Below, piece after piece: positions 1 to 64,000 of a stretch of DNA of 64,000 bases. The stretch is from contig OY970173.1 of the NCBI GenBank assembly GCA_963707635.1, positions 1,632,001 through 1,696,000 of the forward strand, read 5' to 3'. Position numbers and translations under genes: made by a program. The notes beneath the pieces were generated by a model. That model saw nothing but the letters and a program-made list of their open reading frames with translations, was not told the DNA's origin and made no database searches. Every line of letters begins with the position of its first letter. The first letter of the stretch is position 1. Source of the DNA: Candidatus Latescibacterota bacterium (GTDB taxonomy: Bacteria > Krumholzibacteriota > Krumholzibacteriia > WVZY01 > JAKEHA01).

Positions 1-464
1 TGTATCGCGCCAACGGGGGCAGTGAGAGCTTCAGCGGGATCAAGACGTTGAACGCGCCGAGCAACGGCGACTTCATGTTTGTCGACGCGACCGTGGTCCC
101 GGGTCATTCGTACCGGTACAAGATCGGCGTCGTCGACGGCGACGGCGAGTACTTCTCGCAGGCGGCCGGAGTGGAAGTCCCGACCGCTCGCATCGAGCTC
201 TCGCAGAACTCGCCGAATCCGTTCAATCCCACCACGACGATCCGCTTCTCGCTTCCGGCGAGTGAGCGTGTCGGCCTGGCGGTCTACGCGGCGAACGGTT
301 CTCTGGTCCGGACGCTGGTCAACGGCGTTACCGAACCCGGCGCCCACAACGTCACGTGGGACGGCCGCGACATGGCGGGCAACCCGGTCAGTTCAGGCAT
401 GTATTTCTATCGCCTGACGGCAGGGAAGTTCAGCGAGTCGAGAAAGATGGTTCTCCTGAAGTAG
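1..464 (+). CDS. Secreted protein, C-terminal part with FlgD-Ig/T9SS-like CTD (5' end outside window)
   Basis: Frame is open from the window edge (YRANGGSESF...). Contains LSQNSPNPFNPTTTIRF...WDGRD..G..VSSGMYFYRL...RKMVLLK. Confidence 0.85.
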   Translation, partial: YRANGGSESFSGIKTLNAPSNGDFMFVDATVVPGHSYRYKIGVVDGDGEYFSQAAGVEVPTARIELSQNSPNPFNPTTTIRFSLPASERVGLAVYAANGSLVRTLVNGVTEPGAHNVTWDGRDMAGNPVSSGMYFYRLTAGKFSESRKMVLLK

Positions 465-491
465 AGAAGCGTCACGATTCGTAGTTGCAGC

Positions 492-529
492 AAGGACGCC
501 CGGGTTTCGCCCGGGCGTCCTTCTGTTTT
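492..529 (+). terminator. Rho-independent terminator
   Basis: AAGGACGCCCGGG-TTTCG-CCCGGGCGTCCTT hairpin followed by CTGTTTT. Confidence 0.8.
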
Positions 530-669
530 CAGATGGAAGGTTTCCATGGACGCAGCCGGCAATCGCTGCTAGAGTCGCGGCGCATAGCGATCGACACCCG
601 CTCAATCTGCGGACGGTTTTACGTTGACCTCACAGCCAGCCGCTTGATCCGGCCCGAATAGGAGATGAC

Positions 670-1314
670 ATGCGTTCTCATGCTGGACTTGTGCTCATAA
701 CCATACTGATCTTGGTCGGCTCGTCGCGCACCCTGCACGCAGAGGGATCGGTGGCCTCGAGGGACACCATACCGGAGTCCAACTTCTTCACGGTGTCCGT
801 TGGGGAGTCGTGGCCGGTCGGCGGACCCGTCGAGGACTCGTATGAAGCGGGTCTCACGGTGGGGGCGTCGTTTCGAAAGGGGCTCATGTCCAGCTACCTG
901 GGCGGGCTCGAGTTCGGTTACACGTGGTACTCGCTCGACAGCGCCAACCTGGCGGAGACGAACCCGGGTTCGACCTATTCCGGCGGTGACATGGGGCTCT
1001 TGAGCATCACGACCGAGAACGACTACCTCTTCGGCTCTGCGGCAAACGCACTGCGCCCCTTCCTGAACCTCGGCATCGGGTACTACAAGTCCTTTGTCGA
1101 CGACGCGACGGTCACGACTGGTTCGACACCCGCGAGTTATTCCACCGGAGTCTACGAAGGCAGCTTCTTTGGATTCCACGCCGGGATCGGCGCGCTGATC
1201 AACCGGGATCGCTTCGGCCTGCGCCTGGACACGAACTACCAGCATCTTTTTGCGGGCGGCCCGGACCTCGAGTTCTTTACGGCGCGCGGCGGGATCGTCT
1301 TCTACCTCGACTGA
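670..1314 (+). CDS. Outer membrane beta-barrel protein
   Basis: GGAG RBS, signal peptide, alternating beta-strands (RPFLNLGIGYY, FGFHAGIG) and an aromatic C-terminal strand. Confidence 0.7.
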   Translation: MRSHAGLVLITILILVGSSRTLHAEGSVASRDTIPESNFFTVSVGESWPVGGPVEDSYEAGLTVGASFRKGLMSSYLGGLEFGYTWYSLDSANLAETNPGSTYSGGDMGLLSITTENDYLFGSAANALRPFLNLGIGYYKSFVDDATVTTGSTPASYSTGVYEGSFFGFHAGIGALINRDRFGLRLDTNYQHLFAGGPDLEFFTARGGIVFYLD

Positions 1315-1409
1315 TCGTCACGGTTCGGTTCATGGTATACTAAGCGCTGGACTCAACGCGGTATGGCGATGTGGAAGTTGAACGCTGTGCATTCGTAAAG
1401 GAGACGAAT

Positions 1410-2024
1410 ATGCGAAACCGGGCGTGGCTTCTGCCTTGCGTCGCCGTGATCGTGGCCGTGTGCGCATCGACGGCGGGCGCCACCATGACCATCACCGAGA
1501 CCTACACGGTCGATCCAGGCTGGGAAGCCGGTGGATACTGGGAATTCACGGTGACCAACCACACCGGCGCGGACGTCTACATGGTCGCGGTCGGAAACTC
1601 CCTCGCGGACTTCGTGGTGGTGAGGTATCCCGATTTGGTCGGTGTCTGGGATCCGAACCGCATAGATGCATACGATTGGAACGTCAACGAGTTCACGTTT
1701 CGACCGATCGCGTGGACGGCGCCGGATCTCTCGACGTTCCCGACCTCGGTGTACTTCCCGGGCGCCACGCAGATTCTCATGTACTACGTTCTCGGCTCCA
1801 ACGCGCCGCTGGCGGATGGCGCGACGATCAGCGGGTTCATCTTCAATTACCCGTACGGTCTCGCCTCGTCGGGCGGTCCGCTCGCGCCGTTCGCCGTGGG
1901 GGCGCCTTTCCTGGCGTTCAATCGAGACGGCGAACTGGTCGCGCAAGGGGTCACGAATGGGGCGCCGTTGGCGACTGACCATCGAACCTGGGGCGCGATC
2001 AAGGCGCTGTACCGCCAAAGGTAG
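1410..2024 (+). CDS. Secreted protein with C-terminal TWGxIKALYR motif
   Basis: AAGGAG RBS, signal peptide MRNRAWLL...AGA, ends PLATDHRTWGAIKALYRQR. Confidence 0.8.
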   Translation: MRNRAWLLPCVAVIVAVCASTAGATMTITETYTVDPGWEAGGYWEFTVTNHTGADVYMVAVGNSLADFVVVRYPDLVGVWDPNRIDAYDWNVNEFTFRPIAWTAPDLSTFPTSVYFPGATQILMYYVLGSNAPLADGATISGFIFNYPYGLASSGGPLAPFAVGAPFLAFNRDGELVAQGVTNGAPLATDHRTWGAIKALYRQR

Positions 2025-2030
2025 GCCCCC

Positions 2031-2930
2031 ATGTTTCGTCGGTGGTTCACGCGCGGGTGCGCGCTGCTGATCGCGCCTCTCCTCTCCGTCCCGGCATTCG
2101 GAAGTTCGTTCTACTCATTCGCGTCAAGCAACGAAGGCTGGCAGGTCGTCGACTTTCCATTCTTGACGCACAATCCAACGCCCACTACCGCCGCCCTGCC
2201 GTTCGACGGCGCGTTCGGCAATCCTGCGGGTAGCGTGCGCGTGGGGGATGTCTTCGGGGAGACCGGGATCACGGCGCCTGCCGCTCACCTGGGTGATCAG
2301 GCGGCGATCTACGGCGATACGCTGCGCTACGACATCCTGATTCGGTACACCGACAACCTCGCTTACCCGGCGGTGGTGCTCAACGGCGGGACCATGTCCA
2401 TCTACTACGAGACGCCCTCGCCGGCGCTGGACGTGTGGGAATCGCGCGCGATTCCGCTCTCGGAAGCCGGTTGGAAGGTCAGCAACACCGCCGCCGTCGC
2501 GACACAGACCGATTTCATGAACGTCCTCTCGAATCTCACCGGTATCTACATCGCGACCGAATGGCGCACCGGACCCGACGATACCAACGTCGACAACATC
2601 TTCTTGCCGGGCGGACCGACCGGGGTCGTGGGGGCCACTCCATCCGCCCGCGGCGTGGTGGTGCGGCCCGCGTTTCCGAATCCGTTCGGCGGGGCTACCG
2701 AGATCGCGTTCACGCTCGATCATCCCGGACTCGTAACCGTCGCGGTATTCGATGTGCAGGGCCGGTTGGTGCGAACCCTCGCGGCAGAGCGCTTCGTTAC
2801 CGACCGCGCGACCGTGGCCTGGGACGGGAAGAGCGACGGCGGAGCCGACGTTCCGTCGGGGACCTACTTCGCGCGCGTCGTGACGGCGGCCGGAGGCGTC
2901 GCCGCTGAGAAGGTCGTTCGAGTCAGATAG
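2031..2930 (+). CDS. Secreted laminin-B(IV)-like domain protein with FlgD/T9SS-like CTD
   Basis: Signal peptide; APAAHLGDQ..IYGDTLRYD and FMNVLSNLTGIYI resemble laminin B; PTGV linker, then FPNPF...WDG...PSGTYF. Confidence 0.7.
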   Translation: MFRRWFTRGCALLIAPLLSVPAFGSSFYSFASSNEGWQVVDFPFLTHNPTPTTAALPFDGAFGNPAGSVRVGDVFGETGITAPAAHLGDQAAIYGDTLRYDILIRYTDNLAYPAVVLNGGTMSIYYETPSPALDVWESRAIPLSEAGWKVSNTAAVATQTDFMNVLSNLTGIYIATEWRTGPDDTNVDNIFLPGGPTGVVGATPSARGVVVRPAFPNPFGGATEIAFTLDHPGLVTVAVFDVQGRLVRTLAAERFVTDRATVAWDGKSDGGADVPSGTYFARVVTAAGGVAAEKVVRVR

Positions 2931-2989
2931 CGCGCCCAGGCCGCCGGGCGCGAAACAGAATCACGTCGGCCGCACTGGAGGAAGCAGTC

Positions 2990-3265
2990 ATGGCTAGTAA
3001 GCGCCGAATGGGTGCGGAGGAAGCGAAGGCCATTGGTTCCGCGCTCGGGATCGACTGGGCAAAGGTCGATCTGGAGCAGTTCCGTCGCGGGCTCGAAGTC
3101 GAGCTCGAGCACGGCGCGCGAGACCCGGAGACCAATGTCACCAACGATGACCTCACCCTCACCGGGAAGATCGCCTGGGCGCATCTGAAGGAATTCCGCG
3201 ACTACTACACGCGGCTGGACCAGCTGGAGGCGGAAGCGGACGCCTACTGGTCTTCGCGCCGTTGA
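2990..3265 (+). CDS. Small conserved protein (DUF5661-like)
   Basis: GGAGG RBS; F..GL.VELEHG...NVT.DD...TGKIA.AHLKE..DYYTRL motif. Confidence 0.7.
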   Translation: MASKRRMGAEEAKAIGSALGIDWAKVDLEQFRRGLEVELEHGARDPETNVTNDDLTLTGKIAWAHLKEFRDYYTRLDQLEAEADAYWSSRR

Positions 3266-3282
3266 AGCGGACGGCAAGCGGG

Positions 3283-3330
3283 TCAGCCTTGCCGCAGTAG
3301 CAGCACCAGCATCGTCCCGGAGATCGCCAG
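3283..3330 (-). pseudogene. Probable C-terminal remnant of AspT/YidE-family transporter
   Basis: Minus strand reads LAISGTMLVLLLRQG-stop immediately outside the left edge of repeat copy 1. It resembles the last TM helix of AspT-family proteins. Confidence 0.45.
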
Positions 3331-3331
3331 C

Positions 3332-5526
3332 TTTCGCCGCTGTTCACTGCTGAGTAGTCACGGCATCCGCGCCAAGGTGATGCGCTTGACTTGGTTCTAA
3401 CGAAGCCCTACTCTCCATATTACCAAGTGGCATTCCCAGGTGCCCCCCGCTGGCAGCATCTGTTTCGATGCGCACTGGCCGCAAGTAGTGCACACCTTTC
3501 ATGGAGGCGCGTCTCATGCACCCGCGGCCGTCAGTCCTGCCCCTCACTCTCCTGATTCACATTGTTTGGGGATGTCTTGCATTATCGCCTGCGCACGCGA
3601 CGGTCCCGGTTCACGAATGGAGTCAACGCTTTGGCGAGACCGGCGAAGACGTAGCGTTCGGCGTGGCCACAGACGGAGCGGGCAACGTTGTCATTACCGG
3701 ACTGTTCCAGCAGGGGATTAGCTTTGGCGGCAGATTCCACGGCGCCAAGGGGACTTTCGACATATTCCTGGCCAAGTTTGACCCAAACGGTGCGTACCTG
3801 TGGAGTAAGACTTTCGGAATGACCCCTGGTGGGGGATACAACGGAATCCTTAATGCGAGGGGCGTAGCCGCGGATGGATTGGGTGGTATCGCCATGGCGG
3901 GGTATTTCCAAGGCACCATGAGTTTCGGCGGCGCCCCACTGACGGCAGTGGGCTCGGGCCTCTTTGTCGCCAAGTACGATGCCAGCGGCGTTCACGTGTG
4001 GAGTCGCGCATTGGGGGCTAATGGCCCCGAGGACAGCTTCGGGCTCGCTGCGGATGGATCGGGCAACACCATCATCACGGGGGCCTTTGCAGGCTCGATG
4101 GATTTCGGCGGTGGCCTCCTGACCAGCGTTGGGGGCAGCGAGATTGTCATTGCAAAGTATGATGCGAACGGCGCTCACCTGTGGAGCCGGCGTCTCGGCA
4201 GCTTGGGCAACGACTACGGCGTAGACGTCGCGGTCGACGGGGCGGGGGGCTTCGCCGTCACCGGTCTCTTTAGCGGTGCGGTGAACTTTGGTGGTGCGAC
4301 ACTGACCAGTGTCGGGGCCACTGATGTATTTCTCGTCAAGTACAATGCCGATGGTGTGCACCAGTGGAGCCGGCGCATGGGAGGGACAAACTTCGACGAC
4401 GTGGCGGGGGTTGCCGTAAACGCAGCGGGAGACGTCGCCATCCACGGTGAACTGTTCACCAGCGCGAATTACGGAGGACAGACGCTGACGAGCGTCGGGA
4501 GTACCGATGTCTACGTCGCGAAATACGACGCGGGCGGCCTGCACGTGTGGAGTCAGCGCTTCGGCGGCGTGGACATGGACCGCGCCCGCGCCGTCGCCAT
4601 GGACGGGTTGGGCGACGTGGTTATCAGCGGTTCATTTTCGGGAACGGGGGATCTTGGCGGTGAGCCGATCGTTGGGGGTGCCGCCGATATATACCTCGCC
4701 AGGTACGATGCCGCCGGCGTCCACAAGTGGAGTCGGGCGTTCGGCCACCCTGCCACTATTGACGAGGGCTACGGAATTGCCACGGACGCGCTCGGTGACG
4801 TTCTCCTCACCGGCGCATTCACCCAGACGATAGATTTCGGCGGTGGGGTTCTGACCACCGAGGGATGGGACGACATTTTCCTTGTCAAGTTCAGCGAAGA
4901 AAGTCCCGTCCCTGTCCTGTTTACACTTTTCACGGCCACGCCCCGCGGTGCCGTCGTGGAAATAGCTTGGGATGTGAGCAGTGACGAGGTCCTGGGCGAA
5001 GTAGCGCTCTATCGTCGCGAGGGAACCGCGACGGAGCCGATCCTCGTCGCAACCGGCAGTGCGCTCGCCGCGCACTCGTACCTGGACGCCACGGTCGAAG
5101 CGGGTCGGACGTATCATTATGAGCTCGTTATTCGGACCGCGGGCGGGGACGTGTTCCGCTCACCTGTGGCGACGGTAACGGTTCCGACGTTCATCACTAC
5201 TTGGAGCAGAACCAACCCAACCCGTTCAACCCAAGCACCACCGTCACGTACACGTTGAGCGAGCGCGCGTTCACGAGCATAAGCATCTACAACGCGGCGG
5301 GAGCTTTGGTTGCGCGACTGGATGAGGGCGAACATGAACGAGGCACGCATCGCGTGGAGTGGAACGGTCGCGATGCGGCGGGAAGGCCCGTGGCGAGCGG
5401 TGTCTACATCTACCGGCTCGAAGGCGCAGTAGGCGTAAACGCGAGGAAGATGTTGCTCCTCAAGTAACGTTCGCCCAGACCAGACGCCACCAGCTTCATC
5501 TTGCTTCTGCGAGAGCGTGGCGCGAC
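3332..5526 (+). repeat. Direct repeat copy 1 (~2.2 kb SBBP gene cassette)
   Basis: Begins TTTCGCCGCTGTTCACTG and ends GAGCGTGGCGCGAC, matching 6082-8268. Confidence 0.9.
3501..5467 (+). CDS. SBBP-repeat beta-propeller protein with FlgD/T9SS-like CTD (1-bp frameshift near 5200)
   Basis: Repeated D..GN.VITG.F...DFGG..LTS.G..D.F.AKYD..G...WS..FG units. Lacks one A relative to copy 2 (ACTAC-TTG versus ACTACATTG). Confidence 0.85.
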
Positions 5527-5940
5527 CGTCGCGGTGCCAAGCGTGGTGGAGCTGGTCAGCGCGCCGGATAACAACCCGGCCGCCGTCCCCCCGTCGAAGT
5601 TCATCACGCGCGCCAGCAACCACGTCGCCCCGATGCCGGTCGCGCACAGAATGATGGTCAGCACAATCTGCGGCACAGCGCTCGAGCCAAGGGCCTGAAA
5701 GAACTCGGGCCCGGTCCGAAACCCGATCGCGAACAGGAACAGCAGGAAGAAGACGGTCTGGAGCACGGGCGAGGCGTCGATACCGACCTGGCCGACCAGG
5801 AGACCCGCGAAGAGCGCCCCGAGCACCGAGCCGAGCTGAAAGCTCCGCACGCGGATGCGACCGAGGGCGTGGCCGAGCGCGAGAGCCACGAACAACGCCA
5901 GTTCCGGATTCTCGCGCAACGCGCCGGTGAACCAACTCAC
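5527..5940 (-). pseudogene. Truncated aspartate:alanine exchanger (AspT/YidE family), N-terminal ~138 aa
   Basis: GGAGG RBS and GTG start; ENPELALF..LALG..LG, FLLFLFAIGFRTGP.FF, AAGLLSGALTSS motifs. Homology stops at the repeat boundary. Confidence 0.75.
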
Positions 5941-6081
5941 TTCGCCACCTCCCGCGAGCAAGGAAGAAATCTCTCTACACCGTGTTGACCTTGGCCGGGG
6001 AAGCGTACCACTAGCAAGTGGAAAACAGAATCTGTCGTTGATGGTGAGGCCATTTTCGACTGCTCGCTTCGGCGTCACCCA

Positions 6082-8268
6082 TTTCGCCGCTGTTCACTGC
6101 TGAGTAGTCACGGCATCCGCGCCAAGGTGATGCGCTTGACTTGGTTCTAACGAAGCCCTACTCTCCATATTACCAAGTGGCATTCCCAGGTGCCCCCCGC
6201 TGGCAGCATCTGTTTCGATGCGCACTGGCCGCAAGTAGTGCACACCTTTCATGGAGGCGCGTCTCATGCACCCGCGGCCGTCAGTTCTGCCCCTCACTCT
6301 CCTGATTCACATCATTTGGGGATGTCTTGCATTGTCGCCTGCTCACGCGACCGTCCCGGTTCATGAATGGAGTCAACGCTTTGGCGAGACCGGCGAAGAC
6401 GCAGCGTTCGGCGTGGCCACAGACGGAGCGGGCAACGTTGTCATTACCGGAACGTTCCAGCAGGGGATTAGCTTCGGCGGCAGATTCCACGGCGCCAAGG
6501 GGACATTGGATATCTTCCTGGCCAAGTTTGACCCAAACGGTACGTATATGTGGAGCAAGAGTTTCGGGTACCCCCCCAGCGCTGGACTGAACGGCATCTG
6601 CAAAGGGGTGGCCGTAGCGGTGGATGGATCGGGTGGTGTCGCCATGGCGGGGTACTTCCAGGGAACGATCAATTTCGGCGGCGGGCCCCTGACCGCGATA
6701 GACCTGCAAGACGTCGTCGTTGCCAAGTTCGATGCCAACGGCGTTCACGTATGGAGTCGGGTCCTGCGGATTGGCGGCCCCGAGGACAGCTTTGGACTGG
6801 CCGCGGATGTAGCCGGGAACACGGTGATCACCACCGCGACCGGAGGGACGGTGGATTTCGGCGGTGGCCTCCTGACCAGTGGCATGGTCGTCGCCAAATA
6901 CGGTCCGAACGGCGCTCATCTGTGGAGTCGGAGCTTCGGCGGCGCGAGCGGCGGATTGGGCTGGGACGTGGCCGTCGATGGGTCGGGCGACATCGTTGTT
7001 GCCGGTAATTTCGCCGGTACGACGAACTTTGGAGGCGAGACGATGACCAGTGCCGGGTACACGGATGGTTTTCTCGCCAAGTACGATGCCGACGGGAACC
7101 ACCAGTGGAGCCGGCGCTTCGGGGGTTACGGGTACGACGGCGTGAAGGGGGTCGCCGTGGGTGCCGCGGGAGACATCGCCGTGCACGGTGAATTCAGCGC
7201 TATCGCGAATTTTGGTGGGCAAGACCTGACGAGCGCCGGGAACTTCGATGTCTACGTCGCGAAGTACGACGCGGGCGGGCTCCACCTGTGGAGTCATGGC
7301 TTCGGCCGCGTGACCAGGGAATTCGCCCGCTCCGTCGCCGTCGATGGATTGGGTGACGTGGTGATCAGTGGATCATTTGCGGGACCTGTGGATTTTGGGG
7401 GCGGGCCGATCGGCGCGGGTGTCGCCGACATCTACCTCGCCCGGTACGATGCCGCCGGCTTCCACAAGTGGAGTCGGGTCTTCGGCCATCCCGCCACCGC
7501 TGACGAAGGGTGGGGAGTTGCCGTGGACGCTCTCGGTGACGTTCTCCTCACCGGCTTATTCACCGAAACGATAGACTTCGGCGGCGGAGTTCTGACCACC
7601 GAGGGGCGGGACGACATTTTCCTCGTCAAGTTCAGCGAAGAGAGTCCCGTTCCGGTACTGTTCACGCGCTTCGCGGCCACGCCCCGCGGTGCCGCGGTGG
7701 AGATCGCGTGGGACGTAAGCAGCGATGAGGTGCTGGGTGAGGCCACGCTTTATCGTCGCGAGGGAGCCGCGACGGAGCCGATCCTCGTCGCAACCGGCAG
7801 TGCGCTCGCCGCGCACTCGTACCTGGACGCCACGGTCGAAGCGGGTCGGACGTATCATTATGAGCTCGTTATTCGGACCGCGGGCGGGGACGTGTTCCGC
7901 TCACCTGTGGCGACGGTAACGGTTCCGACGTTCATCACTACATTGGAGCAGAACCAACCCAACCCGTTCAACCCAAGCACCACCGTCACGTACACGTTGA
8001 GCGAGCGCGCGTTCACGAGCATAAGCATCTACAACGCGGCGGGAGCTTTGGTTGCGCGACTGGATGAGGGCGAACATGAACGAGGCACGCATCGCGTGGA
8101 GTGGAACGGTCGCGATGCGGCGGGAAGGCCCGTGGCGAGCGGTGTCTACATCTACCGGCTCGAAGGCGCAGTAGGCGTAAACGCGAGGAAGATGTTGCTC
8201 CTCAAGTAACGTTCGCCCAGACCAGACGCCACCAGCTTCATCTTGCTTCTGCGAGAGCGTGGCGCGAC
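6082..8268 (+). repeat. Direct repeat copy 2
   Basis: Same ends as 3332-5526. Confidence 0.9.
6251..8209 (+). CDS. SBBP-repeat beta-propeller protein with FlgD/T9SS-like CTD
   Basis: Intact 652-aa paralog: signal peptide, propeller repeats, SPVPVLF linker, Ig/FN3-like domain, QNQPNPFNP...RKMLLLK. Confidence 0.88.
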   Translation: MEARLMHPRPSVLPLTLLIHIIWGCLALSPAHATVPVHEWSQRFGETGEDAAFGVATDGAGNVVITGTFQQGISFGGRFHGAKGTLDIFLAKFDPNGTYMWSKSFGYPPSAGLNGICKGVAVAVDGSGGVAMAGYFQGTINFGGGPLTAIDLQDVVVAKFDANGVHVWSRVLRIGGPEDSFGLAADVAGNTVITTATGGTVDFGGGLLTSGMVVAKYGPNGAHLWSRSFGGASGGLGWDVAVDGSGDIVVAGNFAGTTNFGGETMTSAGYTDGFLAKYDADGNHQWSRRFGGYGYDGVKGVAVGAAGDIAVHGEFSAIANFGGQDLTSAGNFDVYVAKYDAGGLHLWSHGFGRVTREFARSVAVDGLGDVVISGSFAGPVDFGGGPIGAGVADIYLARYDAAGFHKWSRVFGHPATADEGWGVAVDALGDVLLTGLFTETIDFGGGVLTTEGRDDIFLVKFSEESPVPVLFTRFAATPRGAAVEIAWDVSSDEVLGEATLYRREGAATEPILVATGSALAAHSYLDATVEAGRTYHYELVIRTAGGDVFRSPVATVTVPTFITTLEQNQPNPFNPSTTVTYTLSERAFTSISIYNAAGALVARLDEGEHERGTHRVEWNGRDAAGRPVASGVYIYRLEGAVGVNARKMLLLK

Positions 8269-8297
8269 GTGCCTTCCAGGCACCGTCTCGTCATTTC

Positions 8298-10613
8298 ATG
8301 AGTGAAACTATCTCTCCTGTCCATGCTGCCTCCCACACCTCGCGACGCATCACCGTCTGGTTGGTGGCGCTGCTCGCACTCTCCAGCGGGATCCTGAACC
8401 TGTATTCGGTGGTCCGGCCGATTTCTCCGGCCCGCGTCGCCGCCATCGAGAGTCTCTTCCCCGGGGGGTTTGTCCACCTGTCCCGCTTCGTCACCCTCCT
8501 GGCGGGGGTGGCGCTCATCGTGGTATCGGCGAACATTCTCAAGCGCAAGCGGCGCGCGTTTCACACCATGCTCATTCTGCTGACGGTGTCGGCTGTGTTC
8601 CATCTGGCGAAAGGGCTCGACTACCGGGAGGCGGTCATTTCATTCGTGAGTCTGCTCGTGCTGCTGCCGGCACGCCGCCATTTCACGGTTCGCAGCGGGA
8701 GGCCCGGGCTCAAGCGCACGATCGTCGGCGTCGCCTTTGTCGTGGTCGTGGTGGCGGTCTATGGAACGCTGGGGTTCTGGTTCTTCGACCGGCGGGAGTT
8801 CGGGATCGAGTTCACCATCGTCGATTCGGTGCGACGGACGTTCGAGTTTTTGCTCTTCTGGGGTTCCCCCGACATCGTGGCGCGAACGCGCCTGGCGCAC
8901 TGGTTCATCCAGTCGCTGTACGTGTTGAGCATCACCGTCATTCTGTACGCGATGGTGGAGCTGTTTCGCCCCGCGCTCTACCGTTTGCGGGTGCTGCCGC
9001 GCGACCGCAGCGCGGCCGCCGCGCTGCTGCAACGATACGGCCGCTGTGCGCTGGACTACTTCGCGACCTGGCCGGACAAGTCGCTGTTCCTGACCCGGGC
9101 GAGGGACTGCTTCGTGGCCTATCGCGTCGACCGCAGCTTCGCGGTAGCGCTCGGGGATCCGATTGGACCGGACGATCGGATCGAAGCGGCGATCCGCGAG
9201 TTCGCGGCGTTCTGCGCGGAGTCCGGCTGGGTGCCGGTGTTTCACCAGGCCCTGCCCGAGTTCTGGCCGGTGTATCAGTCACTCGGATTTCGCCGGCTCA
9301 AGCTCGGAGACGAGGCCGTCGTCGATCTGACCACGTTCACCCTGGAGGGCCGGGAGCGGAAGGATCTTCGCCACAGCGTCAACAAGCTCGAGCGGGACGG
9401 AATTCGCCTCCAGTACTTCGAACCACCGGTTCCGGACCACGTGGTCGCGGAGGCCAGGCAGGTGTCGAACGAGTGGCTCCAACGCGGCCGCCGCGAGCGG
9501 CGCTTCACGCTCGGCCGCTTCGAGCGCGGGTATGTCCGCTCGACCACGCTCCTCGCCGCGTTCGATCGCGACGCCCGCATGCTGGCATTCGTGAACATCG
9601 TTCCATCGCCGAGAAAAGGGGAGGCCACGATCGATCTCATGCGCCAGCGCGCCGCCGTACCCAACGGCATCATGGACCATCTGTTCGTTCGGCTGTTCCA
9701 GGACGAGCGCGAACAGGGGTTTACGCGCTTCAACCTGGGGCTGGCCCCCATGTCGGGGTTCGAGCCCGACGAGATGGCGGGTGTGGAGGAGAAGATCATC
9801 CACTACTTCTTCCAGCGCATGAACTTCCTGTTCAACTACCACGGCCTGAGACAGTACAAGGCCAAGTTCGCCACGTCCTGGGAACCGCGCTACATGATCT
9901 ACCAGAACCCGGCGGACCTGCCGCGGATCGCGCTGGCCATCCGGCGCGTCACCGAAATCGACGACAACGAGGAACTGGATCCGGACGCCTTCGATCCCGA
10001 GCACCTGCCCATCACCGAGGTCCCGTCCGCGGGACGGGGACTGAATGCGCTGGCCGTCATCCTGTCCGGAGACGGCGGGTGGAACGTGACCGAGAAGACG
10101 CTGGGGGCGCGCCTGGCCGCCGCCGGTGTCCCGGTCGCAGGGCTGAACTGCCTGCGGTACTTCCGCAAGCGGCGCACTCCCGATTCCTCCGCCCACGATC
10201 TCGAACGGCTGCTGGACCACTACCTCCAGGAGTGGGGCAAGCGGGAGGTGGTGCTGATCGGCTATTCCCGGGGTGCCTGTGTGCTCCCGTTCATGGTCAG
10301 CCGGATGCGAGCCGATCTGCGCGATCGCGTTCGGGGGATCGTGCTCCTCGGGCCGGCGGACAAGATAGACTTCAAGTTCCACCTGACCGATTTCCTCACT
10401 AATGTCGAGTGGCCTACCGCTCTGCCAGTGCTTCCGGAAGTCGAAAAGCTCCGGGGGATGCCGATCACGTGCTTCTATGGGAGTCGCGAGCAGGATTGCC
10501 TCTGCCGCGACGTGCCCGATGGGCTCGTGACCTGCGTCGAGCGACCGGGAGGTCACCTCGTGTGGAAGGACGTCGAGCCGATCGTCTCGGTGATCCTAAA
10601 TGCCGTAACGTAG
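8298..10613 (+). CDS. Aminoacyl-phosphatidylglycerol synthase (MprF/DUF2156) fused to VirJ/AcvB-type hydrolase
   Basis: TM helices, then DK.LF, ALGDPIG, KLGDEA, IDLMR, NGIMD.LF, FNLGLAP, GL..YK.KF...WEPRY. C-terminal VILSGDGGW, GYSRG and GGH. Confidence 0.85.
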   Translation: MSETISPVHAASHTSRRITVWLVALLALSSGILNLYSVVRPISPARVAAIESLFPGGFVHLSRFVTLLAGVALIVVSANILKRKRRAFHTMLILLTVSAVFHLAKGLDYREAVISFVSLLVLLPARRHFTVRSGRPGLKRTIVGVAFVVVVVAVYGTLGFWFFDRREFGIEFTIVDSVRRTFEFLLFWGSPDIVARTRLAHWFIQSLYVLSITVILYAMVELFRPALYRLRVLPRDRSAAAALLQRYGRCALDYFATWPDKSLFLTRARDCFVAYRVDRSFAVALGDPIGPDDRIEAAIREFAAFCAESGWVPVFHQALPEFWPVYQSLGFRRLKLGDEAVVDLTTFTLEGRERKDLRHSVNKLERDGIRLQYFEPPVPDHVVAEARQVSNEWLQRGRRERRFTLGRFERGYVRSTTLLAAFDRDARMLAFVNIVPSPRKGEATIDLMRQRAAVPNGIMDHLFVRLFQDEREQGFTRFNLGLAPMSGFEPDEMAGVEEKIIHYFFQRMNFLFNYHGLRQYKAKFATSWEPRYMIYQNPADLPRIALAIRRVTEIDDNEELDPDAFDPEHLPITEVPSAGRGLNALAVILSGDGGWNVTEKTLGARLAAAGVPVAGLNCLRYFRKRRTPDSSAHDLERLLDHYLQEWGKREVVLIGYSRGACVLPFMVSRMRADLRDRVRGIVLLGPADKIDFKFHLTDFLTNVEWPTALPVLPEVEKLRGMPITCFYGSREQDCLCRDVPDGLVTCVERPGGHLVWKDVEPIVSVILNAVT

Positions 10614-10799
10614 GGGGGCGCCGCCACTTCCGACTATCTGGACCGATCTCTCCCCACTGTAATCTCCGTTACATTTTGGAGCCTGGACGTCGGCTTATGT
10701 TAGGCTGACCTCCCCCGCCACAGGGCGTCGTACAGTCCAACTCCAGGGCGTTGGGTCGTACGACGCGGGTAGTTCCTCTCACGTTCGGAAAATACCGTC

Positions 10800-12437
10800 A
10801 TGCGGTTCCGCCTCCCTCGTGGTCTAGCGGAGACTCTTGTCGTGCTGGCTCTCTCGGCGTGCTCGCATTCGACCGAGCCGTCTGCGCCGGCCTTGAGCCT
10901 CGCCAGCGCCAACTGCGTCACCGACTTTTCCTGCACGTACGGCCAGGAGTGCATCGATGGTTCCTGTGCGCCCATCGAGCCGTCGATCTACCCGTACATC
11001 CAGACGGCGTGCGCGATGTGGCGTCTGCCGCTCGACGGCGCCGAGTCAGCATGGCTGGCAACTCACTACGATCTCATGATCGGCGCCGTGCGACCCGACG
11101 CAATGCGCCCGTTCAACTCCCACATGCGCTTCTTCGAGTACACGCTCACGCGGTACCATGCGTTCAACACCGGGCCGCTGCAGGCCAATCCCTGGGCCAT
11201 CGCCCACGGCTACGACCCCGAGGATTTCTACCTGCACTATCGTGAAGACGTCTACGTCCCCACCTGGGAAGGGAAGACCGTGGCGCCGGGGTTTCCGGCG
11301 GGCATGGTGCCGGGTTGGAACCCGGGCGGAGGCGGCAACCCCGCATCGGCCACACTGCGTTCCCAGTCTCGCGTCGTCTCCTGGTATCGCGGCGAACCCG
11401 TGCCGTGGTATCTGGCGAATGTCGCGCACCCCGGGTTTCGCCAGTTCCTGGCGGAGCGCACGAAGATGCTCATCAATGGCACGTTCTACTCCGGCAGGCC
11501 GTTTGTGGGCGGGCCCATCGACGGAATCGTCTGCGACGAGTCCATCTATTACGCGATCTACGGGGAAGGGCAGATCAACCGGTCGGCCGAGTACTTCGGG
11601 ATCCCCCTCACGGAAAACCACCCCTACGCGATCGCGGTCGAGGAACTGTATCCATACTTATCGCAGTCGCTGTTCAACGCGGTCGGAACCACGGTGGATG
11701 TCATGCCCAACTACGGGCACGTCCTCTTTCTCAATTACGCCAACCGGTCCGCTGTGAACGTCCAGGCCGCGACGCCGTGGATCTGGGGCGAGGTGTGGGT
11801 GACGTTCACCGGCTACCCGACGCCGACCAACGGAAGCAGCCGCTGCATCACCTACGAAAAGGACTATCTCAACGCCGTGCGCAAGATCGTGGAGCAAACG
11901 CGGGCGCGCGGGCGGCGTGTGCTCGGCGCGCGTGACATCGCGAACGGCACGGCGGGGACCGCTCGCGGCAAGATCTTTACGCTGGCGCTCTACTACCTGG
12001 TGCACAACCGGATGACGTACTACATGTACGAGACGGCGTCGGGGCACGCGCTCCCGGGACACGTCAGCACCTGGGCGTGGAACCCGGCGGTGGAATTCGA
12101 CGTCGGCCAGCCGATCTTCATCCCGGCGGGAGCGGTGGATTTCGAAGGAAAGGCTTCCACCACCGAGCACTGGGTGTTCGCCACCGGCCCCGATCCCTAC
12201 AAGCCCACCTCGACCTACCGCGTACTGGCGCGCCGTTTCACTCACGCGCTCGTGCTCGTGAAGATGCTCCCCGAGGGCTCGGTTGACGACAGCCGCAGCC
12301 TGACGGTTCACCCCCTGGGCGGAGTCTACCGGCCGCTGGGAGCGGACGGAACGGTCGGCGGGATGGTTACGGAAGCGCGTCTGCGCAACAACGAGGCGCT
12401 CATTCTGATCCCCGAGGCGGTCACCGGCATTCCGTAG
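10800..12437 (+). CDS. Lipoprotein, putative glycoside-hydrolase-like protein
   Basis: Lipobox LSAC and Cys-rich CVTDFSCTYGQECIDGSC. Features such as YLANV.HPGFRQF, DGIVCDE and RRF..ALVLV resemble GHL15-like proteins. Confidence 0.55.
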   Translation: MRFRLPRGLAETLVVLALSACSHSTEPSAPALSLASANCVTDFSCTYGQECIDGSCAPIEPSIYPYIQTACAMWRLPLDGAESAWLATHYDLMIGAVRPDAMRPFNSHMRFFEYTLTRYHAFNTGPLQANPWAIAHGYDPEDFYLHYREDVYVPTWEGKTVAPGFPAGMVPGWNPGGGGNPASATLRSQSRVVSWYRGEPVPWYLANVAHPGFRQFLAERTKMLINGTFYSGRPFVGGPIDGIVCDESIYYAIYGEGQINRSAEYFGIPLTENHPYAIAVEELYPYLSQSLFNAVGTTVDVMPNYGHVLFLNYANRSAVNVQAATPWIWGEVWVTFTGYPTPTNGSSRCITYEKDYLNAVRKIVEQTRARGRRVLGARDIANGTAGTARGKIFTLALYYLVHNRMTYYMYETASGHALPGHVSTWAWNPAVEFDVGQPIFIPAGAVDFEGKASTTEHWVFATGPDPYKPTSTYRVLARRFTHALVLVKMLPEGSVDDSRSLTVHPLGGVYRPLGADGTVGGMVTEARLRNNEALILIPEAVTGIP

Positions 12438-12535
12438 CCTCTTGCTCGCGGCCTCGCATCTAATCGCACGCCCCAAAACACGACGACCACCCTCGCGAAC
12501 GAGGATGGTCGTTGTGGAATAGCAATTACTACGAG

Positions 12536-13150
12536 CTACCGATACAGCGCCTTGATCTCTCCCCACGTGGTCTGGTCGGTTGCCGTCGGCGCCGGCAGGA
12601 GGAATCCACGAATCTCCCCGCCGGGAAATCCGACGCCGGCCGGACCCGTGTGGATATTGAGGTAGGCCTTTCCATCCGCAATGGCCTGGAAGAGGTCTGC
12701 CTCCGCCTGGGTGGTGTTCCCGCCGTGGGCGGTGACGTAGGCCGGGTTGTAGCTGCCGGCCAGCGTCATGTCCAAGGTGACGTCGTACGTCGCGGCCTGT
12801 ATGCCGAGAGGAAACCCGGCGAACGTCGGTGTCGTCGTGGCCACCCCGGCCGTTCCCGTTCCCGCGACCGCGGTCGCGGCATGGATGTGGGACGCGGTCG
12901 TGGTGCCGATCAGGCCGCTGAACGAGACGTGCAGCTCCAGCGTGTGCGCCGCTGCATCGATGTCCACCGTAGCGGTGCCCGTGGCCGGAGACGCGTTCGG
13001 CGGCGACTCAGCCGGCCCGCTCAGGGCTACCACGTAGTGAACCGGGACGGCGTTCGCCGTTGAGATCGCCCCGCCCCCGACTGCCAGAACCAGAACGGCA
13101 AGCGCAAAAAACGCGCGGGGAGCAAACTGTCGCGTTAAATACGTGTGCAT
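12536..13150 (-). CDS. CHRD-domain secreted protein with TWG tail
   Basis: LSGPAESPPNASPATG, SHIH, GKAYLNIHT..FPGGEIRG motifs; ends PTATDQTTWGEIKALYR. Confidence 0.88.
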   Translation of the reverse strand: MHTYLTRQFAPRAFFALAVLVLAVGGGAISTANAVPVHYVVALSGPAESPPNASPATGTATVDIDAAAHTLELHVSFSGLIGTTTASHIHAATAVAGTGTAGVATTTPTFAGFPLGIQAATYDVTLDMTLAGSYNPAYVTAHGGNTTQAEADLFQAIADGKAYLNIHTGPAGVGFPGGEIRGFLLPAPTATDQTTWGEIKALYR

Positions 13151-13440
13151 AAGGTGCCTCTTTCGGTTGGTGACACTGTGAATGCACCCTCGAACGGCTC
13201 GCCAGCTGCACAGTATATCACAAGCAATTGCTTGGGGGAAGGGTCGAATGGAGTGGACGACGAAGTAGCTTCCGGCCAATCACTTGGGTTGACTCCAAAT
13301 GTGGCCTGGCATACAGTGGCTCGGCTGGCTGAAAAGGTCTTACCTACTTTTCCCGTACAGACTCGACGTTTGAGACACGGATGTCCGGCGTAGTCCGTAA
13401 ATCTCCGTTTCGAATTTCCTCTATTGGAAAGGCATCTCGT

Positions 13441-14142
13441 ATGAATCGAAATGTGATATCGCGTTCACTCCGCATCTCGTCCCTGGTTGGACTCGTCCTC
13501 GCGCTCTCTGTCGCCTTCGTTCCGGCGTTCGCCGAGACGATCGTGCTCGACTCGGGCGCCGGGGTCGCGCTCCTTTCACCGGATCCCAACTGGAACTACC
13601 TCGCCGGCCCGCCCGTTACCCCACTTTCCGCGTCGCCGTTTACGGCTGCGGATTTCTTGGCGGCGTTGACGGGTCCGTCGGCAGTCGTGGTGCCGCCCTA
13701 CGGGGGTGCCTGGCTTCCGTCCTTGCAGTGCGATCCCCTGGCACAGTGGATCTCGGTCGATGCCCACTCCGGACCGGCGTCGACGTTGTTTGGGCGCAGG
13801 TTCGACGTGAAGACGTGCTGCATCGTCAGAGCCACGCTCACCTTCTGCTGGGCGGCCGACGACTACCTGGGTGACAACGCGGCCGGTGGGCCCAACCCTT
13901 CGGGCGTGTACCTGAACCAGGCCCCGCTGCCCATCGACGGCGGAAACTACGCGACCGAGTTCAGCGTTACCGTCGACGTGACGTCGTTGGTCCACTGCGG
14001 AGCGAACGAACTGCACGTGTACGACCGCGACGGCGCGGCGGTGGTCAGCGGCGCAATGTTCAGCGCGACACTCGAAATCACGGGCTGCCCGCTTTCGACC
14101 GAGAGCGCGACGTGGTCGAAGATCAAGGCGTTGTATCGTTAG
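13441..14142 (+). CDS. Secreted beta-sandwich protein with TWG-type tail
   Basis: Signal peptide ending AFA; AADD...VYLN, G.NEL.V motifs; ends PLSTESATWSKIKALYR. Confidence 0.8.
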   Translation: MNRNVISRSLRISSLVGLVLALSVAFVPAFAETIVLDSGAGVALLSPDPNWNYLAGPPVTPLSASPFTAADFLAALTGPSAVVVPPYGGAWLPSLQCDPLAQWISVDAHSGPASTLFGRRFDVKTCCIVRATLTFCWAADDYLGDNAAGGPNPSGVYLNQAPLPIDGGNYATEFSVTVDVTSLVHCGANELHVYDRDGAAVVSGAMFSATLEITGCPLSTESATWSKIKALYR

Positions 14143-14167
14143 TTTTTCCGCACCCTGCGGATACGAG

Positions 14168-14201
14168 AGGGGCCGCCTCGCACGAGGCGGCCCTTTTCTT
14201 T
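14168..14201 (+). terminator. Rho-independent terminator
   Basis: GGGCCGCCTCG-CA-CGAGGCGGCCC followed by TTTTCTTT. Confidence 0.85.
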
Positions 14202-14485
14202 CTCCACGCCCGGCGGCGAATACAATCTTCCCCGTCTTCTCTTAGGTTCGATGGTGACGGATACCGCCGCGGTGTGCTATCATGCCCGCACCATCCAAAT
14301 CCAACGCGCTCCCACCACGAAGCCATCGCATCACGCGTTCAACGGGAGTGTTTCCGAGTAGTCTGGTTCGTTTGGTCTGGACGGTGGCCGCAAGGGGAGG
14401 GTGTGGGGCTGGTTTTTGTGGTCACCTCGCGCCTGCGGTATTGTGTGAGTCCATTTCCTGTATCCGTTCTAAGGAGGATTCCATT

Positions 14486-15190
14486 ATGCGCAAACTGCTC
14501 GTTGTGTTCCTCATGTTCGTCGTGGTCCTGGTCCCGGTGCTGGCTTCGGCCGTCCCGGTGCCCGGCACCTACTATTCGGCCTTCCGCGGGGGTGCGGTGC
14601 TGAACGGCCGGGCGTCGGTTGCGCGCCAGGGCGTCAATTCGGGCGACCCCAAGATCTTCAACGGCCAGTCGTGGAACGGCGTGGCGCTGGGGACGCAGTG
14701 GGAGATCCAGTGCGGCGTGGAGGCGGTCTCCACACCGCCGGACTACTCGCTCTACAACCCGATCACCGGCACTGGCTTCATCACCTACCACCAGACGTTC
14801 ACGGGTGGGACGTTCACGCTCTACCCGGACTTCGCGGTGGGTTGGGGCTCCGGCACCGGCACATTGAACACGACTCAGGCCACGTCGCAGGTGTACCTGT
14901 TCAACTTCACGCCGGTATCGTCGAGCTTCACGGTGTTGACCTCGGGCACGTTCCCGGGCACCACCTGCCGGCTCGACTTCGCGTTCTCCAACGGTTTCGG
15001 TGTCGGGGAGACGCCTTACCTCTCCAAGCCGGCCGACTATCCGACGTTCCTGGCGGCCAACTGCTCGCCGGCGGATGCCGCGCATCAGTTCGGCGTATGG
15101 GCCGACGCGAACGACATCGTGGTCCAGATCAGCTGCCCGGTTCCGGCGGAAGCGTCGACCTGGGGCGCCATCAAGGCAATGTACCGGTAG
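14486..15190 (+). CDS. Secreted protein with TWG tail
   Basis: AAGGAGG RBS, signal peptide MRKLLVVFL...ASA, ends PVPAEASTWGAIKAMYR. Confidence 0.82.
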   Translation: MRKLLVVFLMFVVVLVPVLASAVPVPGTYYSAFRGGAVLNGRASVARQGVNSGDPKIFNGQSWNGVALGTQWEIQCGVEAVSTPPDYSLYNPITGTGFITYHQTFTGGTFTLYPDFAVGWGSGTGTLNTTQATSQVYLFNFTPVSSSFTVLTSGTFPGTTCRLDFAFSNGFGVGETPYLSKPADYPTFLAANCSPADAAHQFGVWADANDIVVQISCPVPAEASTWGAIKAMYR

Positions 15191-15218
15191 TTCGCGGGTA
15201 ACGTAGCGCAGAGTAGTG

Positions 15219-15253
15219 GCGGGGCGTCGGTCCGGTGGACCGGCGCCCCGTTT
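15219..15253. terminator. Hairpin between convergent genes (likely terminator)
   Basis: GCGGGGCGTCGGTCC-GGT-GGACCGGCGCCCCGT then TT. Confidence 0.6.
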
Positions 15254-15284
15254 CGTGATTGAAGCGCGACGGGTCAATCCCGCG

Positions 15285-17280
15285 TCACTTCAGCAGTACC
15301 ATCTTCCGGGTGCGCGTCTCGCCACCGCTCTCGAGCCGGTAGAAGTAAACACCGCTCGCCAGCCGGCGGCCGGCATCGTCGGTTCCGTCCCACTCGACGC
15401 GTTGCACGGAACCGGCCGGGAACTCGCGCCTCACCAGCGTGCGGATCAGGGTCCCATCCGGCGAGTATACCCGCAGTTGGGTAAGGCCACCGTCCCCGAC
15501 GCGGAAGGCGATCGACGTCCGCGGATTAAACGGGTTGGGGATGTTCTGCTCGAGCTCGAGCCGGGGCGGCGCGCCGTCGGAAACCCCGGTAACCAGGTTC
15601 CCGTTGTGAACCAGCGCGCATGGATCTCCTTCGTTGAATAGAATCTTACTGATGGTGAGCGTCGTGTTCGTGGCCGCCGTGCCCTGGAACAGCACCTTGA
15701 TCAGGGGCAGGGAGCCGGTGAGCGGAGTCGAACCGGCGTGCACGATCACGACTTTCCCGGGAATGTTGGTGTTGAACACAGGCGTCCCCCACGACGCCGA
15801 TGCGGTCCCGCTGGTCGAGACCCCCGTGACGAATACCTGAGCCGCGTTGAAGGTGAGGGTCAGCTCGTAGCCGTAAATTCCCATCCCGGTCACGCTGCGA
15901 TCGGGCTGGATCGGGACCGGCGTGGGAAACGTGGGGAAGACGCTCTGTGCCGGCGCATTGACGTACAGTTTGCAGATGCTGATGGTGTCGGTGGTGTCCG
16001 TGCGCCCCGCGGCGTCGGTCGCGTAGACTCGCGTGGTGCCGGCGGCGGTGGCCGTGATCCTCCCCGTCGCGTTGATCGTGGCGACGCCGGAGTTGGTCAC
16101 TCCCCACACCACCGGCGGCGTGGTCGTCCCCCCGATGGTGAATTGCAGCTGGTCCCCGACGACGATGGTCGAGGTGTTGGGGGAGACGTTGATGCTGGAC
16201 GGCACCGTGATGGAAACACTTCCGTTGACGTTGATCGACGGGTAGACCTCGTTGAAGACCGCGTTGACCGGCGCGATCCCCGTCGTCGTGCTCGAGCCGG
16301 TCGGGTCGATCAGGAACTTCAGGTACGTCAGGACCCCCGGCCCGCCGAGGCTGTTCGAACCGGCCAGCGCGACGCTCATGACCCCCGAGCCCACCGACGC
16401 GGCGGGAGTGGCCCAGCCGGCGGTGGCCGCGACGGTTCCGGTCTGGGATACGCCAAGCGCAGTCAGGTAACCCTCCGTGTACGTGACTTCGAACTCGGCC
16501 GACTTGATCGCGTACGGAACCGGGTCGGTGATGGTCACGGGGACGAGCACGATGTTGCCGGGGCCCCCGGACGCGGTGCCCACGGTGAGCCGCAAGGCCC
16601 GCACGTCGATTATCCCGTTGGTCACATCGCTGACCCCGTTGAAATCGGTCGCCGTCGCCGTCACCGAGCCGGGGGCGACGCCGGTGAGGGTCGAGGTTCC
16701 GCCGAAGCTGGCAATGGCATTGTTGGACGACTGGTACGTGTACGGCGCCGTCCCGCCCGACGTGGAGAAGTTGAGCGTTCCGCCCACCAAGATCTCGCCG
16801 CTGTTGGGCGAAACAGCGACGACCGGGAGGGCCGTGATCGTGAGCTGGCCGTTGAGAAGGGTGGTGGTCGGCGTGCCTTCGTTGAAGACGCCCTCGGTGA
16901 ACGTAAGCGTCACGATTCCAGAACCCGGCCCCAGGACGAACGTGAGGTTGATGAGGTTTCCGGCTCCCGCGAGCGCGGTCGAACCGGCCGCGGCGATCTC
17001 GACCCGTCCCGGGGTGGCGTTGACGGTGACAGGGCCCCAGGGATTCGTCATCGTGCCCGCGACCGGCGCGCCGGTGCAGGTCGCATACGCGCGAAGTCCA
17101 CGTCACCGCCAATTCGTAGGAATACACGCCCAGGCCGGTGAGGTCCGTGGTCGAAATGCCGACGGTGACCGTGTTGCCGACCGTCCCTGCGCCGTTGCCG
17201 ATATCGAGCGTGACCGCACCCGCCGGGTCGACCCCGGCCAGCGCAAGTGCTGCGCTCAAAGCAAGTATCGCGTTCCGCAT
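15285..17280 (-). CDS. Scaffoldin-like protein: 3 cohesin-like + 2 Big_2 Ig domains + FlgD/T9SS-like CTD (frameshift near 17091)
   Basis: Signal peptide MRNAILAL.... Three modules of type V.V.I..D....G.YSYE..VT[WYF]...L....F.....FNE, separated by VSPN....IVG..L.F Big_2 modules. Two ORFs join across an indel. Confidence 0.75.
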
Positions 17281-17319
17281 GATGGGCTCCTTTAGGTTCG
17301 ATCGGTCATCCAATCGCCG

Positions 17320-20300
17320 TTACTTGAGGAGCACCATCTTGCGGTCGGCGCGGAAGCCGCCCGCGGTAATCCGGTAGAAGTACACGCCGCTTCCCACCGC
17401 TGCGCCGCGGGTATCGCGGCCGTCCCAGACGACGGAGTGGAAGCCCGGACCCTCCGCGCGCTCGACCAGCGTCCGGATCAGGCGGCCCGCCACATCGTAG
17501 ACCGAGACGCTCACGTTCACGGCGGCCGCCGAGGCGGGGATCGCGTACTCGATGGTCGTCGTGGGGTTGAATGGATTCGGGCGGTTCTGCATGAGCGCGA
17601 ACTGCCCGGGCAGCTCACGCGACGCGTGGACCGTGCCGCCGTTGGAGACGGCGATGTCGGTCAGGTCCTGCTCGTTGAGCCGGACCTTCGTGAAGGCGAG
17701 TGCGACCCGCGTGCCGTCGCGAACACCGTCCGCCGGCCGCAGCACCAGCTCCACCGCCGCGCTCACGGGAAGCAAGTCCATCGACGCGGCGCTGATGTGG
17801 AGGTGGCCGTCGGCGTCCGCCTTCCAGTAGAGCATCGCGTCCCTCCGCCGCCTCGGTGAGGCGTACGTCCACGACCTCGAGAACATCGGGGTCGAACTCG
17901 AGGTGGTACTCGTGTCCCAGCAGCTCGCCCTCACCGCTGACCGCGATGGGTACGACCGTCTCGGCGCCCGCGTTGAGCACGAAGCCCGGCACTTCCACGT
18001 CGAAGAAGCCCGGCTCGGAACCCGGGAGGTAGAGGTTCTCGGTCGCGAGCAACGGCAGTTCGCTCACAAGGCCGCTAAACGCGCACGGGAAGTAGGAGAG
18101 GATTCCGGCGACGTGGCGCAGGATGTAGGACGCGTCCAGCGTGCTCAACACGTTCGTGCAGTTCACGTCGCCCACGGTCTGTTGCTGAGTGGTGAGACTG
18201 GTAAGCAGCGCGAGGTACTGCAGCACCAGCGACGCGTCGAACGCGCGCACCTCGCCGTTTAAGCTCACGTCGCCGAGCAGGAGGTTCTGGACCCCGCCGG
18301 TCTTCCAGCCGCTGTAGTCGACCAGGTTGGTGACGGGGTCGCCCAGGCCGGTCGGGTTGTACCAGCCGCCGGAGCCGGTGTCGTTGGAGTTGTCGAGCGG
18401 GCCGCTCGCGTGACCCCACCAGCAGTGCTTGGCGGACACGACGAAACTAAGGCCCGTGTTCTTCACTCCGTAGGTGATGTTGTCGAGAAAGTCGCAGCGT
18501 TCGATCTTCCCCTTGGTCGAGTCCCCCGCCGCGCCGTTGAAGTTCACGCCAATCCCGTTGTTCTGGAAGATGCAGCGGTCGAACTCGGGATGGGCATTGG
18601 TCACGTTGACCGATCCAATAGTCGTGCTGTTGGTCGCGTAGCGGAAGACGCAGTAGCGAAACCGGGTGCTGTCGTCGACGGCTTCGTTGTCCACCTGGAT
18701 ATCCCCCCAGCGCAGGGAGGATCCGTCGGTGAGCGTGCTGTCGTTGTTGGTGTCGCCGCCGTAGAAGTCGTCGCGCGGCGACGTGAACACGATCAGACTC
18801 TCGGGCTCCGCCTTCCCCTCGGCGATGAAGCCCCGTTTTACCGTGATCGTCACGGCGGACAGCGGCTTGATCACCACCCCGGGTTGGATGCGGAGAATCG
18901 AGCTCAACCCCGCGGTGAGGCTTCCGGTGAGCACGTAGGGGACGCTGCTGATGGTGCCGACCGCGCGGCGCTTCCAAAGCACGTCCTGCGCCAGCGTCTC
19001 TCCAATGATCCCGATCGCCCGGTAGGTGTTGGTCGGATTGAACACGTTCGCACCGACGAAATTCGGGTTGCTGATGAGCGACATCTGCACCGGCGCGATC
19101 GTGGCATAGTCGAACGTGCAGGCCTCGACCTTGGGGTTGCTTGCACCCTCCATGCGGATCGCGTAGCTGCCGGTGCGGTAGAACGTGCAATTCTGGAAGG
19201 TGGGCCCGGCGGTGACAGTGCGCGCCGCGTAGCCGCTCGATCCCGAGTAGCGGAACCGGCAGTACTTGAAAATGTTGGAGAGGTCGGTGCTCACGTCGCG
19301 GAAATCGATGTATTGCCAGTCGCCAGCACTAGGTGTGGTGAGCGCGCCGTCGTTGTTGGTGTCGGCCGCGTTGCCGTAGGCGTCGTCGGCAATGGAGGTA
19401 AAGGTGATGGGCTCGGACACGGTCCCGTTGGCCGCGATGGCGCCGTCCACGGTGATGCTACTCGCAAACGGGATCCCCATCTTGAGCACTATGCCCGGGT
19501 CGATGGTCAACGTGACCCCGAAGTTCACCGCCAGCGTGCCTCCCACCAGGATGCGCGTGATATTGGTGTAGCCCGCGAGGTTGCGTTTCGTGATGGTCAC
19601 GTTCTGGCCGATGGCCTCCCCGATCAATCCCAGCGCGTCGTATCCGTTGTTGTCGTACACGTTCCCGGAGAATGTCGGGTTCGCATTGATCGAGGCGGTA
19701 ACGGGGAGGTTCGTGGTCAGTCGAAACAGGTTGTTCTGGACGACCGGGTTGGACACGTTCTGGATCCAGAGTCCCCACGTGTTGATCTCGAACTCGCAAT
19801 TACGAATGGTCGGGCTCGCGGACGCCATGCGGATGATGCCGTTTCCGGCTCCGCCGAATCGGAAATGCGACCACTCGATCAGGCTCGCCGTCGCTGTGCT
19901 GTTGAACTGGATTCCGTTCCAGTTGCCCGCGGCGGGCGAGGTCGAGGAACCATTCACGTTCGAGTCGCCGCCCTTGGAGTCGTCGTGAATCGACGTGTAG
20001 ATGACGAAACCGGTCGGATTGTTCTGCCCGAGCATGTCGAGGCCCCCGTTGACGATGAGCGGCGTGCCGTTTAGCACCTTCACGATCACGCCGGCCTCGA
20101 TCGTGAGCTTGGACCCGCTCCCGATGGTCATCTGGCCCAGGTGCATGTAGGGGAAGTAGTCTGCGAACTGGGGCGGGCCCCCGACGAATATCCGCTCCAG
20201 CGTGGCGTTCTGGGACAGCGTCTCGGGGAGGATCCCGACGGCGTGGTAGGTGTTCTGGTTGAACGTGTTGCCGGAATACTGCGGGTTGGAAACCACCGAC

Positions 20301-22147
20301 GTCGCGAGCGGCACGCTGCTGTGGTTGAAGAAGTCGTTGTTCGAAATCACCGGGGCGGAGTTTCCATCGGTGGTGACACCGACGGTGTTGGTCTTGAACT
20401 GGCAGTGGGTGATGGTCGGCGAGGCACTGTTGCACCACACAACCCCGCGGTAGGATCCACTGCCATCGTAACCGCCATAGGCCAGGACGCAGTAGTCGAG
20501 GATGCACTGCGGGTCGTTCGAGGTGGCGGCGAAATTGATGTAGCCCCAATAGGACGGCCCGGGGACGGTGGCCCCGCCGTTGCCCTCGGTGTCCGGCGGA
20601 TTGCCGTAGCCGTCGTCGTACTGCGAGGTGAAAACGATCAGACTCTCCGGTTTGGCATCCGCCGAAAGGGCGCCATTGATGATGATGTTGTAGGCATAGT
20701 AGTTGACCTTGACCACCACGCCCGGTTCGAGTCGTAGCCGCGCGCCGACGTTCATTGTGAGGGTGCCCGACAACCAGTACGTGATGTTGTTGAAGCCGGC
20801 GACGTTTCGGACCTTGAGCACCGAGTTGGTGGAGATGGCTTCGTTGATGATCCCCAGGGCGGTGAGCGAGTTGTTGCTGAAGCTGAGCCCCGAGAACGTC
20901 GGGTTCGCGGTCACGGACATGTAGATCGGCGTCTTCAGGCAGTTGTTGATGACGACGTTGGTGATGGCCGAGCTCGCCGTCCCTTTCTGTTCGATCCCGT
21001 AGTTCGTGTCGGAAATCGTGCAGTTCGAAATCGGGGGGCTCACGCTCATGCAGCGGATCACGCCCTCGCCCGAGTTCGATCCGCCGAACTTGAGGGTCGC
21101 GTACGAGACCGACCCGGTGGAGCCGGACTGAAATTCGATCTGTCCCCAGTCACCCCGGGCGGGGGAGCTGACGGAGCCGTCGTTGTTGGTGTCGTTCGGA
21201 TTCCCAAAGGTATCGTCCTTGAAGGACGTGAAGACAATCTGACCGCCCGGGCTGGAGGTGCCGTTCATGGTGAGCGTTCCCTGCACGAGGACGTTCACAT
21301 TCGCCTTGGGCTTGACGACGACGCCCGGCTCGATCGTGAGTGACCCCCCGGGATTAACGGTAAAGTCGCTGATCAGGATGTAGACCAGGTTGGAAATCGG
21401 CGTGGCGCCGAGGGTGGCGCCGCGAATCCGCAGCGTGTTCGCGCCGGTCAGTATCCCGCCCAGGAGACCCAGCGCATCGAAACCGTTGTCCTGCGTCGAC
21501 CCGAAAGCCAGGTTGTCGAACACCGGGTCGGCCTGAATGTCGATCGCGATGGGGACGTCCGTCATCGCGTTGATCGAGGTGTCACGGATGATCGGAGTGG
21601 ACACCCCGTCGCAGCGGATGCCGTAGTAGGCGGCGGAAAGATCACATTTCGTGAAGGTCGGGCCCGCGTGTTCGCATAGAAGCATTCCCGTGCTGCCCGC
21701 GCCTCCGTAACGAAGCACACAGTATTTGAGAATGCTGGTGTCGTCGGAGTTGACCGTGAACCGGATGTTGTACCAGTTCAGCGCCGCCGGGGTGGTGGTG
21801 CCTCCGTCCCCGTTGGTGTCCTCGCCGGCCGGCGCGGGGGCGTTGTCGTCGCGGATGGACGTGAAAGTGATGAGCGAATCCGGCGTGGACCCGCCCGAAG
21901 CTACGATCTTGCCGTTTACGATCAGCTGGGTGGAGAGATTGAACTTGAGCACCACGCCCGGGTCGATCGTCAGGGTCACGCCCGGATTCACGGTGATGCT
22001 GCCCGTGACCTGGTAAACCCGCCCACCCGTCGTATTCAACGTGGTGTTGCTGGCGATGACTCCCGAGATGAATTTGGCGGCGTGGACGGGGACGACGGAA
22101 AGCGAAACCAGGCAGGCGACGACAACGGTGCCAACGAAGGACTTCAC
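17320..22147 (-). CDS. Giant secreted parallel beta-helix repeat protein with dockerin, cohesin-like and FlgD/T9SS-like CTD (frameshift near 17840)
   Basis: Six L.I.PG..VK...FTS..DD units; dockerin LLGDVSLNGEVRAFDASLVLQY...GDVNCTNVLSTLDASYILR; the CTD continues in ORF 17320-17934. Confidence 0.82.
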
Positions 22148-22336
22148 GGCCGTACCTCGCAGAGGCTAAAGGGGTTGAGGACCAGCGCGCGACTGTCCGG
22201 TGCAGACCGGGCTAGCGTCGAGTGTGGCCGTAATGATACCACACTGCCGGGAGCCGGTGAAGTTGCCGCCGTCTACTGAGTGGGACGCAGCCGCGATCGA
22301 TCCGACACACACAATCTTCAGTTACCCTCCCTTCAC

Positions 22337-24769
22337 TTAGCGCTGAATTACCATCTTCCGCGTGAGCGTCTCGGTGCCCGTCGTCACCCGGTAGAAATAG
22401 ACGCCGCTGGGGAGGAGCGCGCCGTCCGTGCCTCGAGCCTCGAAGGCGATGCGGTTCCAGCCCGCCGCGACCTGCCCGTACCGCCGCGCGAACACACGAC
22501 GCCCCGCCACGTCGTACACGTCGACCGCGACCCCTCCCGCGCGAGGGAGCCCCACGCGAAGCTCGGTGGCGTCGGAGAACGGATTGGGGACGTTGGTGTC
22601 CAGCGACAGCCGCGTGAGCGGCGGCGTGCCGTCGCCGACGCCGGTCGGGATCGTGACCGCGGCTTCGTTCGAGGGTGGGCTCTGGTTCTCGTGCACATCC
22701 CACGCCGCGACGACGTAGTAGAGATAGCCGGTTGGCGGGCTCACGTCGGTGTAGACCGTATCGGTCGAATTGTCGATGAAGTGAATCGGGATCGGCTGCA
22801 CGCCCGCCGCGGTCGCCCGGTAGATCGCGTAGTGATCCAGATCCGCTTCGGCGCTTCTTCTCCACACCAGGTCGACATCGAAGCCGACACGCTGGGCCGT
22901 GAGCGTGAGCGGGGCCGCGGGGGCAAGATTGTCCACCGAGCGCCCGCTCGCGGGCGCGGAGGCCCAGTACTGGGACCCGCTGTGGGCCAGCACCTGGAAG
23001 TAGTGGGGCTCGGGCGACGCGCTCGTCGAGTCGAAGAGCGTCGCCACCGTCTGCGCGTAGCCGGGCAGGGAATAGGCGTTCACGGTGGCCATGAGCTGCC
23101 AGTAGTACGACGTGCTGTTCAACTCCTGGACACGCACGACCTCGCCGCCGGTGGGGACGGCGTCCACGCCGTGGCGCACGCTCTCGCCGCCGCGCGCCTC
23201 CACGGCGGCTGCGGCGGTCGCGTCGATCGCGCGCCACACCGTGTAGGATTCGATGAGCTGGTCCGGCCATGGATCGAGGCGGCTCGCATCCCACGCGACG
23301 TTGACGACGTGGCCCTGGTCGCCGGGCGCGTCGCGCGCGGACACGATCTCCGGGGATGGGAAGCCCCAGTAGCCGTTGCGTTCGACGCGCTGGGCGTAGA
23401 TGTCGTCGGAGGAGTTCCGAACGTCTCCCCAGGCGATCACGGCACCGCCGAGTCCATCGGACACGAGCTGCGGACTGTTCTGTCCGTCGACTGCGTTGCA
23501 TACCACCAGGCCGTCCGCCGTCCACTGGACGACCCCCGATCCGTTTACGCGCTGGGCGTAGATGTCGTGGACGGAGCCATCGCGCAGGTCCTGCCACGCG
23601 ATCACGGCTCCGCCGGCGCCATCCGCCACCATCTGTTGGCTCGCCTGGTCGTGCGGCGCGATGCTGATCGCGATTCCGTTGGGGGCCCACAGCATCGCGC
23701 CGTTCGCACCCACCCGCTGAGCATACTGGTCCTGCCCCATGCTGTTGCGATAGTCCCCCCACGCGATGATGGCGCCTCCCGTCTTGTCGGCGGCGATCGT
23801 CGGCGGGAACTGGAAGTCGCCCTGCGTGCACACCGGGACACCGTCCAACGTCCATGCCGCGGAACCGTTCGCGTACATGCGCTGCGCATAAATGTCGGTG
23901 AACGTCCCGACAAAGTTGCGGTAATCCTGCCACACGACGAGCGCACCTCCGGCGCCGTCGGTTGCGAGATTCGGTTCCGTCTGATCGTTAACCGCTGCGC
24001 ATACTGGCGTGCCACCGGCGTTCCAGACCGCGTTTCCAGCGGCGGTCACGTGCTGGGCGTAGACGTTATAGGAGCCGCCGCTCACAGCATGCCAGCAGGT
24101 GATTGCGCCACCGAGACCGTCTCCGATGACACGCTGCCTGTCCGTGCCGCTGGTGCCCATGGCGCTCGCCGCGACGCCGGCGGGATTCCAAAGCACGGTC
24201 CCGCCCGCGCTCACACGCTGCGCAGTGACGGTATAGGAGCCCGCGGTATCATGGAGCCATGTCGCGAGCACTCCGCCCACGCCGTCGGGAGCGACGGCTA
24301 CATAGACCTGGTTACCGGGCTGCGTACATACCGCGAGCCCGGACGCTCCCCATAGCAGATTGCCGAGCGCGTCCACACGCTGGGCGTAGATGTCCTGTTG
24401 GGTGGTGCCGATGTTGCGGGAGTCGTGCCAGACAGCGATCGCGCCACCGCTGCCGTCGGCGACGATTCTGGGATAGCTCTCGTTGCCTGCCGAGGTGGTC
24501 AGGGGAATCCCGTCGGTGGCCCACAGGGGAGTGCCCCATCCATCGACGTGTTGAATAAAGACGTTCGGAAACCCCGGGGCGGGCCGATAGTCGGTCCAGA
24601 CGATAAACGCGCCGCCGTTCCCGTCCGGAGCCAGGTCGTATTCGAACTGTGCATCCGACTGGGTGCAGACGGGCGTCCCCGTCTGGGGCCACAGTGCCGC
24701 GGCCGGTCGGCCGATCAGGAGTGATGAACAAATGCCCAGCAGGACCAAGAAAGGGGTGGCGGGTCTCAT
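22337..24769 (-). CDS. Secreted repeat beta-propeller protein with FN3-like domain and FlgD/T9SS-like CTD
   Basis: About seven W...G..VC...Q..P....DG.GGA...W.D.R...DIYAQRV repeats; PTGVGD linker; NVPNPF...SGVYFYR...RKMVIQR. Confidence 0.85.
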   Translation of the reverse strand: MRPATPFLVLLGICSSLLIGRPAAALWPQTGTPVCTQSDAQFEYDLAPDGNGGAFIVWTDYRPAPGFPNVFIQHVDGWGTPLWATDGIPLTTSAGNESYPRIVADGSGGAIAVWHDSRNIGTTQQDIYAQRVDALGNLLWGASGLAVCTQPGNQVYVAVAPDGVGGVLATWLHDTAGSYTVTAQRVSAGGTVLWNPAGVAASAMGTSGTDRQRVIGDGLGGAITCWHAVSGGSYNVYAQHVTAAGNAVWNAGGTPVCAAVNDQTEPNLATDGAGGALVVWQDYRNFVGTFTDIYAQRMYANGSAAWTLDGVPVCTQGDFQFPPTIAADKTGGAIIAWGDYRNSMGQDQYAQRVGANGAMLWAPNGIAISIAPHDQASQQMVADGAGGAVIAWQDLRDGSVHDIYAQRVNGSGVVQWTADGLVVCNAVDGQNSPQLVSDGLGGAVIAWGDVRNSSDDIYAQRVERNGYWGFPSPEIVSARDAPGDQGHVVNVAWDASRLDPWPDQLIESYTVWRAIDATAAAAVEARGGESVRHGVDAVPTGGEVVRVQELNSTSYYWQLMATVNAYSLPGYAQTVATLFDSTSASPEPHYFQVLAHSGSQYWASAPASGRSVDNLAPAAPLTLTAQRVGFDVDLVWRRSAEADLDHYAIYRATAAGVQPIPIHFIDNSTDTVYTDVSPPTGYLYYVVAAWDVHENQSPPSNEAAVTIPTGVGDGTPPLTRLSLDTNVPNPFSDATELRVGLPRAGGVAVDVYDVAGRRVFARRYGQVAAGWNRIAFEARGTDGALLPSGVYFYRVTTGTETLTRKMVIQR

Positions 24770-24924
24770 TGACAGCCCTCGTGGTTCGGGTTCAAAGCGG
24801 GCGACGCAGACCGCAGCAATTATACCACTCCGGAGCAGCGGCCGACTCGCTGGAGGTGTGGCGGCGGTTCGTGGTAGAGTGTGCCACGATACTCTCGATG
24901 CCCCTGGACTCACTGGAGGGAACC

Positions 24925-25488
24925 ATGCGTCGCCTGATACTCGTCCTGATCGCTCTCGTCGCCGTCAGCGGCTGTTCGCAGAAGGGTATGAGTTCGCGAC
25001 TCCAGATGGACGCGAAGCCTGCGGACGGGGTCAACATGGCGATCTATAAGACGTGGAACTTCGCGCGCCCGGACAACACGGCGTCGGGCATCGCGCTACT
25101 CGACGACGCGACGTTTCGATTCAAGGCCCTGGACGCCATCGAAAAGGACATGGCAGCGCGCGGACTCGTGCGCGTGTTCGACGCGACGACGGATCTCAAG
25201 ATGATGATGCACGTGCTCCAGTCCAACAACATCGACGAGATCGCGATGGAGAACCAGGAGTTCGACTTCGCCTCGATGCCCGAAGGCACGAGCTACCAGT
25301 CGGGCGAGCTCACCTTCTTCCTCTTCGACGCGAAGTCGGGGGCAATGGTATGGCAGGGGCACGCGGTCGCGGAGCTGGACCAGTACGCCGACGAAAAGAA
25401 GCGTCAGGAGCGGTTCCTCAAGGTGGTGGGCGATCTGCTGGCGCAGATACCGATGGGGGGCTCGCCGGTGCCGGCTCCCGCGCAGTAG
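24925..25488 (+). CDS. DUF4136-like lipoprotein
   Basis: GGAGG RBS, lipobox VSGC, YKTW.F, G.L....DAKSG.MVWQG.A. Confidence 0.7.
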   Translation: MRRLILVLIALVAVSGCSQKGMSSRLQMDAKPADGVNMAIYKTWNFARPDNTASGIALLDDATFRFKALDAIEKDMAARGLVRVFDATTDLKMMMHVLQSNNIDEIAMENQEFDFASMPEGTSYQSGELTFFLFDAKSGAMVWQGHAVAELDQYADEKKRQERFLKVVGDLLAQIPMGGSPVPAPAQ

Positions 25489-25525
25489 GAGGAAGTGCAC
25501 GGGCGGTGCCCCTGGTCGCCGAACT

Positions 25526-26881
25526 ATGTCCTCCCAACTCCTTTTCTCCGTCGCCGGCGCCCGCGGGATCGTCGGCCAGACCATCGACGCCGACGTCGTC
25601 ACTCGACTGGCTGCTGCCTACTGCGCCATTCTTCCGCCGGGCCCCGTCGCCGTCGGTCGCGACACGCGGCCGAGCGGGGAGTCGTTCCTCTATTCCGTCG
25701 TCGGCGCGGTGACGGCGAGCGGGCGCGACGCGATCGTCCTCGACATCGCCACCACGCCCACCACCGAGCTCATCACCGAGAGAACCGACGCGGTGGCGGG
25801 CATTATCGTCACCGCGAGCCACAACCCCATCGAGTGGAACGCACTCAAGTTCATCGACCACCGCGGCATCTTTATCACCAAAGACGTGAGCGAGAAGCTG
25901 CTGGCCGCCTACCGCAAGGGCGCATTCACCTTCGTGGACGGCCGTGGTACCGGACGGATCATCCCGTATCGCACGGCGGCGGTCGAACACGTCGACGCCA
26001 TTCTCGGCCTCGACGTCGTGGACGCCGCTGCTATCAAGAAACGAAAGTTCACCGCTGTGCTGGACTGCATCAACGGCGCCGGCAGCGTGATCGCGCCGCC
26101 GCTCCTCGAGAAACTCGGGGTGCGCGTGATTCCGCTCAACTGTTCGTCCGACGGCAACTTCTACCGCGACCCCGAACCGCGCCCGGAAAACCTCGCCGAC
26201 CTCGAGGAGGCGGTGCGCAAGTCCGGCGCCGATCTGGGTTTCGCCACCGATCCGGACGCGGACCGGCTGGCGCTGGTGGACGAGAACGGCCGCGCCATCA
26301 GCGAGGAGTACACGCTGGCTCTCGCGACCGACCACGTGCTCGGAAAGCACAACGGGGACGTGGTGGTGAATCTCTCGACCTCCGCGTGGATCGATCACGT
26401 GGCGACGTCCCACGGCGCGCGCGTGCAGCGGACTCCGGTGGGCGAAGCCCACGTCGTGGACCGGATGCTCGCGGAACACGCGGTGATCGGGGGCGAGGGC
26501 AACGGCGGCGTCATCTATCCTGCGCTGCACGCCGGTCGGGACGCGATGCTGGGCATGGCACTGGTATTGCAGTTTCTGGCCGAGCGAGGACTGCCTCTAT
26601 CCGAGGCGGTTCGCGCCTACCCGCCGCTGGTGATCACCAAGGAAAAAGTGCCGCTGCGGGGCGCGTTCTCCGCCGAGCGGATCGCGGGCGCGGTCAGGGC
26701 TCGAAGCCCGATTAGCCTTGACACCCAAGACGGTGTGAAGGCCATATTTACAGACGGATGGTTCCACCTGCGGGTGTCGAATACGGAGGGAATCGTCCGG
26801 ATCATCGCGGAGGCCCCGGACCCGGCGCGCGCGGCGGCCCTCCAGGAAACGGCGCGAGCCGTTCTCGCGGCCTCGTGGTAA
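25526..26881 (+). CDS. glmM: Phosphoglucosamine mutase / phosphohexomutase
   Basis: GRDTR.SG, TASHNP, DPDADR, GGEGNGG, R.SNTE motifs; directly upstream of glmS. Confidence 0.85.
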   Translation: MSSQLLFSVAGARGIVGQTIDADVVTRLAAAYCAILPPGPVAVGRDTRPSGESFLYSVVGAVTASGRDAIVLDIATTPTTELITERTDAVAGIIVTASHNPIEWNALKFIDHRGIFITKDVSEKLLAAYRKGAFTFVDGRGTGRIIPYRTAAVEHVDAILGLDVVDAAAIKKRKFTAVLDCINGAGSVIAPPLLEKLGVRVIPLNCSSDGNFYRDPEPRPENLADLEEAVRKSGADLGFATDPDADRLALVDENGRAISEEYTLALATDHVLGKHNGDVVVNLSTSAWIDHVATSHGARVQRTPVGEAHVVDRMLAEHAVIGGEGNGGVIYPALHAGRDAMLGMALVLQFLAERGLPLSEAVRAYPPLVITKEKVPLRGAFSAERIAGAVRARSPISLDTQDGVKAIFTDGWFHLRVSNTEGIVRIIAEAPDPARAAALQETARAVLAASW

Positions 26882-26921
26882 ACTCCCGCAGGGGACCGGC
26901 GCGAAGCGGAGGATTTGACCC

Positions 26922-28754
26922 ATGTGCGGGATTATCGGTTACATCGGTGACAACCCGGCGATGCCCATCCTGATCGAGGGCTTGAAGCGCCTCGAGTACC
27001 GCGGATACGACTCGGCCGGCGTCGCCCTCATGGAGAACGGATCGCTCACGGTCGAGAAGACCAAGGGCAAGATCTCGCAGCTCGAGCGCCTGGTCAACGG
27101 CAAGGCGTGGAAGGGGACCGTCGGCATGGCGCACACGCGCTGGGCCACCCACGGCGAACCCAACACGGAGAACGCACACCCCCACACCGACTGCACCGGC
27201 GAGATCGCCGTCATTCATAACGGCATCATCGAGAACTATTCCGCGATCAAGCAGCGGCTGGTGAAAGAAGGCCACGCCTTCACCACCCAGACCGACACCG
27301 AAGTCATCGCGCACCTGGTGGAGAAGTTCTACACCGCCGGCGTCACCCTCGAGGAAGCCGTGCGCAAGACCGTGGCCCAGCTCGAGGGCACCTACGGCCT
27401 CGTCATCATGAGCAAACGCGAGCCCGACAAGATCATCGGTGTCCGCAACGGCTCGCCCCTGATCGTCGGCGTCTCCAACGGCGAGAACTTTCTCGCGTCC
27501 GACGTCTCCGCGATCCTCAAGCACACGCAGAAGGTCATCTACCTCGACGACCACGAGATGGTCACGGTGTGGCGCGATCGCTTCCACACCAAGACGGTCG
27601 ACAACATCACCACCAACAAGGAAATCCACTCGGTGGACTGGGACCTCGAGATGATCGAGAAAGGCGGCTTCGATCATTTCATGCTCAAGGAGATCAACGA
27701 GCAGCCCGAGACCATCACCAACGCGATGCGCGGGCGCCTGGTCTACGACGAAGGCATCGCCAAGCTGGGCGGCCTCAACGTGACCGACCAGGAGCTGCGC
27801 GAGATCCGCCGCATCATGATCCTGGGCTGCGGGACCTCGTGGCACGCCGGCCTGATCGGCGAGTACATCATCGAGGAGCACGCGCGCATCCCGGTGGAGG
27901 TCGAATACGCCTCCGAGTTCCGTTACCGCAACCCCATCATCGACCCGGGGACGCTGACGCTGGCGATCAGCCAGAGCGGCGAGACCATCGACACGCTCGA
28001 GGCGATGCGCGAGGCCAAGCGCCGCGGCTCGCGCGTGCTCGGCATCTCCAACGTGGTGGGATCGACCATCGCGCGCGAGAGCGACGGCGGGGTGTACATC
28101 CACGCGGGGCCGGAGATCGGCGTGGCCTCGACCAAGGCGTTCACGTCGCAGATCACGGTGCTATCATTGTTGGCATTGCTGCTCGGACGGCTGCGCGTCA
28201 TGTCGAAGCGCGAGGGGCAGGAACAGATTCAGCACCTGCAGAAGCTCCCGAGCCAGGTCCAGACGATCCTCGACCAGGACGCGCAGATCCTCGAGATCGC
28301 GCGCGGCTACTGCAACGACACCAACTTCCTCTATCTCGGGCGCGGCGCCAACTTCCCGGTCGCGCTCGAGGGAGCGCTCAAGCTGAAGGAGATTTCCTAT
28401 ATCCACGCGGAGGGCTACCCGGCCGCGGAGATGAAGCACGGGCCGATCGCGCTGATCGACAAGAACATGCCCGTGGTGGTGATCTGCCCGAAGGACAACG
28501 CCTACCACAAGATCCTCGGCAACATCGCCGAGGTGAAGGCGCGCAAAGGCCGTATCATCGTGATCTGCAACGAAGGCGACGACGAAGTCGCCGAGATGGC
28601 GGATCACGTGATCATGATTCCGCAGACCCTCGACTTCCTGTACCCGATCCTGACGGTGCTTCCGCTGCAGCTGCTCGCCTACCACATCGCCGTTCTGCGC
28701 GGGTGCGACGTCGACCAGCCGCGGAATCTCGCCAAGAGTGTGACCGTGGAATAG
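26922..28754 (+). CDS. glmS: Glutamine--fructose-6-phosphate aminotransferase
   Basis: MCGIIG, LEYRGYDSAG, HTRWATHG, SQSGET, PRNLAKSVTVE. Confidence 0.98.
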   Translation: MCGIIGYIGDNPAMPILIEGLKRLEYRGYDSAGVALMENGSLTVEKTKGKISQLERLVNGKAWKGTVGMAHTRWATHGEPNTENAHPHTDCTGEIAVIHNGIIENYSAIKQRLVKEGHAFTTQTDTEVIAHLVEKFYTAGVTLEEAVRKTVAQLEGTYGLVIMSKREPDKIIGVRNGSPLIVGVSNGENFLASDVSAILKHTQKVIYLDDHEMVTVWRDRFHTKTVDNITTNKEIHSVDWDLEMIEKGGFDHFMLKEINEQPETITNAMRGRLVYDEGIAKLGGLNVTDQELREIRRIMILGCGTSWHAGLIGEYIIEEHARIPVEVEYASEFRYRNPIIDPGTLTLAISQSGETIDTLEAMREAKRRGSRVLGISNVVGSTIARESDGGVYIHAGPEIGVASTKAFTSQITVLSLLALLLGRLRVMSKREGQEQIQHLQKLPSQVQTILDQDAQILEIARGYCNDTNFLYLGRGANFPVALEGALKLKEISYIHAEGYPAAEMKHGPIALIDKNMPVVVICPKDNAYHKILGNIAEVKARKGRIIVICNEGDDEVAEMADHVIMIPQTLDFLYPILTVLPLQLLAYHIAVLRGCDVDQPRNLAKSVTVE

Positions 28755-28779
28755 TGAATAGTAAGGAGAACGCGAGCGT

Positions 28780-29175
28780 ATGAAGTCCCCCCTGCATTCC
28801 GACCACGCCCCCAAGCCGATCGGCCCCTATACGCAGGCGATTCGCGCCGGCGACTTTGTGTTTCTCTCCGGTCAGATCGGGATCGACCCGGCGGTCGGGA
28901 AGATAACGGCGAACGGTGCCGCCGACCAGGCGACGCAGGCCCTGAAGAACATCCGCGCCATTCTCACCGCGGCGGGGCTGAACGCCTCCCACGTGGTGAA
29001 GACCACCATCTTTCTCGCCAACATGGACGACTTCGCGAAGGTCAACGACGCCTACGGCGAATTCTTCGACGACGACCCGCCAGCGCGCTCGACGGTCGCG
29101 GTGTCGAAGCTGCCGATGAACGCGCTGGTCGAGATCGAAGCGATCGCGATGCGCCGTCCCGGCCCGACGGGGTAG
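28780..29175 (+). CDS. ridA: RidA family reactive intermediate deaminase
   Basis: AP..IGPY.QA, SGQI, PARSTV.V..LP..ALVEIE. Confidence 0.92.
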   Translation: MKSPLHSDHAPKPIGPYTQAIRAGDFVFLSGQIGIDPAVGKITANGAADQATQALKNIRAILTAAGLNASHVVKTTIFLANMDDFAKVNDAYGEFFDDDPPARSTVAVSKLPMNALVEIEAIAMRRPGPTG

Positions 29176-29207
29176 TTCTCCAAGGCCCTCGGCATTGCCG
29201 GTGACTC

Positions 29208-30332
29208 CTACTTCAAGAGCACCATCTTGTTCGACAGCGTCTGCTTCCCGACTGTGAGCGCATAGAAGTACGGCCCCGACGACACGGGCCGTCCGGCGTC
29301 GTCCAGTCCCGACCAGTCGATCTCGTGCGGTCCCTCGGCCAGGCTGCCATCGAACAGAGTCGCCACGCGCGAACCGCGCACGTCGTAGACCACCAACTCC
29401 ACCTGCGCCGCGGCGGCGAGCGTGAACGGGATGGTCGTGGTCGGGTTGAACGGGTTGGGGACGTTCTGCTCGAGGCACGTGGCCAGGTCAGGTGTGGTCA
29501 CCGAAACCGGCGCTGATCGCACCACGTCGCCGTTTTGCTTCACGGCGCCAAGCACGTACGTGTAGGTGGCCGCGCCGTGCACGGTCGCATCGACGAACCT
29601 CGTCTCGCCCGCCGGCAGCAGATCCGGGGACAGGAGCGCTTCCGGCGATTCCGTGTCGCTCCGGTACACGCGGTAACCGCGCACCACTTCATCGGCGTCG
29701 ACGCGCCACGACAGCATCACGTCCTCCCCGTCGAGCTGCGCGTCAAACCACGAAATCAAGACCGCCACGCTGATGATATCGACCGCCCGCTCGGACGAGT
29801 ACGCGCTCAGCATGCCCGCGTAGTTTTTCGTGCGAACCGCGAAGTAGTACCTCCCGGCCGCGAGCGCGCACACCTCCCGCGTCGATACCGCGCCGGCGTC
29901 GATCGACTGGTCGTACCTGGAGGCCTGTCCGGTAGCGACCGACTCGCGTCCAAAGGACACCACGTAGCCCACCGCCGTCGGGTCGCCGCTCGGAAGCCAC
30001 GTCGCGCGCGCGCACCCGGGGCCGGGGCTGGCGAGCGTCGTGAAAACAGGCGGCGGTGGGGGCTGGAGGTCGGTGTTGGGCACGAACGCGACGAGGTCAC
30101 CAGCCGTCGCGTCCAGGTCGACCGCGACGGCACCCATCGGCGACGCGGCGACCGTTGTCACCGTGGTCGAGTTCCCCTGGACCTCGTACGCCGTGTTGGC
30201 GGTCGCGTTGAAGGCAAGAATGCGGACCGTTTTCGCCACGGCCGGTTCGGCGAGTCCGCCGAGCAGGAAAACGGTGAGGACGGCGAAGGGCAAGGCTCGC
30301 CCCCGCCGTCCAGGACGGACGGCTCGGTGCAT
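29208..30332 (-). CDS. Secreted FN3-domain protein with FlgD/T9SS-like CTD
   Basis: Signal peptide, W.PS.D....GY.V...YYFAV...N FN3 signature, QNVPNPFNPTT...KMVLLK. Confidence 0.8.
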   Translation of the reverse strand: MHRAVRPGRRGRALPFAVLTVFLLGGLAEPAVAKTVRILAFNATANTAYEVQGNSTTVTTVAASPMGAVAVDLDATAGDLVAFVPNTDLQPPPPPVFTTLASPGPGCARATWLPSGDPTAVGYVVSFGRESVATGQASRYDQSIDAGAVSTREVCALAAGRYYFAVRTKNYAGMLSAYSSERAVDIISVAVLISWFDAQLDGEDVMLSWRVDADEVVRGYRVYRSDTESPEALLSPDLLPAGETRFVDATVHGAATYTYVLGAVKQNGDVVRSAPVSVTTPDLATCLEQNVPNPFNPTTTIPFTLAAAAQVELVVYDVRGSRVATLFDGSLAEGPHEIDWSGLDDAGRPVSSGPYFYALTVGKQTLSNKMVLLK

Positions 30333-30673
30333 GGAATCTCTCCTTCCACGCGGCGCGCAAAGTGGGGGCGCGCGTGCGGCCACGCACGGGGCTGGTCAAC
30401 GATTGGCTTGCGAAACTATCCGGGGCGTCTGGTGCCGCACGCGTGCGGCACGACACAGGGGGGAGCATGGTCGCGCGAGCGGGGACGGTCGTGATGCTGC
30501 GCGACGTCAGTCGGGGGTCGGCGCCGTCACCTCCCTGGCGGCGCCGTCGCGTACCGACGATGCCAAAAGAAGCAGTGACGGCGGAGATCAGGCAATGAGG
30601 GATTGTCGGGCGGGCATTGGGTACTGACAGCAGTGGCAGTGTGAGGAGCCTCACACTGGTGGACTATCGAAGA

Positions 30674-32122
30674 CTATCGAACCAGAACGATTCGCCGATG
30701 TGCGAGGTCTCGTCCGTCGACGACGAGGCGGGCGAAGTAGACGCCGCTTGCGAGTTCGCGGCCATGGTCGTCCGCTCCGTTCCACGCGACCGAACCGCTC
30801 TCCTGGCCGCCTGGGAGCCCGAGCGAACGCACGCGGCGCCCGCGCACGTCGTAGACTTCCACGCGCGCTCCGCGGGGGACTGAACCGGCGAAATGGAACG
30901 TCGTGGTGTTGCGGAACGGATTCGGCTCCGCGAGGAGGGTCGTGGCATGCGGCGTGCGATCCGCCACGCCGGTGGTCAGGTCGACCATGCGGTAGATGTA
31001 TCCCCACAATCCGATGAAGTACAGCTCATCGTCCTTGTCGACGCCGAAACTGGTAATTAACTGGCTCGGCGAATCGTCGTAGTAAATTGTATCGTTGGTC
31101 GCGGTGAACCCGTCGTACGAGAGCGCACAGATAGTCCCGGCGGGGTAATCCGCATATACGTACTTGCCCCACAGGCTCGGCAGTGTGTGGCCGCGGTACA
31201 CGTACCCGCCAATAATGGAGTTCCCGTTCTCGTAGAGGTGCGGATAGGTCCAAATGGGCAAGACGTTGTTGGTGCCTGTGGTGTCGCACGCGCCCGCGTT
31301 GGGGTAGCAGACAAACCCCTCCATCTTCATCCAGCCGTAATTGCGCCCTTTGGTGACGATGTCGACTTCCTCCCACATCCCTTCGCCGACGTCGCCCAGC
31401 CAGATCTTATTCGTGTGCCGGTCGAAACTGAAGCGCCACGGGTTGCGAAATCCGTAGGCGTAGATCTCCTCACGCCAGCCATTCGGGTTGCCGGCGAACG
31501 GATTGTCGGGCGGAATGACATACGTCCCCGGTGACGGGACGTGGACATCGATGCGAAGCAGCTTGCCCGCGAGCACCGCCAGATTCTGGCTGGGCCAGCC
31601 GTCACAGTTGTCACCGGCTGCAATGTACAGATATCCGTCGGGTCCAAACGCCAGGCACCCCGCCTTGTGACACACCCATATGTCGCTCTGTGGAATCTCG
31701 AACAGGATCTCCTCGCTCCCCAGGTCGGCCAAATCAGGGTTGCCGCTCACATGGAAGCGCGACAAACGCGAGACGAGCGTGTCGGTGTCGGCGTTGTAAT
31801 AGACGTAGAAGGTGCCGTTGTTCTCGTAGTCCGGATCGAACGCAAGTCCCAGGAACCCGGCTTCCCACTCCATGTGGGTAACGGACGAGAGGTCGAGGAA
31901 CAACGTCTTCGATGTGACCGACGGGTCGTTCTCGATGACCCAGACTCTCCCGGTCTGCTCTGTAACGAACAGGCGATCCGTGCCATCCATCGGGTCCTGG
32001 ATGCCGGTCGCGGCCTCGAAATGCAACAATCCTGGAAAGGCGTTCTCGATCCCGACTTCGGCAGCGGCCGAAACAGAGGCGCTCAAAAGCAAGGCCAGGA
32101 TGCAGGTCAAAAGGTGCTTCAT
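30674..32122 (-). CDS. PQQ-dependent sugar dehydrogenase (GSDH) with FlgD/T9SS-like CTD
   Basis: RLFVTEQ.G, G.LGLAFDP.Y..NG.FY, FGPDGYLY, IP.DNPF, GFRNPWRFSFD, G.NYGW; TGV linker and CTD. Confidence 0.9.
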   Translation of the reverse strand: MKHLLTCILALLLSASVSAAAEVGIENAFPGLLHFEAATGIQDPMDGTDRLFVTEQTGRVWVIENDPSVTSKTLFLDLSSVTHMEWEAGFLGLAFDPDYENNGTFYVYYNADTDTLVSRLSRFHVSGNPDLADLGSEEILFEIPQSDIWVCHKAGCLAFGPDGYLYIAAGDNCDGWPSQNLAVLAGKLLRIDVHVPSPGTYVIPPDNPFAGNPNGWREEIYAYGFRNPWRFSFDRHTNKIWLGDVGEGMWEEVDIVTKGRNYGWMKMEGFVCYPNAGACDTTGTNNVLPIWTYPHLYENGNSIIGGYVYRGHTLPSLWGKYVYADYPAGTICALSYDGFTATNDTIYYDDSPSQLITSFGVDKDDELYFIGLWGYIYRMVDLTTGVADRTPHATTLLAEPNPFRNTTTFHFAGSVPRGARVEVYDVRGRRVRSLGLPGGQESGSVAWNGADDHGRELASGVYFARLVVDGRDLAHRRIVLVR

Positions 32123-32290
32123 GGAAAAGACTCCAAAACGTGGCCGCGGTATTATAGCACAATTTGGCCGCTGACGGTCAGGCGGTCTGCCTTTGATTCG
32201 GTTGCCGCGGCGAAGCGCGAGCGATTACAATGAGCGTGGTTTCGATGCCGGATGTGGTGCGTTTGTGAGAAGAACGGATGAAGCGCTTGC

Positions 32291-32388
32291 TGCGGGGTAG
32301 TTGAGTGGCACAACGCCGGGTAGTTGAGTGGCACAACGCCGCACTGTTAATGCGGATATCGGAGGTTCGAATCCTCCCCCCGCAGCCA
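32291..32388 (+). tRNA. tRNA-Asn(GTT) with internal 23-nt tandem duplication
   Basis: TGCGGGG/CCCCGCA acceptor (U1-A72), CCGCA-CTGTTAA-TGCGG anticodon arm, GGAGG-TTCGAAT-CCTCC T arm, GCCA end. 32295-32317 is identical to 32318-32340. Confidence 0.85.
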
Positions 32389-32429
32389 CTCTTTCGTTAT
32401 CAATTCTAGTTTTCCACTGACCACGCCCA

Positions 32430-32842
32430 ATGTCGGCCACTCCTCCGATAAACCGCCAGGAAGAGGCGATCAAGGTGTACCGTGCCCTCTTCCGGGGGGA
32501 GCCGCCGGCGGCGCTCGTCGAGCGCTTCGCGGCGGCGTCGACGCAACTGGACCAGCGGGCCGATCCGCCGAAGTCGCCGCGTACGAGCGCTGGCTGGCCC
32601 GGGTGGACGATCTCGAGGCGCTGGAGGTGGCCTGTCGCTACACGCGCCGCCTGCCGATCTTGAGCCGCAAGGTCCACCTGATGGTCTACATGGCGGAGAC
32701 GCTTCCCGACTACCACGCCGAGTTCGTCAACGAGCACACGAGCCTCGCCGGCGGAGTCAAGGCGCTGGTGGCGGGCGCGCTCCGCACGGGGGCGAAGCTC
32801 ACGAAGGGGCTCGTCCTGCTCGCGAGGCTGCGGAATGTCTGA
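32430..32842 (+). CDS. Hypothetical protein (frameshift near 32566)
   Basis: ORFs 32430 and 32603 join with one added base (…ADP-AEVAAYERWLARVDDLEALE…); the stop overlaps the next start. Confidence 0.55.
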
Positions 32843-34425
32843 CGTCATCGTCGTCGGCGGGGGAGCCGCCGCGGCCGCCGCCGCGCTGGAGTTGGCCGAG
32901 CGCGGCCTTCGGCCGCTCGTCCTGGACGTGGGGTACGCGCCCGACGCCCCGGGGTCGCCTATCGACGAAAACCTCTACGCGTTTCGTCGCCACCGCGACT
33001 CCTTCACCCTCCACATCGGCGCTGGCTTTCAGGGACTCGCGGGGCTGCTCGGCATGCGCGGCGCCAACGTCAAACTGAACGCCCCCAACATGGAGTACGT
33101 GACCCGCAACGCCGACGTGCACTCTCCGGTGGACGGCCACGATTTCGATCCGGTCCAGAGTTTCGCGGCCGGCGGGCTGGGTAATGCGTGGGGCGCGGGG
33201 CTGTATCGTTTCTGCGACGAGGACCTGGACGGCTTTCCGATAAAGCTGGCGGATCTGGATCCGTACTTCGACCGCCTGACGCGTGAAATCGGCATCGCGG
33301 GAACCGAAGACGATTTGCGCCGGTTCTTCGGCACGACGGCCGGCCTGCTGCCGCCGGTGCCGTTTTCGCACAACATCGGGCGACTCTACCGGGGCTACGA
33401 AAAGCACCGCGCTCGCATGCACCGGGAGGGAGTGTTCGTCGGGTCGCGCGCGGGTCGCGGTTCTCACGCAAGCCCACGACGGACGCCCCGCCCATCGATC
33501 GCGGAACCTGGAGTTCTGGCAGGAGACACGGTCCATCTATTCGCCCCGGTTCACACTGGAGAAGTTGAGCAAGGCGGGCACCATCGACTACCGGCGCGGC
33601 ACGCTGGTGGAATCCTGGACGGAATCGAATGACGGCGTCGTGGTGCGTGCCCGCGATCTGGCGGGCGGGGAGACCGTAACCTTCGCGGCCCGCCAGCTCG
33701 TGCTCGCCGCGGGGGCCATCAATACCGCGCGGATCGTGCTGCGTTCGCGCCAGGATTATCGAACGCAGCTGCCGCTGCTCGAGAACCCGGCAATGCAATT
33801 CCCGCTGGTGCTGTTTCGATCGCTCGGACGCGCGCTGGACGCCGACGCGTTCGGCCTGGTCCAGCTCAACATGATCTGGACGAAGAACCCGTACGGCGCC
33901 ACTCTCCAGGGCAGTATCATGGAGCTGACGTCTCCGATGCGCGCCGAGTTCTACCCGAACCTCCCGTACTCGGCGCGAGCCAACCTGCCGCTCCTTCGCA
34001 CCATGCTCCCGGCCATGCTGGTGCTGCAGATCTTCTTCCCGGGCTCGAGCATGGTGCCGGCGCGGATGTCGCTGCGCGAGAGCGGGGAACTGCGGATCGA
34101 AGGGCACCCCAACCGGATCGAGACGGGCGGAATGAAGCGACTCCTCGCCCTCCTGTGGAAGATGGGAGCGTGGAGCCAGTTGAGCCGCGTCGTCCGCGTG
34201 CCGACCGGTCACTCCATTCATTACGCGGGCACGCTGCCGATGAAAGAAACGCCGGCCGACTACGAGTGCGACCGCCTCGGACGATTGCACGGCACGCGCC
34301 GCGTCGCTATCGCCGATTCGGCCGCATTCACCCGCCTGCCCGCGAAAAACATGTCGCTCGGTATGATGGCGAACGCGATGCGCGTGGCGGCCGCGGCGGC
34401 CGAACGGCTGCGTGAGTCCGCATGA
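32835..34425 (+). CDS. GMC-family FAD-dependent oxidoreductase (frameshift near 33441)
   Basis: VIVVGGG, GGLGNAWGAG, VLAAGAINTARI, HYAGT.PM, D.A.F..LP.KN.S..MANA.R. Confidence 0.8.
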
Positions 34426-35312
34426 AGACCGTCCTCATCACCGGTGCCAACGGCTTCATCGCGCGCGCGGTCGCGGCGGCGTTCGCGCGCAGCGGCGTGC
34501 GGGTCATCGGCGTGTCGCGCCCCGGCGCACCGGTTGCGGGTTTCGACCGCGTATTCCGGGTGAAGCTCGGCGAGTCCATGAATCCCGTCCTCGCGGACGA
34601 GCCGGTGGATGCGGTCGTGCACTGCGCCAACGATTCGCGGCGGGACAGCTTCGCGGTCAACGTGGAGGGAACGCGCCGGTGGATCGGCGAGGCGCACGCG
34701 CGCGGGGTGCGGACCCAGCTGCTGATGAGCAGCCTCTCGGCGCGCGAGGACGCGCTCGCGGACTACGGGCGCTCGAAGTGGGCGATCGAACAGACGATGC
34801 GCGACGTGGGAGGCACTTCGTTTCGTCTGGGACTCGTGGTGGGAAACGGCGGCATGTTTCAGAGGATGGTACAGGCGCTGGCGCGGCCGGTCGTCCCGCT
34901 CCTCGACGGCGGCCGATCCCGCGTGTACGTCCTCGGCATCGACTTCGTCGCCGACGCGACCCAACGCGTCGTGTCGGGCGAGCTGCCGTCGGCCGTCGGC
35001 CGGCTCCTGCACCTCCAGCAGCCGGAGCCGTACCGGCTGGTCGACGTGCTGCGGGCGGCGCGAGCGGCGTATGGGTATCGTTGCGTGCTCGTTCCCGTTC
35101 CGTCGCTCCCGGTGCTGTGGGCGCTGACGATGGTGGAACGCTTCTCTTTCCTCAATCTGCCGGTCACCAGCACGAATGTCCGCGGACTGCGGCAGAGCGG
35201 GATGGAGTCGTTTCCGTCGGATTTCAAAGAACTGGGAGGACAGGAAGAGACGCTGGCCGAGCTGGTCGGACGCGCTGCCGTGGCGGAGGCTCGAAACGCC
35301 GCCGTGACTTAA
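34422..35312 (+). CDS. NAD-dependent epimerase/dehydratase
   Basis: VLITGANGFI, SS.SA, YGRSK. Confidence 0.85.
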   Translation: MKTVLITGANGFIARAVAAAFARSGVRVIGVSRPGAPVAGFDRVFRVKLGESMNPVLADEPVDAVVHCANDSRRDSFAVNVEGTRRWIGEAHARGVRTQLLMSSLSAREDALADYGRSKWAIEQTMRDVGGTSFRLGLVVGNGGMFQRMVQALARPVVPLLDGGRSRVYVLGIDFVADATQRVVSGELPSAVGRLLHLQQPEPYRLVDVLRAARAAYGYRCVLVPVPSLPVLWALTMVERFSFLNLPVTSTNVRGLRQSGMESFPSDFKELGGQEETLAELVGRAAVAEARNAAVT

Positions 35313-35449
35313 GCGCTTCTGCGGAAAATGGGTTAGCCGTTCCGGAGGCGCAAAATCGGTCTTCTCGGGCCGGCGAGCACTCTGTTATATTCCTCCCGCC
35401 GAACATGCCCGCAAGGGCATGTCGCGTTATTGGCCGGGACGATCACCTC

Positions 35450-35544
35450 GGGAATGGATGGGCCCTGGTGGACCTCGGGGACTTCAAATCCCTTAGTCGG
35501 GCGAGACCGTCCGAGGTGGGTTCGATTCCCACACATTCCCGCCA
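35450..35544 (+). tRNA. selC: tRNA-Sec(TCA)
   Basis: GGGGA-CTTCAAA-TCCCT anticodon arm, 6-bp D stem with TGGT loop, long variable arm, GTGGG-TTCGATT-CCCAC T arm, extended acceptor, GCCA end. Confidence 0.92.
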
Positions 35545-35611
35545 CCCATCGCGCGCGCGGGCGTTGCGCGGGACGCGTCCCCACGGCCCCTGTCTACCGG
35601 GTAAACGACTG

Positions 35612-36349
35612 GTGTCGCTTTCATCGTCGATCGTTCTGGGCCTGACGTTCATCGCCTGGCTGGGTGCGGCGATGCCGTCGATGGCGGGGGTCGCCGAAGC
35701 GGACACGACGCGGCCGGCCGGCGCGGACAGCGCGACGATCGCTGCGCCCGATACGTCGCGAACGCCGCCGAGCGATTCGCTGCGCACGATCACGGTCAAG
35801 GATTCGCTGGGGATTCCCGGGACGCTGCGCGGTCAGACGGTGGAACCGGATCCCGCCGCGATCAAGGGGACGCTGCAACGCATGGGCTCGAACGAAATCG
35901 CGGGCCGCACGCCCTGGGAGCGAAAGAAGAACCCGAGAGTCGCGATGCTCTGTTCCGCGCTCCTTCCGGGGCTGGGGCAGACGTATAACGGAAGGCGCCT
36001 GAAGGTGGGTCTGATGGTGGGGTTCTCGACGTTCTATTCATTCAACGGGTGGCTCAACTGGAAGCGATACGAGGCCGCGATCGTGGCGCGCGACGCCGCC
36101 GAACCGGGCAGCGGGGACTATCGGGTCCAGAACGACCTGGCGGCTTTCTATAAGGAGGAAGCCCGCACGCACCTGTGGTGGTTCGGCGCCACGTGGATAC
36201 TCGGAATTCTCGACTCGTGGATCGACGCGCACCTCTACGACGTGCGCGGCTACACGCCGCCACCCCCGCCCGAGGACGCGGTTCCACGCGCGGTGAACGA
36301 GCGCATCAGCTATCTCACGTTGGGATTCGATCTCGAGTTTTCGAAATAA
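35612..36349 (+). CDS. DUF5683-like membrane protein
   Basis: KNP..A...SALLPGLGQ.YN and DA.LYD motifs; start codon uncertain. Confidence 0.65.
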   Translation: MSLSSSIVLGLTFIAWLGAAMPSMAGVAEADTTRPAGADSATIAAPDTSRTPPSDSLRTITVKDSLGIPGTLRGQTVEPDPAAIKGTLQRMGSNEIAGRTPWERKKNPRVAMLCSALLPGLGQTYNGRRLKVGLMVGFSTFYSFNGWLNWKRYEAAIVARDAAEPGSGDYRVQNDLAAFYKEEARTHLWWFGATWILGILDSWIDAHLYDVRGYTPPPPPEDAVPRAVNERISYLTLGFDLEFSK

Positions 36350-36372
36350 ATGACGCCGCAGACTGATAGAAC

Positions 36373-38184
36373 ATGATATTTCCCCAGGAACGCACTCGCA
36401 ACTTCTGCATCATCGCCCACATCGACCACGGCAAGTCGACGCTGGCGGATCGTCTGCTCGAGCACACCCATACCCTCTCGGGCAAGGAGATGCGCGAGCA
36501 GGTGCTCGACACCATGGATCTGGAGCGCGAGCGCGGCATTACCATCAAGAGCCACCCGATCCGGATGATCTACCGCGCCAGGGACGGCCTCGACTACCTG
36601 TTCAACTTGATCGACACGCCGGGCCATGTCGACTTCACCTACGAAGTCTCGCGCTGCCTCGCCGCCTGCGAGGGCGCCATCCTGGTGGTGGACGCGGTGC
36701 AGGGGATCCAGGCGCAGACGGTATCCAACGTGTACCTGGCGGTCGAGAACGGCCTCGAGCTGTTGCCGGTGATCAACAAGATCGACCTGCCGGCGGCGCG
36801 GGTCGAAGAGGTCACGCACGAAATCCACGATTTGATCGGCGCTCGCGAGGACGAGATCGTGAAGGTGAGCGCGCGCGAAGGGATCGGCATCGAAGACTTG
36901 CTGGAGGCGGTGGTGGCGAAGATCCCGGCGCCGAAGGGCGACCGCGAGGGCAAGCTCCAGGGTCTGATTTTCGACTCGTTCTACGACACCTATCGCGGTT
37001 CCGTGGTCTACGTCCGCATCAAGCAGGGGCGTGTGCGCAAGGGCGACGTGATCCGGATGTGGTCGACGGGCAACACGTTCGAGGTAATGGATACGGGGCA
37101 CTTTCGCATCCAGATGATTCCAGCCCCCATGCTCGAAGCGGGAGATGTGGGATACGTCGTCACCGGCATCAAGGACATCCACGATATCAAAGTCGGCGAC
37201 ACCATCACGACCCACGCCGATCCGTGCGAGCAGCCGCTGCCCGGTTACACCGACGTGAAGCCGATGGTGTTCAGCGGGCTCTACCCGGTCGAGGCCGACG
37301 AGTACGTGGAGCTGCGCGAGGCGCTGGAAAAGCTGCGGCTCAACGACTCGTCGTTCATCTTCGAGCCGGAGACCTCGGTGGCGCTCGGCTTCGGGTTCCG
37401 CTGCGGGTTCCTCGGGCTCCTCCACATGGAAGTGATCCAGGAGCGCCTGGAACGCGAGTACAACCTGAACCTGATCACCACCATGCCCAGCGTGGAGTAC
37501 AACATCCGCACCAAGAGCGGCGAGGAGCTGGTGGTCGACAACCCGGCGTTGTTTCCCCCGGAGGGAAAGATCGAACACGTCCGCGAGCCCTACGTGAAGG
37601 TGGAGGTCGTGACCCCGAGCGAATTCGTGGGCGCGATCATGACGCTGTGCCAGGAGCGGCGGGGTACATACCTGGGCATGGAGTACGTGACCAAGGAACG
37701 GGCGGTGCTGCGCTATGAGATGCCGTTGGCCGAAATCCTCATCGATTTCTATGATAAGCTCAAGAGCCTTAGCCGGGGGTACGCGAGCCTGGACTACAAT
37801 TATGTCGGGCACCGCGAGAGCGACGTGGTCCGGTTGGACATCGCGCTCAACGGCGACCCGGTGGATGCCCTGTCGATGATCGTCCACCAGGAGAGCGCGT
37901 TCAACATGGGACGCGATCTTGCTGTCCGGCTCAAGGAAGTCATTCCACGCCAGATGTACGAGGTCGCGATCCAGGCCTGCATCGGAGCCAAGGTGATCTC
38001 GCGCACCAACGTGAAGGCGCTGCGCAAGAACGTGACGGCGAAGTGCTACGGCGGTGACATCACCCGCAAGCGCAAGCTCCTCGAGAAACAGAAAGAGGGC
38101 AAGCGCCGTATGAAGATGGTCGGCAAGGTCGAAATCCCGCAGGACGCGTTCCTGGCGGTGCTCAAGGTGGAGAGGTCAAGTTGA
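36373..38184 (+). CDS. lepA: Elongation factor 4
   Basis: [45 protein letters not shown]. Confidence 0.98.
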
Positions 38185-38780
38185 GCAAGAAGCGAAAGAA
38201 ATCCGTAGTCCGCGAGTACACCGAGATCATCGTACTCGCGGTGGGACTCGCGTTGTTCGTGCGCACGTTCTTCGTCCAGGCGTTCCGGATCCCATCGGAG
38301 TCGATGGAGGACACGCTCCTGGTCGGCGACTTCCTGTTTGCGAACAAGCTGCTCTATGGGCCCAAGCTCCCGTTCGTGTCCGTGCGCCTGCCCGAAATTC
38401 GCGCCCCGAAGCCGGGCGACATCATTATCTTCAAGTATCCCGGCGACCACAAGATCGATTACATCAAGCGCTGTGTCGCGGTGGAGGGACAGACGGTCGA
38501 GCTCATCGACAACCACCTGTTCGTGGACGGGGTGCTGCGCGATGAGGACTTCACGAAGTACGTGTTCGGCTCACGGCCGGACCGGCACTTCGGGCCGTTC
38601 AAGGTGCCGGAGGGGCACATCTTCATGATGGGGGACAATCGCGACAACAGCGCGGACAGCCGCGTGTGGGGGCCGCTGGACAAGAAGCTGATCAGCGGAA
38701 AAGCGATGTTCATCTATTTCTCGTGGAATCCGAGGTCGCACTCGATCCGCTTCTCGCGTATCGGAGACGTCATTCGTTGA
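38181..38780 (+). CDS. lepB: Signal peptidase I
   Basis: IPSESM..TL..GD, YIKR, GDNRDNS.DSR. Confidence 0.95.
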
Positions 38781-38890
38781 GCCTGGCTCGCGGTGACGGT
38801 GCCCCTCCGCTCATGCACTTCGCGCGCGATCATTGAAAGCGCGCCTCGTGAAATCGCGTCGGAGCACCGTCACCGCTCGCCTGTGATCCT

Positions 38891-40036
38891 ATGAAGCCAC
38901 TCTCGCTCTACATTCACGTTCCGTTCTGCACGCGGCGGTGCTCGTACTGCTCGTTCTACCACGTGCCGGCCGCGGAGGAACGTCAGCGAGCGTTTATCGA
39001 CGTGCTGGTGGATGAGATCGGCGCGGGGCTGGCCGCCGTCGGCGAGCCGGTGACGCTGCGCACGATTTTCGTGGGCGGCGGCACGCCGACGGTTCTCGAA
39101 CCGTCGCACTGGCGGCGGCTGGTGCGCGCGCTCGAACCCCACATCGCACCCGGCGCGGCGCCGGAGTTCACCGTGGAGATGAACCCGGAGGACGTGACCG
39201 GGGAACTGGTGGCCTTCCTGCGCGCCCAGGGCGTGAATCGCGCCAGTCTCGGCATCCAGTCCATGCACGCGGTGGGGCAGAAGGTGCTGAAGCGATGCGC
39301 CCCCGAGGTGAACGCGGGCGCGATCGAAATCGTGCGGCAAGCATTCGACAACGTGAGCTTCGACGTGTTGCTCGGCGTCCCGCGGACGACGATCGCGGAC
39401 CTGCGCAATACCGTTGGGACGCTGCTCGGGTTCGGTCCCGCGCACCTCTCGGTCTACGGGCTCGAGGCGGGCGGCGACATGTCCCACGAGGTAGAACGCT
39501 TCTTTCGAGCGGTTGACCCCGACCGGGTGGCTGATGAATACTTGTGGGTGTGTGAGGCGCTCCGGGCGCGGGGGTACGGCCACTACGAGGTCTCCAACTT
39601 CGCCCGGCCCGGTTTCGAGTCCGCCCACAACCGGGTGTACTGGGACGGCGGCGACTATCTGGGGGTTGGCCCGGCCGCCCATTCGTCCGTCGGCGGGCGG
39701 CGATTCTGGAACGCGCCCTCGCTGGACGCGTACCTCGAGCGGGTCCCCGGCGGGCACGTGGCGGCGCGACAGTTCGACGTGGAAGGCGACTACCGCGTCG
39801 AGCGCGCGATGCTCGCGCTGCGCACGGATCGCGGGTTGCCGCGATCGGAGTGCGCGTGCAGCGACGCGGTCCTGGGCGCGTTCGCCGCGGAGGAACTGGT
39901 GGTCGAAGCGCACGGACGCGTGTTCGCCACGGATCGCGGGTACTTGCTCTTGAACGACCTCGTCCTGCGCCTGACGGCGCCGGCGCGGGTGCACGGCGGA
40001 TACGCGACGACTCAACCATCGATGCCGACATGCTGA
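38891..40036 (+). CDS. hemW: Radical SAM heme chaperone HemW
   Basis: LYIHVPFC..RC.YC.F, GGGTP, YEVSNF, HN..YW; upstream of hrcA. Confidence 0.9.
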   Translation: MKPLSLYIHVPFCTRRCSYCSFYHVPAAEERQRAFIDVLVDEIGAGLAAVGEPVTLRTIFVGGGTPTVLEPSHWRRLVRALEPHIAPGAAPEFTVEMNPEDVTGELVAFLRAQGVNRASLGIQSMHAVGQKVLKRCAPEVNAGAIEIVRQAFDNVSFDVLLGVPRTTIADLRNTVGTLLGFGPAHLSVYGLEAGGDMSHEVERFFRAVDPDRVADEYLWVCEALRARGYGHYEVSNFARPGFESAHNRVYWDGGDYLGVGPAAHSSVGGRRFWNAPSLDAYLERVPGGHVAARQFDVEGDYRVERAMLALRTDRGLPRSECACSDAVLGAFAAEELVVEAHGRVFATDRGYLLLNDLVLRLTAPARVHGGYATTQPSMPTC

Positions 40037-41055
40037 TCGAACAGAACCGGGACATACTCCGCGTGATCATCGACGCATACGTGGGCGACCGCGTTCCCGT
40101 CAGTTCGCAGCGCGTGCGCGAGGCGGGTCATTTGCGCTTGAGCACGGCGACCATTCGCAACCGCATGGCCGTGCTCGAGCGCGACGGCTACATTTCCAAG
40201 CCGCACGTGTCGGCCGGTCGCGTTCCCACCGACGAGGGCTATCGCGCGCACGTCGACGAGCTGCAGGCGGAAGGCTCGCGGATCGGCGCGGGCGGACTGC
40301 CCGACGTCCGCGAGGGGTTGCGCGGCGAGTCGCTCGACGTCAACGCACTCATGCTGCAGGTGTCACAGCTGCTGGGGGCGATGTCCCGCAACGTGGCGGT
40401 GGTGTACGGCGCGATCGTGCAGGAGAGCCGGGTGCGCAGTCTCAAGCTCTTCCACGTGGAGGGTGAGCGCGTCCTCGTGGTCGCCAACCTGACGCCGGAG
40501 CACGAACGCACGCTGGCGCTGCGGCTCTCGCGCCCGGTTTCGGCCGAGGCTGTCGCGGCGGCGGAGGCGCTCGTGAACCGCATGGTGGCGGATCGCACGC
40601 TCGACGCCGCGCGGCGCACCCTGGCCGAATCGGTCCGCGACAACGTGACGGAGGAGGGCATCGTGACGCGCGAGATCGCGGCGCGCCGCGACGAAATTTT
40701 TTCCGAGCCGCCGGCCATCGAGCTCTGCTTCGAGGAGCGCAGCCGAGTCCTCGATCAGCCCGAGCTCTCGGACCCGCGGACGCTGCAGCTATTGCTCCGA
40801 ATCTTGCACGACCGCGAATACCTGACGTCGATTCTGGCCAGCCGCGCTCCCGACCGCACCGAGGTGACGATCGGCAGCGAGCACGGCGATGACGCGATGC
40901 GCCCCTTCAGCCTGGTCACCGCCGGCTACCGGATGGGTGCCGCGCGCGGCGTGCTCGGCATCATCGGGCCGACGCGCATGCGCTACGATCTGGCGCTGTC
41001 TCTGGTTCGATCGATGTCGCGTGAACTGTGCGCGATCGGCGACGAGTACTTCTAA
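40030..41055 (+). CDS. hrcA: Heat-inducible transcription repressor
   Basis: S.ATIRN.M..LE..GY..PH.SAGRVPTD.GYR, G.IGPTRM.Y. Confidence 0.95.
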   Translation: MLIEQNRDILRVIIDAYVGDRVPVSSQRVREAGHLRLSTATIRNRMAVLERDGYISKPHVSAGRVPTDEGYRAHVDELQAEGSRIGAGGLPDVREGLRGESLDVNALMLQVSQLLGAMSRNVAVVYGAIVQESRVRSLKLFHVEGERVLVVANLTPEHERTLALRLSRPVSAEAVAAAEALVNRMVADRTLDAARRTLAESVRDNVTEEGIVTREIAARRDEIFSEPPAIELCFEERSRVLDQPELSDPRTLQLLLRILHDREYLTSILASRAPDRTEVTIGSEHGDDAMRPFSLVTAGYRMGAARGVLGIIGPTRMRYDLALSLVRSMSRELCAIGDEYF

Positions 41056-41065
41056 GGGAGACTCC

Positions 41066-41857
41066 GTGGACAAGAAACACCGCATGCCGGCAGCCGAAGT
41101 CGACGCCGAGCGCCCGGACGACGACGCGAGCGACGCGAAGCCCGAACGGGTGTACGACCTCGACGACGCCGATCCGGCCGGCGACACCGTTCCCCCGGTT
41201 GCCGGGGAAGACGGCGCCGAAGCGGCGCCCGTTGCGGACGAGGTGGTCGAGCCCGCGCCGCCCGCGCGCGGGAAGCAGTCGGGAAAGTTCTCCCGCCGGG
41301 AGATCCTCGATCGCTTCCAGCAGAAGAACGTCGAGATCACGCGCCTGACCAAGGAGAAGGCCGTGCTCGAGAAAGAGAAGGCGGCGTTCGAGAAAGAACG
41401 GGCAACTCTTGCCGCCTCCAGGGCGACCCTCGAGACCCAGGCCGCCGAGTTCAAGGACAAGTGGCTACGCTCCGCAGCCGAGTTTGAAAACTACCGCAAG
41501 CGTTCCGCGAAGGAATGGGAATTGCTTAAACAGCAGTCGAAGACCGAAGTCATTCTGGAGGTTTTGAACTCGCTGGATGATTTCGAGCGGGCCTTTGCGG
41601 TGGCGGGGGACCAGGCTGAGAGCGAATTTGTCCGAGGTATTCGCCTCATCTACAACAACTTGCGCCAGGTCCTTCAGAAGTTCGGCGTCGAGGAAATCGA
41701 CGCACTCCACCAGCCCTTCGACCCGACCCGCCACATGGCGATCGGGCAGGTCGAGACCACCGAGGTCGCATCCGGCCACGTGGTCGAGGTCGCCGAAAAG
41801 GGTTACGCCAGTAACGGCAGCGTCATCCGGCCCGCCCGAGTCATCGTTGCAAAGTAG
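41066..41857 (+). CDS. grpE: Nucleotide exchange factor GrpE
   Basis: LR..AEFENYRKR, LDDFERA, FDP..H.A, KGY...VIRPARV.V. Confidence 0.93.
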   Translation: MDKKHRMPAAEVDAERPDDDASDAKPERVYDLDDADPAGDTVPPVAGEDGAEAAPVADEVVEPAPPARGKQSGKFSRREILDRFQQKNVEITRLTKEKAVLEKEKAAFEKERATLAASRATLETQAAEFKDKWLRSAAEFENYRKRSAKEWELLKQQSKTEVILEVLNSLDDFERAFAVAGDQAESEFVRGIRLIYNNLRQVLQKFGVEEIDALHQPFDPTRHMAIGQVETTEVASGHVVEVAEKGYASNGSVIRPARVIVAK

Positions 41858-41980
41858 CAACGGCGACCCGAATTCGAACCAATCGAGAGTTTTTTGCACG
41901 GCGCGCCGTGCGGGCGTCCGTTCTGCGGATGCCGCACCGGCGCGACCCGTGCGGGGTTGCAACCGATTGAAGGAGCCGAG

Positions 41981-43804
<1,824 letters not shown>

Positions 43805-43860
43805 TCGGCCGGCCGCGAATCGCCGCCGACCGGCGACGATACGAAGGACCGATACCCCTC

Positions 43861-43888
43861 AAGCGCCCGGGTGCCTGCCCGGGCGCTT
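43861..43888. terminator. Hairpin between dnaK and dnaJ
   Basis: AAGCGCCCGGG-TGCCTG-CCCGGGCGCTT. Confidence 0.5.
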
Positions 43889-43945
43889 CGCGTTACGGGC
43901 TTTTCGCTGGTCGCTGCGCTTGACGGTGGGCTATATTCCACGACG

Positions 43946-45076
43946 ATGAGCAAACGCGATTACTACCACGTGCTTGGCGTCGAACGCAGCGCTGGCAAGG
44001 ACGAGATCAAGAAGGCGTACCGCAAGCTGGCGTTCCAGCACCACCCCGACAAGAACCCGGGTAATAAGGACGCGGAGGAGAAGTTCAAGGAGGCGACCGA
44101 GGCCTACGAGGTCTTGAGCGACCCCGAGAAGCGGCGCGAGTACGACCAGTTCGGCCACGCCGGGCTCGGCCGCGGCGCAGGCGGGGCCAGTCCGTTCGGC
44201 GGCGCCGGCGGCCCCGGAGGCTTCGCCGGCTTCGACCTGTCCGACGCCCTTCGGGCATTCATGCGCGAGTTCGGCGGGTTCGGCGACTTCGAGGGCGGGT
44301 TCGGCGGTGGCGGCGGTGCGCGCGTGCGCAAGGGTCGTGACCTCCAGCTGCGGGTGAAGCTGACCCTCCCCGAGATCGCGAGCGGCGTGGAGAAACAACT
44401 CAAGGTCACCAAGCTCGTCCCCTGCGGGACCTGCAAGGGTAGCGGCGCGCGCGACGGATCCCGCGCGTCGACGTGCGAGGTGTGCCAGGGCACGGGTCAG
44501 ATCAAGCAGGTCCAGCGCACGATCCTCGGCCAGTTCATCAATGTCGTCGACTGCCACGCGTGCGGCGGGGAAGGCTCGGTCGTGAAGGACCCGTGTCGCG
44601 ACTGCGACGGCGAGGGTGTGGTGAAGGGCAGCGAAACGGTAACGGTCAGGATTCCCGCCGGAGTGGCCGGCGGCAACTACATCACCGTGCGCGGCGGCGG
44701 CGACGCGACCGGGCGGGGCGGGCGCAGCGGGGACCTGTTCGTCATCATCGACGAAGAAGAGAGCGGGCGCTTCGAACGTCACGGCAACGACGTGCTCATC
44801 GACCTGCCGCTGACCTATCCGCAGCTCGCGCTCGGCACCAAACTCGAGGTGCCCACGCTCGACGGCAAGGTGCTGCTGCGGGTTCCCGGCGGGACGCCCT
44901 CGCACAAGATCTTCCGCCTGAAGGGCAAGGGGATCCCGCGCCTCAATGGGTACGGACGCGGGGATCAGCTGGTCCGCGTGGTCGCCTGGGTTCCTGAAAA
45001 GCTCAACAAGAAGGAAGAAGAGCTCTTGAAGGAGCTCGACAAGTCGCTCTCCACGCGCGCGCCCAAGGTCGAGTGA
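43946..45076 (+). CDS. dnaJ: Chaperone DnaJ
   Basis: J domain with HPD, G/F region, four CxxCxGxG motifs. Confidence 0.97.
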
Positions 45077-45084
45077 GCCATGCC

Positions 45085-45152
45085 GCGGGTGGCGCCGAGG
45101 CGGGGCCCCCGCGAGGCGAAGCCCGCGGGGTGACGAGGCGACAGGACCCGCG
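45085..45152 (+). repeat. REP-like structured intergenic repeat, copy 1
   Basis: Near-identical to 62598-62664; nested stems GCGGGT/ACCCGC and CCCCGCG/CGCGGGG. Confidence 0.8.
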
Positions 45153-45165
45153 GCGTGAAGGTTCC

Positions 45166-45870
45166 ATGACCGCCCATCTCTTCTCGTTCTACGTGCCCGC
45201 CCTCGTCGAGTCCGACGCGACCATCGAGATCGGCGGCGACGAGCATCGCCACCTCGCGCGGGTGTTGCGCATGTCGCGCGGCGGGACCCTCCGTGTCACC
45301 AACGGGCGCGGGCTGATAGTCTCCGCCGCGATCGAGTCCATCGGGGCGTCGAAGACCCTCGCGCACGTCACCTCGGTCGACGAGCGTGATCCACCGCGGA
45401 CGCGCCTGGCGCTCGCGCTCGGCGCGATCCAGCGCGCCCACTTCGAGATCGCGGTGGCGCAGTGTGTCGAGGTGGGTGTCACGGAGGTCATTCCGGTGCT
45501 GGCCGAGAAGTGTCACGCGCGCGCGTGGTCGTCCGCGACCCGCACACGCGCGCAGCGGGTCGCGATCTCCGCGATGAAGCAAAGCAATCGTTCGTGGCTG
45601 CCGCCGATCCACGACGCCGTGACGGTCTCCGAGCTCGCGCGGTCCGCCCGCGGGTTCGCCCGCGCCGTACTCGCGGACGCAGCCGGCGGCGAGCTTCCCG
45701 GCGGGAGCGGGGAAGCCCTGGCGATCGTCGGCCCGGAAGGCGGGTTCACCGATTCGGAAATCGAGACGCTGGTGGCGGCGGGGGCCGCGCGCGCCGCGCT
45801 CGCGCGCCACCGGCTTCGCGCCGAGACCGCGGCGGTGGTGTTGGTGGCGGCGCTGGGGCGCGGAGTTTGA
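45166..45870 (+). CDS. rsmE: 16S rRNA m3U1498 methyltransferase
   Basis: H...VLR, A.KQS.R..LP, IVGPEGGF...E, LRAETA. Confidence 0.92.
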   Translation: MTAHLFSFYVPALVESDATIEIGGDEHRHLARVLRMSRGGTLRVTNGRGLIVSAAIESIGASKTLAHVTSVDERDPPRTRLALALGAIQRAHFEIAVAQCVEVGVTEVIPVLAEKCHARAWSSATRTRAQRVAISAMKQSNRSWLPPIHDAVTVSELARSARGFARAVLADAAGGELPGGSGEALAIVGPEGGFTDSEIETLVAAGAARAALARHRLRAETAAVVLVAALGRGV

Positions 45871-45916
45871 CACCGTGGGGTTCGTCTCATAGACTGCAAC
45901 AAGGGGTTTATCGCAC

Positions 45917-46357
45917 ATGATTCGTGATCAATTGACCGACGACATGAAAGCCGCGCTCAAAGCCGGCGACAAGCTGCGCTTGAGCGTGGTCCGCATGCTC
46001 ATCTCGGAGCTCAAGAACGAGCGCATCGCGCAGGGCAAGGACCTCGACGAGGCCTCGGAGCGCAAGGTGCTCACCGGTTACGCGAAGAAGCGCAAGGAAG
46101 CCATGGACGCCGCGCGCTCGGGCGGGCGCGAAGAGATTGCCGCCCGCGAGCAGCAGGAGCTGGATATTACGATGTCGTATCTTCCCCGGCAGCTCAACGA
46201 CGACGAACTGCGGACCATCGTCCGCCGCCACGTCGAATCGTCGGGGGCGCCGGGGGCGCAGGCGTTCGGGGCGGTCATGAAGGCGGTCATGACCGAAGTC
46301 GGCGGACAGGCCGACGGAAAGCTCGTTTCCGCGCTCGTGCGCGAGATCCTCGGGTAG
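45917..46357 (+). CDS. GatB/YqeY domain protein
   Basis: DMK.A.KAGDK.RL..VR, YLP.QL, G.VMK...G.ADGK. Confidence 0.9.
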   Translation: MIRDQLTDDMKAALKAGDKLRLSVVRMLISELKNERIAQGKDLDEASERKVLTGYAKKRKEAMDAARSGGREEIAAREQQELDITMSYLPRQLNDDELRTIVRRHVESSGAPGAQAFGAVMKAVMTEVGGQADGKLVSALVREILG

Positions 46358-46371
46358 CAGGGCGGGGCCCC

Positions 46372-46899
46372 ATGGACGGCGCGACCATCGCGAGCATCGT
46401 CACCCTGGGGGTCCTCGCCGTGGGCGCAATCGTGGGCGGCACCAAGGGATTCGCCCGCCAGGTGATCGAGCTCCTCGGTTTGCTGGTGTCTTTCTTCGTC
46501 GCAGCGGTGGTGGCGAGCTGGGTGGCCGCGTTTCTCTCCGATCACACGTCCATGCCGCACGCGGCCACGCTGGTGGTGGGGTTTGTCATCGTGTTCATCG
46601 GCGGGCTGGTCGCGTTTCATTTCGTGGCGCTCTCGGCGCAGCGCGTGATTCACACCACGCTGTTCGGTTGGGTGGATCGAGGGTGCGGCGCGGCGCTCGG
46701 ACTGGTGGCGGCGCTGCTGGTCGCGAGCGTTCTCGCCAACGTCCTCATCGAGCTGCCGATCTCGGCCGACCTGGAGCGGAGCCTGGAGGAGTCGTCGGTG
46801 GTCGCGTTCGTCCAGCCCATCGCCGGCTGGCTCTTTGATCTGGTGACGCCCCGCGATGGCGGCGCGTTCGCTGCCGCGCGCGCGGACCGTGTGTACTGA
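46372..46899 (+). CDS. CvpA family membrane protein
   Basis: G..KGF..Q, four TM segments, DR..GA.LG; next to mutS2. Confidence 0.8.
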   Translation: MDGATIASIVTLGVLAVGAIVGGTKGFARQVIELLGLLVSFFVAAVVASWVAAFLSDHTSMPHAATLVVGFVIVFIGGLVAFHFVALSAQRVIHTTLFGWVDRGCGAALGLVAALLVASVLANVLIELPISADLERSLEESSVVAFVQPIAGWLFDLVTPRDGGAFAAARADRVY

Positions 46900-46938
46900 T
46901 CGATGCGCCCCGCGGGGCTTCTTCCCGCCGCAATTCAC

Positions 46939-49296
46939 ATGACGATTCAAGAGACATCGCACGCCTTCGAGCACGCCGTGCGCGCGCTCGCGCTGGATGA
47001 CGCCCTCGCCCTCGTGGCGGCTCACTGCGTCAACGACGGGGCCAGGCGCGTGGTGGCGGCGTTGCGGCCGACGTCGGATGCCGCCGCCATCCGGGAATCG
47101 CTGGACGAGGTCGGCGAGTACCGGACGCTGCGCGAGCAGTCGGGCGACCTGGCGATTCCCGACACCGGATACCGCGCCGACGTCGAACGCATCGCGCGCG
47201 GCGAGCGCGGCAGCGGCGAGGCGCTGCGGAAGATCGCCGACGGCGAGCGCGCGATCGACACGCTGCGCCGCGGTCTCTCCGGCGGCGAAACCGCCTTCGC
47301 GCGCCTGCGCGCCATCGCCGCGTCCACCGTCGCCCACCCCGAGCTGGTTGCCGAAGCCGACCGCGCGCTCGAAGCCGACGGCACCGTCAAGGACGGGGCG
47401 TCGCCGGCGCTCAAAGCCATCCGGCGCGACATCCGCGCGGCGCGCGTGGGGCTGCGCGAGCGCGCCGAGAAGCTGGTCGGCGAACTCGGCGCCGATTCCC
47501 ACGCCACCGTGATGGGCACCCGCCACGTGCTGGTGGTCCCGCGCGGCAAGGTGAAGAAGGGCAGCGGCCTCGTGCACGGCGCCTCCCAGACCGGTGGATC
47601 ACTCTACGTGGAGCCGGTAGCACTGCTCGAATTGAACAACGCGCTCGAGACCCGCCTCGCCGACGAGACCGAGGAGGTCGCGCGCATCCTGGCGGCGCTC
47701 TCGGACCGGGTGCGACGCCACGCGGGCGAGATTCTCGCCAACGCGGATGCGATCGAGCGCCTGGACGGGATTCGCGCGCGCGCCGCGTTCGCGGAGCGAT
47801 TCGGCTGCGTGGCCCCCGACATCTCGGCCACCGGGAGGCTGCGCCTGGTCCGCGCCCGCCACCCGCTGCTCACCCTCGCGCTGGAGCGCGCGGGCACGCT
47901 CGATCGCCAGGTGCCGCTCGATCTCACGCTCGAGCCCGGGCGGCGGCTCCTGGTCATCACTGGTCCCAACGCCGGCGGCAAGACCGTGGCCATCAAGACC
48001 GTCGGGCTCGCGACGCTCCTCCTGCAGTGCGGCCTGCCGATTCCGTGCGCGCACGGCAGCGAGCTGCCGGTATTCGAGCAGGTGTTCGCGGACATCGGTG
48101 ACGAGCAGTCGCTGGAATCGTCGCTCTCGACCTTCACGTCGCACCTGCGCAACCTGGATGAGATGAGCCGGCGCGCCGACGCCCACACGCTCTGTTTGAT
48201 CGACGAAATCGGCGACGGCACCGACCCGGACGAAGGCTCCGCGATCGCCGTCGCCACCCTGGAGCGGATGCTCGCCTCGAAGGCCGCCGTGATCGCGAGC
48301 ACGCACTACGGGCGCATCAAGACCTTCGCGCTGGAAACCGACGGCGTGGCGAACGCGTCGATGGCCTTCGAGGACGAGGCGGCGCGGCCGCTCTATCGGC
48401 TGCTCGAAGGCATCGCGGGTCGCAGCCGCGGGATCGACACCGCGCGGCGCGTCGGGTTCGACCCGGCGGTGGTCGCGCGCGCCGAGCAGGTGGTGGGCAG
48501 CGAATCGTTTCGGCTGGAGTCCGCGCTCGCGCGCCTGGAGACCTCGTTCGTGGCACTCGAGGCAGAACGCGCCTCCCTGGCGGCGGAGCGCGCGGAACTC
48601 GATCGCCTGGTGGCGTCGAACCGCGAGAAGGAGCGGACGTTTTCGGTGACCAAGAAGGAGGCGAGCCGGCGCGCGCTGCGCGAGGCGGAAGAGTTGCTGG
48701 TCCAGACGCGGAGCGAGATCGAAAGCCTCGTGCGCTCGCTGCGCGAGCGCGGCGCCGATCGCGCCACGATCCGCGAGAGCCGCGCCCGCGTCGAGAAGAT
48801 GATCGCGGACGTGCGCGGCAAGTCCGCGCCGGAGTCCGCGGTGGCTCCGCTCGCGAGCGCGGCCGTCGGTGACCGCGTGTCGTTGAGCCCCACCGGCACG
48901 CCGTCGGGAATCGTGGTCGAGGTCGACCGCAAGGACGCGGTGGTGGAGCTCGGCGGCAAGCGCATACGTGCGCGCCTGGGCAAGCTCTACGCGGCTGCTG
49001 GCGAGGCGCCGGCGGCGCCGCGGGCGCCGATCCACGTCGAGTACGAACCGGTGGGTGCGATGGAGGTCAGCGTGCGCGGGCTCGACCGCGAGAGCGCGGT
49101 CGAGGAAGTGAGCCGGTTCGTCGACCGCGCGCTGCTCACCGGACTCCAGGAAGTGAAGATCGTGCACGGGCTGGGGGGAGGCATTCTCGGCCGCGCGGTG
49201 CGCGATTTCCTCTCGAAGGACCCGCGCGTCAAAGCGGTCCGCCCCGGCGACCCGATGGAGGGAGGCATGGGGGTGACGTTCGTCACCCTCCGCTGA
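46939..49296 (+). CDS. mutS2: Endonuclease MutS2
   Basis: ARHPLL, ITGPNAGGKT, DIGDEQS, STF..H, DE.G.GTDP, C-terminal Smr IVHG.G.G.L. Confidence 0.95.
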   Translation: MTIQETSHAFEHAVRALALDDALALVAAHCVNDGARRVVAALRPTSDAAAIRESLDEVGEYRTLREQSGDLAIPDTGYRADVERIARGERGSGEALRKIADGERAIDTLRRGLSGGETAFARLRAIAASTVAHPELVAEADRALEADGTVKDGASPALKAIRRDIRAARVGLRERAEKLVGELGADSHATVMGTRHVLVVPRGKVKKGSGLVHGASQTGGSLYVEPVALLELNNALETRLADETEEVARILAALSDRVRRHAGEILANADAIERLDGIRARAAFAERFGCVAPDISATGRLRLVRARHPLLTLALERAGTLDRQVPLDLTLEPGRRLLVITGPNAGGKTVAIKTVGLATLLLQCGLPIPCAHGSELPVFEQVFADIGDEQSLESSLSTFTSHLRNLDEMSRRADAHTLCLIDEIGDGTDPDEGSAIAVATLERMLASKAAVIASTHYGRIKTFALETDGVANASMAFEDEAARPLYRLLEGIAGRSRGIDTARRVGFDPAVVARAEQVVGSESFRLESALARLETSFVALEAERASLAAERAELDRLVASNREKERTFSVTKKEASRRALREAEELLVQTRSEIESLVRSLRERGADRATIRESRARVEKMIADVRGKSAPESAVAPLASAAVGDRVSLSPTGTPSGIVVEVDRKDAVVELGGKRIRARLGKLYAAAGEAPAAPRAPIHVEYEPVGAMEVSVRGLDRESAVEEVSRFVDRALLTGLQEVKIVHGLGGGILGRAVRDFLSKDPRVKAVRPGDPMEGGMGVTFVTLR

Positions 49297-49301
49297 CGGT
49301 C

Positions 49302-51050
49302 ATGCCCATTCCACAGCACGTCATCGAACAGGTTCGCGACCGCAACGACGTCGTCGAGGTCGTCGGGCAGTACGTCGACTTGAAGCGCGCGGGAACGAAC
49401 TACAAGGGCCTGTGCCCGTTCCACCAGGAGAAGAGCCCGAGCTTCACGGTGAGTCCCGAGAAGCAGATCTTCCACTGCTTCGGCTGCAACAAGGGCGGCA
49501 ACGTCTTCCAGTTCGTGATGGAGATGGACGGGGTGAGCTTCCCGGAAGCGGTGCGCGCGCTCGGCCGACGTGTCGGGATCGAAGTGGAGAGCCGCCCGGG
49601 CGCGGAAGACGCGTCGGAGAACGAGGCGCTCTTCGAAGCGAACTCCTTCGCGGGGCGCTTCTACCACGCCGAGCTCACCCGCTCGCCCGCGGCCGAGAAG
49701 GCGCGCCGCTATCTCGAGGGCCGGGCGATCCCGAGGGAGGCCTGGACCCACTTCGGACTGGGCTACGCGCCGGCCACCGGGGAAGCCCTGTGGGCAGCGG
49801 CGCAGGCGAAGTCGATCTCCCGCGACGTGCTGACCCGGTTGCGCCTGGTCGTTCCGAGGGAGGGCGGACGCGGTTACTTCGACTACTTCCGGGACCGGGT
49901 CATCTTCCCGATCATTCAGCCCGGGAGCCGGGTGGTCGGCTTCGGCGCGCGGACCCTCGGGGACGCGGACCCCAAATACCTCAATTCTGCCGAGAGCGCG
50001 CTGTTTCAGAAGCGGCGGACGTTCTACGGACTCGACCGCGCCCGCGACCCCATTCGGACCCACCGCCACGCCGTCATCGTCGAGGGCTACACCGACCTGA
50101 TCCGGCTCCACCTGGTGGGCGTCACGAACACCATCGCGACCTGTGGAACCGCGCTCACCCCGGAGCACGCGACCCGGCTGCGGCGTATCACGCGACGGGT
50201 CGTCCTGGTGCCCGACGGCGACGCCGCCGGGCAGAACGCGGCGGTCGCATCCGGGGCACTCCTGATGGCGGCAGGGGTAGAAGTTGGGGTGGTACCGCTG
50301 CCAGCGGGACAGGATCCAGATTCGGCGGGTAAATCGAGTTCTCCACAAGAGTTTCAAGAACTTCTTTCGCGGCCGTTGGAATATTTCAAATTCCTTGACT
50401 ATACTATCCAACACCGAAACCTGACGGCGCGGGAGCGCGAAGACCTGATTCGACGGGTGGTTGGCGGGATCGGCGAGTCGGACGACCCTCTGCGGGGGGA
50501 TGTACTGATTGGGGAGCTGGCTCGCGTGGTACGAGTGGATCCCGCCGGGCTGAGGCGGTTGCTTCGACCGGGTGCGTCCGACGGGGCGGGAAGCGTAAGG
50601 GGTGATGCCGGGGCAGGCCGGGTCGGCGGCAACAGGCGGTCGCTCGAACGGCTCGTGCTGCGGCTGGTCATGGAGGGCACCCCGTCGGCGCTGGACGCCC
50701 TGGAGTCGCTGGATGTGGAGGATTTCTCGGAGGAGCCTAACCGCAAGTTATATAAACTGCTTGACTCGGTGCGGGAGGCCCATATTGATTTGAGGGGTCG
50801 CGACTTCCAACGTCGCGCCGAAGAAGCCGGGCTGGAGGGGTTTGCCGCTGAAACTTCCCTTTTATCCGTCCCACCCGGGAATGTCGATACACTTCTGAAA
50901 GACGCCGTTCGCAGGTTGAAGAAGCTCCGTATTCGCGACGAGTTGGCGTTGCTCCGTGAGCGACTCTTGAATCTGCCGTCGGAGAGCGACGAAGCCGTAG
51001 CCGTCGCGGAGTATTACCATCGGTTGCGCCAGGCGCTGGCCGAACTATGA
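49302..51050 (+). CDS. dnaG: DNA primase
   Basis: GLCPFH.EKSPSF, FHCFGC, KYLNS.E, VEGY.D, DGD.AG, DPD. Confidence 0.97.
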
Positions 51051-52861
51051 CCAGGAGAACAAAGATGAAGGTGGCGAAGGGAACCAGCACGAAAGCGGCG
51101 GCCGCTGCGACGCCGGATCGTTTCGACGACGTGCTCGAAGACATCCGTCGGATCGCGGAGGACAAGGGCTTCGTTCTGAACCACGAGATCGACTCGCTGG
51201 TGGGGGACGACTTCACGCCCGAGGACATCGTGGTCCTGTACGATCGTTTGAGCGAGGAGAAGATCGACTTCTTCGACTCGCCGGAAAAGGCGCGTCTCAA
51301 AATCGACGCGCGCAAGCGCCGCGAGGAGAAGGAAGAGCAGAAGACCGAAGAGGAAGTCAAGGCGGTCATCCGCTACGACGACCCCGTGCGCATGTACCTG
51401 CGCGAGATGGGGAAGGTGCCGCTGCTCGACCGCGAGGGCGAAGTCGAGATCGCCAAGCGCATCGAGCAGGGCCAGATCCTGATCGCGAAGGCGGTCTTCT
51501 CGCTGGATTCACCGGTGCGGGAGCTGCAGAGGCTCGCGCGGACCGTCGAGAAGGGCGACATGCGTCTCGACGAGGTGGTGCAGGTGGAGACGGGCGGGAT
51601 CGCCCCGTCGGCCACCGGCAAGAAGGAGCGCCAGATGCGCTTCCGCCCGGTCAAGAAGATCGCGGCGTTGCGCAAGGAGATCGTCGAGGTCCAGAAGAAG
51701 CTCAAGCTCAAGAAGAACACGACCAAGCGGCCGGCGCTGGAGCGCTCGCTCGAACTGCGCCAGGCGAAGCTCTTCGAGGAGTACATCAAGCTCCAGCTCA
51801 ATCCGAAGCAGCTGGAGCGCATCGTCGAAAACATCCGCGTCACCCGCGACCGGCTCAAGGATTACGAATCGAAGCTCGGCGAGTACGAAGAGTTCGTCGG
51901 GCTCACCTACGACGACATCCTCGCGCACGTGAAGAAGCTCAAGGGCGGCTCGCGCCGGCGTAACGTCAAAGTCGACGGCAAGGGGATGTGGTCGCTCGAG
52001 ATGCTGGAAGACTTCGAGCGCAAGATGCGGGCGTTGCGCGCCGAGATCAAGGAGATCGAGAAGGAAGAGAACATCTCGATCAAGGATCTCGACAAGATCG
52101 TGGACAGCATCCGCAAGGGTGAGATCCAGGTCCAGCGCGCCAAGAAGGAGATGATCGAGGCGAACGTCCGTCTCGTCATCGCCATCGCGAAGCGCTACAC
52201 CAACCGCGGGCTCGAGTTCCTCGACCTGATTCAGGAGGGCAACAGCGGGCTCATGCGCGCGGTCGACAAGTTCGACTACCGCAAGGGCTACAAGTTCTCC
52301 ACCTACGCGACGTGGTGGATCCGCCAGGCCATCACGCGCGCGATCGCGGACCAGGCGCGCACCATCCGCGTGCCCGTGCACATGATCGAGGCCATCAACA
52401 AGGTCTCCCGCGCGCAGCGCAAGCTCGTGCAGGAGAACGGCCGCGACCCGACCCCGGAAGAGGTGGCGAAGAAACTCGACTACCCGCTCGACAAGGTCAA
52501 GAGTGTGATGAAGGCGAGCATGGAGCCGATTTCGCTCGACCGGCCGATCGGCGAGGACGAGGACTCCAACCTGTCCGACTTCATCGAAGACACGTCGGCG
52601 GCTTCGCCCGCGCAGTCGGCGTCCCACGCCATGCTGCGCGACCAGCTCAACCGCGTGTTGAGCACGCTCACGCGTCGCGAGGAGAAAGTCATCCGCCTGC
52701 GCTTCGGCCTGGGGGATGGAACGCCGCGCACGCTGGAAGAGGTCGGCACGATCTTTAATGTCACGCGCGAGCGCGTGCGTCAGATCGAGGCGAAGGCCCT
52801 GAAGAAGCTCCAGCACCCGAGCCGGGCGCGAAAGCTCAAGGGCTACACCGAGATCATATGA
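51047..52861 (+). CDS. rpoD: RNA polymerase sigma factor RpoD
   Basis: [47 protein letters not shown]. Confidence 0.98.
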
Positions 52862-52867
52862 TCGATT

Positions 52868-52900
52868 GTCGGGCGTCGACGCGAGTGGTCGACGCCCGAC
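52868..52900. terminator. Hairpin after rpoD
   Basis: GTCGGGCGTCGAC-N7-GTCGACGCCCGAC; no clear U tract. Confidence 0.5.
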
Positions 52901-52963
52901 GCGCTCCCTCCAAGTTCGACGTCTCCACGCCACGATTGCGCAGGGCCCACGCGTTAAGGATGT

Positions 52964-52993
52964 TTGACGCCAGGGCGAACGTCGGGGTATGCT
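52964..52993 (+). promoter_or_regulatory. Sigma70-type promoter of the tRNA
   Basis: TTGACG-N18-TATGCT ending 9 nt before the tRNA 5' end. Confidence 0.65.
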
Positions 52994-53034
52994 CCGGCGA
53001 CAGGGCCCATAGCTCAGGGGTTAGAGCAGCCGGC

Positions 53035-53412
53035 TCAACGCAGTGAATCTAAGTTGAGACGAGGGTTGTGTAGCTCGGCGTGGCAGTTGTGACAGACTAG
53101 AATGCACTTGTGCACCTCCGCCAACACTGAATCCAGCTTTCGGTTGGAGAGAGATCGTATGTCCAACTTGAAATGCTTCTTCTTGGCGCCAGGGGTGTGA
53201 TGAAAGGCGAGCGCGGCCAGGTTCTTGTTGTATCCGCAAATCGAGCAGCGACCGCCCGCCTTCTTGACTAGTTCGAGCTTTCTAGCCAGTCCTCGCCGCT
53301 GTTGTGCTGCGTAACTCTGATGGTGGTCGTTCTTGCAGGGAATCGAGCAGAATCGAGATTGCCGGCCTCGCAGACGGGCACCGCACACGATGCAGTTAGA
53401 CTTAATGGTCAT
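53035..53412 (-). CDS. Zinc-finger HNH endonuclease (putative homing endonuclease)
   Basis: CxxC...CxxxC N-terminus, CSICG...LAFHH...CILVCHNCHAELH; lower GC than the flanks; lies inside the intron. Confidence 0.85.
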   Translation of the reverse strand: MTIKSNCIVCGARLRGRQSRFCSIPCKNDHHQSYAAQQRRGLARKLELVKKAGGRCSICGYNKNLAALAFHHTPGAKKKHFKLDIRSLSNRKLDSVLAEVHKCILVCHNCHAELHNPRLNLDSLR

Positions 53413-53639
53413 AACTGTAATCTACGCTCAATATGATTTGATTGCCAAGGGCTGCCTGGCGAGTAATCGCCAGGGCATAGCCTGCCAAACTCGGGGAAGC
53501 CTAAATCGAGTGACACGGTAATCCCGAGCCAAGCTCCGTCAGGAGAAGGTGTAGAGACTAGACGGCAGGCACCCCACGGGGGTGAAGGGATAGTCCAGCC
53601 CACGAACTCGAAAGGGGCAGCGAAAGCTGTCGTGGGACG
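53036..53639 (+). mobile_element. Group I self-splicing intron (Azoarcus-like, IC3) with homing endonuclease
   Basis: U before the 5' splice site and terminal G. Core motifs AAACTCGGGGAAGCC, GGTAATCCCGAGCCAAGC, GAAGGTGTAGAGACTAGACGGCA, GAAGGGATAGTCC. P3 GCCTGCC/GGCAGGC and P7 GACTA/TAGTC. Confidence 0.93.
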
Positions 53640-53765
53640 CATAACCGGTCGCGCCCAGGTTCAAATCCTGGTGGGCCCACCAAGTTCCAGTCGCAGAGAG
53701 TTGAGCGTGCACTTCGGCACGTTGGTTGACCATATCGGAGGGAGCCACGCCGGCAGCGGCACACC

Positions 53766-54482
53766 ATGACCGACCTCCGCCGCGACATCAGCCTCTTTGT
53801 CAGCGTGGCCCGCATCGAAGCGGCGCTGCACGCGAACCACGTCACCCTCCAGAGACTGCCGCAGGAAATCGCCGCGATCGATAGCGCCCTGGCCGCGCTG
53901 GAGGCGAAGGAGAAGGCGTCGCACGCGGCGTTCGAGGAGATGCAGAAGCGGCGGCGCGAGGTGGAGCGGCTGATGCGCGAGCACGAAGATCACCTGCGGA
54001 AGTGCCGAGGCCAGCAGTCCCTGGTCAAGACCAACGAAGAGTACACCGCCATGCTCAAGGAGATCGCTCAACTCGAGCAGTCGATTTCCAACGACGAGGA
54101 GCAGATCCTCGTCCTCATGGATCAACTCGAACACGCGCAGCGCGAAGCCGCCGGGGCGACGGAGCTGTACCAGATCGAGCACGCGCGGCGCACGAAGGAG
54201 CGGCAAGCTCTGGAGGCGCAGGCGGAGTCGCTCGCGGGTGAGACCGCCCGCCTGACCGCGGAGAGGCCGCGAATCCTCGCCGAGATCACGCCGGCGCTCG
54301 TCAAACGCTACGAGCGCGTCGCCGGAAAGCACCGCGACGTCGCGGTCACGCGGGTCGAAGCGGAGCACTGCGGCGCGTGCCGCCAGCAGCTCCCGCCGCA
54401 GGTCGCGGTCGAGGTGCGCAAGAACGATCAGTTCCTCACCTGCCCGGCCTGCGGGCGCATCCTCATCCACTATGCAGATTGA
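53766..54482 (+). CDS. Coiled-coil protein with C4 zinc ribbon (DUF164-like)
   Basis: KTN.EY.A...EI, CGAC...LPPQ, CPACGRIL. Confidence 0.88.
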   Translation: MTDLRRDISLFVSVARIEAALHANHVTLQRLPQEIAAIDSALAALEAKEKASHAAFEEMQKRRREVERLMREHEDHLRKCRGQQSLVKTNEEYTAMLKEIAQLEQSISNDEEQILVLMDQLEHAQREAAGATELYQIEHARRTKERQALEAQAESLAGETARLTAERPRILAEITPALVKRYERVAGKHRDVAVTRVEAEHCGACRQQLPPQVAVEVRKNDQFLTCPACGRILIHYAD

Positions 54483-55071
54483 CGCCGCCCTCGCGGCGAA
54501 GCTCGCGATCGTCCTCGACAGGTTGCTCGACGGAAAGACGCTCGCGGTGGCGGCGGTCGAGGCCGGCATGAGTGCCTCGGAAGTGGAGCGCTTCGCGAAG
54601 GAGCTCAAGCGTGACCTGGGCCGTCCGCCGCGACCGAAACCGGTGCGCAAGGGCAAGGGCGGCCTCTCGCTCGTCGCCTACGCGGACGGCGGCTCGCGCG
54701 GCAACCCGGGTAAGGCGGCGTGCGGCGTGCTGGTGACGGATGCCGATGGCGCCGAGCTGCTCCGGCGCGCGAAGACGCTGGGGAAGACCACCAACAACGT
54801 TGCGGAGTACGAAGGGGTGCTCTACGCGCTTGAGTTGTGCCGCGATCTGGGCGCGGCGCACGTGTTGCTCCGCCTGGACAGCGAGCTGGTCGTGCGCCAG
54901 CTCGAGGGACGCTACAAGGTCAAGCACGCCGGACTCGCAAAGCTCCACGCGCGAGCCCGCGAGGCCGCTTCGGCGTTCGAGTCGTTTCACGTCGAATACG
55001 TGCCCCGCGCCCAGAACGCAATCGCGGACCAACTCGCCAACGCAGCGCTCGACGGCAAGGAACTGGACTGA
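54472..55071 (+). CDS. rnhA: Ribonuclease HI
   Basis: YADGGSRGNPG, TNNVAEY, DSELVV.Q..G.YKVK, VPR.QN..AD.LAN. Confidence 0.92.
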   Translation: MQIDAALAAKLAIVLDRLLDGKTLAVAAVEAGMSASEVERFAKELKRDLGRPPRPKPVRKGKGGLSLVAYADGGSRGNPGKAACGVLVTDADGAELLRRAKTLGKTTNNVAEYEGVLYALELCRDLGAAHVLLRLDSELVVRQLEGRYKVKHAGLAKLHARAREAASAFESFHVEYVPRAQNAIADQLANAALDGKELD

Positions 55072-55084
55072 AGACGGGCAGTCG

Positions 55085-55113
55085 TTGCGCGGAGAGCCCG
55101 TGCTCCCTATAAT
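55085..55113 (+). promoter_or_regulatory. Sigma70 promoter of rnpB
   Basis: TTGCGC-N17-TATAAT just upstream of the RNA. Confidence 0.75.
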
Positions 55114-55119
55114 CCCCTC

Positions 55120-55489
55120 GGTCCGAGCGGGCGAGATGATCGCGGGCGGCTGCGCGCCGCTCGAGGAAAGTCCGAGCACCACGGAGCGGGATGCTGGATA
55201 ACGTCCAGCGGAAGCGATTCCAGGGAAAGTGCCACAGAAAACATACCGCCTACTCCCGGGCAACCGGGACGGCAAGGGTGAAAAGGTGAGGTAAGAGCTC
55301 ACCGGGCTTCCGGCGACGGCGGCCGTCATGGTAAACCCCATCCGGTGCAAGACCAAATAGGAGAGCAGAGGCGCTCCGCCTCAGTATGACTCTCGGGTTG
55401 GTTGCTCGAGGTGTCCGGTAACGGACATCCCAGACAAATGATCATCCTCCTTCGGGAGAACAGAACTCGGCTTATGTCCCGCTCGGACC
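55120..55489 (+). ncRNA. rnpB: RNase P RNA (class A)
   Basis: GAGGAAAGTCC, AGTGCCACAGAAA, GGTAAACCCC, GCAAGACCAAATAG, ACAGAACTCGGCTTA; P1 GGTCCGAGCGGG/CCCGCTCGGACC. Confidence 0.97.
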
Positions 55490-55498
55490 GCTTTCTTG

Positions 55499-57212
55499 AT
55501 GAACAAGTACCGGTGGCTGCGCAACGATACGATCGATGAGGGAGCGGCGAGCGTCCTCGCCGCCGAGCTCGCGATACCGGCGGCCGCCGCGCGTTTCCTG
55601 GTCGGACGATCGATCAGCGATCCGGCCGCCGCGCACGAGTACTTTCAGCCCACCCTCGAGCACACCCACGACCCGTTTCAATTCGAGCGCATGCGCGAGG
55701 CCGTTGCGCTGGTCCAGGCGGCGGAGCGGGACGCGCAGGTCGTGCTCGTGCACGGCGACTACGACGTCGACGGCATCTCCGGCGCGGCGCTCCTGTATCA
55801 CTTTCTTGAGCGGGGCCTTTGCCACCGTGCTGCGGTTCGTGCCCGACCGGCGCCGCGACGGCTACGGCGTGGCGGAGCGCGCGATCGAGTGGGCGATCGA
55901 GCAGAAAGTCGGGCTGTTCATCGCGGTCGACTGCGGCACCTCGGACGCACCGCGTCTGCGCCGGCTCGAAGCGGCCGGCATCCGTGTGATCGTGTGCGAC
56001 CATCACCAGCTCCCGGTGGACGGCGACGTGGCCGGCGTGCTGTTGAACCCGGTGCGGCCGGGAGAAACCTATCCATTCCCGTCGCTGTGCGGAACCGGCG
56101 TCGCGTACAAGCTCATTCAGGCGCTGGCCGCGTCCGGGTTTCGCGGCGCGACCGAACCGGAGTCGCTCCTGGACCTGGTCGCGCTGGCCACGGTCGCCGA
56201 CATGGCGCCGCTGGTCGGCGAGAACCGCTACTTCGTTCGCGCGGGGCTTTCGAATATCAACCGCGCGCCGCGTCCCGGCCTCGAGGCGATCCGGAACCTC
56301 GCGCGACTGTCCGGCAGCGTGATCACCTCGCGGCACCTCTCGTTCGCGTTCGCGCCGCGCTTGAATGCGCCCGGCCGCGTGTCGCGGCCGAAGCCGTCGC
56401 TCGAAATCCTGTGCGCGGGGGTAAAGGAGCGCGCGCTCCAGCTCGCCGCGATCCTCGAGGAAGAGAACGACCGACGCCGCACGCTGACCGAACGCGTACA
56501 GACCGAGGCGATCGCCGCCATCAACGGGATGCCGGACCGCGGCGAGCGCGGCGGATTCGTGCTGGCGAGCGACGCGTGGAACGAAGGCGTGCTCGGCATC
56601 GCGGCGGCGCGGCTGGTCGAGCAGTTCGGCCGGCCCGCCATCCTCATGAGCCCGAGCAACGGGCTGCTCAAGGGCTCGGGGCGCAGCATTCCGGGGGTCA
56701 ATCTCAAGGAACACCTCGACCACTTCCAGCACAGATTGATTCGCTACGGCGGCCACGCGGGCGCGGTGGGTCTCACCATGGAGCCGGCGGAGCTGGATCG
56801 GTTCGCGGTGGATTTTTCCGACCGGCTGCGCGAAGTGCTTCCGCCCGGGAGCGGCGTCACCCTGACGATCGACGCGGAGCTCACCATCGCCGAGTGCACG
56901 CTCGAACTCGTCGACGTGCTCGCGCGGTGCGAACCGTTTGGCGCCGGCAACGCCGAGCCGGTGTGGATGCTGCGCGACGTCCAGATAGCGCGCGACACGT
57001 CGCTGGTGGGAGACGGTCATTTGAAACTGTTCTTCTTCGACGCCACCGGCGCGCGCGCGTCGGCGATCGCGTTCGGGTGGGATCGCCCGCAATCGCCGGA
57101 GGACCTGCACGGCCGCTCCCTGGATCTCGCGGTGACGCTGCGCAAGACCACCTACCTCGGAACCGCGTACCCGGACCTCCGCATCGTGGACCTGCGCGAG
57201 AGCGGGGCCTAG
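55499..57212 (+). CDS. recJ: ssDNA exonuclease RecJ (frameshift near 55803)
   Basis: HGDYDVDG in the first frame; DCG, DHH, ATVAD, PRLNA.GR, KGSGRS, GGH..A.G in the second. Confidence 0.9.
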
Positions 57213-57218
57213 CGCGCG

Positions 57219-57662
57219 ATGCGCGCCGTCGTCCAACGCGTGGAGCGGGCCGGCGTTTCCGTCGGCGGGCGCGAAATCGCGCGCATCGGGCGCGGGTTCC
57301 TGGTGCTCGTGGGCTTCCGCAAGAACGAAACGGAGACAGCGCTGGAATGGATGGCGCGAAAGATCGCGTCGCTGCGCGTGTTCCAGGACGGCGAGGGCAA
57401 GATGACCGCGGCGCTCGACACGGTGGGTGGCGAGGTGCTGGTGGTGTCGCAATTCACCCTCTACGCCGACGTGAACAAGGGTGCCAGACCGAGCTTCGAT
57501 CAGAGCGCACCCGCGGAGGAAGCGCACCGCCTCTACGACCGCTTCGTCGATCTGCTCCGCGCCCAGATCGGCGGCCGCGTGGCCACCGGAGAGTTCCAGG
57601 CCTCGATGCAGGTGGAGCTGGTGAACGACGGCCCGGTCACCATCGTGATCGAGCGGGAATGA
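57219..57662 (+). CDS. dtd: D-aminoacyl-tRNA deacylase
   Basis: MRAVVQRV, VSQFTL, M.V.LVNDGPVT. Confidence 0.96.
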   Translation: MRAVVQRVERAGVSVGGREIARIGRGFLVLVGFRKNETETALEWMARKIASLRVFQDGEGKMTAALDTVGGEVLVVSQFTLYADVNKGARPSFDQSAPAEEAHRLYDRFVDLLRAQIGGRVATGEFQASMQVELVNDGPVTIVIERE

Positions 57663-57669
57663 GCACGCC

Positions 57670-58261
57670 ATGAACCCGTTTCTCTCCCCGGACCAGCAGC
57701 GCGACCTCGTGCTCGCGTCGCGTTCGCCCCGCCGCGCGGAGATCATGCGCGGCCTCGGGCTCGAGTTCGAGGTCGAGCCGGCGCCGGAGCACCTCGAAGA
57801 CGACGTGACGCACGACGACCCCTTCCTGCTCCCCGGATTTCTGGCCGCGCGCAAGTGCGAGCACGTCGCCCGCCGGTGGCCCCAGCGCACCGTGATCGCG
57901 GCGGACACAGTCGTGATCGTGGACGGCGACGTCCTCAACAAGCCCGGCGAGCGACGAGCAGGCGCGCGAGTTCCTGGCGCGACTCGCGGGCCGCGCGCAC
58001 GATGTTGTCACCGCGGTCGTGATCCGCGGGGTCGCACGCCGCGTCACCGTGGCCGGCAGCGAGCGGACCCGGGTGACGTTCCGCGCGTTGAGCGCGGAGG
58101 AGATCGCGGCCTACGTGACCACGGGCGAAGGGCGCGACAAGGCGGGGTCGTACGCGGCGCAGGGCCTCGGCGCCGGGTTGATTCGTTCGATCGACGGGTG
58201 CTTTTTCAACGTCGTGGGGCTGCCGGTGTCGCTCCTGCTCGACTTGCTCAAGAGGACCTGA
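57670..58261 (+). CDS. maf: Maf-family nucleotide pyrophosphatase (frameshift near 57946)
   Basis: LASRSPRR, AADTVV, KP, then DKAGSY..QG and NVVGLP in the shifted frame. Confidence 0.88.
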
Positions 58262-58262
58262 A

Positions 58263-59372
58263 ATGCCAATTGAGATCCTGCCCACCGTGCGACTCGTGCG
58301 GGGAAAGCTCCGCATCATCGACCAGACTCTGCTGCCCGCGCGCTACGAGATCCGTGACATCGGCCGCGTCGACGACGTGTGCGAAGCGATCCTCAACCTG
58401 CGCGTTCGCGGCGCTCCCGCGATCGGCGTAGCCGGCGCGTACGGCGTGCTGATTGCGATCGAAGAGTGGTCGCGGGAATGGGTGTTCGATTCGGCGGTTG
58501 GCACTGCCCGCACGAGCGCGCAGGTGCGCCCCGAGCACGCGGGCACCCGCCTCCCGACGCTCGACGAGCTGCGCGACACGCTCGAGCGCGCGGCGGCGCG
58601 GATCGTGATGACGCGCCCGACGGCGGTGAATCTGTCGGCGGCGCTCGAACGCATGCGCCGGGTGTGGCTGCAGGACGGAGAGGTGACGGCGACACTGCTC
58701 GAACTGGTGCGCGAGGCGGATGCCATCCTGGAAGAGGACCTGGCCATGTGCGCGGCGCTCTCCGCGCACGGGTCGGGGCTGATCGCGGACGGCGACGCCG
58801 TGCTGACGCACTGCAACACCGGCGGGCTCGCGACCGGCGGGGTGGGGACGGCGCTGGGAGTCGTCTTTGCGGCCGCCGGCGCGGGCAAGCGCGTCCGTGT
58901 CTACGCGGACGAGACCCGGCCGCTCCTGCAGGGCGCGCGCCTGACCGCGTGGGAGTGCCGGCGCCAGGGCGTTCCCGTCACCGTACTGGTGGAAGGCGCC
59001 GCGGCGTCGCTGCTCGCCGCGCGCGGCGTGGCGTGCGTGGTGGTGGGCGCCGACCGCATCGCCGCCAACGGCGACACCGCCAACAAGGTGGGGACCCACG
59101 CGCTCGCCATCCTGGCGCGCCGCTTCGGCGTCCCGTTCTACGTCGCGGCGCCCTCGACTTCCATCGATGCGTCGCTCCCCGACGGCGCCGGGATTCCGAT
59201 CGAGCAGCGCGCGGGCGATGAAGTCACGTCCTTTGCCGGCACACCGATCACGCCCGAGGGCGTGGATGTCTACAACCCGGCGTTCGACGTGACGCCGGCG
59301 GAATTGGTCGACGCCATCGTGACCGAACACGGCGTGCACCGCCCGCCGTTCCGGTTCGGGATACCGGCGTGA
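58263..59372 (+). CDS. mtnA: Methylthioribose-1-phosphate isomerase
   Basis: IDQT.LP, VRGAPAIG, RPTAVNL, THCNTG.LAT, ETRP.LQGARLT, NPAFDVTP. Confidence 0.95.
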   Translation: MPIEILPTVRLVRGKLRIIDQTLLPARYEIRDIGRVDDVCEAILNLRVRGAPAIGVAGAYGVLIAIEEWSREWVFDSAVGTARTSAQVRPEHAGTRLPTLDELRDTLERAAARIVMTRPTAVNLSAALERMRRVWLQDGEVTATLLELVREADAILEEDLAMCAALSAHGSGLIADGDAVLTHCNTGGLATGGVGTALGVVFAAAGAGKRVRVYADETRPLLQGARLTAWECRRQGVPVTVLVEGAAASLLAARGVACVVVGADRIAANGDTANKVGTHALAILARRFGVPFYVAAPSTSIDASLPDGAGIPIEQRAGDEVTSFAGTPITPEGVDVYNPAFDVTPAELVDAIVTEHGVHRPPFRFGIPA

Positions 59373-60146
59373 TCGAATACACGGTCGTCTGTCGTGGTGG
59401 CGCTAGCGGCCTCGGCGCTGACTCTCTTTTCGGGTTTCGGTCTCGGCACGCTGCTGCTGCCCGCGTTCCTCGCCTTCTTCGCGCCGCCGATCGCGGTGGC
59501 GATGACGGCGGTGGTGCACTTTGTGAACAACCTGGTCAAGCTGGGGCTGGTCGGCCGGCTCGCGGATCGCACCGTGGTGAGGCGATTCGGTCTCCCCGCG
59601 ATACTCGCGAGCCTCGTCGGTGCCCGCATGCTGGTGACGCTGTCGAGCCGCGAGCCCATCGCGACCTACACGCTGTTCGGGCGCCCGCACGACGTCACCG
59701 TGATCGGCGTGCTCGTGGGTGCGCTCATCGCCATGTTCGCGCTCTGGGAGGTGTGGCCACGGCTCTCGCGCCTGTCATTTCCGCCTGCCTACCTCCCGGT
59801 CGGCGGGGTGTTGAGCGGCTTCTTCGGCGGGCTCTCCGGGCACCAGGGGGCGCTGCGCAGCGCGTTCCTGATTCGCTCCGGGCTCTCGAAGGAGGCGTAC
59901 ATCGGTACTGGCGTGATGATCGCGTGCCTGGTGGACACCGCCCGGCTCGTGCTTTACGGCCGGGCGATCGGGTTCGCCGCCGTGCGCGACGAGTGGCGGC
60001 TCGCCGGGGCCGCGGTAGCGGCTGCGGTGGTGGGCGCTCTTGTGGGAGCGCGCATCGTGCCCTCGGTGTCGATGCGGTTCGTTCGCCGCGTGACCACGGT
60101 GCTCCTGCTCGTGGTAGCGGTTGCCATCGCGGCCGGGCTCACGTAG
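59369..60146 (+). CDS. TSUP/TauE-family sulfite exporter-like membrane protein (probable indel near 59392)
   Basis: LTLFSGFGLGT.L.P, GG..SGFFGGLSGHQGALRS. The natural N-terminus MIEYTVVC is in another frame. Confidence 0.8.
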
Positions 60147-60214
60147 CGCGCTTGCAGCGCGCGCGCGGCGGTCGTACCATGAAAGCGCGCCGCGCGGGCG
60201 GCGCGGGGGGCGCC

Positions 60215-60694
60215 ATGACTCGCAAGGCATTCACCGTCGACGAGGCCAACGGGCTCATTCCCGTGCTCGCGGACGTGTTCCGCGAAGTCGAGGCCCACCG
60301 GCGCCGCATTCGAGAGGCCGCGAAGAAACTCGAGGTGTTGGAGCTGCTCTGGGGCGGGGCGCTGCGCGACGCGACCAACCCCGACCACGCAGAGTTCGCC
60401 CGCCGTCGCGAAGATATCGACCGGGCGATGCTCGCGATCCAGAACGCGGTGGAACACGGCGTGATCGCCCGCGGGCTGCGCCTTCCTCCGGGGGGCCTGG
60501 AGGAGGGGCTGGTCGACTTTCCGACCACCTATCAGGGCCGCTGGGTGTACCTGTGCTGGCACGTCGGCGAGCACGATCTGCGCTTCTGGCACGAGACGGA
60601 CGCCGGCTTCGCCGGACGGCGGAAGATCACGGAACTGCAGCGCCTCGAGATGGGTAGCCCGGGATCGTCGTCGCTGGACGAATCTCCCTTCTGA
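60215..60694 (+). CDS. DUF2203-like protein
   Basis: FTV.EAN..IP, GLVDFP, VYLCW..GE....WH....GFAGR. Confidence 0.85.
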   Translation: MTRKAFTVDEANGLIPVLADVFREVEAHRRRIREAAKKLEVLELLWGGALRDATNPDHAEFARRREDIDRAMLAIQNAVEHGVIARGLRLPPGGLEEGLVDFPTTYQGRWVYLCWHVGEHDLRFWHETDAGFAGRRKITELQRLEMGSPGSSSLDESPF

Positions 60695-60737
60695 TTTCCA
60701 GGTGAATCGTTCCTGACCTTCGATTACCATCGCCGTC

Positions 60738-61493
60738 GTGAACATCGACCTCGCGGGCAAGCGTGCGCTGGTGACCGGAGCCAGCCGCGGCATCGGACGC
60801 GCGATCGCGGAGGCGTTGATCGGGTCGGGCGCGCGCGTGGCGGTTCACTACCACCGGCAGCACGGCGCCGCCGAGGCCGTCGCGCGCGGCGGCGCGGGCT
60901 CGTGCACGATCGCCGCCGACCTGTCCGACGCGGGGGCGTGTGGCACACTGGTGGAACGCGCGGTCGCCGCGCTCGGCGGACTCGACGTGCTGGTGAACAA
61001 CGCCGGCATCGCGCTGGCCTCGCCCATCGACGACGCGGCCGAGGCGTGGACGCGTGCCTGGGACGAGACTATGGCCGTCAACCTGACGGCCTCCGCGATC
61101 CTCGCGCGGGACGCCATCCGCCACTTTCGAGGCCACGGCGGCGGGCGCATCGTGTTCATCGCGTCGCGCGCCGCGTTTCGCGGCGACGCCCCCGAGTACC
61201 TCGCGTACGCCGCGTCGAAGGGCGGGATGGTGACGCTGTCGCGTTCGATCGCGCGCGGGTTCGGCAAGGAGGGCGTGGCGTCGTTCGTCGTGGCACCCGG
61301 GTTCACGCGCACCGAGATGGCGGAAGCGTTCATCGAAACGTACGGCGAGGCCTTCGCTATGAAAGACATCGCACTCGACCGCATGACCGAACCGCGCGAC
61401 ATTGCGCCGCTGGTCGTATTTCTGGCGAGCGGGCTCGCCGACCACTGCACGGGCACCTCGATCGACGTGAACGCGGGCAGCTACGTGCGCTAG
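60738..61493 (+). CDS. SDR family oxidoreductase
   Basis: TGASRGIG, NNAG, YAASK. Confidence 0.92.
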   Translation: MNIDLAGKRALVTGASRGIGRAIAEALIGSGARVAVHYHRQHGAAEAVARGGAGSCTIAADLSDAGACGTLVERAVAALGGLDVLVNNAGIALASPIDDAAEAWTRAWDETMAVNLTASAILARDAIRHFRGHGGGRIVFIASRAAFRGDAPEYLAYAASKGGMVTLSRSIARGFGKEGVASFVVAPGFTRTEMAEAFIETYGEAFAMKDIALDRMTEPRDIAPLVVFLASGLADHCTGTSIDVNAGSYVR

Positions 61494-61501
61494 GAGAAAC
61501 C

Positions 61502-61906
61502 ATGACCGTCGATCCACGTGCCGCCGCGATGTTCGTAGCCACCCCGGTGAACCGGCTCATGGGCGCGCGCCTGGTCGCGCGCAGCGGCGAGCGGGTGGAG
61601 ATCCGGGCGCCGGTCAGCGCGGAGACCCTCCAGGAGTACGGCATCGTGCAGGGCGGGATCTTGAGTGCCTTGGCCGACACGGCGGCCGTGTACCTCGTGA
61701 TCCCCGAGGCGATGGACCGGGGGCGCGTCAACGCGGTGGAATTCAAGATGAACTTCCTCCGCCCCGCGAAGGCGGACGGCGGGGAACTGGTGGCGGTGGC
61801 GACGCCGGTGAGGATCGGCCAGCGCATCGCGGTATGCACGGTGAACGTGACGCAGGGCGAGCGCCACGTCGCGTTCGGCACGTTCACGTACCTGGTCGCC
61901 CCGTGA
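61502..61906 (+). CDS. PaaI family thioesterase
   Basis: GIVQGG...ALAD, NFLRP. Confidence 0.85.
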   Translation: MTVDPRAAAMFVATPVNRLMGARLVARSGERVEIRAPVSAETLQEYGIVQGGILSALADTAAVYLVIPEAMDRGRVNAVEFKMNFLRPAKADGGELVAVATPVRIGQRIAVCTVNVTQGERHVAFGTFTYLVAP

Positions 61907-62589
61907 GCGTGGCCGCGGACGAGCTGTCGGTCCCGGTCTCGGAGTCGATCGGGTCCGTGCCCGCGCTGCTCGCGGCGCCGCGCGACGCGTGGGCCGTGTA
62001 CGTTCTCGCGCACGGCGCCGGCGCGGGTATGCGCCACCCGTTTCTGGAGGAAGTGGCGGCGTCCCTGGGCGCCGCCGGGGTCGCGACGCTTCGCTACCAG
62101 TTTCCATACATGGACAAACGGCGCGGGCGGCCCGACCCGCCGGCGGTGCTGGAGCGCACCGTGCGCGCGGCCGTCGGCTGCGCGCGCGAGCACACGGACG
62201 GACTCCCGCTGTTCGCGGGCGGAAAGTCGATGGGGGGACGGATGACGTCGCAGGCCGCGGCCGCGGAATCCGTGCCGGCGCTGCTCGGGATCGCATTCCT
62301 GGGATTTCCCCTCCACGCGCCCGGGAAGCCGTCGATTGCGCGCGCCGCCCACCTCGCGAAGGTGCCGGTGCCGATGCTCTTCGTGCAGGGCACGCGCGAC
62401 GACCTGGCCGAGATCGGACGGATGCGCGCGGTGGCGACGGAGCTGGGCGCGCGCGCCACGCTCCACGTCGTGGAAGACGGCGATCACTCGTTTCGCGTGC
62501 TCAAGCGATCCGGGCGTTCTGCTCTCGCTGTAATGACAGAGATTCGCGACGCCCTGGTCGCGTGGATGCGACCGCTCGCTGCGCGATGA
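61903..62589 (+). CDS. Alpha/beta hydrolase
   Basis: AHGAGA, GGKSMGGR, QGTRD, DHSF. Confidence 0.88.
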   Translation: MSVAADELSVPVSESIGSVPALLAAPRDAWAVYVLAHGAGAGMRHPFLEEVAASLGAAGVATLRYQFPYMDKRRGRPDPPAVLERTVRAAVGCAREHTDGLPLFAGGKSMGGRMTSQAAAAESVPALLGIAFLGFPLHAPGKPSIARAAHLAKVPVPMLFVQGTRDDLAEIGRMRAVATELGARATLHVVEDGDHSFRVLKRSGRSALAVMTEIRDALVAWMRPLAAR

Positions 62590-62597
62590 TGCGTCGA

Positions 62598-62664
62598 GCG
62601 GGTGGCGCCGAGACGGGCCCCCGCGAGGCGAAGCCCGCGGGGTGGCGAGGCGACAGGACCCGCG
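62598..62664 (+). repeat. REP-like structured intergenic repeat, copy 2
   Basis: Near-identical to 45085-45152. Confidence 0.8.
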
Positions 62665-62686
62665 AGAGCAAAGGGAAGGAACTGAA

Positions 62687-63061
62687 ATGCAGCACTCGAA
62701 GAGATTTCTCCAGATCGTGAGCGCCTCGAAGCGGCGCATTCGGCAGACCGACGTGCGCACCGTGCGCCAGCGCATGGAGAAGGGAGAGAAGCTGCTCCTC
62801 GTCGACGTCCGCGAAGAGAGCGAGTGGGCAGCCGGCCACCTGCCCGGGGCGATGCACCTCAGCAAGGGCATCCTCGAGCGCGACGTCGAAGTGGCGATTC
62901 CGGATCCCGAGACCGAGATCATTCTCTACTGCGGCGGCGGCTTCCGCTCGGCGCTGGCGGCCGAAAATCTACTGCGAATGGGATACACCCACGTGCTGTC
63001 GATGGACGGCGGCTACCGGGGATGGGTCGCAGCGGGGTTGCCGGTCGAGGAGGAGAAGTAG
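62687..63061 (+). CDS. Rhodanese-like sulfurtransferase
   Basis: DVRE..EW..GH.PGA, YCGGGFRS, DGG...W. Confidence 0.9.
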   Translation: MQHSKRFLQIVSASKRRIRQTDVRTVRQRMEKGEKLLLVDVREESEWAAGHLPGAMHLSKGILERDVEVAIPDPETEIILYCGGGFRSALAAENLLRMGYTHVLSMDGGYRGWVAAGLPVEEEK

Positions 63062-63067
63062 GGCACG

Positions 63068-63679
63068 ATGACGCCGCCGCGGCGCTACCCCGTGCCGGCC
63101 GCGCCGGTTCGCGTCGAGGATCGTATCGAGCACAGCCGTTTCATCGCCACGCTCGCGCGCGCCGGGGCCGTGGCCGACGCGAAGGCGGTGATCGCGGCCG
63201 TGCGGACCGAGTTCCCGGACGCGACCCATCATTGTTTCGCGTACGCGATCGGGCCGCCGGGCAGCACGGATGCGGTGGCGGCCACCGACGCCGGCGAACC
63301 CGCGGGAACCGCCGGGCGCCCGATGCTCGGAGTGCTCCTGAACTCCGGACTCGGCGACGTCGTGGTGGTGGTGACCCGCTATTTCGGTGGCGTGAAGCTC
63401 GGCAAGGGCGGGCTGGTGCGCGCGTACCGCGGGGCGGTGCAGCACGCGTTGCGCGAGGTCGCGACCCGCGAGCGCGTGGATGTGGTGGAGCTGGCGGTGG
63501 TGGTGCCGTACGCCGCGGTGGATGCGGTGCGCCGGATCGTGGAACGCGAGGGAGGCGCCGTCGAGGCGGGGGAGTACGGCGACGAAGTGACGCTCACGCT
63601 GCGCCTGCCGGAAGACCGGCTCGAGACCGTCGAGCGCGCCGTCCAGGACACGACGTCCGGACGCGCGCGGAAACGTTGA
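63068..63679 (+). CDS. YigZ/IMPACT family protein
   Basis: SRFI, ATH.C.AY, D.GEP.GTAG.P, VTRYFGGVKLG.GGL.RAY. Confidence 0.92.
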   Translation: MTPPRRYPVPAAPVRVEDRIEHSRFIATLARAGAVADAKAVIAAVRTEFPDATHHCFAYAIGPPGSTDAVAATDAGEPAGTAGRPMLGVLLNSGLGDVVVVVTRYFGGVKLGKGGLVRAYRGAVQHALREVATRERVDVVELAVVVPYAAVDAVRRIVEREGGAVEAGEYGDEVTLTLRLPEDRLETVERAVQDTTSGRARKR

Positions 63680-63729
63680 CCCGTCGCACGCACGGCGACG
63701 GCCAGCATCCAGCACAGGAGATCGAACCC

Positions 63730-64000
63730 ATGAGTGCAAGCAATCGTCTCCAGGGCAAGAACGTCGTCATTACCGGCGCCAGCGCGGGGTTTGGCGAAGC
63801 CTGCGCGCACGCCTTCGGCGCACTCGGCGCGAATCTGGAGCTGTGGGCGCGCCGTGGAGACCGCCTGGAGCGCCTGAAGGCGGGTGTCGAAGACCGCCAC
63901 CGCGCCACGGTCGCCGTTCGATCCCTGGACGTGCGCGACCGCGAGGCGGTGCGCGCGGCGGCGGCGGAACTTCGCGCGCGCAAGTGGGTGCCCGACGTGC
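63730..64000 (+). CDS. SDR oxidoreductase (YdfG-like), 3' end outside window
   Basis: AGGAG RBS; reads MSASNRLQGKNVVITGASAGFG...ARR..RL...LDVRD. Confidence 0.8.
   Translation, partial: MSASNRLQGKNVVITGASAGFGEACAHAFGALGANLELWARRGDRLERLKAGVEDRHRATVAVRSLDVRDREAVRAAAAELRARKWVPDV

Follow-up and report, generated by a model that had tools for sequence, protein, structure and literature searches.

A short C-terminal tail on unrelated exported proteins of Krumholzibacteriota and allied phyla: a candidate sorting signal and a candidate PorU-like processing peptidase

To our knowledge, bacterial C-terminal sorting signals either include a membrane helix (LPXTG, PEP-CTERM, MYXO-CTERM) or are a folded beta-domain (the T9SS CTD). 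According to PMC11969387, the shortest known T9SS CTDs span 40-55 residues that comprise three beta-strands and the motifs B, D and E, and short CTDs are known from Prevotella intermedia. The T9SS peptidase PorU cleaves flexible linkers at the motif X/(GSA)(VLI) and prefers G, S or A at +1 (PMC4560394, PMC11969387); its site in HBP35 was mapped to P-T/A-T-E (PMC4560394).

We analyzed a window of 64,000 nucleotides from a Candidatus Latescibacterota genome assigned to the Krumholzibacteriota (assembly GCA_963707635.1). Four of its genes end in the same kind of 17-residue tail, and they are listed here with nearby genes that carry a FlgD-type T9SS CTD.

1410..2024, + strand: tail gene 1 (204 aa), signal peptide, predicted beta-sandwich body, tail plus two residues
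1965..2015, + strand: 17-residue tail of gene 1 (tail HMM 35.2 bits)
2031..2930, + strand: neighbor with a FlgD-type T9SS type A CTD (TIGR04183 35.5 bits, cut-off 23)
6251..8209, + strand: beta-propeller protein with a FlgD-type CTD (TIGR04183 27.3 bits; PF13860)
12536..13150, - strand: tail gene 2 (204 aa), signal peptide, CHRD domain (Pfam PF07452, E 7e-19), tail
12539..12589, - strand: 17-residue tail of gene 2 (tail HMM 35.2 bits)
13441..14142, + strand: tail gene 3 (233 aa), signal peptide, unannotated body
14089..14139, + strand: 17-residue tail of gene 3, W-S variant (tail HMM 27.1 bits)
14486..15190, + strand: tail gene 4 (234 aa), signal peptide, unannotated body
15137..15187, + strand: 17-residue tail of gene 4 (tail HMM 35.8 bits)
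15285..17051, - strand: FlgD-type CTD gene facing tail gene 4 (home-built CTD HMM 112 bits)

The sequence-only reading had described these four open reading frames and their 17-residue ends correctly, including the two extra residues of gene 1. All four have a signal-peptide-like start and no transmembrane helix, as it had noted, by the home-made heuristics used here for both gene and signal-peptide calls. Their bodies, which it had called dissimilar, fall into four different BLAST clusters, and profile-profile probability is ≤1% for each of the six pairs; common ancestry of the four bodies is rejected on these grounds. The tail is kept in 21 of 21 members of the gene 1 family and, among the matches listed, in 24 of 30 proteins of the gene 3 family, while the gene 4 body is common to four tail paralogues elsewhere in the genome. 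An AF2 model of the gene 1 protein (pLDDT 76, tail portion <50) had no Foldseek match at E≤0.001 and thus no clear fold relative. The CTD gene at 2031..2930 starts 6 bases 3' of tail gene 1.

The recurrence of the tail in this genome is not due to chance. A genome-wide search with a tail HMM, itself trained on 42 of the 43 matches, found 43 matches of at least 22 bits (about 1.6% of genes, 43/2651), each 0-4 residues before the stop codon; below this threshold are an internal copy (21.5 bits) and a probable frameshift (18.4 bits), and the next best match reaches 10.8 bits. The C-terminal position was tested independently among 1.84 billion representatives, where the last motif lies within 10 residues of the end in 149 of the 150 best matches and at 11 in the remaining one. 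A further count, with 130 of 130 tails in terminal position, is not an independent test, because the DNA search pattern ended in a stop-like codon. A signal-peptide-like start was detected in 36 of the 43 tail ORFs, and in 33 of 35 called tail genes compared with 610 of 2515 other genes, all by heuristic. Tail proteins are small (median ~200 aa vs 583 aa for CTD genes), and 29 of the 43 tail genes lie within 3 kb of another tail or CTD gene vs 10 for random genes.

The fixed spacing of the initial consensus was borne out, but residue choice is broader than four copies had implied, approximately [PTA]-[VLT]-[APS]-[TV]-E-x-x-[TS]-W-G-x-[VI]-K-x-L-Y-R. All 80 aligned tails have the same W, K and Y, but these rows were chosen by a pattern that contains those residues, and F replaces W or Y in tails of other families. 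Over their final 35 residues, tail proteins reach a 17-residue hydropathy of at most 1.59, and the heuristic calls no transmembrane helix. The amphipathic moment peaks at 110 degrees, and in an AF2 model of one cohesin-like tail protein the tail core is a 10-residue helix (residues 149-158); the core is predicted to be a helix on a flexible linker, at low confidence (pLDDT 59-69 in this model, <50 for the tail of gene 1). Scans of Pfam and NCBIfam gave no model matching the tail at E≤1, and a PDB sequence search gave none at E≤10, in agreement with the initial view that the tail is uncharacterised. Literature searches, which did not reach most subscription papers, listed nothing relevant on the tail or on type IX secretion in these phyla, and only unrelated papers on Latescibacteria with cohesin or dockerin.

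On the same protein bodies, the tail replaces a FlgD-type T9SS domain in this genome and a PEP-CTERM-like signal in other bacteria. One tail gene (G000:1065923) shares a domain, at 37-41% identity, with its neighbor 1066653, which has two copies of the domain and a FlgD CTD, and the bodies of four cohesin-like tail proteins are found again in CTD protein 1324692. None of the 43 tail genes has both tail and CTD. Four homologues of gene 3 (P0027-P0030, 37-45% identity) have instead a PEP-CTERM-like end composed of a motif, a hydrophobic stretch and arginines, and P0027 narrowly passes TIGR03382. These two kinds of swap, the signal-peptide enrichment and the 65 body clusters among 197 tail-protein bodies point to a modular C-terminal sorting or anchoring signal, as first proposed. 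Of the three outcomes named beforehand as refuting this proposal (no enrichment at the C-termini of signal-peptide proteins, homologous bodies, a motif of a characterised family), none was seen.

The tail also occupies the C-terminal place of the FlgD CTD, behind a similar linker. A tail-linker profile scores FlgD-CTD linkers at 3.74 vs 2.66 ± 0.25 for shuffles (0 of 1000 shuffles reach 3.74), and the gene 2 linker, P-T-A-T-D, resembles the mapped HBP35 site (PMC4560394). The earlier suggestion of a possible cleavage site shared with the CTD is supported in part, by the resemblance of the linkers; proline at the predicted +1 position of many tails (10 of the 43 in this genome and 73 of 130 from elsewhere, 83/173 in total) speaks against it.

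Counted across phyla as the sequence-only reading had proposed, the tail occurs in 119 of 121 genomes of the host's phylum, in Eisenbacteria and in one further small phylum, with at least 2547 tail-protein clusters at 50% identity. Because SprA (121/121) and the tail are both nearly universal in the host's phylum, profiling within it cannot separate candidate partners. The two genomes with no tail match both have U2, a PorU-like peptidase described below, and may carry divergent tails. In profiling for a co-distributed protease, also proposed initially, a U2-like match is present in 39 of 41 genomes of the class (one of the two misses was later recovered), in 37 of 40 tail-bearing genomes, and in 10 of 12 genomes of a further phylum in which all 12 have the tail. 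No U2 was recovered from G125, G154 or G197, genomes that bear tails or were reached via tail matches. In the T9SS-bearing phylum of genome G121, the tail is found in none of the 30 other genomes and canonical PorU in 31 of 31; the sole U2-model match per genome is the canonical PorU gene, and U2 proper is found in 0 of 31. This negative control is one phylum and therefore one contrast, as related genomes are not independent.

The sequence-only reading saw no processing enzyme, which holds for the window and not for the genome, where a strong candidate, U2, lies ~1.03 Mb beyond it. Canonical T9SS parts are also encoded, namely SprA (491 bits) and PorU (529 bits, beside PorV), with several additional PorV/PorQ-family barrels. 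U2 is a second PorU-like C25 peptidase, distinct from the canonical PorU gene, that combines a C25 propeptide and a His/Cys-bearing C25 domain with a PorU-like/FlgD-like T9SS-type CTD. The C25 His and Cys are invariant in 33 of 33 aligned U2 proteins, 6 of 39 candidates having been dropped by a length/motif filter before alignment. Among solved structures, PorU 6za2 is the closest to U2 (E 2.6e-37) and ranks before the gingipains; U2 scores 172-188 against NF033707 (cut-off 420) and 50-98 against NF052324 (cut-off 450). In a tree drawn with midpoint rooting, a branch separates 42 U2 rows from 12 canonical PorU and 3 gingipain-like rows, with a support of 98 that is SH-like because the tree was built with FastTree. 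The U2 gene is frameshifted in this assembly and intact in relatives.

U2 is downstream of tail genes, mostly cohesin-like ones, in 32 of 49 loci; on the same strand, they are found upstream of U2 in 17 of 20 loci of the class, in 9 of 20 taken from other genomes with tails, and in 6 of a further 9. In the 17 loci with no tail gene upstream, a contig end cuts 6. Besides tail genes, the neighbors of U2 are murQ-like, anmK, spoIID and yceG genes, and not porV. The genes beside U2 are predicted to encode a cohesin fold: the model of one such tail protein (pLDDT 92) has cohesins as its top Foldseek matches (E 1.2e-6, TM ~0.55). Cohesin-like bodies make up 66 of the 197 tail bodies, so that about two thirds are not cohesin-like. 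U2 could serve only the proteins of its own cluster. The first gene of the cluster is dockerin-like, with matches below cut-off to PF00404 (E 0.008-0.03 in 2 of 10) and, in the one protein run, to NF041540 (E 4e-4). Complex prediction with U2 (766 residues, C25 and Ig region) and a 30-residue tail peptide scored 0.00 in two runs with no control folded, and speaks neither for nor against binding.

Taken from sequence comparison, the reading to which we give an even chance is that the tail is the short sorting signal of a second type IX-like branch, in which U2 would cut the linker and join the cargo to a surface acceptor. Tail proteins would be exported by Sec and would pass the outer membrane through SprA, either unaided or with a CTD-bearing partner as carrier, for example U2; U2 itself, like PorU, would presumably stay at the surface through a CTD that is not cut off. 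Cleavage would fall at approximately P-[TVL]/[APS]-[TV]-E, within the linker that precedes the W-G-x-I-K-x-L-Y helix, and the cut cargo would be transferred by transpeptidation to LPS, glycan or protein. Once anchored, cohesin-fold proteins might bind the dockerin-like product of the cluster's first gene. A fuller version is more tentative and falls clearly short of an even chance: an undescribed second branch in Krumholzibacteriota, Eisenbacteria and allied phyla, with a type IX-like translocon perhaps lacking the Gld motor, in which a helical tag that has neither beta-domain nor membrane anchor would direct dozens of small proteins to a dedicated PorU paralogue; this enzyme would bond them covalently to the surface or to one another and build a cohesin-dockerin coat.

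The tail may never be cut, acting instead as a docking helix that binds the membrane or a conserved envelope receptor such as a U2 scaffold, a PorV-family barrel or a surface lattice. Some proteins carry tandem tails (four copies in P0053, two in P0079) and one lipoprotein family has the tail on some members only, both of which fit binding better than a single cut; proline at +1, the amphipathic moment and the extra PorV/PorQ-family barrels point the same way. We nevertheless consider docking doubtful, if a serious contender, since U2 keeps its catalytic pair throughout and the tail linker resembles CTD cleavage linkers beyond composition. The near-invariant W, G, K and Y would, within this explanation, favor a specific receptor over plain membrane binding. 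The universal SprA of the phylum, the CTD-like position and linker, and the proximity of tail genes to tail and CTD genes would equally suit a minimal T9SS signal that the canonical PorV shuttle reads and canonical PorU cuts, leaving U2 with another job. That is unlikely: at 17 residues and with a predicted helix, the tail differs from the shortest CTDs described in PMC11969387, and a phylum with canonical PorU in every genome lacks the tail.

Two further explanations are less probable again. As a degenerate PEP-CTERM-type signal, the tail would be processed by the genome's exosortase (G000:2034773, PF09721 200 bits), in keeping with the PEP-CTERM-like ends of the gene 3 homologues. This is very improbable given that the tail lacks a transmembrane helix and matches no CTERM model at E≤1, that the exosortase sits among glycosylation-type genes, and that one gene with a PEP-like transmembrane tail is its likely substrate. 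Periplasmic PDZ proteases recognize C-terminal peptides, and the tail could tag proteins that never reach the surface, marking them for retention, folding or turnover by a tail-specific protease or chaperone; searches for GldM and GldN in this genome, and for GldM in 21 genomes of the phylum of G128, had 0 matches, with controls likewise empty. We rate such a role as improbable, although less so than the exosortase, because the same bodies swap the tail with two surface-sorting signals, the cluster partner U2 bears a T9SS-type CTD, and cohesin-fold bodies are typical of surface scaffolds.

If the sorting branch with U2 exists, a soluble tag of 17 residues served by a PorU paralogue of its own would add a third sorting-signal architecture, and type IX-like export outside the Bacteroidota would handle two signal classes. 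Thousands of hypothetical proteins from abundant uncultured phyla would be marked as envelope-sorted. The tail offers a direct test of what PorU-type enzymes need for recognition and is possibly a compact ligation tag.

The closest known system is T9SS type A (TIGR04183/PF18962; here FlgD-like PF13860). Like its CTD, the tail is C-terminal, follows a similar linker, occurs with a Sec-type signal peptide on unrelated cargo and is interchangeable with the CTD on the same body, and the host encodes SprA, PorV and PorU. However, the CTD is a beta structure of 40-100 residues with motifs B, D and E, whereas the tail is shorter, is predicted to be helical, matches neither TIGR04183 nor PF18962 at E≤1, and is linked to smaller cargo and a separate PorU paralogue. 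U2 shares the C25 propeptide, His/Cys and CTD with PorU (NF033707; PDB 6za2) but falls below the curated cut-off, in a separate tree group and with neighbors other than porV. PEP-CTERM and MYXO-CTERM (TIGR02595, TIGR03382) are likewise short modular tails on many unrelated exported proteins, replace the tail on gene 3 homologues and end in a basic residue. They differ in having a transmembrane helix and a basic cluster, and their exosortase or myxosortase is intramembrane, while the candidate enzyme U2 is a soluble C25 peptidase. Finally, the predicted cohesin fold with a C-terminal signal, and the dockerin-like and transpeptidase-like genes beside cohesin-like genes in the U2 cluster, recall cohesin-dockerin scaffolds with sortase-anchored cohesins (Ruminococcus flavefaciens ScaE, PDB 2zf9); here the dockerin matches are below cut-off and LPXTG is absent, and the host is a diderm with a C25 enzyme.

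The 17-residue C-terminal tail (core W-G-x-I-K-x-L-Y) is real, widespread and uncatalogued, and would be of the kind that combines a C-terminal signal with a sortase, here with a named candidate enzyme, U2. The four tail genes of the sequence-only reading were confirmed as ORFs in the window, with their coordinates and quoted ends. The window belongs to a one-contig genome of 3.2 Mb (G000, 96% complete).

Tail genes of the window and candidate tail-cutting enzyme
1410-2024, + strand: tail gene 1, ORF ending in the motif
12536-13150, - strand: tail gene 2, ORF ending in the motif, with a CHRD domain
13441-14142, + strand: tail gene 3, ORF ending in the motif
14486-15190, + strand: tail gene 4, ORF ending in the motif
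G000:2725491 to about 2729600: U2, a PorU-like C25 peptidase, directly downstream of three tail genes

The CHRD domain is the sole known domain among the four genes, and the bodies preceding the tails are as dissimilar as had been claimed (no relation by BLAST, at most 1% probability in profile comparison). Relatives of gene 3 (59% identity) and of gene 1 (51%) bear the name Candidatus Krumholzibacteria in their source records, which makes Krumholzibacteriota the likely phylum of the genome. The window also encodes a near-duplicate pair of beta-propeller genes with FlgD-type T9SS C-terminal domains (FlgD CTD; 3501-5467, split by a frameshift near 5200, and 6251-8209), with a short membrane-protein ORF fragment between them (5410-6078, - strand), and a predicted lipoprotein of 545 aa (10800-12437, + strand), convergent with the CHRD tail gene, that lacks both the tail and a CTD. 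A 1510-aa ORF (17320-22147, - strand) is likely frameshifted, because its FlgD CTD (17320-18063) lies in another frame; taken with the frameshift in U2 and the similar appearance of several tail genes, it points to assembly indel errors.

Genome-wide, the tail HMM detects 43 copies scoring at least 22 bits, each with 0-4 residues between it and a stop codon, against a background that starts at 10.8 bits. Two extra copies fall below 22 bits, one internal and one a probable frameshift. A signal-peptide-like start is found in 36 of the 43 tail ORFs, and several of the remaining 7 look frameshifted or truncated. The expected co-occurrence with signal peptides holds among called genes, the heuristic being positive for 33 of 35 tail genes versus 76 of the 101 genes with a FlgD CTD and 610 of the remaining 2515. 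Complete tail proteins (n=36) are 144-395 aa long. Clustering sorts the 43 bodies into 26 groups; a pool of 197 bodies drawn from all sources gives 65. No entry in Pfam, NCBIfam or PDB covers the tail, in agreement with its description as an uncharacterised motif.

At E<=0.001 the tail profile has matches in 2547 representatives; among the best 150 of these, 149 carry the motif within 10 residues of the end. A pattern scan of GTDB genomes yielded at least 125 tail loci (signal-peptide-like start in 67 of 77 complete ORFs). Of the 121 genomes sampled from the host's phylum, 119 have the tail. It also occurs in at least 14 of 21 genomes from the phylum that includes an Eisenbacteria-titled one (a lower bound at the strict E<=1e-8) and in all 12 genomes of a small phylum, two of whose records are titled Gemmatimonadota. 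By depositors' titles, the 80 titles among the matches listed are mainly Eisenbacteria, Krumholzibacteriota, Latescibacterota and unnamed bacteria; single Zixiibacteriota-titled genomes and two Fibrobacteraceae-titled ones are also among the matches listed.

U2 is frameshifted in this assembly and measures about 1400 aa in relatives, and its catalytic His and Cys are kept in 33 of 33 sequences. It scores below the cut-offs of the PorU model and NF052324, has PorU 6za2 as its nearest solved structure and forms its own group in the tree (SH-like support 98). Across lineages U2 tracks the tail, with a U2-like match in 39 of 41 genomes of the host's class, 37 of 40 tail-bearing genomes and 10 of 12 in the small phylum. 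In the phylum of the Zixiibacteriota-titled genome, canonical PorU occurs in 31 of 31 genomes, a separate U2 in 0 of 31 and the tail in 0 of 30 other genomes, the absences of U2 and tail amounting to one phylum-level contrast.

In 17 of the 20 class loci fetched, out of 39 genomes with a U2 match, U2 is immediately preceded by tail genes. These loci usually open with a gene for a secreted protein of about 200 aa whose end resembles a dockerin (dockerin matches below cut-off), followed by the tail genes. In other tail-bearing genomes, 9 of 20 loci show tail genes upstream within a span of about 12 kb (6 negative, 5 truncated by a contig end); a further set of 9 U2 loci has them at 6. In the one cluster protein modelled, a flexible linker joins a beta-sandwich that matches cohesins to a helix at the core of the tail. 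In most class genomes the cluster is located between yceG (mltG) and murQ-like, anmK and spoIID genes (L013, L150-L169). Another genome, G156, has two U2 copies (L189, L204), one directly after a dockerin-like gene with no tail gene between.

The genome encodes SprA (491 bits), a canonical PorU (529 bits) adjoining PorV, a PorZ-like gene and further PorV/PorQ-family barrels; a search without positive control gave no match for GldM or GldN. Behind a CTD gene, one run (G000:C1:230895-242087) comprises a PorV/PorQ-family barrel with a fused FlgD-like domain, a large TPR protein, ExbB/TolQ, two ExbD/TolR-like and TonB-like genes, and could be an energiser of a type IX-like system without detected GldM/GldN. 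Three tandem gingipain-like C25 genes (G000:C1:1488590-1503980, 1565-1722 aa, one frameshifted) have ordinary FlgD CTDs and differ from both PorU and U2. A third sorting system, serving about one substrate, consists of an exosortase located amid glycosylation-type genes (G000:C1:2034734-2035579) and a single gene with a PEP-like motif, TM stretch and arginines (3019684-3020307).

The tail behaves as a swappable signal. One domain carries the tail in 1065923 and occurs in two copies with a FlgD CTD in the adjoining gene 1066653, and the CTD protein 1324692 repeats cohesin-like bodies found on tail proteins; both signals are together on none of the 43 tail genes. Among 30 listed homologues of gene 3, 24 end in the tail, 4 (P0027-P0030) in a PEP-CTERM-like motif followed by a hydrophobic stretch and arginines, and 2 otherwise; of the four, P0027 alone passes the curated cut-off, narrowly. 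P0001 and P0002 are tandem-domain homologues, one named Planctomycetota, and the C-terminal domain of P0001 is another one, unannotated and about 130 residues long, without Pfam or NCBIfam match, possibly a sorting domain as well. The proposal that tail and FlgD CTD share a linker stood as a resemblance beyond composition: a profile of tail residues 1-5 scores FlgD-CTD linkers at 3.74 against 2.66 +/- 0.25 in shuffles, and the regular expression matches 32 of 101 FlgD-CTD linkers versus a mean of 12.8. The gene 2 linker is close to the PorU site of HBP35 as mapped in PMC4560394. Against a shared cut, 83 of 173 tails have Pro at +1, while PorU prefers G, S or A.

Tail proteins would be exported by Sec, judging from their signal peptides, and the face formed by W, K, L and Y would serve for recognition of the tail. 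SprA would pass them across the outer membrane, either directly or by way of a CTD-bearing carrier, after which U2 would cleave within the linker and attach the resulting terminus to an acceptor at the surface. U2 itself probably resides at the cell surface, since the CTDs of PorU and PorZ stay uncleaved (PMC11285876) and its own CTD resembles that of the PorU encoded here. The founding substrates would be the cluster proteins with a cohesin fold; the tail would have spread later to other bodies, the window's four among them. We give this whole scheme an even chance; a targeting or anchoring role of some sort for the tail is very probable.

The main rival, which we consider possible but rather unlikely, is a docking helix that is not cleaved. 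It is favoured by a lipoprotein family with tandem copies, of which some members carry the tail and others do not (G000:C1:371617-374256), and by tandem tails in P0053 (four) and P0079. In the lipoprotein family, one G000 ORF combines an internal copy of the tail with a terminal one, where the corresponding genes of a relative are separate. Other readings fit less well: a minimal CTD read by canonical PorV/PorU is improbable, a periplasmic tag more doubtful still, and an exosortase signal very hard to credit.

Searches of the open-access literature turned up no paper describing the tail, nor any about type IX secretion in these phyla. The tail would work like a T9SS CTD or a PEP-CTERM signal, yet departs from the defining structure of both, as it has neither the beta-domain of 40 or more residues of the former (described in PMC11969387) nor the TM helix of the latter. 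U2, although not a member of NF033707, would in turn work like PorU.

Follow-up and report, generated by a model that had tools for sequence, protein, structure and literature searches.

The main text of Williams 2020 (bioRxiv 10.1101/2020.01.27.920355) sorts bacterial tRNA introns into 21 classes, describes U-1/omega-G introns in anticodon loops, points out that genes may be present in those longer than about 400 bp, and is the source of the IC3 label for the type of intron treated here. The tRNA-fMet intron of Synechocystis PCC 6803 (class fMet.2Ug) is inserted at U33/C34 and has the ORF of the endonuclease I-Ssp6803I in P1 (PMC3073962). This PD-(D/E)XK enzyme is the known bacterial tRNA-intron endonuclease (PMC3073962, PMC3984707). 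The intron in the tRNA-Ile(CAU) gene of Azoarcus sp. BH72 measures 205 nt (PMC13168695); it belongs to IC3 and to class Ile2.5Ug, inserted after U36 (bioRxiv 10.1101/2020.01.27.920355). An antisense homing endonuclease gene with its own promoter has been described for I-DirII, in a nuclear rDNA group I intron of Didymium (PMC3073962, PMC3679873). The T4 enzyme I-TevI is autorepressed through a homing-site-like operator over its own promoter (PMC2988022), and F-CphI, a free-standing nuclease beside an ORF-less intron, takes part in collaborative homing (PMC6083498).

The locus described here is likely a homing intron of the fMet-U33 lineage in a tRNA-Ile2 gene, and its antisense, predictedly leaderless HNH gene is probably self-repressing and has its ends built into the RNA fold. 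The intron occupies the same U33/C34 position of a CAU tRNA as the Synechocystis fMet.2Ug intron and also carries its endonuclease ORF in P1, but the host is Ile2 instead of the initiator, the nuclease is of the HNH type, and the ORF is antisense with a promoter of its own. With the Azoarcus BH72 intron it shares the host isoacceptor and a compact core, whereas insertion is after U33, not U36, and Azoarcus-site introns fall outside the clade of this intron (100/100). I-DirII, a His-Cys box enzyme, is likewise encoded in antisense within the intron of a stable RNA, and its gene also has a separate promoter; that system, however, is eukaryotic rDNA transcribed by Pol II, while here we find a bacterial tRNA, a sigma-70-like promoter, a putatively leaderless mRNA and an HNH protein. 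The operator of I-TevI is a parallel to a copy of the anticodon arm over the HNH promoter and start. F-CphI parallels free-standing relatives that adjoin ORF-less Ile2 introns, and the free-standing T4 nuclease SegB lies in a tRNA region, as do relatives near tRNAs. In contrast to these three phage systems with nucleases of other families, the layouts here are chromosomal and centered around one tRNA site.

The main text of Williams 2020 names no Ile2 U33 class, nuclease or orientation, although the Ile2 U33 site may already be in its catalogue. The words "antisense" and "opposite" are absent from the available part of PMC3984707. Our searches of the largely open literature brought up no account of a bacterial tRNA intron with an HNH gene in antisense. 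A recent survey of such introns in Patescibacteria could bear on priority.

The split tRNA-Ile2 gene and its ribozyme

In the window, i.e. the whole 64-kb stretch of DNA that was analysed, the split tRNA gene lies directly after dnaG-rpoD (Table 1). Its joined exons form a 76-nt cloverleaf with CAU and CCA. A first-pass annotation of the sequence had proposed a tRNA-Ile2(CAU) gene that is split at U33/C34 by a 604-nt intron ending in G. All its exon and intron coordinates hold, and the insertion site is upheld both here and by splice mapping in the family. It had also foreseen that automated annotation would likely overlook this AUA-decoding tRNA. Without intron mode, ARAGORN indeed calls no tRNA at 53003-53682; with intron mode it reports the split gene as i(34,604), labelled Met. 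Many relatives are labelled Leu or Ser in this mode. As a result of such misses or mislabels, these genomes seem to lack tRNA-Ile2.

Table 1. Features of the split tRNA-Ile2 gene, its intron and the antisense gene (window positions)
Feature	Positions	Strand	Evidence
tRNA gene promoter, sigma-70-like, just 3' of rpoD	52964..52993	+	9/12 consensus matches
tRNA-Ile2(CAU) 5' exon, 33 nt, last base U33	53003..53035	+	
Group I intron, 604 nt, omega-G at 53639	53036..53639	+	
5' strand of P1-extension helix, opposite the final HNH codons; receptor 5' half 53048-53053	53040..53061	+	pair probabilities, covariation
125-aa zinc-finger HNH endonuclease gene	53035..53412	-	PHROGs; stop codon completed by U33
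8/9 copy of the host U33-G41 anticodon arm over HNH start codon and predicted transcription start	53409..53417	+	
HNH gene promoter, sigma-70-like; -35 53448-53443, -10 53424-53419, 6 nt before ATG	53419..53448	-	
3' strand of P1-extension helix, opposite the HNH promoter (spacer and -35 box); receptor 3' half 53432-53436	53425..53445	+	
Internal guide sequence, P1 with U33.G wobble	53449..53454	+	pair probabilities
P2 with GNRA loop	53455..53474	+	
Catalytic core P3-P8	53481..53596	+	RF00028, covariation
P5, second 11-nt receptor	53500-53505 with 53514-53518	+	
P7, G-binding helix	53554-53560 with 53591-53596	+	
P9 domain, two GAAA hairpins (53607-53616, 53617-53630)	53598..53638	+	
tRNA-Ile2(CAU) 3' exon, 43 nt, C34 to CCA	53640..53682	+	

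The identity of the host tRNA as Ile2, also claimed in the first-pass annotation, could be confirmed within the genome (G000; 3.2 Mb, one contig), which has three CAU tRNA genes in total. At positions that we took to be tRNA identity determinants in a comparison of Ile, Met and fMet, the split tRNA equals the genome's own tRNA-Ile(GAU) in 8 of 9, while the other two CAU genes have Met-type and initiator-type stems. The initiator tRNA-fMet gene is intact and located elsewhere in the genome. The same stem comparison led us to reject the assignment of the split tRNA as elongator Met and of the tilS-adjacent tRNA as Ile2. The split gene is likely the only tRNA-Ile2(CAU) gene of this genome and the reader of AUA. 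Since tilS is present (169 bits) and ATA codons are in use (390 in 476 long ORFs), removal of the intron would be required for AUA decoding.

Some other features of the tRNA genes and the window deserve mention. The variable loop of the split tRNA (53650-53654) reads CGCGC (C46), which is not the usual type; it is common to the congeners G009, G013 and G001 and therefore not a sequence error. At G000:C1:752198-752229 and 749182-749951, a duplicate of the 5' half of the elongator Met tRNA is found 2.3 kb from the intact gene, which lies just upstream of tilS; the duplicated half resembles an integration scar. Downstream in the window, a recJ-like gene (55496-57212) and a maf-like gene (57670-58431), so named from our reading of their translations, each appear to be split over two overlapping frames, possibly by assembly frameshifts.

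As to the ribozyme, an Infernal search with RF00028 matches 53436-53613 above the gathering threshold (52.9 bits against 50, E 1.4e-10), in agreement with the earlier assignment as group I intron. The proposed guide pairs with C29-U33 and the first intron base, including the U33.G wobble, at probabilities of 0.50-0.64 when the whole 680-nt precursor is folded, and P2 as well as both GAAA-capped P9 hairpins are as had been described. In one family member (L063), guide and exon are altered together. Across 58 of 94 distinct cores, 96.8% of 3055 cells are paired, compared to 33–45% in slid-alignment controls; P7 is paired in 100% of the 58 sequences. Changes on both sides occur in 39 of 53 core pairs, a value that was not reached in any of 500 shuffles.

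The first-pass annotation had considered the core to resemble closely the Azoarcus tRNA-Ile intron. This view could not be maintained against Azoarcus-site introns of other bacteria, which were used for the comparison. In a tree of 36 cores, with 11 U36 (Azoarcus-site) Ile2 introns and one Asn intron as contrast set, the Ile2 U33 introns and four tRNA-fMet U33 introns from the same order as this host form one clade (100/100). Over the aligned positions, core identity is 81–83% with the fMet U33 introns and 66–77% with the Azoarcus-site Ile2 introns. The same-order fMet introns also share the guide sequence, and their ORF is a sense PD-(D/E)XK gene (PF11645, E 8.5e-52; one scanned). One U33 ribozyme lineage so appears to have taken up two unrelated nucleases, and the Ile2 introns would represent a second system on this lineage, and a widespread one, with another nuclease, another host tRNA and another route of expression.

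Several individual introns deserve mention. The four fMet U33 introns (L248-L251, from G033, G019, G028 and G024, same order) comprise two with whole ORFs and two of ~350 nt with partly deleted ORFs. A family member on L007 (1070-1943, minus strand) has its ribozyme core interrupted by ~800 extra nt. G000 harbors two further group I introns (C1:245982-246298 and C1:1538472-1539124): an ORF-less one of 242 nt in tRNA-Asn(GUU), and another just downstream of a tRNA-Ile/tRNA-Ala pair, probably in 23S rRNA. The Asn intron of the congener G001 contains a sense HNH relative with 41% identity that is devoid of the N-terminal finger. The core matches 1263 plasmid records, mostly at 60–80%. In the one plasmid record examined, pCTX-M3 (L317:2387-2685), a group I intron that scores 36.8 bits with RF00028, less than the gathering threshold, interrupts a tRNA-Leu(UAA)-like gene without annotation beside the aac(3)-IId region.

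The antisense HNH gene and the P1 extension

Both the orientation and the nuclease family given in the first-pass annotation turned out to be right. The ORF of 125 aa runs from 53412 to 53035 on the minus strand, and its product matches phrog_2255 (E 6.4e-19); all 33 of 33 aligned members match PHROGs HNH families, and the Atlas places the protein in an HNH cluster at 0.97. Pfam and NCBIfam give no HNH name for the 125-aa protein. There are 357 homologues of near-equal length, within a wider family of 21,062 clusters at E 0.001 or better. An N-terminal four-Cys finger is followed by a C-terminal CxxC..HH..CxxCHxxxH module, and all Cys residues as well as H71, E99 and H111 are invariant in 48 of 48 intron-borne relatives. 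The central HNH Asn is not present: K102 aligns to the McrA Asn, and Lys is found in 48/48 intron-borne and 18/18 phage relatives. A structure model (pLDDT 86.8), compared with known folds for the beta-beta-alpha-metal architecture, has HNH domains as top fold matches, which are weak (best Z 3.9, Foldseek E 0.5).

The ORF is intact in 86 of the 94 distinct introns, a count that favours intact genes as the loci were found via the protein. Pairwise dN/dS has a median of 0.12 and a maximum of 0.195 (29 unsaturated pairs, none with this ORF); judged by these ratios, the ORF family is under purifying selection. The GC3 value of the ORF is 0.65, compared to 0.91 for rpoD. U33 completes the stop codon in 62 of the 94 distinct introns, and in 23 the ORF reaches further into the exon.

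Only two promoter-like sites were found in 1 kb, one for the tRNA gene and one for the HNH gene (0.2 in shuffles). In 79 of 92 cases, the distance from a TAnnnT box to the start codon is exactly 6 nt, and a Shine-Dalgarno-like sequence is seen in 4 of 92; the HNH mRNA is predicted to be leaderless. The start region also contains a copy of half of the anticodon arm. In 66 of 90 intron-borne genes this copy matches the arm of the own host type in at least 8 of 9 positions (shuffle maximum 5), and in 2 of 90 that of the other type. The free-standing genes of Gammaproteobacteria have the copy over the -10 box and match their own, different host type in 7 of 14 cases and the other type in 1 of 14; the comparison is one of two clades and not of independent samples. 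L063 is without a matching copy. That the copy appears to track the host tRNA is the best indirect pointer to the target of the nuclease, and 53409-53417 is a candidate autorepression operator. An inverted-repeat operator covering the whole promoter was considered and discarded; its distal half varies like the receptor strand of the RNA (see below).

According to the first-pass annotation, the ORF fills the loop of P1. Its location in P1 is correct, but the loop itself is the terminal loop of a P1-extension helix and not unstructured. In the folded 680-nt precursor, 53040-53061 and 53425-53445 are paired at 0.62-0.93 and extend P1. The internal loop of this helix is an 11-nt GAAA-receptor motif, YCUAAG/UAUGR between two helices, in which the variable bulged base and the invariant C-G and U.A are present. 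The P1 receptor was scored in 88 of the 94 distinct introns. Among 85 anchored members, the pairs flanking the receptor covary, although the register was picked on those pairs, which inflates their counts; the wobble position, unaffected by the choice of register, is G.U in 65 and A.C in 8 of 85 (together 73; at most 65 in shuffles). Natural 11-nt receptors also occur with A.C at the wobble, and the P5 receptor of the 604-nt intron has A.C at this position as well. The bulged base is U in 57, C in 18, A in 11 and G in 2 introns, which fits the tolerance of that position to change described in PMC10243134.

The 604-nt intron has two GAAA loops and two receptors. P1 receptor and extra P9 GAAA loop are both present in 83 of the 94 introns, both missing in 3 and found singly in 8, kin that are not independent. 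L052 is without both the receptor and the extra GAAA loop; the four fMet introns are without the loop, and the two ORF-bearing ones among them also have no receptor motif in the P1 extension. We infer that the P1 receptor would dock the additional GAAA hairpin of P9; this is a candidate for a tertiary contact new to a compact ribozyme. Both strands of the helix are kept in every ORF-less descendant seen, i.e. in G010, three Anaerolineae and two RNA-library contigs, the latter differing from the 604-nt intron by 1–2 letters. Reading by eye, -10 remnants are apparently kept in two ORF-less descendants, which would suggest deletion of the ORF rather than a state before its invasion.

Relatives, alleles and history

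We examined the best 80 of 145 genome loci, the best 80 of 435 metagenome loci and the best 80 of 132 viral loci with HNH homologues. The combination of host tRNA, insertion site, nuclease family and orientation had initially been considered unusual. All four elements hold, as does the tie of HNH homologues to introns; the locus, however, is not one of a kind and belongs to a widespread family, with the HNH gene antisense in a split tRNA in 116 of the 160 cellular loci examined. This arrangement is seen in 113 of 132 loci at an identity of at least 58%, in 2 of 17 at 50–58% and in 1 of 11 below 50%. In 10 of the remaining 19 loci at 58% or above, the 5' exon comes right after the stop. By splice mapping, 113 loci, including the viral locus L165, have a CAU tRNA interrupted at U33/C34; four further loci were mis-cut by the splice scoring, with the same exons visible in three. 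The titled hosts include Chloroflexota (27), several Patescibacteria groups, Armatimonadota, Acidobacteriota and Krumholzibacteriota.

We could also observe a number of other layouts. At 14 loci of Gammaproteobacteria, the gene stands free and points away from an Ile2 gene immediately downstream of it whose U36 intron is ORF-less. L052 and L079 likewise have it free-standing, upstream of an ORF-less intron, and in L040, L071 and L164 it adjoins an intact variant CAU tRNA. It lies in sense inside a U36 Ile2 intron (L069) and inside tRNA-Asn introns (8 loci), and it occurs in phage tRNA arrays, with a tRNA within 900 nt in 62 of the 80 viral loci. Among 8 mapped viral loci, L165 is the sole carrier of the whole element. 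The junction pattern gave 5 matches in viral contigs, none with intron or HNH gene, and the intron core had no match in annotated phages. These layouts form a natural series in which to study how a free-standing nuclease comes to be encoded by an intron, a question of long standing. In a quick tree of the HNH proteins, 46 of 94 forks are open, so the tree does not establish an order of the layouts. In an Armatimonadota Ile2-like gene (L058:1824-1945, minus strand), the anticodon is interrupted by 49 nt that look like an acceptor stem followed by a T-arm rather than a group I intron; a free-standing HNH relative is located directly upstream of it.

Within the genus, the site after rpoD is empty in 9 of 17 genomes, carries an intron with ORF in 2, an ORF-less one in 1 and a broken one in 1, and was not found in 4. 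The 3' exon of the empty gene in G009 is identical to 53640-53682. For the order of L005, 30 loci from 42 genomes include 4 with ORF, 3 ORF-less, 19 empty and 4 unparsed. The intact 13-bp anticodon-arm site C29-G41 has no occurrence in G000. The first-pass suggestion of a probable mobile homing intron gains from the empty, full and ORF-less alleles in one genus, together with the apparent purifying selection in the family.

In the element tree, the 604-nt intron and L022 form a clade (98/97) nested among Chloroflexota elements, and Patescibacteria elements appear at three places. L012 (Doudnabacteria) and L064 (Chloroflexota) are paired at 100/99 and share only the 702-nt element, at 81%. Independent gains in G000 and G003 were rejected on the basis of the element tree. 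In the rpoD tree, a single clade of the four genomes of the genus that bear the intron was not rejected (p-AU 0.057), so that one old gain followed by losses fits as well as ongoing homing. L023 and L024, with identical proteins and different labels, were discounted as a transfer, their flanks being 93% identical.

RNA-library contigs contain unspliced and ORF-less intron pieces, and no joined exons of this tRNA were seen among the contigs listed. Contigs that do join exons were rejected as proof of splicing, for they have the tRNA letters of other organisms and also occur in DNA runs. In G013 (L247/L315), the Ile2 gene retains only 91 nt of intron; the part from the 5' splice site through P6 is missing, and the remnant could therefore not splice. 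Pattern matches in this genome revealed no other intact Ile2-type junction, pointing to either an assembly error or a lost tRNA.

Proposed mechanism and alternatives

We consider it quite probable that the locus is a mobile homing group I intron which self-splices from the pre-tRNA and whose HNH protein cuts intron-free tRNA-Ile2 genes, repair of the cut DNA then copying the intron in. The pre-tRNA would fold with the ORF of ~360 nt looped out by the P1-extension helix, and docking of the extra P9 GAAA hairpin into the 11-nt receptor of the P1 extension would hold P1 on the core. A leaderless HNH mRNA may arise from the gene's own sigma-70 promoter on the opposite strand, and we propose that translation of a stable-RNA precursor is avoided in this way. 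The target of the protein, which might bind as a dimer, may be the pseudo-palindrome of 13 bp that spans C29-G41 in an uninterrupted anticodon arm. As the intron destroys this site, the carrier would be protected. Binding to the half-site copy over its own start could allow the protein to throttle itself. With time, the ORF would be deleted, leaving the helix ends, or the intron would be lost.

It is unlikely, in our opinion, that the intron splices but is immobile here, having entered the genus once and been inherited vertically with an HNH gene that is heading for deletion. The 604-nt intron and the L022 element are indeed sisters, a single carrier clade is compatible with the rpoD tree (p-AU 0.057), and close HNH matches occur in only 2 of 201 genomes of the class. 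ORF-less forms also occur, in G010, the three Anaerolineae genomes and the two RNA-library contigs. However, the locus has kept its ORF, metal ligands, promoter and half-site intact, pieces of the same ORF recur nearly unchanged in DNA runs of four studies, and the family dN/dS of 0.12 and the nine congeners with an empty gene speak for the homing intron. Less probable still is a scenario with reverse splicing as the means of intron movement and an HNH protein selected for some other job, be it nicking elsewhere, help in splicing or tRNA-directed cleavage. Since tRNA-Ile2 genes with ORF-less introns exist, the protein is apparently dispensable for splicing, and close relatives, intron-borne or free-standing, are tied to the Ile2 anticodon arm, with a half-site copy that follows the host. 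Lys in place of the HNH Asn would be in keeping with another job, as would the huge size of the wider family (21,062 clusters) and its frequency in phage tRNA arrays. Moves between CAU tRNAs at the RNA level look possible, given that the guide could pair at the fMet U33 site as well and that the core falls together with those of fMet introns, but an fMet-type sequence was found in 0 of the 113 mapped hosts.

For the half-site alone, an explanation other than an operator is conceivable, if less probable than the operator: it may be the scar of a target-like sequence at the gene's first invasion, or reflect a start-site preference. The copy sits at the edge of the ORF, the other half of what looks like an inverted repeat makes better sense as the receptor strand of the RNA, and L063 and 7 of the 14 free-standing genes have no matching copy. 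Against this, the three bases before the ATG are 89–91% conserved across proteins of ~60% identity or more and fall outside the ten most frequent ones of 39 host genes that look leaderless, and the free-standing relatives have their own host's version over the -10 box instead.

Returning to the mobile intron with a self-repressing nuclease, we tentatively put forward, at a little below even confidence, that both gene ends are fused to the ribozyme through the P1-extension helix, whose receptor would clamp the extra P9 GAAA loop, such that the middle can be deleted and the ends cannot. The same nuclease family, directed at the anticodon arm of tRNA-Ile2 and self-repressed through a copy of this arm, would then be found at every proposed stage in the birth of a mobile intron: free-standing in phage tRNA arrays, at intact variant tRNAs and beside ORF-less introns at two sites, in either orientation inside an intron, and deleted again. 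The 125-aa protein is a candidate small site-specific nuclease with a predictable target. Three relatives (P0121, P0122 and P0127) consist of two tandem finger-HNH modules, the second of which alone keeps the full recognition-region motif; for the question of a dimer, they may provide only a hint.
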